In this document: piece by piece, positions 1 to 24,000 of the stretch
How positions within the stretch are numbered: position 1 is the stretch's first letter
How the letters are laid out: every line of letters begins with the position of its first letter
Source of the DNA: Flavitalea sp. BT771
GTDB lineage: Bacteria; Bacteroidota; Bacteroidia; Chitinophagales; Chitinophagaceae
DNA length: 24,000 nt
Direction: 5' to 3'
Assembly (NCBI RefSeq): GCF_030546645.1
Contig: NZ_JAUOTO010000003.1
Location: 254,956-278,955 of the forward strand
Program-made: the position numbers and the translations under genes
The notes under the pieces: generated by a model
Told to the model about the DNA's origin: nothing
The model's input: only the letters and a program-made list of their open reading frames with translations
Databases searched by the model: none

Positions 1-1
1 A

Positions 2-919
2 TGGGAATTCAATGGCTCGTGGAATGATAAGATCGGGAATGTACGCTATAATGTGGGCGTTATCCTGAACTACAACAGCAATATCGTCACAGATCTGAAA
101 GGGCAGGACAACTATAATCTTGGTCTGACACAGGCCAGGCAAGGCTTCCCACTGAACTCCTATTTTGGGTTCAAGGGTTCTGTCATCAGGAACCAGGCTG
201 ATCTGACCAAATACGCTTTGCTGTATGGTGGTAAAGGCATCGTACCTTCCGCACAGCCGAATGGCTATGGCGGTCTGGGCATCGGCGATGTGATGTACCA
301 GGACATCGACGGCGACGGGCAGATCACCACCTATGGTGATAAATCGAAAGGACTCAGCGGTGATGCTGTGTATCTCGGTTCACAGATCCCCAAGTTCACC
401 TATAGCATGACAGGCGGACTGAAGTGGAAGGGTTTTGACTTCGGCTTTATCCTGCAGGGTACAGGCAACAAATATGTCTGGAGAGGCAATGGCAATTTCG
501 GCGTACCGTTCTCGCATTTCTGGTTCCAGCCGCTGGATTATTTCTACGGCAAGGAGTATACGGCAGAAAATCAGAGCGCCCGGTACCCAAGGCTGTCCAA
601 TAACGGAACGGTCAAGGGCAATAACTATCAGTTCTCTTCCTTGTGGCTGGAAAATACGCGCTACCTCCGGATGAAAAATATCACCGTCGGATATACATTC
701 AACGACCTCCGGATCAGCAACCTGAAGCTCCGTGGCGTCAGGGTCTACCTGAGTGGACAGGATCTGTTCGAATTCGCGAAAGGAACCTGGAACGGCATGT
801 ATGACCCCGAGGAGACGCGTGTGCCGAAAATAACGGACGATGCCACGAACACCGACTTTTACGAGAACAATTATCCCATGTATCGTACTTTTTCTTTTGG
901 TGTGAATGTTAACTTCTAA
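2..919 (+). CDS. TonB-dependent outer-membrane receptor, SusC/RagA type, C-terminal part (5' end upstream of window)
   Basis: Frame 2 is open from nt 2 (WEFNGSWNDKIGNVRYNVGVILNY...) to the TAA at 917-919. The tail ...YENNYPMYRTFSFGVNVNF ends in an aromatic residue, as TonB-dependent beta-barrels do. A SusD-type lipoprotein gene starts 8 nt downstream. Confidence 0.85.
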   Translation, partial: WEFNGSWNDKIGNVRYNVGVILNYNSNIVTDLKGQDNYNLGLTQARQGFPLNSYFGFKGSVIRNQADLTKYALLYGGKGIVPSAQPNGYGGLGIGDVMYQDIDGDGQITTYGDKSKGLSGDAVYLGSQIPKFTYSMTGGLKWKGFDFGFILQGTGNKYVWRGNGNFGVPFSHFWFQPLDYFYGKEYTAENQSARYPRLSNNGTVKGNNYQFSSLWLENTRYLRMKNITVGYTFNDLRISNLKLRGVRVYLSGQDLFEFAKGTWNGMYDPEETRVPKITDDATNTDFYENNYPMYRTFSFGVNVNF

Positions 920-927
920 ATCTGGTA

Positions 928-2619
928 GTGATGAAAATGATTAAAATAACAAGCATAATAATAGCAGTAGCCATCCTGGCTCCGGGTTGTAAAAAATTTC
1001 TCGATCTTCAACCGCAATCCGAGATCACGGACCCTACTTTCTGGCAGACGGCCAATGATTTCCGGCTGGCGGCCAACTGGTTCTATGAGAATACGCTGGA
1101 TGACCCCCATTATGACGGTACGAATAACAATGACAATATGTCGGACATTGCGATCGGTACCGAGATCAATACAGTGAGCTCAGGGACCTATGTGGCCCCG
1201 GAACAGGATGGCTACTGGGACGACAGCTATAAAGCGATCCGGAACGCGAACAAGCTGATCCAGGAAGGGGCGGGGTCGTCTATCGGCAACGATATCAAGC
1301 CGTTTTTGGGCGAAGGCTATTTCTATCGCGCCTACAATTATTTCAGGCTTTTCAGGATGTTCGGCGGTGTACCCATCATCAACGACGTATTGCAGCCGAC
1401 AGATGCCGCGGTTTATAGCGGGAGGGCTGCCCGTGAGGTGGTGCTGGATTCTATCCTCAACGATCTGAACAATGCCATCGCTAACCTGCCTGTGAAGAGC
1501 AGTGCGGAGAAAGGCCGTATCTGTAAAGAGGCGGCGCAGGCTTTCAAGGCCCGGGTATGCCTGTTCGAAGGTACATGGAGAAAGTTCCATGCGACGGGCA
1601 GTAGCGATGCCTTGCTGGATATGGCCATTACGGAGTCGAACAACGTCATTACGAGCCCGGCGTATTCATTGTATAAAGGTAAGGGGGATGCAAGCTACCG
1701 TTACCTGTTCATCGACCAGACGAGCCAGGACAATCCCGAGTCGATCATAGCAAAAAAATACCGTACCAATATCAATGTAAATGGATGGGCGTACGGTGTT
1801 TCCTGGGGCAACCTGAACCCTACGAAGGCGGCGGCTGACATGTATCTCTGCAATGATGGATTGCCGATCGACAAGTCTCCTCTGTTCAAAGGTTATGACT
1901 CCTGCAGGAGCGAGTTTCGCAACCGTGATCCCCGGATGACGCAGTCCCTGATCCTGCCTGCCATCAAGATCATCAGGCCGCAGTACGACGCGTACAGGCC
2001 TCAGTGGCCTGGGGTGGATAACAACCGCAATGTGAATTCCGGTTATATGCTGTACAAGTTCATCTCCGAGATGCCTACGCCCGGTGACGGCGGCGGCGCA
2101 TTTGACTGGAACGTGCTGCGATATGCGGAAGTGCTGCTGATCTATGCCGAGGCGCGATATGAACGGAATGGTTCTATTTCCGACGGTGATCTGGATGTTT
2201 CGATCAACGTACTGAGAGACCGGGTAAATATGCCGCATCTGACGAATGCCCTGGTCGCCGGCAATGGGCTCGATATGAGAAATGAGATCCGTCGGGAAAG
2301 GTCTGTCGAGCTTGCCTTCGAAGGGTTCCGTTGGGATGATCTCCGCCGATGGGCGACGGCGGAAACCTTGCTGCCGAAGTCCGTATTGAGCATCAAGGTC
2401 ACGGGCACGGAATGGGCGAAACAGGTCATTACCCTGGACGGGGCCAGCTATAACAGCTATTTTTACAATGCACCCGCCAGCCAGCTGGAGAACGGGTACA
2501 AGCTGCTGCAGCCGGGTGCGCAGAGAACATTCGATGTCAATAAGAACTATCTGCTGCCCATACCCACCAAGCAGGTGGCGCTCAATCCTGATAAACTTAA
2601 ACAAAACCCGGGCTGGTGA
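928..2619 (+). CDS. SusD/RagB-family nutrient-binding outer-membrane lipoprotein
   Basis: 563 aa with a lipoprotein signal (MMKMIKITSIIIAVAILAPGC). SusD-like blocks are present (YFYRAYNYFRLFRMFGGVPII, RYAEVLLIYAEARYE, RRERSVELAFEGFRWDDLRRW). It sits directly after the SusC-type gene. Confidence 0.9.
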   Translation: MMKMIKITSIIIAVAILAPGCKKFLDLQPQSEITDPTFWQTANDFRLAANWFYENTLDDPHYDGTNNNDNMSDIAIGTEINTVSSGTYVAPEQDGYWDDSYKAIRNANKLIQEGAGSSIGNDIKPFLGEGYFYRAYNYFRLFRMFGGVPIINDVLQPTDAAVYSGRAAREVVLDSILNDLNNAIANLPVKSSAEKGRICKEAAQAFKARVCLFEGTWRKFHATGSSDALLDMAITESNNVITSPAYSLYKGKGDASYRYLFIDQTSQDNPESIIAKKYRTNINVNGWAYGVSWGNLNPTKAAADMYLCNDGLPIDKSPLFKGYDSCRSEFRNRDPRMTQSLILPAIKIIRPQYDAYRPQWPGVDNNRNVNSGYMLYKFISEMPTPGDGGGAFDWNVLRYAEVLLIYAEARYERNGSISDGDLDVSINVLRDRVNMPHLTNALVAGNGLDMRNEIRRERSVELAFEGFRWDDLRRWATAETLLPKSVLSIKVTGTEWAKQVITLDGASYNSYFYNAPASQLENGYKLLQPGAQRTFDVNKNYLLPIPTKQVALNPDKLKQNPGW

Positions 2620-2621
2620 TT

Positions 2622-3956
2622 ATGAAAACTTCTTTTCTGACTTGCTGTTTTACCTTGTTTTTTTTCGCGGGATATCTTACCGCGCAGACGCGGGCTGGTG
2701 AAGGACTCCCGCTGATGGGAAATCGATTTTTAACCCTGAATACGGTGATCCGTGTAAACCAGATCGAAGTATCGCGAGACAGGAATGTCGGGGAAGATGA
2801 ACGTAACAACCATACGCCTCAACGGGTGATCAATTTCAGAAAAGCTATTGCCAAAGGGCTCCCGGGTGCGAAGATCACCTGGGCCCTTAGCTGGCTGGCC
2901 CTGCACGATACTTCTGCCAATTACACTCAGATCAGGAAGATTGTGGCGGGTTATCATTATCAATATGGCGACGAGGTTACTTTTATCCCTGGCGCCTATT
3001 TTGCCAACGCTTATAATTCCACGGAACAGGTGAACAAAGATCTGCATGAGGGTCTGGCCAGGGTGTCGGAGATGGTGGGTAACCATTATCGTCCCTTGAG
3101 CGTCCTTGCCGGGTTCCTGTCATCGAAGAATATGGAATACCTGGCAAAAGAGGAGGGGATACATGTCTGCCAGGCGAATATATGGAGTCAGTATTCCATC
3201 GACAACCAGGACGGCGATGGTTCCGTGTGCTATCCGTTCTATCCGTCAACGGAACATTTTTGCAAGCCAGCCCAGGGAAAGGAAGATTTCATAGATTGTG
3301 TGAACCTGGACGGATGGACAGTGGATTTCCTCGCCGGGAGACGTGCCGGTTTTGCGGAAGGATTCAATAGCCGGATGGGCGTTGGCCCCATCGAAACGTT
3401 GGGAAAATACGGGCTGCAGGTCGGCCTGGAGGAAATGATGCATTCCACTGCTATACACTTTGATAATGGATACAGGCTGAACGGCTTTGCCTGGGTCACT
3501 AATTGCTGGGAGCTGACTTTGCCTTACGACGTCAATGATATGACGCTGTGGTTGCAGGCGATCAAAAAACGCTGGCCCGGTGTTCGGTGCATCACGCAGG
3601 GAGAATTCGGACGGATCTGGCGCAGGCATTATAAGCAGAATAACTTCAATTATCGGTTTGACGAAGTCGGCTCCGGTATTGGGGGGTCGGACAAGGATAA
3701 GCGGCTGCGGTGGTATATGAATAAGGATTTCCGGCTGGCTGTTTTAAGTGGGGTAGATGGGGCGAATGAAAAGGTCATCGACTTTACCCGCTATGACCTG
3801 CCTGCCAAAGAGCCGGTGTCGGGCAGCACCCGGAACTGGAGCTTAATGGGTGAGATCAATCAAAAGGGCGTCCGGCCGCAGGACAAGCCTGTTCCAGTGA
3901 AGGAACTGCCGGCTGAAGGTCAGGCGCTCATCAGGAAACACAAGATCAATTTATGA
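2622..3956 (+). CDS. Exported protein of unassigned family, PUL paralog A (Sec-type signal peptide)
   Basis: The ORF track starts at GTG 2616, but ATG 2622 gives MKTSFLTCCFTLFFFAGYLTAQ, a Sec-like signal, 2 nt after the SusD stop. The long ORF is a clear paralog of the next gene. I recognise no motif that maps to a named enzyme family. Confidence 0.8.
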   Translation: MKTSFLTCCFTLFFFAGYLTAQTRAGEGLPLMGNRFLTLNTVIRVNQIEVSRDRNVGEDERNNHTPQRVINFRKAIAKGLPGAKITWALSWLALHDTSANYTQIRKIVAGYHYQYGDEVTFIPGAYFANAYNSTEQVNKDLHEGLARVSEMVGNHYRPLSVLAGFLSSKNMEYLAKEEGIHVCQANIWSQYSIDNQDGDGSVCYPFYPSTEHFCKPAQGKEDFIDCVNLDGWTVDFLAGRRAGFAEGFNSRMGVGPIETLGKYGLQVGLEEMMHSTAIHFDNGYRLNGFAWVTNCWELTLPYDVNDMTLWLQAIKKRWPGVRCITQGEFGRIWRRHYKQNNFNYRFDEVGSGIGGSDKDKRLRWYMNKDFRLAVLSGVDGANEKVIDFTRYDLPAKEPVSGSTRNWSLMGEINQKGVRPQDKPVPVKELPAEGQALIRKHKINL

Positions 3957-5374
3957 GACGACGTTCTTTTATAAAGAATACCGCATTGTCGGGCGCGGGA
4001 TTGTTAGCCGGCGACGGGTTGCTGAATGCAATGCCTGCAGCTTTTCTGACGCCGGGACCTGCACCGTTGTCCCTGATCGGGGGACGATTTGTTACATTAT
4101 GCATCATGATCCGGACCACACCCTGGGAGGTGTCGCGGGATGTGAAATTGCATCCGCGCGATGAGGCCAACTGGCATACATTGCAAGGCGTGCGCGCCAT
4201 GCGGGAGGCATTTGCTACAAACAATCCCGACGGACGGCTGACCTGGGGCTTTACTTTGAATGCGCTGGAAGACAAGCGGAAAAACTTCGCCGAAATAAGG
4301 GATTATGCGGCCGCCTGCCAGGCAAAATATGGAGACGAGGTGACAGTGTTCCCCGGTTATTTCCCCGCCATGTATCTTCCACGGGAAAGGATCAATAAAG
4401 AGCTGTCGGAAGCGATCCGGATCATTTCCGGGTTTGTCGGTAAAGGCTATCGTCCTCAATCCATCATTGGCGGATTCCTGCCCGCGGAGAGCCTGCAATA
4501 CCTGGCGGAGAAAGAAGATATTCATGTGGCGCAGGCTGTCATCTGGAGCCAGCATAACATCGATGGGGGAGGAGCGGACGGCTCGCCTTCCTATCCTTAT
4601 TATCCATCGACTGAGCATTTTTGCAAGCCCGGCCAGGGTAAAAAAGACCTCATAGATTGTGTAAATCTCGATGGCTGGACCCTGGATTTCATCTGTGCGC
4701 GACAAAGCGGCTCCAACGAGCACGAGATCACGGGATATAACAGCCGGCGTGGCGTAGGGCCCATCGAAACGTATAAAGGATGGGGCCTTGAACTGGGTAA
4801 TATGGAAGTGATGCATACCCAGTCGATCCATTTTGACAAGGGATTCGAGCTGAATAAATTCGGTTGGGTCACCAATATATGGGAAGCGCAGCTGGTGTAT
4901 GAGTTTGGGATGGATTTTATCTGCAACGCGCTGAGGATGTGGGTCACGGACACGATGAAACGATGGCCCGATACCCATTTCGTTAGCTTTGGCGAGTTCG
5001 GGAATATCTGGCGCGCGCATTATAAGACCAATGACGAGTGGAATTACCGGTTTGTGGAAAGGGGATGCGGGCTGGGCGATTCGTACAACAATCTGGAGAT
5101 AAGGTGGTTCCAGAACAAGGAGTTCAGACTTGCCCTATTGCGTGATTGGCATAAGGATACGCCTGAGAAGGTGATAGATTTTACGAGGTACGATCTCTCT
5201 GCGCATGAGCCGGCGGGAGCGAGCCCCCAAAAGCCGATCAAGGACTGGAGCTTGATCAATCGGATCAATCAAAAAGGATTACGGCCGCAGGACAAGCCCG
5301 TTCTGCTACGGGAATTGCAGGATGATGAGCGACAGCTGATATTCAAATATTATCCTGAGCTGAATAAATCCTGA
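3953..5374 (+). CDS. Exported protein of unassigned family, PUL paralog B (twin-arginine signal)
   Basis: 473 aa. Its start overlaps the paralog A stop (ATGA at 3953-3956). The N-terminus MRRRSFIKNTALSGAGLLAG matches the Tat consensus (RR.F.K). It shares long motif blocks with paralog A, for example YP.YPSTEHFCKP.QGK.D.IDCVNLDGWT.DF and EKVIDFTRYDL. Confidence 0.8.
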   Translation: MRRRSFIKNTALSGAGLLAGDGLLNAMPAAFLTPGPAPLSLIGGRFVTLCIMIRTTPWEVSRDVKLHPRDEANWHTLQGVRAMREAFATNNPDGRLTWGFTLNALEDKRKNFAEIRDYAAACQAKYGDEVTVFPGYFPAMYLPRERINKELSEAIRIISGFVGKGYRPQSIIGGFLPAESLQYLAEKEDIHVAQAVIWSQHNIDGGGADGSPSYPYYPSTEHFCKPGQGKKDLIDCVNLDGWTLDFICARQSGSNEHEITGYNSRRGVGPIETYKGWGLELGNMEVMHTQSIHFDKGFELNKFGWVTNIWEAQLVYEFGMDFICNALRMWVTDTMKRWPDTHFVSFGEFGNIWRAHYKTNDEWNYRFVERGCGLGDSYNNLEIRWFQNKEFRLALLRDWHKDTPEKVIDFTRYDLSAHEPAGASPQKPIKDWSLINRINQKGLRPQDKPVLLRELQDDERQLIFKYYPELNKS

Positions 5375-5413
5375 TTATTTCAGTAAGTTTAGGCTCCTTT
5401 TCAATTGGTAATC

Positions 5414-7228
5414 ATGAATGAACGTCAACGTAAAACGGTACTATCCCTACTATTCCTCACGATCAATTGTTCTTGTTTGCTGGCCCAGGAGGCTGTCCTT
5501 CCTACCCCGTGGACGAAATCGGCGCTGGCTGCCAACGTCCCTTTACCCGAATATCCAAGGCCTCAGTTACAACGCAGCGACTGGATGTGCCTGAATGGCA
5601 AATGGGATTATCAGGGAGGAAAAGAAGTTGCGGGCGCGCTCGATCCGGTAAATCCGATTGCTTTTAAAAGCGGCGCTGAACAAATACTTGTTCCATATTG
5701 TCCGGAATCAGTGTTATCCGGCATCCGCCGTACACAGGAGATCAATATGTGGTACCGCCGACGTTTTATAATCCCTGCCGGCTGGAAAAACAAGCAGGTC
5801 ATTATTCACTTTGAAGCCGTGGCTCATCACGCCACTTTATTTGTGAACGGACATAAAGCAGGTGCCCATGCCGGGAGCTATGATGCATTCAGCTTTGACA
5901 TCACCCAGTACTTAATAAATGGGGAGAATACATTGGTAGTGGCAGCTCGAGATCTGAACGATGGCCGCGTACCTTCAGGAAAGAGCGGCCCCCGGGGTGA
6001 CTATACCTATTGTTCCGGCATATGGCAAACTGTGTGGCTGGAGCCTGTTAACAAAAATCATATCGAGAATATCCGTTTGCTGCCTGATCTGGCAAACAGC
6101 CGATTGAGAATACTGGTAACATCGCCGGGGCCAGGAAAGGTCAATGCGAATGCTTTTGATGGAGACAAGGTAGTTTCGGGAGCGGAATCATCCAGCGGCA
6201 CTTACTTTTACCTCCCCATTAAAACGCCGAAACCCTGGTCGCCGGATGATCCCTTTTTATATGATCTGACGATCAGATTGCAAGATGCCAATGGAAGTGT
6301 CACCGATGAAGTAAAAAGCTATTTCGGCATGCGCGATATTAAATTAGGCAGGGTTAACGGAGTTACCAGGCCTTTGATCAATGGCAAATTCATCCTGCAG
6401 CTTGGTCTGCTAGACCAGGGTTATTGGCCGGACGGGATCCTGACGGCCCCGACAGAGGAGGCGCTGAAATTTGATCTGCAATTTACCAAGAACGCCGGGT
6501 ACAATCTCATCAGGAAGCATATGAAAACAGAGCCTCAGCGGTTTTATTATTGGGCTGATAAATTGGGATTATTAGTTTGGCAGGATATGCCGGCCATATG
6601 GTATCAGGATGAGGATACCGCCAGAACAAGGACGGAATACAGGAAAGAGCTAAAAGAACTGATCGACGGACATTATAACGCGCCATCCATTATCACCTGG
6701 GTGCCTTTTAATGAAAATTGGGGTGCTTTTGATGTTAAAAATATCACAGACTGGGTCAAGCAATACGATCCGTCGAGACTTGTTAACGGCAATTCAGGGT
6801 TTAATAACAATCCTCCCTACCAAAAAGCATACGGTGACCCTGGAAACGGGGACTATGTGGACACACATATTTATGTGGGACCGGTTGGTGCTTCCGTGCC
6901 GGAAGAGCGCCGTGCGGCATCATTAGGCGAATTTGGCGGCGTGGGCCTGTTTGTGCGGGATCATATGTGGCCCATAGAAAACAACGCCTATGACTATGAG
7001 CCAACCAAAGCAAGGCTAACAGACAGGTACGTTTTTTTACTGGACCAGGTGGAACAGCTGATGAGATACAAGGGGCTGAGCGTGGCCATTTATACCCAAA
7101 CAACCGACGTGGAGCATGAAATAAATGGAGTGCTCACCTATGACAGAGTTATTGAAAAAATGGAAATGGAAAGGGTTAGAGCTGTCAATGAAGCCGTCAT
7201 TAAGGCAAGTTATAACCTGATGCCTTAA
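5414..7228 (+). CDS. Glycoside hydrolase family 2 enzyme (about 600 aa, secreted)
   Basis: The likely start is ATG 5414 (MNERQRKTVLSLLFLTINCSCLLAQ, a signal peptide); the track ORF starts at TTG 5405. It has the GH2-type N-terminal block LPEYPRPQLQRSDWMCLNGKWDY and the TIM-barrel acid/base region NAPSIITWVPFNENWG. Confidence 0.8.
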   Translation: MNERQRKTVLSLLFLTINCSCLLAQEAVLPTPWTKSALAANVPLPEYPRPQLQRSDWMCLNGKWDYQGGKEVAGALDPVNPIAFKSGAEQILVPYCPESVLSGIRRTQEINMWYRRRFIIPAGWKNKQVIIHFEAVAHHATLFVNGHKAGAHAGSYDAFSFDITQYLINGENTLVVAARDLNDGRVPSGKSGPRGDYTYCSGIWQTVWLEPVNKNHIENIRLLPDLANSRLRILVTSPGPGKVNANAFDGDKVVSGAESSSGTYFYLPIKTPKPWSPDDPFLYDLTIRLQDANGSVTDEVKSYFGMRDIKLGRVNGVTRPLINGKFILQLGLLDQGYWPDGILTAPTEEALKFDLQFTKNAGYNLIRKHMKTEPQRFYYWADKLGLLVWQDMPAIWYQDEDTARTRTEYRKELKELIDGHYNAPSIITWVPFNENWGAFDVKNITDWVKQYDPSRLVNGNSGFNNNPPYQKAYGDPGNGDYVDTHIYVGPVGASVPEERRAASLGEFGGVGLFVRDHMWPIENNAYDYEPTKARLTDRYVFLLDQVEQLMRYKGLSVAIYTQTTDVEHEINGVLTYDRVIEKMEMERVRAVNEAVIKASYNLMP

Positions 7229-7236
7229 TTGCGATA

Positions 7237-9111
7237 TTATTGAATATATTCCTTTTTTATTCCAAGTTTTTTCATTTTTGATTTCAAAGTTGAAGGATTG
7301 ATATTCAGTATTTCGGCAGCGGCGCCCGGCCCCCATATTCTTCCATTACATTTCTTCAATACCGAGATGATATGATCCCTCTCATTTTCTGCGATAGATT
7401 TCATGGAAGTGCCTTCAAGGACAGAAACTCCATCTTTTTTTTCAACTGTTGGCAGCAGTATTTCTTCGATAACCATCCCTTTGGTAAGCAACACACTTCT
7501 TTCAATTAAATGTTCGAGTTCACGAATGTTGCCGGGCCAGTTGTAAGCCATCATTTTCGTGAGAACACTTTCTGATATTCCACTAATCTTCTTTCCGGCT
7601 TTATGGTTGTAGTGATCCATAAAATGATAGGCCAGGGCAGGAATATCCTCCTTGCGGTCACGTAAGGCTGGCAGGGTTATCGGAAAAACATTCAAACGGT
7701 AGTACAGGTCCAGCCGAAAACGTCCGTCAGCAACTTCTTTTTCCAGGTTTTTATTAGTAGCCGCGATGATGCGGACATCAAGTTTTATGGTATTTCTTCC
7801 ACCTATTCTTTCTATTTCTTTCTCCTGTAGCACCCTTAATAATTTCACTTGCAATTCAACTGGCATTTCTCCAACCTCATCCAAAAAGAGTGTTCCCGTG
7901 TCGGCTCTTTCAAATTTGCCAATTCTTTTATCCTGCGCTCCGGTGAAAGCGCCCTTTTCGTGGCCGAATAGTTCGGATTCAATCAATGTAGCAGGCAATG
8001 CTGCACAGTTCACTTTAATAAATGGTTTTCCTTTTCGGGATGACAGGTTATGTATGCAGTCAGCGATCTTTTCTTTGCCGGTGCCACTTTCTCCCAGTAT
8101 AAGAACAGAAGTGTCTGAAGACGCCACCTGGGAGATATGATCAAATACATTTAACAAAAGATGGCTCTTACCAATGATCCCTTCAAATCCCTCTTCGGCA
8201 GTTGCGTGTTCAGCTGGTTTAGTTTCAGGATGGGAAGATCTGTTATTTGCACTCATTTCTCCCTGCAATATACTATCCATGCTGCGAATCAATGAAAATT
8301 GCAGTCGTTCGAATAAGTCAACTTGTTCTGCAGTATACGCTTCCGGCCTTCTGCTATATAAACCGAAACTAAAAGATCTGTCATTCAAAATGCTCGTTGG
8401 TATTTTAAAATATGATTTTAGCTGGAAAGTGTTGGTGAATAATGCTATTAAAGAGGGGGATTGCAGCGCAGTAAGCTCTTCTATTGACTTTCCTGTAATG
8501 ATGGAGAGCTCATGCAGTCCGATCATTTGATATTCATCAAACCCGGTTCTCAAAAGACTTATGCCTTTAAAAAATCCAGGCCCTAAGTTGTCAAGCCCGG
8601 TGTCGAGGAAATCGAATGGAATCAATGTCTGAAGGGCTGAAGCTATTCTTAATAATTTTTGCGCCTGTGTTCCGGTGTCGCTTGTGATGTTTTTTAAGAG
8701 TTCATGAAAGTCAGCTTCTCTGCGGTACCTGCTTTCGACGCTATGTGCGTGTCGATATTTGGCAATTTCAAGTGCCACGAGCAAATCCTTCTCCCTGAAA
8801 GGTTTTACAAGAAAACCATAGGGTTGTGTTTGCTTTGCAGCATTCAAAACATCTTCATTTGAATTGGCTGACAGGTACACGAACGGAATATTATCAGCAA
8901 CCAGCAGCCTTGCCAGGTCAATTCCCGTTTGTTTCCCCTTTAAGAAAATATCTACAAGAACAAAATCCGGCCTTTCGTTCTTTATCATGTCCTGGGCCTG
9001 GGGAACCGACCGTGCAATACCTGTGATACTGTATCCCGCCTGCTCAAGCAGCAGTCGCAAATAATCTGCTTCAACATACTGGTCCTCTACTATGAGAATT
9101 TGTTCTTTCAT
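7237..9111 (-). CDS. Sigma54-dependent response regulator (REC, GAF-like middle domain, AAA+ sigma54-interaction domain, Fis-type HTH)
   Basis: The REC N-terminus (ILIVEDQYVEA...PDFVLVDIFL) is followed by Walker A GESGTGKE, the sigma54-contact motif ESELFGHEKGAFTGA, Walker B TLFLDEVGE and a C-terminal HTH (AAEILNINPSTLKSKMKKLGI). The roughly 180-aa middle region is called GAF-like by inference only. Confidence 0.9.
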   Translation of the reverse strand: MKEQILIVEDQYVEADYLRLLLEQAGYSITGIARSVPQAQDMIKNERPDFVLVDIFLKGKQTGIDLARLLVADNIPFVYLSANSNEDVLNAAKQTQPYGFLVKPFREKDLLVALEIAKYRHAHSVESRYRREADFHELLKNITSDTGTQAQKLLRIASALQTLIPFDFLDTGLDNLGPGFFKGISLLRTGFDEYQMIGLHELSIITGKSIEELTALQSPSLIALFTNTFQLKSYFKIPTSILNDRSFSFGLYSRRPEAYTAEQVDLFERLQFSLIRSMDSILQGEMSANNRSSHPETKPAEHATAEEGFEGIIGKSHLLLNVFDHISQVASSDTSVLILGESGTGKEKIADCIHNLSSRKGKPFIKVNCAALPATLIESELFGHEKGAFTGAQDKRIGKFERADTGTLFLDEVGEMPVELQVKLLRVLQEKEIERIGGRNTIKLDVRIIAATNKNLEKEVADGRFRLDLYYRLNVFPITLPALRDRKEDIPALAYHFMDHYNHKAGKKISGISESVLTKMMAYNWPGNIRELEHLIERSVLLTKGMVIEEILLPTVEKKDGVSVLEGTSMKSIAENERDHIISVLKKCNGRIWGPGAAAEILNINPSTLKSKMKKLGIKKEYIQ

Positions 9112-9147
9112 AATGTGTTGTTTGGTTGCGATGTGGTTAAGGCCTTG

Positions 9148-11391
9148 TTAACAAGTTCCACTATCACATATAAAATCAACCATGATTTCGGTGCCATCAT
9201 GACTTTTTATTTGAAATTTCGCATCAATGTCGCCACTAAGCCCATGCATCAGCTTCATTCCCATAGAAGGCTGTTTTTTACTGTCGAATGCTGGGGGCAG
9301 GCCAACCCCATTGTCTTTGATAGAAAGCAGGAAATGATTTGGCAAGGTCCTTTTTAATGAAATATCAATGGCTCCTTCTTTTTTATCGGGAAAAGCGTGC
9401 TTAAGAGAGTTGGTAATGGCTTCATTCAATATTAGTCCAAGCGGAACGCAATGCGAAACATCTAATTTTACCGGATCAACCTGTAAATTGAATTGAATCT
9501 TATGACCAGTGTGAAAACTATCTTTCAGGCAATCTACCAATTCATGAATGTAGTCTGTCATATTGATGGCAGATAGATTGTCTGATTGATATAGTCGCTG
9601 ATGAACCAAAGACATTGCCTGTATGCGTTGCTGGCTTTCAGTAACTGCCTGTATTGCCTCTTCACCTTGCAGGTATTCTGATTGTGTGCGCAGCAATGCC
9701 ATTACTGTATGGAAATTATTTTTTACCCGGTGGTGGATTTCCCTGACTAGCCATTCTTTCTCCTCTACCAAATGTTGCAGTGAATTATTTTTCTTCTCAA
9801 TTTGCTTTTGCTGAACATGCAGCTTTCTATTTGTTCGCTGTTTTAAAAGTGAATAATTGATAAGCAAACCAACTATAATAATAAGCAGAATGGCGACACC
9901 AAGGATCCAGCTCCTGGTGTTTTGCACTTGTGTTAACTCGGTTTGTTGAAGACGCCTCTCTTTCTCCAGTAGCCTGATGCTTTGCTCTTTTTTTTCTGTT
10001 TCATATTGTATGGTCAATTCTTCAATCTGCCTGCTTTTTCTCTCGTTAAAAATCGAATCATTTAGAAACTGATATTGTTGCAGGTCTTTGATAGCGGCGG
10101 ATGAATTCCCCAACGCGGAGTCGGCAGTGAACAGCATTTGAAATAAATCTCTTTGATTTAACAAACGGCCGTATGAAATATATGCTAGCGCGGTATCCAG
10201 ATAGATATGTGCTTTCTTAAATTGCCGGTGCTGCAAATAAAACCTTCCAATATCCATGTGGGTGATAGAGATGATCTCGTTTTCAGGGGGGGCATCCTTG
10301 TAATATGCGGCCACGGCCAAAAAATATTTTTCGGCTTCCGGGTACTGGTTCAGTCCATCAAAACAATATGCATAGTTTTGCGCAACGATTGCCTTTTCAA
10401 ATGGCTCTTGAGGTGGATAGGCCGCAACCAGGCTATCAACCAAAGCAAGGGCGCTTCCACACTTCCGTAGTTTTATCAATTGGCGGATGAGAAAACCTGC
10501 AGTTCTGAGGATGAATACCCGGTTTACTCTTTGTTCCATCCTTTTTTCAAGAGTTTTTCGATACCATTGACTGCTTTCTTCGGCGCGCCCCAGTTCGTCG
10601 TAAACCAGGGCAAGCTCCCCATAATACGTATCGGTACGTACAATGTCTTTGTTGCGCTCCACATTTTCAACGCATTTTACTGCGTATAAAAGTGATTTTT
10701 CATAGGACCCGCGGTACCTGTTGATAGCAGAAAGAAGAAAATAGGCGTTGAAAAGCCTGGTACTCCCTTTCTGGTGAAGTAAGTCCAATGCCTGTAGCAA
10801 TTCTTTTTCCGCCAAATTGGATCTCCCTGATTTAAATAGATAGTCAGCCAGATGTGTTCGGGCCTCTGCTTCTTTCTCGATGTTTCGGGCCTGTTTGTAT
10901 AATGTAATCGCCTTATTAAAAAAAGTATCAATGCCGGCAAAGGAATTTAGTTGCTTATTCATTCTCTGGGCTAACCGCAGCCATGTGCCGGCTTCCTCCT
11001 GAACGTCGCCCATTGTATGATAAAGGGATGCTACCTCAGAAAATATTTTTTTGCCTTCAGCCGTATCACCTCTGGCAAGATAGGCTTCCCCCACAAGCGA
11101 CATGCTTTCATACCTGAATTGTTTTAATTGAAGGGTATCGCTTAGCCTGATGGCATGATTAAAAATGTCAATGGCGGTGTCCCTCAAATACATCTTTTTA
11201 TCGCCGAACATCATCTGTTTAAGGTAAGTCCTGCCCAATTCGTCCAGAATTGAGATGCGGTTGCTATCCTGCTTGCTTTCCTGCAGCAGCAGCAGCAATT
11301 GACCCCGAGGCCTGGGGGATAACTGTTGCCCCGAACCTGGCACAACAGTTATTATCAAAAAGAATAAATATGTAATGGACTTTAGCATCAT
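9148..11391 (-). CDS. Sensor histidine kinase with a large TPR-like N-terminal region, one internal TM segment and a HisKA_2-type kinase core
   Basis: The H-box REIHHRVKNNFHTVMALL is HisKA_2-like. The N-box is LNEAITNSLKHAF and the G-box is DNGVGLP. The TM segment is WILGVAILLIIIVGLLINYSLL, and TPR-like helical repeats lie upstream. The track ORF starts at TTG 11418; ATG 11391 (MMLKSITYLFFLIITVVPGSG) is the more likely start. The stop lies 36 nt before the regulator start. Confidence 0.85.
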   Translation of the reverse strand: MMLKSITYLFFLIITVVPGSGQQLSPRPRGQLLLLLQESKQDSNRISILDELGRTYLKQMMFGDKKMYLRDTAIDIFNHAIRLSDTLQLKQFRYESMSLVGEAYLARGDTAEGKKIFSEVASLYHTMGDVQEEAGTWLRLAQRMNKQLNSFAGIDTFFNKAITLYKQARNIEKEAEARTHLADYLFKSGRSNLAEKELLQALDLLHQKGSTRLFNAYFLLSAINRYRGSYEKSLLYAVKCVENVERNKDIVRTDTYYGELALVYDELGRAEESSQWYRKTLEKRMEQRVNRVFILRTAGFLIRQLIKLRKCGSALALVDSLVAAYPPQEPFEKAIVAQNYAYCFDGLNQYPEAEKYFLAVAAYYKDAPPENEIISITHMDIGRFYLQHRQFKKAHIYLDTALAYISYGRLLNQRDLFQMLFTADSALGNSSAAIKDLQQYQFLNDSIFNERKSRQIEELTIQYETEKKEQSIRLLEKERRLQQTELTQVQNTRSWILGVAILLIIIVGLLINYSLLKQRTNRKLHVQQKQIEKKNNSLQHLVEEKEWLVREIHHRVKNNFHTVMALLRTQSEYLQGEEAIQAVTESQQRIQAMSLVHQRLYQSDNLSAINMTDYIHELVDCLKDSFHTGHKIQFNLQVDPVKLDVSHCVPLGLILNEAITNSLKHAFPDKKEGAIDISLKRTLPNHFLLSIKDNGVGLPPAFDSKKQPSMGMKLMHGLSGDIDAKFQIKSHDGTEIMVDFICDSGTC

Positions 11392-11504
11392 ATACTGGTA
11401 AGGAATACATAAAACCAAACCACTTTTCAGAGGGGTTCGCTTGATGCGTAAATTAGTTTCTTTACAACAGAAAAAAATGGATTCTTTAAAGTTAAAAATA
11501 ATAA

Positions 11505-11551
11505 ACCGTGATATTTCACGGTTTCGTTAATCCCATTGCGAAATATCACGG
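11505..11551. promoter_or_regulatory. Operator/enhancer-like inverted repeats in the divergent intergenic region
   Basis: There is a perfect palindrome ACCGTGA-TATT-TCACGGT at 11505-11522. GAAATATCACGG at 11540-11551 is the exact reverse complement of 11506-11517. Confidence 0.4.
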
Positions 11552-11603
11552 CCCGGTCGGGTATTTATTTAATAATGTATTGATATTTAGATGCTTATAA
11601 AAA

Positions 11604-11619
11604 TGGCGTATTAATTGAC
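11604..11619 (+). promoter_or_regulatory. Candidate sigma54 -24/-12 element (imperfect)
   Basis: TGGCGTATTAATTGAC compared with the consensus TGGCACG-N4-TTGC. The GG and TTG have the correct spacing, but the conserved -12 C is an A. It ends 24 nt before ATG 11644 and sits next to a sigma54-dependent activator gene. Confidence 0.2.
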
Positions 11620-11643
11620 ACATGATTGCCATAAGCGGAACTT

Positions 11644-12429
11644 ATGGGAAAAAGTCAGTCAAAGACAGTTGTGTTTATCACCGGCGCGTTTGTTCATCAT
11701 AGTTGCTGGGATGAATGGAAGACCTATTTTGAAAGTAAGGGTTACCAAACAGTGGCGCCTCCGTGGCCGCATAAAAACGCTTCGGCCGAGACATTGCGTA
11801 ATAGCCATCCCAACAACGAAATTGCATCCAACCGGCTGCCGGCATTAACTGATTACTATGATAATATTGTGAGGCAACTTCCTGAAAAGCCGATATTGAT
11901 TGGGCATTCTATCGGCGGGCTGATCGTTCAACTCTTATTGCAAAGAGGATTGGGCTTTTCAGGGGTTGCCATTCACCCGGTACCGCCGCAGGGAATAATT
12001 ACTTTCAAATTTTCTTTTTTGAAAGCAGGCTGGGGACCTCTTGGTTTTTTTACTTCGGTAAGAAAATCATTCCTTATGTCTTTCAGCCAATGGAAATATG
12101 CCTTTACAAATGGGATGGATTGCGATGCTCAAAAAGAAGCGTATTACAAATTTGCCATACCCGAGTCAAAGCTAATTGTAAGGGATACAATAACCAGCGC
12201 TGCTAAAGTACACTTCGAAAATCCTCATGCCCCGTTGCTATTGACTTCCGGCAGTGATGATCATACGATACCCCCCTCGTTGAATTACGCAAATTATAAA
12301 AAATATAAGAAAAGCAATTCGGTTACCGATTATAAAGAATTCAAAGGCAGGAATCATTTTGTCTTAGGCCAGCAAACCTGGAAAGAAGACGCCGATTATA
12401 TATTGGACTGGATTCGCAACCTGCCGTAA
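11644..12429 (+). CDS. Alpha/beta hydrolase (Ser nucleophile, no signal peptide)
   Basis: 261 aa. The nucleophile elbow is GHSIGG, with later SGSDDHTIP (Asp) and GRNHF (His) in the canonical Ser-Asp-His order. The N-terminus VVFITGAFVHHSCW is typical of small esterase-like alpha/beta hydrolases. Confidence 0.8.
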   Translation: MGKSQSKTVVFITGAFVHHSCWDEWKTYFESKGYQTVAPPWPHKNASAETLRNSHPNNEIASNRLPALTDYYDNIVRQLPEKPILIGHSIGGLIVQLLLQRGLGFSGVAIHPVPPQGIITFKFSFLKAGWGPLGFFTSVRKSFLMSFSQWKYAFTNGMDCDAQKEAYYKFAIPESKLIVRDTITSAAKVHFENPHAPLLLTSGSDDHTIPPSLNYANYKKYKKSNSVTDYKEFKGRNHFVLGQQTWKEDADYILDWIRNLP

Positions 12430-12496
12430 TGGTACCGCGGCTGTATTCTGGTCATTAACATTAAACTTCACCATAAATTTCAAAACAATTCTGATC

Positions 12497-13480
12497 ATGA
12501 AAAAACTGATACTGGGACTTTTTGTTGCAAGCTTTTTACTGGCAGCCTGCAACAATGAACCAAAAGACGCAAGTCCGGCGGCAGAGACCAAGGCGGACTC
12601 AGCCCACAACGTTTCGACCACTCAGCCGGCATCCCCCCCGCCAAATTTTAAACATGCCAGTGCGAAAATAAACGGTATAGATGTTCACTATGTGATCGGC
12701 GGATCGGGCGAACCGCTTGTCTTATTGCATGGCTTTGGTCAGAACTGGTATATGTGGAACCGCCTGCTGCCTGAGTTCTCCAAACATTTTACGGTGATAG
12801 CCCCTGACCTTCCGGGTCTTGGAGAGTCAGGCAAGCCGGATAGCGGCTATGATAAAAAGACGCTGGCTGCCTACATACATGGGCTTGTAAAACAACTGGG
12901 ATACGACCACATAAATCTGGCTGGCCATGATATTGGCCTGATGGTCGCCTATGCCTATGCAGCTCAATTTTCAGCCGAGGTAAAAAAACTGGCGTTGATG
13001 GATGCATTGCTTCCGGGCATTGAGCCGGTGTGGAGCCAGGTTAAATCCTCTGCCTGGTGGTTTGGTTTCTTTTCCTTTCCGGCATCCGGAGAATTGGTAG
13101 CCGGGAGAGAGCGTTTATTTCTTACCAACTTCTGGCCGGTGGTTGGCCGCGTAAAAGACCCGTTCACACCCGAAGAGGTCAATGAGTTCGTAAGGGCTTA
13201 TTCAGTAAAAGGGGCCACAGCAGGTACTTTTCACTGGTTTGGCGCTTTTGAGCAGGATGCAAAGGATAACAAAACGTTTATGAAAAACAAATTGAAAATG
13301 CCTTTGCTGGCAATGGGAGGTGAGTATTTCGGCGCCGGTTTTTTGGTGGATCACTGCAAATTGGTTGCAGAGAATGTGAAAGGCTCCAATATCAAAGGTT
13401 CAGGACATTGGGTCGTACAAGAGAATACATCACAGGTGCAAAAAGATCTACTCGATTTTTTCCTGGACAAAAAAAATTAA
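12497..13480 (+). CDS. Alpha/beta hydrolase, epoxide-hydrolase/dehalogenase-like (Asp nucleophile), lipoprotein
   Basis: The lipobox is LLAAC near the N-terminus. Motifs are LLHGFGQNWYMWNRL...APDLPGLGES, the nucleophile elbow GHDIG (Asp rather than Ser) and a C-terminal GSGHWVVQE histidine. Confidence 0.75.
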   Translation: MKKLILGLFVASFLLAACNNEPKDASPAAETKADSAHNVSTTQPASPPPNFKHASAKINGIDVHYVIGGSGEPLVLLHGFGQNWYMWNRLLPEFSKHFTVIAPDLPGLGESGKPDSGYDKKTLAAYIHGLVKQLGYDHINLAGHDIGLMVAYAYAAQFSAEVKKLALMDALLPGIEPVWSQVKSSAWWFGFFSFPASGELVAGRERLFLTNFWPVVGRVKDPFTPEEVNEFVRAYSVKGATAGTFHWFGAFEQDAKDNKTFMKNKLKMPLLAMGGEYFGAGFLVDHCKLVAENVKGSNIKGSGHWVVQENTSQVQKDLLDFFLDKKN

Positions 13481-13495
13481 CATATACCTAATAAA

Positions 13496-14272
13496 ATGAA
13501 GTTTATGAAAAAGCTTATTTATTCTTCTTTAATATTTTTTTCACTCTTAAATATTTCGGTTATGTCATACGCACAAACTGTGACGGGCATCAAAAATATC
13601 GTGATTGTTCACGGGGCTTTTGCCGACGGATCCGGCTGGCAAGGCGTATATGAAATACTTACAAAAAGAGGTTACCAGGTCACTATTGTCCAAAATCCTT
13701 TAACCTCCTTAAATGATGACGTTGCTGCTACCAACAGAATACTTGATAAACAGGATGGTCCAGTGGTGTTGGTTGGGCACTCCTGGGGCGGATCGGTAAT
13801 AACGCAAGCGGGCGTTCATTCCAAAGTGGCAGCGCTGGTGTATGTAGCTGCTTTTGTCCCGGACGTAAACGAAACCACATTTGATCTTATCAAGACTGCC
13901 CCGCCTGCCCCGGAGAACGGTATTCTTCCGCCAGATGAAAAGGGATTTGTGTATTATGACAAACAAAAGTTTCATGCGGGTTTTGCTGCTGACCTTCCTA
14001 AAGAAAAAGCAGATTTTATGTTTGCTTCCCAGGGGCCTATTGCCGCTCAATCGTTTGTTACCCCATTGACCCAGGCAGCCTGGAAAACCAGGCCGTCTTA
14101 TGCTATTGTCTCAGCTGAGGATAAAAGCATTAATCCTGATATTTTGCGATTCATGTACAAAAGAGCGGGTGCAAAAATTACGGAGTTGCATGGTAGTCAT
14201 GCTATTTTTATTTCGAAGGCTAAAGAGGTGGCCGACATAATTGAAATTGCCGCAAAAGGCACAAAATCCTGA
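13496..14272 (+). CDS. Alpha/beta hydrolase (Ser nucleophile), secreted
   Basis: Signal peptide MKFMKKLIYSSLIFFSLLNISVMSYAQ. Motifs are IVIVHGAFADGSGW, the elbow GHSWGG, VSAEDKSINP and a late GSHAIF. Confidence 0.8.
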   Translation: MKFMKKLIYSSLIFFSLLNISVMSYAQTVTGIKNIVIVHGAFADGSGWQGVYEILTKRGYQVTIVQNPLTSLNDDVAATNRILDKQDGPVVLVGHSWGGSVITQAGVHSKVAALVYVAAFVPDVNETTFDLIKTAPPAPENGILPPDEKGFVYYDKQKFHAGFAADLPKEKADFMFASQGPIAAQSFVTPLTQAAWKTRPSYAIVSAEDKSINPDILRFMYKRAGAKITELHGSHAIFISKAKEVADIIEIAAKGTKS

Positions 14273-14281
14273 GACTTTCTT

Positions 14282-14968
14282 TCACCGCACCTTTTCATCA
14301 CGCCGGCATGCCTTTAGCGCTTTTTGCATTTGAAAGAGCCCGGTTCCAAGAAGGGCGATCCCCACCAGCCAGTTAAAAATATTTTGATTCGCACGCAGGG
14401 AATAGATCAGCAAATGTCCTGCGGTCCCATAGACCATGAAGGCAAAGGAAGTACCGGCGCCAATGGCGATCACATAAGCATTGTAATCCCCCCTCGTGTC
14501 GGAGAGCAGTCCCTTTGCTTTCAGTACCGCCGTCCATCCCATCCAGAAGGGAAGGTGTAATGGATTGAGCAAGCTCAACACCAGGCCCGACACAAAAGGT
14601 GCGTGTCCTGCAAAGGGAACGACCATCGCCGCCTTTCGCATATGCCAGGCAGCTTCCAGGCTAATGAATGCAACCAGCAGTATGACGATTCCGGCCAGTA
14701 CGCGGAACCATTTTACGAGATGGGTCATGCCCGCCAGGCGTTTTACAGTGACCAACGCTATACGGACCATGCTTACTTCTATGAGGATGGCTCCCAGGCC
14801 AAAAAGGATAGCTCCCCCGACATCGCCATTGATCACCAGATCGGTGACGCCCACATTAAGGGTGCCTACCGGTAAAGAACCGGTAAAGCTGATTAAAAAG
14901 GCATATGCAGACAGCCTGAAAGGCTTTCCGGCCGGTGGGGCGGCGGATAGATATGGGACATCGTTCAT
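14282..14968 (-). CDS. LysE/RhtB-type small-molecule exporter (polytopic membrane protein)
   Basis: 228 aa with about six hydrophobic segments and an LLNPLHLPFWMGW block resembling the LysE-family NP motif. Its start overlaps the upstream gene's stop (ATGA). Confidence 0.55.
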   Translation of the reverse strand: MNDVPYLSAAPPAGKPFRLSAYAFLISFTGSLPVGTLNVGVTDLVINGDVGGAILFGLGAILIEVSMVRIALVTVKRLAGMTHLVKWFRVLAGIVILLVAFISLEAAWHMRKAAMVVPFAGHAPFVSGLVLSLLNPLHLPFWMGWTAVLKAKGLLSDTRGDYNAYVIAIGAGTSFAFMVYGTAGHLLIYSLRANQNIFNWLVGIALLGTGLFQMQKALKACRRDEKVR

Positions 14969-16731
14969 GTGATGAGCTTTTCGTAGCGGTTGTAATCTCT
15001 CAACATCTTCAGCCCTTCGAATGTACTCATCTGAGCAAGCCCCTTCTTCCGGGCGTTGGCCCGGCTGATGTCATATAACAATCGCCAGTGCCGGAAGATC
15101 TCTTTCCAGGCGAAGAATAGGGAATGCCGGGGATCATACATATGCGTTGGCTCACTGCCCGCACCATTTAGCTCGATGACGGAGAACTTTCGGCCTTCGC
15201 ATAGTTCTTCCCAGCTTTCGAATTTAACATCCAGCCTGCCAAAGTAAAATCCCGGGATCTGGCGGCAAAGCTCGTCGATCCGCTCTTCCAGGGCAGGGGT
15301 GATCCTGTCACTCCAGTCCAGGAATTTTGCCCCCCGGCTGTGGTTCCCATAGGGCACCAGCAGGCGCTCCTCTCCAGGCGAAGGTATCTGCTGAAGAAAG
15401 TCGCCATAGACGGCCCGCAACGCCGGCAACTGCAACACATGACGGTCATTTTTTCGCAGCAGCGCCTCCACCGTCGATACCCCGTCACCTGTTATGGTCA
15501 GCATCTCTTTGCCTACGATGCCGGAAATACGCCCTTTAGGCTCTCCGGGATATCGATAATAGAAGATCCCGGCTTCCTGGGGATAATCGATATATTCCTG
15601 CAGCAGGAAATCCACTTTGCTCCGGGCGCTGTATACGTACAGGTCACATTCATCCCGGAGCAGGCTCACCTGCATGCCCCGCTGCCCGATGTCCGGCTTG
15701 GCGATGAGCGGAAAATCCAATCCCTGTTCCGCCAGGGTTCGGCGGATCCCGATCACGGGCCGGCGCTTGGGACAATAGACAGTTTTGGGATAGGAGCCTT
15801 CCGGCATCAGGTCGTAGATCTGTTGCTTGGACTCCATCAGGAACCCGGCGTTGGTGATAGAAGGGTTCGCCGTACTAAAGAAAAAGAAGCTTCTGGCCTT
15901 GCAGCTCAGCCAGGCCCAATAAAGAAACGCCGGCGCGTAAATGACGGCAAATGGCCAGTATTCCCAGGATGTCAGCCGGATGCGGGTCCGCCGCAGGAAA
16001 CCCGCACGGCTTACTTTATTATTGGCGACGCTTATTCCCGCCTCATATCGCCTGTCGGTCTGCAGGTCTACATAATGGATGCTGCCCGCCCCAGCTCCGA
16101 TGCGAATGGAAGTAATGCTGACGGTGGAGATCCTTCCCTGCGGGTCGATAACGAGTCCCGCCCCTGGCGCGCTCACCGCGACAGACCGGTGGAAGTCCAG
16201 GATGCTCTCCGTGTCGATGCGGGAAGCTGTTTCGTGCCATTGTCTGAACAGCTGCTGCCGGCATTTTGCGGCTTCCTCATCATATAAGGTGGCGGAAGAC
16301 CAGATATGCGGGACATTATGACCTTGAAGGACAATATGCTTTCTCCGTCCGTCCCAACGGCATTCGAACAACTGTCCCCTTGTGAAAAGCACCAGTGTAA
16401 AGGGTTCGATCCCTTCCAATGCTTCGGCTCTGAAGGCTTGCACCGGGTCGGTTGCGCGGACGATCTCCAGGAAAACAATACCCCGGCTCCGCCGGTAGGC
16501 CATTGCCCGGTGATGTTTGACAAAAGCCCCATTCAGCAACACGCCAACATCCCCGCTGTTCTTCAGGGTAATCCAGCTGCCACCCGCCTCGCCATCTTTG
16601 GGAAAAAGCAGTTGGCTCCCGTCTGCATCAGCCTGGCAGGGGAAAACGGCGGGGGCACGTCCAGACCGTTCGTCCCGGTTGGAAGTCAGATAAATGCCGC
16701 CGGTGGTGGGTATAAAGGTTACTGTGCACAT
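14965..16731 (-). CDS. Fusion protein: N-terminal NRDE (TANGO2-like) domain, hydrophobic segment, C-terminal ATP-grasp ligase domain
   Basis: The protein starts MCTVTFIPTTGGIYLTSNRDE (Cys2 plus an NRDE motif) and contains GGSWITLKNSGDVGVLLNG. A hydrophobic stretch WEYWPFAVIYAPAFLYWAWLSC spans about aa 256-277. ATP-grasp-like blocks are PLIAKPDIGQRGMQV, LLQEYIDYPQEAGIFYY and VIELNGAGSEPTHMYDP. Confidence 0.7.
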   Translation of the reverse strand: MCTVTFIPTTGGIYLTSNRDERSGRAPAVFPCQADADGSQLLFPKDGEAGGSWITLKNSGDVGVLLNGAFVKHHRAMAYRRSRGIVFLEIVRATDPVQAFRAEALEGIEPFTLVLFTRGQLFECRWDGRRKHIVLQGHNVPHIWSSATLYDEEAAKCRQQLFRQWHETASRIDTESILDFHRSVAVSAPGAGLVIDPQGRISTVSITSIRIGAGAGSIHYVDLQTDRRYEAGISVANNKVSRAGFLRRTRIRLTSWEYWPFAVIYAPAFLYWAWLSCKARSFFFFSTANPSITNAGFLMESKQQIYDLMPEGSYPKTVYCPKRRPVIGIRRTLAEQGLDFPLIAKPDIGQRGMQVSLLRDECDLYVYSARSKVDFLLQEYIDYPQEAGIFYYRYPGEPKGRISGIVGKEMLTITGDGVSTVEALLRKNDRHVLQLPALRAVYGDFLQQIPSPGEERLLVPYGNHSRGAKFLDWSDRITPALEERIDELCRQIPGFYFGRLDVKFESWEELCEGRKFSVIELNGAGSEPTHMYDPRHSLFFAWKEIFRHWRLLYDISRANARKKGLAQMSTFEGLKMLRDYNRYEKLIT

Positions 16732-17219
16732 GTCTGTCGGAATTGTATGGTGGAAGCAGCAACGCCGAACTGCGCAGGCAATGTGATCTCGGCCACAGCG
16801 GCGATGCCGATCCGCAGCAGGGCCATGTGGTGCACCATGTGTTCGATGTTATAAAGCAATTCCCGGGAATAATTGGTGCGGATGGCAAAGGGCTCGGGAT
16901 CCCCGGGCGTAAGATGAGCTATCAGTATCAGATCTTTGTCCGGCCGGTCCACCGCAAGTGCTGTCGCCGACAGCTGGCGGATGGCGTGCGACAGGCTTAT
17001 TTCCAGCAGATGGCTCCGGCTGCGCCGGTCATAATTGACGGTGCCGCTGTCATATCCTTTATCCAGTTCCTGAAAGAATTCAAGGATGTGCCGGACATGC
17101 TGTCCGATGGTCGCCGTTGATAGCAGGTCGATAGGAGCAGTGTATTGATGGTCCGTGAGGGGCTCCAGTGCTTCCTGCAATTGCCGGAGTAGCTGCTGGA
17201 TGGGGTATTTTAAATGCAT
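16719..17219 (-). CDS. DinB-family (DinB_2-like) four-helix-bundle metalloprotein
   Basis: 166 aa. His-containing blocks GQHVRHILEF and IEHMVHHMALL are arranged as in the DinB/YfiT-like His triad. Its 3' end overlaps the start of the fusion gene by 13 nt. Confidence 0.6.
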   Translation of the reverse strand: MHLKYPIQQLLRQLQEALEPLTDHQYTAPIDLLSTATIGQHVRHILEFFQELDKGYDSGTVNYDRRSRSHLLEISLSHAIRQLSATALAVDRPDKDLILIAHLTPGDPEPFAIRTNYSRELLYNIEHMVHHMALLRIGIAAVAEITLPAQFGVAASTIQFRQTCAQ

Positions 17220-17234
17220 AACAAGGTTTTTTGT

Positions 17235-18139
17235 TTATTTTTTTGCGTTTTCTAATTTTGCCACCTCCGGTAAAGACATTAATACGGCTTTGATCTCAGC
17301 GAAATGCGCCCAGGGGATAAAATGATTGGCGCCCCGAAGAATGGTGGCCGTAATTTTCCGGGCGTGAATGAGCTTGTTTTTCAAGAAATCGACATTACTC
17401 ACCGGCACCAACGGATCCTTATCGCCATGCACGATCCAGACGGGACACGTGATCTTCTCCAATTCGGGCTCCATCTTTTTTGGTCGGATTTTAAATACCA
17501 GAGTTCTTCATTGGCGGGGCGCATGGCGCCGGGAACCCAGTAATTGAGGGGCGTTCTAAAGAGCAGGGGCCGCCATTTTTCCGGATCTTCCAGGTAGGGC
17601 GAAACCGAAGCTGCCAGCAACACCAGTCCCGAGAATACGCCCGGATAATCCATAGCCAGCCTGATCACCAGGGGACCTCCCATGGAATGTCCTACGGCAT
17701 AAATGGGCTTCCCATTTTTTATTTGCTGTAAAGCCGGACCTATCAATCCGGATTGTCCTTCCAGATCCCTGGCCTTCCCAAAACTGCTGAAACCGAAGCC
17801 CGGTCGGTCTATGGATACCATCCGGAATTTCTCCAGCAGGTCTTTATCCTGCATGTACTGTTCAAATGCGTTCCAGCTGCCCGGCGAGCCGTGCACAAAA
17901 AGAAGGGTAGGACACGTGTCCTTCCCTGTTTGGACATAATGCATGGCATACCCTTCCACCCGGTAAGTATGGATGAATAGTGACACGCCCTTCTGCCCAA
18001 AGCTTCGCTGTGCAGCAGGATCCTCCGTCCTGAATTTCAGGGCAAACTGCGCGAAAACCAGCCAAGCTACCGGAATAATTAACAGCAGTGTTAACATCGT
18101 CCTACCTTTTGATTTTCGCTTGTTCATGATATCCTGCAA
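17235..18139 (-). pseudogene. Alpha/beta hydrolase interrupted by a single-nucleotide frameshift in an A6 (T6 on the plus strand) run
   Basis: ORF 17399-18139 carries an N-terminal TM anchor, HGSPGSW and the elbow GHSMGG. ORF 17235-17474 carries the C-terminal CPVWIVHGDKDPLVP and GANHFIPW (Asp and His). The two join as ...LKSDQKKMEPELEKITCPVW if one more A is added to the run at 17476-17481. The total length of 905 nt is one short of in-frame. Confidence 0.75.
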
Positions 18140-18210
18140 AATAAGTAACTCCCTTACACTCTATTTGTCGGGTACTTTACTTAACCCTTACAAATGATTG
18201 TCTTTTTTGA

Positions 18211-18507
18211 GCAATAAATTACGCGGCGGGAATGCCAGTATCTCTGAAGGATTTCAGAAGGAAATAGGTTTTGGTTGACTTCTGGGCCAGTTGGTGTGGT
18301 CCCTGCCGTGCTGGAAACCCGAACGTTGTGGCGATGTACATTAAGTACAAGGATAGGAATTTTACAGTTCTGAGTGTGTCGCTCGATCAGCCCGGAGGTA
18401 AAAAAGCCTGGCTGGATGAAGATCCACAAGATCACTTGGCTTGGACCCATGTCTCCGATCTTCAGTTCTGGAACAATGCGGTGGCGAAACTCTACGGGGC
18501 TAATTGA
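18211..18507 (+). pseudogene. TlpA/AhpC-like thioredoxin-fold thiol:disulfide oxidoreductase remnant
   Basis: The frame reads ...[26 protein letters not shown]..., with an in-frame TAG at 18265-18267 where family members have Tyr. The WCGPC motif is at 18292-18306. There is no N-terminal signal or lipobox (a stop lies at 18208-18210). The sequence is truncated after AKLYG, so the C-terminal cis-Pro region is missing. Confidence 0.7.
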
Positions 18508-18565
18508 TACTATTTTAGCAAAATGTAAACGGATAATTTCACACCTGATGTTTTTTTAGAAAGCT

Positions 18566-18605
18566 GGGTTTATAACATTTATTTTTAGCGGCATATTATA
18601 AACCC
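18566..18605. repeat. 10-bp perfect inverted repeat (GGGTTTATAA ... TTATAAACCC) with a 20-nt spacer
   Basis: Read directly: 18566-18575 and 18596-18605 are reverse complements. The repeat lies between the thioredoxin remnant and the GH2 start codon at 18638. Confidence 0.5.
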
Positions 18606-18637
18606 GGTTCCCAAAATTAGTACTTATTAAATTCTAT

Positions 18638-21490
18638 ATGAAAACATCAGGCTTTTTGCTGCTGATATTTATTTGTCCGTTAATTGTAGTCGCACAAACG
18701 ACTGGCAGCAGGCAATACTCAAGAGCGCATATTTGTATAGACACCGGCTGGCGATTCGCCTATGGCCATCCGTTTGATGCCGCTAAAGATTTTAACAACG
18801 GCACGGGCTATTTCTCCTATTTTGCCAAAGCGGGCTATGGTGATGGTGCCGCCGCCGCTGATTTTGATGACAGGCCCTGGCGTAAGCTCGATTTACCCCA
18901 TGACTGGGCGGCCGAACTTGGTTTTAGCGAAAAAGGTAGCTATAGCCATGGATTTAAAGCCCTGGGTCGAAACTTCCCGGATAATAGCGTGGGTTGGTAC
19001 CGGAAAAAGCTTAATATACCACAGCAGGATTATGGGCGGCATATCAGCATTGCATTTGATGGTGTTTTCCGTAACTCTGCCGTTTGGGTAAATGGACATT
19101 ACCTGGGGACCGAGCTAAGCGGCTATAACGGTTTTGAATATGATATTACCCAACTTTTAAACTACGGCGGCGATAATACCATTGCCGTAAGGGTAGATGC
19201 TACTATGGAAGAAGGCTGGTTTTATGAGGGGGCTGGCATTTACAGGCACGTGTGGCTCAATAAAACCTCGCCCCTGCATGTTGCAGCCAATGGTACATTT
19301 GTGAGCAGCAGTGTTGTTAATAATAAGACGCTGTTAACGATTAAGACCGATATAAGCAATTACGACACCGGGGCAGGTAATTTTGCCATTGTACAAAAAG
19401 TTTATGATCGTGAAGGTCATTTGCTGGCTACCCAACAAACGGATGGCCATTCTCTGCAACCTTTTGAATCGGGCGAATACAGCAGTCAACTGGAAGTATC
19501 TCACCCTACATTATGGTCGGTTGATACGCCTTACCTGCACCGGTTGGTTACTGCCATTTTGGTAAACAATGTGCCCGTTGATGAATATGTAACGCGTTTT
19601 GGCATACGTACCCTGCGTTTTGATGCCAACACCGGGTTTTACCTAAACGGTAAAAGGCTCGAAATAAAAGGCACCAATAATCACCAGGAGCACGCGGGCG
19701 TTGGAACAGCTATACCCGACGAACTGCAATACTATAGAATAGCCCGTTTAAAGGAAATGGGCAGCAACGCTTACCGCTGCTCGCATAATCCGCCCGCGCC
19801 CCAATTGCTGGATGCCTGCGACAGTTTGGGTATGCTGGTGATTGACGAAAATCGCCTCATGGGCATAGACGAGTACCACCTGGTTAATCTGAAAAAAATG
19901 ATTGACCGCGACCGTAACCATCCAAGTGTGATCAGTTGGTCGGTAGGTAACGAGGAGTGGGGGATTGAAAACTCGGAAACCGGTGCACGTATTGCATCAA
20001 CCATGCAGGCCTTTGTAAAAAGCCTGGACACCACACGGGCGGTGACCGCAGCCTTTAGCGGCGGCTGGGGGAAGGGCTTATCAGCTGTGATGGATGTTAT
20101 AGGCTTTAACTACATAGCACAGGAAAACCCGGATGCGCAGCACCAGAAATATCCTGAACAAAAAGGCTGGGGGACCGAGGAAGGATCTACTTTTGCTACC
20201 CGTGGTGTTTATTTTAGTAACGATTCACTCCACTACAAATCGGCTTATGATGCCAAGCCCAGGCCCAATGCCTATAGCATTGAAGAGGGCTGGAATTACT
20301 ATGCCAAACGGCCTTTTTTAGCGGGCATGTTCATCTGGACGGGCTTTGATTACCGTGGCGAGCCTACCCCCTATAGCTGGCCATCTATTGGATCCTATTT
20401 TGGGATGCTCGATCAGTGCGGATTTCCCAAGGACGATGCCTGGTACCTGCAGGCCTGGTGGGGCGGCAAGCCGGTGCTGCACCTTTTGCCGCACTGGAAC
20501 TGGAAAGGCAAAGAGAACCAACCTATAAATGTATGGGCCTACAGCAACTGTGAAGAAGTGGAATTGTTTTTAAACGGCAAAGCCCAGGGCAAAAAAACAA
20601 TGGTCAAAAACGGGCACCTGGAATGGACGGTTCCCTACACCCCCGGTACGTTAAAAGCCATCGGCTACACCGGCGGTAAGCAGGTATTAACTGAAACCAT
20701 ACAAACTACCGGTGCCCCGGAAGGCATCGCCCTTGAAGCCCATAAAAACGCCCTGAAAGCCGATGGAGAGGATATCGCTGTCATTAAAGTGTGCCTGGTG
20801 GATAGAAAGGGACTGCCCGTACCTGATGCCGGTAACGAAGTGGATTTTAGGCTGGAAGGCCCCGGCAGGATCATTGGAGTGGGCAACGGCAATCCCACCT
20901 CGCTTGAACCCGATAAATATATGGATACGATTGTAAATATGCCTGTTGAGGACTTGAAAGAGTTGCCTATACCGGACACTATCGCCAAAAGCGAAACAGC
21001 CGAAACCTTTGACGACAAGGGCTGGAAAAAGGCGTTTACAAATATTGAAGATACCAGCGTAAAAGCCTGGGTCTATCGCGGCAGCATTAATTTAACTGAT
21101 GATCTAACGCGTTTGCCGCTCACCTTTTATTATAAAAGCATCGGCCGTAAGCAGTCGGTATATTTCAATGGTCATTTGTTGGCCGCCAATGTTGATTATC
21201 ATAAAGACCAGGATGTGTTTAGCATCAGTAAGGCCTTTTTAAAGCCAGGGAAAAACAGCATTGTTATTGTTGCCTTGCCCACAAAAAAGATACATCCGTG
21301 GGATAACCTTAACAAGGACCCGGGCGTAATTCAGTTTAAAGCGCCCGCCACTGCCTGGAAAAGAAAGCTATTTAATGGCCTGGCTCAGGTCATTGTTCAA
21401 TCGGACGGAAGCCATACAGGGAACATCACCTTAACTGCTACTTCAGCTGGTTTAAAGGGGAAAAGCCTTATTATTAACACCAGTAAATAG
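18638..21490 (+). CDS. Glycoside hydrolase family 2 beta-galactosidase-like enzyme (950 aa, secreted, extra C-terminal beta-sandwich domains)
   Basis: Signal peptide MKTSGFLLLIFICPLIVVAQ. GH2 blocks are WRKLDLPHDW, ISIAFDGVFRNSAVWVNGHYLG, GIYRHVWL, YRCSHNPPAPQLLDACDSLGMLVIDE and the acid/base region RNHPSVISWSVGNEEWG. Confidence 0.9.
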   Translation: MKTSGFLLLIFICPLIVVAQTTGSRQYSRAHICIDTGWRFAYGHPFDAAKDFNNGTGYFSYFAKAGYGDGAAAADFDDRPWRKLDLPHDWAAELGFSEKGSYSHGFKALGRNFPDNSVGWYRKKLNIPQQDYGRHISIAFDGVFRNSAVWVNGHYLGTELSGYNGFEYDITQLLNYGGDNTIAVRVDATMEEGWFYEGAGIYRHVWLNKTSPLHVAANGTFVSSSVVNNKTLLTIKTDISNYDTGAGNFAIVQKVYDREGHLLATQQTDGHSLQPFESGEYSSQLEVSHPTLWSVDTPYLHRLVTAILVNNVPVDEYVTRFGIRTLRFDANTGFYLNGKRLEIKGTNNHQEHAGVGTAIPDELQYYRIARLKEMGSNAYRCSHNPPAPQLLDACDSLGMLVIDENRLMGIDEYHLVNLKKMIDRDRNHPSVISWSVGNEEWGIENSETGARIASTMQAFVKSLDTTRAVTAAFSGGWGKGLSAVMDVIGFNYIAQENPDAQHQKYPEQKGWGTEEGSTFATRGVYFSNDSLHYKSAYDAKPRPNAYSIEEGWNYYAKRPFLAGMFIWTGFDYRGEPTPYSWPSIGSYFGMLDQCGFPKDDAWYLQAWWGGKPVLHLLPHWNWKGKENQPINVWAYSNCEEVELFLNGKAQGKKTMVKNGHLEWTVPYTPGTLKAIGYTGGKQVLTETIQTTGAPEGIALEAHKNALKADGEDIAVIKVCLVDRKGLPVPDAGNEVDFRLEGPGRIIGVGNGNPTSLEPDKYMDTIVNMPVEDLKELPIPDTIAKSETAETFDDKGWKKAFTNIEDTSVKAWVYRGSINLTDDLTRLPLTFYYKSIGRKQSVYFNGHLLAANVDYHKDQDVFSISKAFLKPGKNSIVIVALPTKKIHPWDNLNKDPGVIQFKAPATAWKRKLFNGLAQVIVQSDGSHTGNITLTATSAGLKGKSLIINTSK

Positions 21491-21788
21491 TAGCCGAGGG
21501 AGGTCTTGCCCTCATTTGAATGCCGCTGACTATAAATTTTGAGGGCGGAAGGCAATAAAATAAGCAATATCCTTAACGCCCAGTAAGTTTACCGATCAGA
21601 TACCCAAACCCAGCTTGCCATTATTTGGCGGGGCTGGGTATTCTCTCCATCTTTGTTCTGTCAAAAGCAACGGACACGTACCCGAATCCAATATCCGAAA
21701 AATCCGACACCCCCACAGCTTTTCCAGCTGCCCTACACCCGGCCCGTTTGCCGACTTTATGAAAACACAGATCCAATTTTTCTCTGGA

Positions 21789-21825
21789 AAACCTCTGGCT
21801 AGCCCTGGAGGTTTTTTCCTTTTTT
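21789..21825 (+). terminator. Rho-independent terminator-like hairpin with a long T tract
   Basis: AACCTCTGG-ctagcc-CCTGGAGGTT forms a 9-bp stem (two G-U pairs), followed by TTTTCCTTTTTT. On the minus strand the stem has mismatches and only 4 T follow. It lies between convergent genes, 300 nt after the GH2 stop and 104 nt after the minus-strand stop. Confidence 0.55.
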
Positions 21826-21928
21826 AAAGTCGCGCAATTTTCTGGCGTTGATCGCAGTGGCTTCCTATTTCACATTTCCGGGAAATCTTTGAGTGGTTCC
21901 CAAGAATTCATGCCTTCGGCGTGAACCA

Positions 21929-23098
21929 TTAATGCTTAATGAGATACCCAAAAACACCGTCTGTTTCACTGGCAGGACCTGCTGAGAAGTACAGCCTGCC
22001 TGGATCGGTGGTGCCTGCAGGGGGGAAGGACAGCGACCACAGTCCTTCGATCACGATCGGCTGTTTGTGTGATTGAAGCTGACCGAGATAGTCTCCATTG
22101 GGGGTAAATACGTTGATGTGTCCATCTCCAAAATTGCCAACCAGGATCACTGGAGATTTGCGGTCGAGGGCGCCGTTCTGGCTAGCAGTGAGGTTACCGT
22201 AGCCGCCATGTCCTTCACCCCTATTATCTACATCTTTATCTTCAAGGAAGGAGGCCGGCGCCATTGTCACGCCCCAGGGAGCGTTCAGGGTGCCACGGCT
22301 TGCCAATCTCTTTACGAATTGTCCATCGGTCAGGAATATGCTTACAAAACCAAAACCTGCGCCGGCCACGGGATGCCCGTCCGATCCCAATTTGGCGTAG
22401 ACGACGTAGATCGAATCACCGATGGCCTGGACGTTATAAGGAGAGTAGTCCTGTGGCAACGTGGGGTCCCGGAAGGCCAAACCGTCTGGCTTAAACGCCG
22501 TATCCCACGCGTCGATCCTCTTCAGTTCAAAATTAGCGCCATATACAAAATTACGTCCGTTAAAGGTGCCGATAGTCAAACCGGTATAGCTGCTGCTGGA
22601 GGGGTGATGGATAAATTTGGCATTGTTGCCGGAAGCCGCATTCCAGGCTGACAGTACGCCATCAAAGCCGGTGAAAGCGAACAGGGAAGCTCCACCGCCA
22701 TTCGGCAGTTTGAAGCCTTTGCCCGCGGTGAAGACGACGCCGCAGGGAAATCCCTGCGCGGAATCCGCTATATTATTGGAGGAAGGGATATTCACGGCCT
22801 TTACTTTTACACCTTCCACGCTATAGAGCTCACTGACATGACCACCTACGGAGTTCACCCAGGCAGTGCCGCTCGAAGACCAGGCGACGCCAAAGCCATT
22901 GATGAGGGTAGGGTCCAGCGGCTGGACGGGATGATATTTTGCTTTGTTGGCTACAAGGTTGATCACATCGAAATCCCGCAGGGGCTTATCATCGACATGA
23001 CCTTTTCGACAGCTAAAAGACAGTATTGCAGCCGTTGCCATTAACAGAGAGCTCGCACCAGATCTCCATCCTACAGCCGTTAATTTTTTCGTGTACAT
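21929..23098 (-). CDS. TIGR03118-like beta-propeller protein, lipoprotein
   Basis: 389 aa with lipobox LSFSC. Blocks I recall from the TIGR03118 family are DPTLINGFGVAWSS, YSPYNVQAIGDSIYVVYAK, LNAPWGVTMAP, LVGNFGDGHINVF, GLWSLSF and LYFSAGPASETDGVFGYL. Confidence 0.7.
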   Translation of the reverse strand: MYTKKLTAVGWRSGASSLLMATAAILSFSCRKGHVDDKPLRDFDVINLVANKAKYHPVQPLDPTLINGFGVAWSSSGTAWVNSVGGHVSELYSVEGVKVKAVNIPSSNNIADSAQGFPCGVVFTAGKGFKLPNGGGASLFAFTGFDGVLSAWNAASGNNAKFIHHPSSSSYTGLTIGTFNGRNFVYGANFELKRIDAWDTAFKPDGLAFRDPTLPQDYSPYNVQAIGDSIYVVYAKLGSDGHPVAGAGFGFVSIFLTDGQFVKRLASRGTLNAPWGVTMAPASFLEDKDVDNRGEGHGGYGNLTASQNGALDRKSPVILVGNFGDGHINVFTPNGDYLGQLQSHKQPIVIEGLWSLSFPPAGTTDPGRLYFSAGPASETDGVFGYLIKH

Positions 23099-23133
23099 TA
23101 GGAAGTTTTAAATGTTGTTTGGTAATGCTTTCG

Positions 23134-23141
23134 CAAACCTA
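23134..23141 (-). promoter_or_regulatory. Bacteroidota-type -7 promoter box (TAGGTTTG, matching TAnnTTTG)
   Basis: The minus strand reads TAGGTTTG, a perfect match to the Bacteroidetes sigmaA -7 consensus TAnnTTTG, 35 nt upstream of the ATG at 23098. No clear -33 TTG is seen. Confidence 0.4.
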
Positions 23142-23170
23142 CATTCTCTTCCGGCCCGTTCGGACCGGTA

Positions 23171-23203
23171 ACTTCCTAGTGGTAAATCCTGACTTCCGAG
23201 TGG
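23171..23203. promoter_or_regulatory. Direct repeat ACTTCCTAGTGG / ACTTCCGAGTGG, 21 bp start-to-start
   Basis: 23171-23182 and 23192-23203 are identical at 11 of 12 positions. The repeat lies 30-70 bp upstream of the candidate -7 box of the TIGR03118-like gene. Confidence 0.35.
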
Positions 23204-23244
23204 CGGCTCCCTTTTGGGCAAAACGGAATGTTTGACCATGCCCC

Positions 23245-23282
23245 AAAGAAAAAACCCGGCAAATTCAATACTTTGCTGGGTT
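23245..23282 (-). terminator. Rho-independent terminator (minus strand)
   Basis: The minus strand reads AACCCAGCAAA-gtattgaa-TTTGCCGGGTT, an 11-bp stem with one A-C mismatch, followed by TTTTCTTT. It lies about 47 nt after the stop of ORF 23329-23607. Confidence 0.6.
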
Positions 23283-23328
23283 CTAACTTCTTTTGATATG
23301 TCCTTTTGTGACATTGGGATACATTTCA

Positions 23329-23607
23329 TTACTCATTGTAAGAGCCGTCCGACCCCAAATTCAGAAGTCCGCCCCGACCTTCTATATCAAGACTCGCATT
23401 CGGCATCACCGAGCCCACCGCGCTGCGACCCATGGCGGCCGCGGCTATCGCCGAGGATTTTCTCTTTCTTTTCGCTGGTTTGGGCGACGCGCCGGCCGCT
23501 GTCGATGCTGCAATCCCTCCTTGCTCAGAAGGCAGCGTTTCGGTTGAACCCACCACAGGCTCCAAATTTTCTGTACTCTTGGTTTCCTTTTCGATTTCGT
23601 TTATCAT
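23329..23607 (-). CDS. Small hypothetical protein (92 aa, low-complexity, Ala/Gly/Ser-rich with a KRKRK patch)
   Basis: An ATG-initiated ORF lies 46 nt downstream of the cupin stop on the same strand and is followed by a good minus-strand terminator. No recognisable domain. Several overlapping alternative-frame ORFs exist in this GC-rich stretch, so coding status is uncertain. Confidence 0.35.
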   Translation of the reverse strand: MINEIEKETKSTENLEPVVGSTETLPSEQGGIAASTAAGASPKPAKRKRKSSAIAAAAMGRSAVGSVMPNASLDIEGRGGLLNLGSDGSYNE

Positions 23608-23653
23608 AAATTTAATTTTAGAGGATTAAATGTTGCTCCATTCGCAGCCTACC

Positions 23654-24000
23654 CTACGGCGCCACCACCTCCAGCAATGGCTTACCCTTCTCCACCACAT
23701 AGGTGGCCAGTTCACTTGCCTTGCTCTTCCCGGTATTTTTAGCGGAATGAGGCGTTCCGCTGGGAATGAAAAGTACTTGCCCGGGGTGTAACGTGACGGC
23801 CGGCCGGCCTTCAACTTCGTATTCCAGCGATCCTTCGAGTACATAGATGATCTCTTCCCCAGGATGCCGGTGTTTGGCGGCGGTCGCTCCTGGCGCGAAA
23901 TCGACCCGGACCTGCACGGTTTCCCAACCGGTGATGCTGAGATCGTGCCGCTGAAGATCGATGCGGGTGATGGGCTGGGTTGCAGCCGGCGCCTGTGCAT
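23654..24000 (-). CDS. Cupin-domain protein (5' end beyond window)
   Basis: Cupin motifs are FAPGATAAKHRHPGEEIIYVLEG and LHPGQVLFIPSGTPHSAKN. The same frame stays open upstream of the track's GVG-start at 23917 (..AQAPAATQPITRIDLQRHDLSITGWETVQVRVDF), so the gene continues past nt 24000. Confidence 0.8.
   Translation of the reverse strand, partial: AQAPAATQPITRIDLQRHDLSITGWETVQVRVDFAPGATAAKHRHPGEEIIYVLEGSLEYEVEGRPAVTLHPGQVLFIPSGTPHSAKNTGKSKASELATYVVEKGKPLLEVVAP

Follow-up and report, generated by a model that had tools for sequence, protein, structure and literature searches.

A DUF3863/DUF3864 protein pair encoded beside a galactofuranosidase-type GH2 gene in a Bacteroidota sugar-uptake operon: candidate glycoside hydrolases of an uncharacterized family

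Galactofuranose (Galf) is common on fungal, mycobacterial, and protozoan surfaces and is absent from mammals, which creates a demand for enzymes that cut Galf-containing glycans in diagnosis and analysis. To our knowledge, few families of such enzymes have been described, and the genes for some reported endo-activities were never identified. One described family is GH182, an exo-β-D-galactofuranosidase family founded on BACFIN_04787 from a galactan PUL of Bacteroides finegoldii. Among GH2 enzymes, those of Group III are furanosidases (PMC12243196), and the roles of the active-site residues of ORF1110 from Streptomyces sp. JHA19 (PDB 9J6M/9J6N), including those that bind the sugar O5 and O6, have been laid out (PMC11627007). 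A further system is represented by an unpublished crystal structure, PDB 3LM3, of protein BDI_3119 from Parabacteroides distasonis. This structure defines the Pfam families PF12979 (DUF3863) and PF12980 (DUF3864) and was deposited under the title "putative glycoside hydrolase/deacetylase." A literature search on DUF3863/DUF3864, PF12979/PF12980, 3LM3, or BDI_3116-3121 found no paper naming the family or its function.

The locus analyzed here lies in a 24,000-nucleotide stretch of DNA (the window) from Flavitalea sp. BT771. It comes from a soil bacterium of the Bacteroidota, and its operon is one for sugar uptake. The window opens inside a gene for a SusC-like TonB-dependent transporter, which is truncated to its 3' end (nt 2 to 919; translation ending in FGVNVNF and a stop) and falls into one cluster with the full-length SusC genes found at related loci. 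This is followed by a SusD-like lipoprotein gene (nt 931 to 2619; Pfam SusD_RagB, E = 1e-49; SusD-like_3, E = 1.9e-26), two open reading frames, ORF A (nt 2622 to 3956; 444 amino acids plus stop) and ORF B (nt 3953 to 5374; 473 amino acids plus stop), and a GH2 gene (nt 5414 to 7228; 604 amino acids, with a signal peptide). All features described here are on the + strand. The gaps are 2 nt from the SusD stop at 2619 to ORF A, -4 nt from A to B, and 39 nt from the stop of B to the GH2 ATG at 5414. The negative gap arises because the stop codon of A and the start codon of B lie in the same four bases, ATGA (nt 3953 to 3956), an arrangement read directly from the sequence and indicative of translational coupling. 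We sought internal promoters and terminators across the gene run and found none that was convincing. With its same-strand SusC/SusD pair adjoining enzyme genes, the locus is a PUL. A preliminary description of this DNA had reported two ORFs of 445 and 473 amino acids between SusD and a GH2 gene, with the same gaps and overlap, and had assigned them to a SusC/SusD operon. These observations were all reproduced, ORF A having 444 amino acids plus a stop codon.

The GH2 protein is 49% identical to ORF1110 (E = 1.5e-159) and keeps all eight of its active-site residues (K212, Y228, H401, N463, E464, E530, Y551, and E594), the catalytic Glu pair and the residues that contact O5 and O6 of Galf among them. 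Judged by its sequence, it is a β-D-galactofuranosidase of the GH2_18 type and not a generic GH2 enzyme, an assignment that narrows the likely substrate. The preliminary description was therefore right about the presence of a downstream GH2 gene and too general in labeling it. In contrast to ORF1110, which is a Streptomyces enzyme with a C-terminal CBM42, the window GH2 is missing this module and comes from a PUL of the Bacteroidota. The likeness to ORF1110 concerns the GH2 protein; neither A nor B is related to GH2.

Profile searches placed A and B in the catalogued Pfam family DUF3863+DUF3864, for which 3LM3 is the crystal structure. In each protein, both models matched in N-to-C order above their gathering cutoffs (27 for PF12979 and for PF12980). 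For ORF A (PF12979, E = 3.9e-101; PF12980, E = 1.2e-17), the DUF3863 barrel spans residues 30 to 366 (nt 2709 to 3719; 338.8 bits) and the DUF3864 domain spans residues 381 to 440 (nt 3762 to 3941; 64.4 bits). For ORF B (PF12979, E = 7.6e-201; PF12980, E = 3.3e-40), the corresponding segments are residues 40 to 386 (nt 4070 to 5110; 666.7 bits) and residues 392 to 470 (nt 5126 to 5362; 136.7 bits). B is ~78 to 80% identical to 3LM3 over the whole mature length (E = 5.5e-254), and a Foldseek comparison of its AF2 model with 3LM3 gave TM scores of 0.82 to 0.89 at 78% identity. A has the same two-domain architecture as 3LM3 but belongs to a lineage that is separate from, and paralogous to, the one containing 3LM3 and B. 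The sole name attached to A is "DUF3863 domain-containing protein," carried by a Flavitalea sp. BT771 protein that is 100% identical to it. A lookup by exact sequence gave no record for A or B.

Relatives are present in at least 599 species genomes. When we searched for characterized relatives by sequence in Pfam, NCBIfam, and the PDB (phmmer and profile), only DUF models and 3LM3 were recovered. Matches to 3C proteases (E ~0.02) were dismissed as chance. Thus, of the earlier statement that the family is unassigned, one part has to be given up, since Pfam models and a structure exist, and the other holds, since the searches of Pfam, NCBIfam, and the PDB matched neither A nor B to a characterized enzyme family.

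The two proteins are 49% identical over 433 amino acids (BLASTP, E = 6e-143), and each has its own orthologous lineage, with 70 to 90% identity across genera. This agrees with the earlier view of A and B as old paralogs that have both been maintained. We also recovered the best-conserved DNA block (nt 3234 to 3329 versus nt 4595 to 4690), in which 75 of 96 positions are identical; random in-frame 96-nt pairs from both genes shared 25 positions on average and never more than 63.

As had been noted, the paralogs carry different export signals. That of A is Sec-type (~residues 1 to 21), with no match to the TAT_signal_seq model TIGR01409. We rejected A as a lipoprotein, given that its cysteines at residues 8 and 9 are too near the N terminus and that it has no lipobox. 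B begins with MRRRSFIK, and its twin-arginine signal (~residues 1 to 29; nt 3953 to 4039), of the S/T-R-R-x-F-L-K type with a hydrophobic region behind it, scored 17.4 bits with TIGR01409 (curated cutoff, 16.7). The preliminary description had taken this signal to suggest export in a cofactor-loaded state. We consider that suggestion weak, because the RR motif occurs in 49 of 79 B-type orthologs, Bacteroidales orthologs of B at 70 to 80% identity, including the clade of the crystallized protein, have Sec-type signals, and the superfamily has no invariant His or Cys. The Tat signal of B thus sets it apart from 3LM3 and its gut orthologs.

To place the pair in a genomic context, we surveyed 79 species loci centered on B-type genes. 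SusD was found within three genes in 33 loci, at least two superfamily paralogs in 28, and GH2_18 within three genes in 15. An ortholog of the window GH2 (55 to 89% identity) directly adjoined a DUF3863 gene in 16 of the 79 loci, and other GH2 types were almost never adjacent to such genes. A recurring operon, shared by soil and gut Bacteroidota, consists of an ECF-sigma/anti-sigma (FecR) pair, SusC, SusD, two or three DUF3863-type paralogs, and GH2_18. There were two or more paralogs in 12 of the 15 GH2_18 loci and a second paralog in none of the 4 loci with GH92 within three genes of the DUF3863 gene. GH92 directly adjoins B in loci L051, L083, L085, and L086, while another locus (L092) has two GH92 genes with GH125 and GH43, and another (L101) has four GH38 genes; rhamnosidase-type genes of GH78 and GH106 are recurrent partners. 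The GH92, GH38, and GH125 genes are of alpha-mannosidase type. Because the partner enzymes are this heterogeneous (Galf, Man, Rha, Fuc, and sulfatase), inference of the substrate is soft. Minimal PULs also exist, in which SusC/SusD and two paralogs occur without a glycosidase. Roughly half of all homologs lie outside PULs as single copies, and their neighbors are unrelated, such as AraC/SDR/GH127, an amino-acid permease, or penicillin-binding proteins.

These contexts bear on whether the substrate is a glycan at all. In the Acidobacteriaceae, B-type genes have a TonB-dependent-type outer-membrane barrel on one side and an APC-family amino-acid permease on the other, and fusions to Amidohydro_2 and to a thioredoxin-like domain were each seen in a different relative, as might be expected if A and B acted on an amino-acid or amine conjugate or other non-glycan substrate and their placement in PULs were secondary. 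However, the permease occurs in just three to four loci, SusC/SusD and glycosidases are the dominant contexts, and the CBM32-like and ricin-B modules to which relatives are fused speak for sugars. We therefore regard a non-glycan substrate as most improbable.

The related loci also encode a second protein family, absent from the window, which we call X560. Its members are ~560 amino acids long, and their genes share PULs with DUF3863, occupying a position between SusD and B. They are distant DUF3863 homologs (hhalign probability, 96%; E = 2e-9; 297 columns) that share Q200, D204, D245, E272, E311, and R392 (B numbering), yet they are ~90 residues longer and returned no match among Pfam and PDB sequences. 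The lipoprotein signal found in most members suggests that X560 is located at the cell surface. We compared a gut X560 locus with the 7SF2 locus of Bacteroides cellulosilyticus and rejected their identity; of the two GH2 genes in the X560 locus, one resembles ORF1110 and the other 7XYR.

That DUF3863 and X560 genes adjoin Galf-type GH2 genes in Bacteroidales PULs raises the question of whether DUF3863, or its X560 branch, has already been characterized under a CAZy name. GH182 is the leading candidate and would make A and B galactofuranosidases of a known family. Compared by description only, GH182 and DUF3863 are both PUL-encoded in Bacteroidota, and GH182, which acts on Galf glycans, went unrecognized before 2023; it was introduced as "previously unidentified," from a Bacteroides galactan PUL, and without a DUF name. 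Yet its authors gave DUF numbers for other new families and none for GH182, which argues against DUF3863 itself, and the named top matches included no protein from Bacteroides finegoldii or B. cellulosilyticus. We consider this identity unlikely.

Structural comparison gives a fold class for A and B, namely a GH57/GH38/CE4-like barrel followed by a small β-rich C-terminal domain. Beyond 3LM3, the Foldseek matches (probability ~1.0) were CE4-like deacetylases, GH57 branching enzymes and glucanotransferases, and GH38 mannosidases. The barrel is thus shared with HP0310, branching enzymes, 4-alpha-glucanotransferase, chitin deacetylase, and Golgi alpha-mannosidase II, though at just 7 to 13% identity and with low TM scores. 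PDB sequence searches reached no solved relative but 3LM3. For GH57, the matches are at the level of fold only (E = 4e-6 to 5e-4; TM ~0.3), and the same holds for GH38: an hhalign comparison of the DUF3863 alignment with five GH38 N-terminal domains gave a probability of 0.8%, which shows no link at the profile level. Structure prediction and Foldseek, which the preliminary description had recommended, yielded a catalytic-type barrel and not a binding module. The AF2 model of B has an overall pLDDT of 71.8 that falls below 50 over residues 197 to 269, the most conserved stretch, so we drew no active-site geometry from it.

The best non-self match was a CE4-like peptidoglycan deacetylase, HP0310 (3QBU; TM 0.65 on the target), and chemistry other than glycoside hydrolysis is possible for this reason. 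Specifically, A and B might be CE4-like carbohydrate de-acylases or esterases that strip acetyl or other acyl groups from imported oligosaccharides and thereby open them to the GH2 enzyme and other glycosidases. An insect chitin deacetylase, ArnD, and the NDST1 deacetylase domain were also among the matches, the word "deacetylase" stands in the title chosen by the 3LM3 depositors, a fusion to Amidohydro_2 occurs in one relative, and one related PUL encodes a SASA-type esterase. Against this, a search of a 27-sequence superfamily alignment (A-type, B-type, distant DUF3863, and X560) for the CE4/NodB Asp-His-His metal triad and catalytic Asp/His found no counterpart. No His or Cys is invariant in that alignment, H222 being missing from X560 and some distant DUF3863 members. 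The strand-1 position that holds the metal/base motif in CE4 and GH38 reads I-R-T/V in the DUF3863 family, and the His/Asp metal site of those enzymes is not conserved. Pfam Polysacc_deac did not match A or B, and the minimal PULs contain no glycosidase for a de-acylase to serve. Taken together, a de-acylase role appears improbable.

What the alignment does conserve is a set of polar residues (R54, Q200, D204, Y217, S219, Q228, D245, E272, E311, R392, and D409 in B numbering), which A and B each retain in full. Four of these are carboxylates that are invariant or nearly so (26 to 27 of 27 sequences) and are candidate catalytic residues. In ORF B (nt 4562 to 4885) they are D204 (nt 4562 to 4564), D245 (nt 4685 to 4687), E272 (nt 4766 to 4768), and E311 (nt 4883 to 4885); their equivalents in the same invariant columns of ORF A (nt 3201 to 3512) are D194, D235, E258, and E297. 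In the predicted structure, D204, D245, and E311 follow β-strands, and E272 lies at the start of a helix. Such conservation is hard to reconcile with A and B being pseudo-enzymes or noncatalytic periplasmic proteins that bind glycans or act like chaperones. No activity has been reported for any member, CE4-fold pseudo-enzymes exist (7BKF is among the Foldseek matches), and the structural-genomics depositors of 3LM3 assigned no function. Nevertheless, orthologs are 70 to 90% identical across phyla, with buried-type carboxylates, Arg, and Gln fixed; relatives are fused to separate carbohydrate-binding modules, as is typical of enzymes and not of binders; and A/B-type proteins hold the enzyme positions in minimal PULs. 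A noncatalytic role is therefore very unlikely. Modules fused to relatives include F5/8-type-C (CBM32-like, galactose-type) and ricin-B modules and a GH63-like domain.

The preliminary description had proposed A and B as a carbohydrate-active pair of an uncharacterized family working with the GH2 enzyme. The strong enrichment of homologs beside SusC/SusD and one specific GH2 subfamily and the catalytic-type barrel favor the pairing, while the family itself turned out to be catalogued. The three outcomes that would have spoken against the proposal were a match to a characterized family, homologs not enriched in PULs, and a purely binding fold; we encountered none of them. We consider it moderately probable that A and B act in the periplasm as glycoside hydrolases, represent an uncharacterized family, and partner the galactofuranosidase on galactomannan-like microbial glycans. 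As diverged and putatively catalytically intact DUF3863/DUF3864 (β/α)-barrel proteins, they would be made from one SusC-SusD-A-B-GH2 transcript, preceded in the closest related loci by the ECF-sigma/anti-sigma pair, and A would reach the periplasm via Sec and B via Tat. SusC/SusD would take in oligosaccharides of a Galf-bearing microbial glycan, at best guess galactomannan of the fungal type or else a related glycan from a cell wall or exopolysaccharide. After removal of terminal β-D-galactofuranose by GH2_18, A and B may cut two different remaining linkages through the four candidate carboxylates, with alpha-mannosidic backbone bonds or internal galactofuranosyl bonds as the likeliest targets. 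More tentatively, and with somewhat greater doubt than belief, DUF3863/DUF3864 and X560 could together constitute a new family or clan of glycoside hydrolases that combines a GH57/GH38/CE4-like barrel with a metal-free, all-carboxylate site and is specialized for Galf-decorated microbial glycans, such as fungal galactomannan and actinobacterial galactan.

Should A and B prove to belong to GH182 or to be ordinary esterases, improved annotation would be the only benefit. The analysis ties a family with a solved structure but no known function to a galactofuranosidase through a compact and widely recurring operon, and it brings to light X560, a much larger sister family outside the domain databases. 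Because of the link to the GH2_18 operon, 3LM3, an orphan structure for 15 years, can be put to a direct test with three recombinant proteins and a small set of substrates. If the reading as a new family is true, these proteins could supply an endo-galactofuranase or a novel alpha-mannanase from soil and gut Bacteroidota and from Acidobacteriota.

The operon runs from the 3' end of a SusC gene (2-919, +) through SusD (931-2619, +), ORF A (444 aa; 2622-3956, +), and ORF B (473 aa; 3953-5374, +) to a GH2 gene (5414-7228, +). The gene order and junctions of the preliminary description were reproduced, with a gap of 2 nt between SusD and A, an ATGA overlap of A and B, and 39 nt between B and the GH2 gene. 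The proposed paralogy of A and B also held. The proteins are 49% identical across 433 residues (E = 6e-143), and the DNA block singled out in that description is identical at 75 of 96 positions; equally long random in-frame pairs average 25 and reach 63 at most. A Tat-type N terminus was confirmed on B only, which scored above the curated TAT_signal_seq threshold, with A below it.

The idea that the pair forms an unassigned family has to be narrowed. Each protein has two domains already in Pfam, DUF3863 (PF12979) and DUF3864 (PF12980), and B is ~78 to 80% identical to a solved structure, PDB 3LM3 (BDI_3119, Parabacteroides distasonis), which its depositors titled "putative glycoside hydrolase/deacetylase." What is absent is an assigned function. 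NCBIfam has no model for the DUF3863/DUF3864 family, public records call its homologs just "DUF3863 domain-containing protein" or "hypothetical protein," and a literature search found no paper on the family, on 3LM3 in the relevant sense, or on the locus tags. Membership of A and B in the already named GH182 is unlikely. The window genes are additional members of a catalogued, uncharacterised family, which at 50% clustering yields only 431 representatives, mostly fragments, and whose relatives are encoded in at least 599 species genomes. Within it, A and B are two lineages, each conserved separately. A-type proteins share 70 to 90% identity among Chitinophagaceae, Prolixibacteraceae, and Flavobacteriaceae, and ORF A itself matches a protein of Flavitalea sp. 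BT771 (Chitinophagaceae) at 100% identity, which marks this organism as the source. B-type proteins share 70 to 92% within Bacteroidota and are still ~70% identical in Acidobacteriaceae (Terriglobus, Acidicapsa, Granulicella), which suggests lateral transfer between phyla and strong constraint.

The adjoining GH2 narrows the probable substrate. Its nearest solved relative is ORF1110 of Streptomyces sp. JHA19 (9J6N/9J6M; E = 1.5e-159, 49% identity), a Galf-specific beta-D-galactofuranosidase with described residue roles that degrades Aspergillus galactomannan (PMC11627007). The window GH2 keeps 8/8 of the ORF1110 active-site residues: the catalytic E464 and E530, then N463 and H401, and finally K212, Y228, Y551, and E594, through which the O5/O6 diol is bound and Galf is told apart from Araf. 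Group III of GH2, made up of GH2_18 and GH2_19, consists of furanosidases (PMC12243196), and the window enzyme is of the galactofuranosidase type.

For the neighbourhood survey, we fetched 80 species loci around B-type genes and 80 metagenome loci around A-like genes, called and clustered ORFs, and annotated cluster representatives; counts cover the 79 loci around B-type genes in which a gene was called. SusD lay within three genes in 33 loci, FecR anti-sigma together with SusD occurred in 25, and ECF-sigma, FecR, and SusD occurred together in 17. Two or more superfamily paralogs (A, B, or a third branch that we call X560) were present in 28 loci, A and B together in 18, and X560 in 14. A GH2_18 ortholog lay within three genes in 15/79. 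Where a GH2 directly adjoined a DUF3863 gene, it was a 55 to 89% identical ortholog of the window GH2 (16 loci) and essentially never of another type. By our own estimate, rather than a calculated statistic, this pairing is far more frequent than expected by chance, since a genome of several thousand genes has one or a few genes of this kind. The canonical unit (ECF-sigma/anti-sigma/SusC/SusD/{A, X560, B}/GH2_18) is shared by Chitinophagaceae and Sphingobacteriaceae from soil with Dysgonomonas, Parabacteroides, Tannerellaceae, and Prevotella from the gut or insect gut. A minimal polysaccharide utilization locus (PUL) in Parabacteroides faecis has SusC/SusD and two paralogs only. In a human-gut PUL (L089:13111-17221), X560 and B are followed by two genes placed tail to tail, one ORF1110-like and of GH2_18 type, the other GH2_19-like and closely related to B. 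thetaiotaomicron 7XYR.

The closest related locus (L008; B 93% identical) has an ECF-sigma/anti-sigma pair ahead of the operon, and by analogy the window operon is probably preceded by one as well. By sequence, A and B are plain DUF3863/DUF3864 members; by context, they are parts of an ECF-sigma-regulated PUL. That their substrate is something other than a glycan is the least probable of the readings considered. About half of the homologs occur singly, beside genes that say little about function. Acidobacteriaceae loci with B-type DUF3863 genes include L001, L043, L051, and L053, among others; a TonB-type barrel and an amino-acid permease are among the neighbours of such single genes there, and in Terriglobus the gene sits between an OMP_b-brl_4 barrel and an APC permease of these kinds.

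The window also holds a sigma-54-dependent response regulator with receiver, AAA+, and Fis-type HTH domains (7237-9111, -) and a TPR/HisKA_2 histidine kinase (9148-11418, -), convergent on the PUL 3' end with only 8 nt between the GH2 and regulator stops. This pair is probably unrelated to the PUL, since related PULs use ECF-sigma/anti-sigma instead. Farther along, a 7-kb span contains four alpha/beta-hydrolase-fold genes, of which three are in tandem (11644-14272, +; 17399-18139, -), with a LysE-type exporter, a 588-aa TANGO2-domain protein, and a DinB-like protein in between. A second GH2 (18638-21490, +; 950 aa), beta-galactosidase-like with DUF4982 and GH2 C-terminal domain 5, is only 25% identical and unrelated to the PUL GH2. 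A TIGR03118 family protein (PEP-CTERM-associated conserved hypothetical; E = 1.6e-68) lies at 21929-23098 (-).

X560 proteins are ~560 aa long, mostly with a lipoprotein signal, and form >5,500 clusters at 90% identity. Pfam and PDB sequence searches returned no match for them; by profile they are distant homologs of DUF3863 (hhalign probability 96%, E = 2e-9, 297 columns). In many gut and soil PULs, X560, which the window lacks, lies between SusD and the B-type gene (e.g., L031:8319-10004, L089:10001-11683, and L088:8806-10488).

A-type proteins carry Sec signals. The motif M-x-RR-x-F-[VI]-K is found in 49/79 B-type proteins, and Bacteroidales B-type orthologs, including the crystallised protein's lineage, have Sec-type signals. 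The Tat signal of B had been read as a sign of export in a folded or cofactor-loaded state. It is weak evidence for a cofactor, because the export route differs among orthologs 70 to 80% identical (unfolded in one order, by Tat in others) and because no His or Cys is conserved. A, B, and the GH2 of the window all look periplasmic. The window's version of the PUL encodes no surface enzyme; in other versions, the X560 lipoprotein may fill that role.

An AF2 model of B (pLDDT 71.8, poorest at residues 197 to 269, the most conserved stretch) matched 3LM3 with a TM of 0.82 to 0.89. Further matches had a probability of ~1.0 but low TM and 7 to 13% identity: CE4-like HP0310, GH57 branching enzymes and 4-alpha-glucanotransferase, chitin deacetylases, ArnD, GH38 Golgi mannosidase II, and the NDST1 deacetylase domain. 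HP0310 and the deacetylase folds, like the word "deacetylase" in the 3LM3 title, would suit CE4-like de-acylases, a role we doubt for A and B since an alignment of 27 A-type, B-type, distant DUF3863, and X560 sequences contained neither the Asp-His-His triad nor any conserved His or Cys. An acidic or His motif after strand 1 was also absent, and hhalign gave no profile link to GH38 (probability 0.8%). The missing triad, strand-1 motif, and profile link favor, by inference, carboxylate (glycosidase-type) catalysis over CE4- or GH38-type metal chemistry. By fold, A and B are outliers of the GH57/GH38/CE4 superfamily, without its metal or nucleophile motifs. Conserved polar residues across the 27 sequences (B numbering) are R54, Q200, D204, Y217, S219, Q228, D245, E272, E311, R392, and D409. 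In barrel enzymes, catalytic residues are placed after beta-strands; D204, D245, and E311 come after predicted strands, and E272 starts a predicted helix. The full set is present in both A and B, so neither looks like a pseudo-enzyme. A noncatalytic role is very unlikely.

Further partners recur beside these genes, mannosidases among them. GH92 alpha-mannosidases directly adjoin B in L051, L083, L085, and L086, with a GDPD phosphodiesterase often next. In Confluentibacter sediminis (L092, 10001-21232), ECF/FecR/SusC/SusD and a single A-type DUF3863 gene are followed by SASA, GH43, two GH92, and GH125 genes, which looks like an alpha-mannan-type PUL without any GH76. Four GH38 genes lie upstream of the A-like gene in L101, and GH78-like, GH106, and other 6-hairpin proteins recur. 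A second paralog was found in 0/4 loci with GH92 within three genes and two or more in 12/15 GH2_18 loci, which hints that paralogs and mannosidases have overlapping tasks. Among distant relatives, the fusion partners are F5/8-type-C (CBM32-like) or ricin-B modules, a GH63-like domain, Amidohydro_2, or a thioredoxin-like domain. In freshwater metagenomes (L113, L114, L116, L121, L123, L124, and L139), an A-like gene lies immediately downstream of a ~842-aa DUF4964/DUF5127/GtaA-6-hairpin ("glutaminase A-like") protein; DUF4197 and TonB genes belong to the same conserved block.

With somewhat better than even confidence, we propose that A and B belong to an uncharacterised family of glycoside hydrolases and work in the periplasm. 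They would be co-translated with an exo-beta-D-galactofuranosidase and act with it on oligosaccharides that the cell imports from a Galf-bearing microbial glycan. A galactomannan type, with Galf side chains on alpha-1,2/alpha-1,6 mannan, would fit best given what the characterised relative of the GH2 degrades, the mannosidases found as partners, and two paralogs for two backbone linkages; internal Galf bonds of alternating beta-1,5/beta-1,6 galactofuranan would be an equally simple target. Beyond the databases, the analysis adds a specific, widespread linkage of DUF3863 genes to galactofuranosidase, three paralogous lineages, of which X560 has no domain model, and an all-carboxylate conserved core. 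The locus turns the orphan crystal structure 3LM3 into a short, well-defined experiment, with a new GH family for Galf/mannan glycans as a possible outcome.

Follow-up and report, generated by a model that had tools for sequence, protein, structure and literature searches.

A lineage-specific fusion of an NRDE/TANGO2 domain to an ATP-grasp ligase in a putative stress-controlled operon of Flavitalea sp. BT771

In E. coli, the glutathionylspermidine synthetase/amidase Gss carries an N-terminal Cys-nucleophile amidase and a C-terminal ATP-grasp-type amide ligase in one polypeptide, in a setting of redox stress. Detoxification by mycothiol and bacillithiol involves a DinB-type S-transferase, an amidase (Mca/Bca), a ligase (MshC/BshC) and the export of a mercapturate. 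The DedA/VTT proteins are a family of lipid scramblases and flippases. To our knowledge, neither any NRDE/TANGO2 protein nor the ATP-grasp subfamily described here has a demonstrated enzymatic activity, and a search of the literature found no report on a system that joins the two.

The window analysed here, a stretch of 24,000 nucleotides from Flavitalea sp. BT771, contains an ORF on the reverse strand (14965..16731, -; ATG start) that encodes a protein of 588 aa with the N-terminus MCTVTF...LTSNRDE. The protein has three parts – an NRDE/TANGO2 Cys-Ntn domain, an aromatic hydrophobic segment and an ATP-grasp ligase. A sequence-only reading of the window had proposed this layout. Its coordinates for the NRDE domain (aa 1-235, nt 16027-16731) and for the hydrophobic stretch (aa 256-277, nt 15901-15966) are correct, its three ATP-grasp blocks fall at aa 343-355, 376-390 and 518-528, and both domain assignments hold, that of NRDE by Pfam and Foldseek and that of ATP-grasp by fold, profile and invariant residues. 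It had also allowed that the long ORF might be an assembly artefact. The ORF is genuine: a 100% identical protein is present in NCBI, and full-length homologues are common. There are 2454 homologues at E<=1e-3, and dozens are full-length (550-620 aa, 50-86% identity). No signal peptide was found in the fusion protein. Its AF2 model has a pLDDT of 82.9 and a pTM of 0.63, with an uncertain arrangement of the domains relative to each other.

Among the 82 related loci compared (Bacteroidota), the two domains are encoded by a single ORF in 23 and by adjacent NRDE and ATP-grasp genes in about 55, and NRDE has been lost in 3. The Rosetta-stone test suggested by the sequence-only reading came out positive: most relatives have separate NRDE and ATP-grasp genes that are adjacent, often overlapping and kept in the same order. 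What most Bacteroidota encode in two neighbouring genes is genuinely fused in this ORF, and covalent fusion is a minority, lineage-specific state that has arisen and been undone repeatedly; a rough tree implies at least 8 fusion or fission changes. The ligase family also occurs in LysE::ATP-grasp fusions (P0183 and P0213), DedA(VTT)::ATP-grasp fusions and a hydrolase::DedA::ATP-grasp fusion (P0273), and DinB, NRDE, DoxX or YHS genes lie near the translocator::ATP-grasp fusions, including those in Leptospiraceae. Three Cytophagales loci and the Leptospiraceae version have no NRDE, which is therefore an accessory and not a core component. Where both are present, the NRDE and ATP-grasp activities may act on the same substrate or amide.

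The NRDE/TANGO2 domain (aa 1-235; 16027..16731, -) matches Pfam TANGO2 (PF05742) over aa 14-167 at 33.2 bits (gathering cut-off, 22.6). In Foldseek, this part of the AF2 model matches human TANGO2 (8sv7/9bwa) at E 3e-10, with a TM-score (target) of 0.58-0.64; further matches to CV2077 (3gvz), IAT, BSH and PVA place it in the alpha-beta-beta-alpha Ntn fold. An hhalign comparison with human TANGO2 (probability 88.6%, E 2.7e-6) pairs C2 with C2, the NRDE motif N18-E21 with N25-E28, R25 with R32, N67 with N75 and R83 with R88. This alignment spans aa 1-107 only, and so covers the position of TANGO2 Asn75 but not those of Asn157 and Lys166. C2 and N18-E21 are invariant in alignments of 30 and 22 sequences, and Cys2, N18, R19, D20, E21 and N67 are absolutely invariant in fused and split forms alike, whose overall identity is 34-60%; R25 and R83, the residues aligned to Arg32 and Arg88 of TANGO2, are invariant as well. 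The predicted nucleophile is Cys2, which would be exposed upon removal of Met1. In the paper on the crystal structure of TANGO2, that protein is proposed to be a Cys-Ntn hydrolase that uses the same catalytic residues, with Arg32/Arg88 as its anion site. The domain thus shares with the NRDE/TANGO2 family (PF05742; 8sv7/9bwa; 3gvz) the N-terminal Met-Cys, the NRDE motif, the Ntn fold, the Asn75 equivalent and the equivalents of the anion-binding arginines, but it belongs to a divergent subfamily, with a Pfam score of only 33 bits and a TANGO2 alignment confined to aa 1-107, and in every case it accompanies, or is fused to, a putatively membrane-tethered ATP-grasp.

The C-terminal part of the protein (aa 286-588; 14965..15876, -) is an ATP-grasp catalytic core of the type of cyanophycin synthetase (CphA) and of bifunctional glutathione synthetase (GshF). 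Because it reaches no Pfam ATP-grasp cut-off (RimK gives 12.7 bits, against 21), the assignment rests on fold, profile and residues; the NCBIfam RimK, LysX and CPS-like matches are also far below their cut-offs. Foldseek matches CphA1/CphA2, GshF, Ddl, ArgX and PurD at E 4e-10 to 5e-6 (of the order of 1e-10 to 1e-6), and a profile compared with PDB sequences matches CphA2 (7ta5) at E 2.4e-6. The ATP/Mg residues K345, R499, D501, E520 and N522 are invariant, as is Q378, and K345, D501, E520 and N522 align to the K, D and E-x-N of CphA2, as does the block VTGDG.ST(I/V)..LL. The core terminates in two long helices. The best fold and profile matches are to the G-domain of CphA2/CphA1 and the ATP-grasp module of GshF, with which the ATP/Mg residues and the V(T/I)GDG.STI..L insert are shared, but the E-values are only 1e-6 to 1e-3 and only the ATP-grasp core aligns, not the multi-domain architecture – there are no M or N domains, no gamma-Glu-Cys ligase and no N-terminal pre-ATP-grasp (Rossmann-like) domain. 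About 60 residues precede the central domain here, and the place of the pre-ATP-grasp domain is taken by a WE[YF]WP hydrophobic element, which CphA and GshF lack.

The fusion joint is a variable linker with a basic amphipathic helix (aa 236-255; 15967..16026, -). Its pLDDT is below 50 at aa 238-241, its length differs by 0-40 residues among homologues, and in split relatives both the NRDE stop and the ATP-grasp start fall in this region. It is followed by the aromatic hydrophobic segment WEYWPF..VY.P...YW.WLS.KARSFFFF (aa 256-285; 15877..15966, -), the N-terminal element of the ATP-grasp module. Helix 261-279 of this segment is modelled with a pLDDT of 86-94; E257, Y258, W259, P260, P267 and W272 are invariant, and the motif WE[YF]WP...NP..GG is conserved throughout the family, in standalone, LysE-fused and DedA-fused members. 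Its KD19 hydropathy reaches at best 1.19, against a family median of 0.96. A crude Hessa sum comes to +5.2 kcal/mol (+5 to +6 kcal/mol in the test for a spanning helix), the Wimley-White interfacial energy is -10.3 kcal/mol, and the flanks carry charges of +4 and +2. By these four measures the segment is not a bilayer-spanning single-pass helix. The sequence-only reading had been puzzled by the topology and had suggested a peripheral or re-entrant anchor, and this suggestion is supported because the segment scores as interfacial rather than transmembrane (mean KD19 of about 1.0-1.2, interfacial energy of about -10 kcal/mol) with both flanks positive. A monotopic or interfacial membrane anchor is predicted from sequence scales and from the logic of the fusions, in which the segment comes after a cytosolic NRDE domain in one case and after a LysE domain in another. 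The relevant end of LysE is presumed to be cytoplasmic from the separate 228-aa LysE homologue in the window, rather than from the fused proteins.

The operon and its regulatory context, which the sequence-only reading had not seen, hold most of the functional information. The genes form a tight operon in the order alpha/beta hydrolase, DinB-like, NRDE::ATP-grasp (the third gene) and LysE. The first gene (17235..18139, -; Pfam Abhydrolase_1, 4e-19) consists of two overlapping ORFs (17399..18139 and 17235..17474), with a frameshift at an A-run near 17470-17480. The two fragments are 46% and 44% identical to one 290-aa orthologue (L071), and 35-37% identical to orthologues from Leptospiraceae and other DedA::ATP-grasp loci. 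From its N-terminal sequence the hydrolase is probably membrane-anchored, with its domain in the periplasm. After a 15-nt gap comes a DinB/YfiT-like four-helix-bundle metalloprotein of 166 aa (16719..17219, -). It scores 21.4 bits to Pfam DinB, under the cut-off of 23; its AF2 model (pLDDT 88.8) has DinB, YjoA, YizA, YfiT and Mtb MST as best Foldseek matches, and the invariant H41/H44, H127 and H131 provide the His metal triad of the four-helix bundle. Between its stop and the NRDE start the two frames overlap by 13 nt (ACATGTGCACAGTAA). DinB is directly upstream in 79 of the 82 loci and is also found in Leptospiraceae and other phyla; LysE or an alpha/beta hydrolase lies downstream. The fourth gene (14282..14968, -), whose start overlaps the stop of the fusion gene by 4 nt (ATGA), encodes a LysE-type translocator of 228 aa with six hydrophobic segments (Pfam LysE, 33.1 bits vs 25.6), and LysE is downstream in 45 of the 82 loci. 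Redox-related neighbours in the relatives include a YHS (seleno)protein, DoxX, a secreted MsrB, and peroxiredoxin-like, AhpD-like and thioredoxin-like proteins. In 4 loci a standalone CoaB-like cysteine ligase is inserted into the operon. DinB-[VTT::ATP-grasp] is immediately preceded, at one locus, by genes for OlsB-like (Acetyltransf_5) and PlsC-type acyltransferases; neither is a recurrent neighbour in the set of 82 Bacteroidota loci.

The first operon gene has its ATG at 18126, and ca. 40 nt upstream of this lies a candidate ECF-sigma-type promoter motif, TGTAAGGGTTAAGTAAAGTACCCGAC (TGTAAGG-N15-CGAC; 18167..18192, -), which may control the operon. The pattern TGTAAGG-N15-CGAC is matched once in the window but in none of 100 shuffles. 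The strict motif was seen only in this window and in Sphingobacteriaceae, where it occurs 17 times in 9 loci; the copies whose place was determined precede either an ECF sigma gene or YHS/DM13, with which the homologous operon begins. In relatives, an ECF sigma and an RsrA-like ZAS anti-sigma form a pair preceded by the motif. All 15 of the 15 anti-sigmas have the pattern C-x(about 25)-H-x3-C-x2-C and no transmembrane segment. The pair lies outside this window and is adjacent in only about 20 of the 82 loci.

The interpretation that we favour, with moderate confidence, is that of a redox-stress pathway with a translocated product, in which an amidase and an amide ligase cooperate at the membrane face. 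The switch for the operon would be an ECF sigma that is kept in check by a small zinc-binding anti-sigma of the RsrA-like ZAS type in the cytoplasm, and the inducing signal would likely be thiol or oxidative stress. The conserved WEYWP segment, which would enter and leave on the same side, would hold the ATP-grasp flat against the inner membrane, on its cytoplasmic face. The ATP-grasp would use ATP to convert a carboxylate to an acyl-phosphate and then join this to an amine, giving an amino-acid-derived amide, probably amphipathic or thiol-bearing. In the direction of flux that we infer, this amide would be handed to the adjacent LysE translocator, or to DedA in other lineages, and the membrane-anchored alpha/beta hydrolase and the periplasmic redox proteins would act on the outer side. 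NRDE, through Cys2, would act on an amide of this pathway by cleavage or transfer, either supplying the substrate or reversing or editing the product of the ligase, as in glutathionylspermidine synthetase/amidase.

Gss has in common with this arrangement an amidase and an ATP-dependent ligase in one chain and the setting of redox stress, and the amidase Cys could be a redox switch. The Gss amidase, however, is a CHAP and not an Ntn/NRDE domain, and Gss is soluble, without a membrane segment or translocator partner. There is no homology over the whole protein, and no CHAP or GSP_synth Pfam match in the fusion protein, so that the likeness is one of analogy only. The mycothiol/bacillithiol cycle has the same set of functions – DinB protein, amidase, ATP-dependent ligase and exporter – and control by a ZAS anti-sigma and ECF sigma is reminiscent of SigR-RsrA, but DinB alone is homologous, at the superfamily level, and any thiol here is hypothetical. 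With MprF the shared feature is an enzyme at the cytoplasmic face that forms an amino-acid conjugate and is coupled or fused to a membrane translocator, though MprF uses aminoacyl-tRNA and another fold, and a lipid substrate is only proposed here.

Such a lipid substrate is a possible but unlikely reading. The ATP-grasp would then add an amine (amino acid, taurine or similar) to a free carboxylate in the head group of a membrane lipid, for instance of an ornithine lipid, a glycine lipid or an N-acyl amino acid, DedA/LysE would flip the product, and NRDE would cleave a fatty-acyl or a head-group amide as a relative of acid ceramidase, NAAA and bile-salt hydrolase. This would suit the strong conservation of the interfacial aromatic segment beside the catalytic core, the fusion of the ligase to DedA/VTT and the conserved hydrolase partner. 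The OlsB-like and PlsC-type genes upstream of DinB-[VTT::ATP-grasp] would also fit, but they are found at a single locus and do not recur in the Bacteroidota set. LysE-type proteins are mainly exporters of small solutes, and we know of no ATP-grasp that acts on a lipid. Also in favour of a lipid substrate are the folds nearest to NRDE, which are lipid-amide hydrolases, and the proposal in the crystal-structure paper that TANGO2 acts on fatty-acyl derivatives. In Gluconacetobacter, an ATP-dependent synthetase joins taurine to ornithine lipid (cerilipin), with no gene known (PMC12971839); it forms an amide on a membrane-lipid carboxylate, a possible chemistry for an ATP-grasp at the membrane face, and no evidence tying it to this ATP-grasp family was found. 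We think it unlikely, too, that the product is a small soluble cysteine- or amino-acid-derived amide, made as by GshF or Gsp synthetase and exported by LysE/DedA to periplasmic redox enzymes, with DinB as thiol S-transferase and NRDE as the matching amidase (cf. Gsp amidase, Mca, Bca). GshF and CphA are among the closest ATP-grasp relatives, DinB has an intact His triad on a fold like that of the bacillithiol/mycothiol transferases, and the RsrA-like ZAS anti-sigma with its ECF sigma, the neighbouring secreted MsrB, peroxiredoxin-like, YHS (seleno)protein and DoxX, the CoaB-like ligase in 4 loci and the LysE-type exporter all point the same way. Yet this reading does not say why a ligase with a soluble substrate should keep the interfacial segment throughout the family, the DedA fusions and membrane-anchored hydrolase are left unexplained, and the thiol is hypothetical.

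It is improbable, in our estimate, that NRDE is no hydrolase at all and, in the manner of the PAC2 chaperones with their non-catalytic Ntn fold, serves as a binding, carrier or assembly module from which the ligase receives a ligand. Not even human TANGO2 has been demonstrated to be a hydrolase, work cited in its structure paper reports CoA/acyl-CoA binding by it, and the domain is dispensable in some lineages; the invariance of Cys2, N18, R19, D20, E21 and N67 is nevertheless a pattern typical of a catalytic site. Less probable still is the addition of amino acids to a protein C-terminus (cf. RimK, TTL, LysX), with NRDE trimming the tag as predicted for Anbu/ATP-grasp operons. Ntn (Anbu) operons have been tied to ATP-grasp in the literature, but the RimK, LysX and TTL-type sequence matches are weak and far under cut-offs, CphA and GshF being best by structure and profile. 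The coupling to translocators and the membrane is consistent, with no candidate acceptor protein, and the overlap of the DinB gene with MCTV accounts for the conserved CAQ at the DinB C-terminus. We give almost no credence to an assembly or frameshift artefact, or to a true single-pass TM helix that would put NRDE in the periplasm. The close relative L001 (ligase part 78% identical) is divided by overlapping frames, and the neighbouring hydrolase gene does have a frameshift, but NCBI has an identical protein of 588 aa and the single ORF recurs in 22 other species-level loci; against the helix stand the lack of a signal peptide, a KD19 (1.0-1.2) below 1.6, positive charge on both flanks, and the need of ATP-grasp enzymes for cytosolic ATP.

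A further reading, which we regard as unlikely, is that NRDE/TANGO2 is a working Cys-Ntn amidase that ancestrally cleaves an anionic amide (phosphate, sulfonate or carboxylate) at the membrane, the amide being made or re-made by the dedicated membrane-face ATP-grasp during thiol or oxidative stress. Candidate compounds are pantetheine/CoA-type or N-acyl-amino-acid-type molecules. If this were true, the bacterial substrate would name the long-sought substrate class of human TANGO2, and the DinB/ATP-grasp/translocator/hydrolase/YHS/DoxX set would be an unrecognised envelope redox-defence pathway of Bacteroidota and Spirochaetota. A conserved fusion in a putative stress-controlled operon offers a testable setting for the chemistry of the family of TANGO2, a human disease protein.

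The ORF at 14965–16731 on the minus strand has an ATG start and 588 codons, and begins MCTVTFIPTTGGIYLTSNRDE. The sequence-only reading described it as an NRDE (TANGO2-like) domain joined through a hydrophobic segment to an ATP-grasp ligase, and its coordinates for the ORF and its parts were all correct on rechecking. The N-terminal part is indeed a member of the NRDE/TANGO2 family: Pfam TANGO2 (PF05742) matched residues 14–167 with 33.2 bits, against a cut-off of 22.6. The N-terminal half of an AlphaFold2 model of the full protein (30 homologues as input; mean pLDDT 82.9, pTM 0.63) resembles the human TANGO2 crystal structures 8sv7 and 9bwa (E 3e-10 to 1e-9), the bacterial NRDE protein CV2077 (3gvz), and several Cys-Ntn enzymes – isopenicillin-N acyltransferase, bile-salt hydrolase, and penicillin V acylase.

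Profile comparison with human TANGO2 paired C2 with C2, N18-R19-D20-E21 with N25-R26-D27-E28, N67 with N75, R25 with R32, and R83-G84 with R88-G89. In the human sequence used for one of these comparisons, residues 18–75 were consistent with the other alignment. Every mapped residue is invariant in the homologues. The 2026 TANGO2 structure paper, which states that the substrate is unknown, gives a putative Ntn catalytic set of Cys2, Asn25, Arg26, Asp27, Asn75, Asn157, and Lys166, of which Asn157 and Lys166 are outside the mapped positions, and a sulfate-binding triad of Arg32, Lys56, and Arg88 about 11 Å from Cys2.

No ATP-grasp profile matched the C-terminal domain at its cut-off (Pfam RimK reached 12.7 of the required 21 bits, and matches to NCBIfam models of RimK, LysX, and CPS-like type were far under their thresholds), so the call of an ATP-grasp fold needed structural evidence. 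The C-terminal half of the model resembles cyanophycin synthetases, GshF, D-Ala-D-Ala ligases, and ArgX. A sequence search of the PDB with the whole protein returned only TTLL11 (E 0.9); a profile of 27 C-terminal domains matched CphA2 (7ta5, E 2.4e-6; 8fxh, 1e-5) and GshF (3ln6, 1e-3). This alignment pairs the ATP-binding lysine (K345) and the Mg ligands (D501, E520-x-N522), and K345, D501, E520, N522, R499, and Q378 are invariant among homologues. The fold matches and profile-versus-PDB matches uphold the proposed ATP-grasp domain despite the sub-cut-off family profiles.

The fusion is genuine. NCBI lists an identical protein under the name 'NRDE family protein [Flavitalea sp. BT771]', and many of the 2454 homologues are 550–620 aa long with 50–86% identity. 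A species-level genome scan found at least 600 matching stretches, with 590 confirmed among the matches listed; the best 80 of the at least 590 confirmed stretches are all from Bacteroidota (Chitinophagales, Sphingobacteriales, Cytophagales, and Flavobacteriales).

ORFs were called on 82 loci, the window included. A single fused ORF was found in 23 of these, and separate NRDE (224–247 aa) and ATP-grasp (344–357 aa) genes in about 55, with gaps of 0–13 nt or overlaps between them. The Rosetta-stone inference, for which the two domains were sought as adjacent separate genes, is strongly supported by this pattern. In one related locus (L001), 78% identical in the ligase part and found on four contigs, the two are split by overlapping frames. 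When ligase domains were arranged in a rough neighbour-joining tree, the split state fell at the root and at least eight changes were required. The fusion is lineage-specific, and covalent linkage of NRDE and ligase is optional. NRDE is missing from three Cytophagales loci. In two of them, from Parachryseolinea and Dawidia (L081:5947–7041 and L083:5947–7038), the ligase ORF, immediately after DinB, begins MRTVT, which looks like a relic of MCTVT in which Cys2 became Arg and NRDE was internally deleted from a once-fused gene.

In the window, the fusion is the third of four genes packed on the minus strand. A membrane-anchored alpha/beta hydrolase (17235–18139) is followed after 15 nt by a DinB-like protein of 166 aa (16719–17219), which overlaps the NRDE::ATP-grasp gene by 13 nt; the fusion in turn overlaps a gene for a LysE-type translocator (14282–14968) by 4 nt. 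The hydrolase gene consists of two overlapping ORFs of 246 and 79 aa, with a break near 17470–17480 at an A-run (GACCAAAAAAGATGG). In its orthologues one protein of about 290 aa takes the place of the two ORFs, and the break could be a sequencing error or a genuine pseudogene. The overlap of the DinB stop and the NRDE start (16719–16731, minus strand) reads ACATGTGCACAGTAA. Because the invariant MCTV start of NRDE overlaps the DinB stop, DinB proteins across Bacteroidota share a conserved CAQ ending. This ending was considered as an acceptor site for the ligase and rejected: the overlap with the MCTV codons explains it, and it is absent from a locus without NRDE (L084), where the DinB C-terminus differs.

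The same neighbourhood recurs in relatives. A DinB-like gene, with DinB fold and His triad confirmed, is directly upstream in 79 of the 82 loci; LysE is present in 45, and 13 carry an orthologous alpha/beta hydrolase; the usual place is downstream of the ligase. Often found upstream are DoxX, in 58 loci, and secreted YHS (seleno)proteins (NF041384), of which 60 loci have one or two, and DM13, YceI-like, and p310 genes are also found there. MsrB, peroxiredoxin-like, AhpD-like, thioredoxin-like, and Crp genes are scattered among the neighbours. In L010 (4367–5050) and three other loci of cluster c42, probably of Sphingobacteriaceae, the operon includes, between YHS and DoxX, a standalone CoaB-only gene whose 227-aa product corresponds to the phosphopantothenoylcysteine-synthetase-like C-terminal domain of DFP. 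This gene is of note given the reported links of TANGO2 to CoA or vitamin B5. Another locus has a second, paralogous standalone ATP-grasp (L038:3210–4253; 37% identity, same WELWP hydrophobic start) 1.7 kb upstream of its DoxX-DinB-NRDE-ATP-grasp cluster.

The window's flanking genes (53–11418 and 18638–21490) appear unrelated to the operon. They are a polysaccharide-utilisation-type set – a SusD-like protein, two DUF3863/DUF3864 proteins, and two GH2 glycosidases – together with a sigma-54 response regulator and a TPR/HisKA_2 histidine kinase. Between them, convergent on the LysE gene, are three consecutive, mutually distant alpha/beta hydrolase genes (11644–14272, plus strand; 261, 327, and 258 aa), two with signal-like N-termini and none orthologous to the operon hydrolase.

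Regulation of these operons was examined across the 82 loci, about 20 of which encode an ECF sigma factor (TIGR02943-like) with an anti-sigma of 80–115 aa. The pattern C-x(about 25)-H-x3-C-x2-C is shared by all 15 anti-sigmas examined, none of which has a membrane segment; in several (e.g. those of L015 and L001) the ligands fall at C11, H37, C41, and C44, which is the RsrA pattern. A de novo search upstream of the sigma genes found the dyad TGTAAGG-N15-CGAC, and the same search in operon-upstream regions gave AT-rich noise only. The strict motif occurs 17 times in nine Sphingobacteriaceae loci of Pedobacter, Mucilaginibacter, and Daejeonella (L007, L010, L015, L017, L018, L026, L027, L033, and L037), against an estimated chance expectation of about 0.5 matches in about 1.1 Mb. 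Placed copies immediately precede either the sigma gene or the gene that opens the YHS/DM13...NRDE::ATP-grasp operon. The window has exactly one copy (18167–18192, minus strand), about 40 nt ahead of the start codon (ATG) of the gene that heads the operon, and 100 shuffles of the window gave no match. The operon in the window is thus probably targeted by an orthologous ECF sigma whose gene is elsewhere in the genome. A sigma-70 promoter scan gave nothing useful near the operon, terminator-like matches were in no excess over chance, and an Rfam scan of the window matched no family, so that no riboswitch hints at a ligand. A 78-aa ORF (18271–18507, plus strand) that runs divergently from the operon promoter has a WCGPC thioredoxin/AhpC-TSA/Redoxin core, covering profile positions of about 30–100 only, and looks like a truncated TlpA/peroxiredoxin-like gene.

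The hydrophobic segment belongs to the ATP-grasp module as its N-terminal element, and split ligases begin 10–25 residues ahead of it. It is unusually conserved (W256, E257, Y258, W259, P260, Y265, P267, Y271, and W272), with a conserved K/R-A-R-S-F-F-F-F after Y271-W272 and then N289-P290. The pattern [WF]E[YF]W...Y.P...NP.I..GG..ESK is retained in distant standalone, LysE-fused, and DedA-fused members. Its best 19-residue Kyte-Doolittle mean is 1.19 (family median 0.96), against a usual transmembrane threshold of about 1.6. A crude position-independent Hessa sum of +5 to +6 kcal/mol is unfavourable for insertion, and the Wimley-White interfacial energy is about −10 kcal/mol. Both flanks are basic (+1 to +4 on the N-side, +2 on the C-side). 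The segment is preceded by a signal-less cytosolic NRDE domain in one fusion and by a LysE domain in another. Applied to the window's separate LysE protein, rather than to the fused ones, the positive-inside rule predicts a cytoplasmic C-terminus from the six hydrophobic segments and the basic tail. ATP-grasp enzymes require cytosolic ATP. The peripheral or re-entrant anchor that the sequence-only reading proposed is favoured by the hydropathy, interfacial energy, basic flanks, and fusion partners; most likely the segment is a monotopic or re-entrant anchor that enters and leaves the bilayer at the cytoplasmic side.

An exhaustive profile search (E<=1e-30) placed the ligase family at 1403 clusters at 50% identity. 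Standalone proteins of 340–365 aa make up most of the family; other architectures are LysE::ATP-grasp, DedA(VTT)::ATP-grasp, hydrolase::DedA::ATP-grasp, ATP-grasp::YqcI/YcgG, and ATP-grasp::MORN. Two proteins, P0258 (589 aa) and P0191 (558 aa), carry the ATP-grasp at the N-terminus, ahead of a YqcI/YcgG domain or MORN repeats. A Leptospiraceae MAG locus has DinB_2, [DedA::ATP-grasp], DoxX, and YHS without NRDE. Another has DinB, NRDE, and [hydrolase::DedA::ATP-grasp] with an adjoining peroxiredoxin. A third has ECF sigma, a small protein, DoxX, a 157-aa protein, NRDE, and [LysE::ATP-grasp]; the 157-aa protein, in the DinB position, has no Pfam match. Because these contexts repeat the same gene set, the core of the system is DinB, a membrane-face ATP-grasp, and a translocator, often with hydrolase, DoxX, and YHS, and NRDE is a frequent accessory.

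Domain identities, conserved catalytic residues, and gene linkage with both fusion and fission are established here, as are the interfacial character of the segment, the translocator linkage, the promoter motif of ECF type, and the redox flavour of the neighbourhood. The ATP-grasp ligase would act at the cytoplasmic membrane face to form an amide product, LysE or DedA would carry this product across the membrane, and NRDE would cleave or transfer an amide within the same pathway. The product could belong to an amino-lipid head-group ligase and remodelling system, or it could be a soluble thiol or peptide made for export, and the two are about equally likely. The only direct hint of an amino-lipid substrate is a locus (L087:3851–8421) in which an OlsB/GlsB-like N-acyltransferase (Acetyltransf_5) and a PlsC-type acyltransferase are directly upstream of DinB-[X::DedA::ATP-grasp]. 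The closest pathway analogy is the mycothiol/bacillithiol cycle of S-transferase, amidase, ligase, and export. Glutathionylspermidine synthetase/amidase, a single chain that combines a Cys amidase with an ATP-grasp-type ligase, is the closest architectural precedent for NRDE::ATP-grasp. A further locus (L088:1493–5525) has DedA::ATP-grasp preceded by the orthologous alpha/beta hydrolase and by a group II PLP amino-acid decarboxylase that could supply the amine substrate, with YHS and ECF sigma nearby. An argument for taurine synthesis from this locus was dropped, the CDO_I match of the decarboxylase being weak (E 0.004, 40 residues) and judged unreliable.

Literature searches on NRDE or TANGO2 together with ATP-grasp, on 'NRDE family protein' or COG3332, and on YHS with DoxX and DinB turned up no relevant paper. 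The sequence-only reading was essentially right overall, and the covalent fusion it described represents one form of a pathway that is widespread, uncharacterised, stress-regulated, and membrane-associated.

In humans, deficiency of TANGO2 causes a severe metabolic disorder. The activity of TANGO2/NRDE is unsettled, with haem transfer, acyl-CoA binding, and Ntn hydrolase activity among the proposals (TANGO2 structure paper). The bacterial NRDE branch retains the mapped proposed catalytic residues and anion-binding arginines, and is tied by gene order, translational coupling, and repeated fusion to one predicted membrane-tethered ATP-grasp amide ligase, with which it shares an operon that includes a translocator and redox-stress regulators. 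The ATP-grasp subfamily is itself large, uncharacterised, and unusual for its conserved interfacial membrane element and its LysE and DedA fusions. The tie to one defined enzyme opens the question to experiment in soil bacteria that can be cultured, among them Pedobacter, Chitinophaga, Dyadobacter, and Flavobacterium, and so offers a route to TANGO2-family chemistry – the ligase product, if found, would give the probable class of the NRDE substrate.
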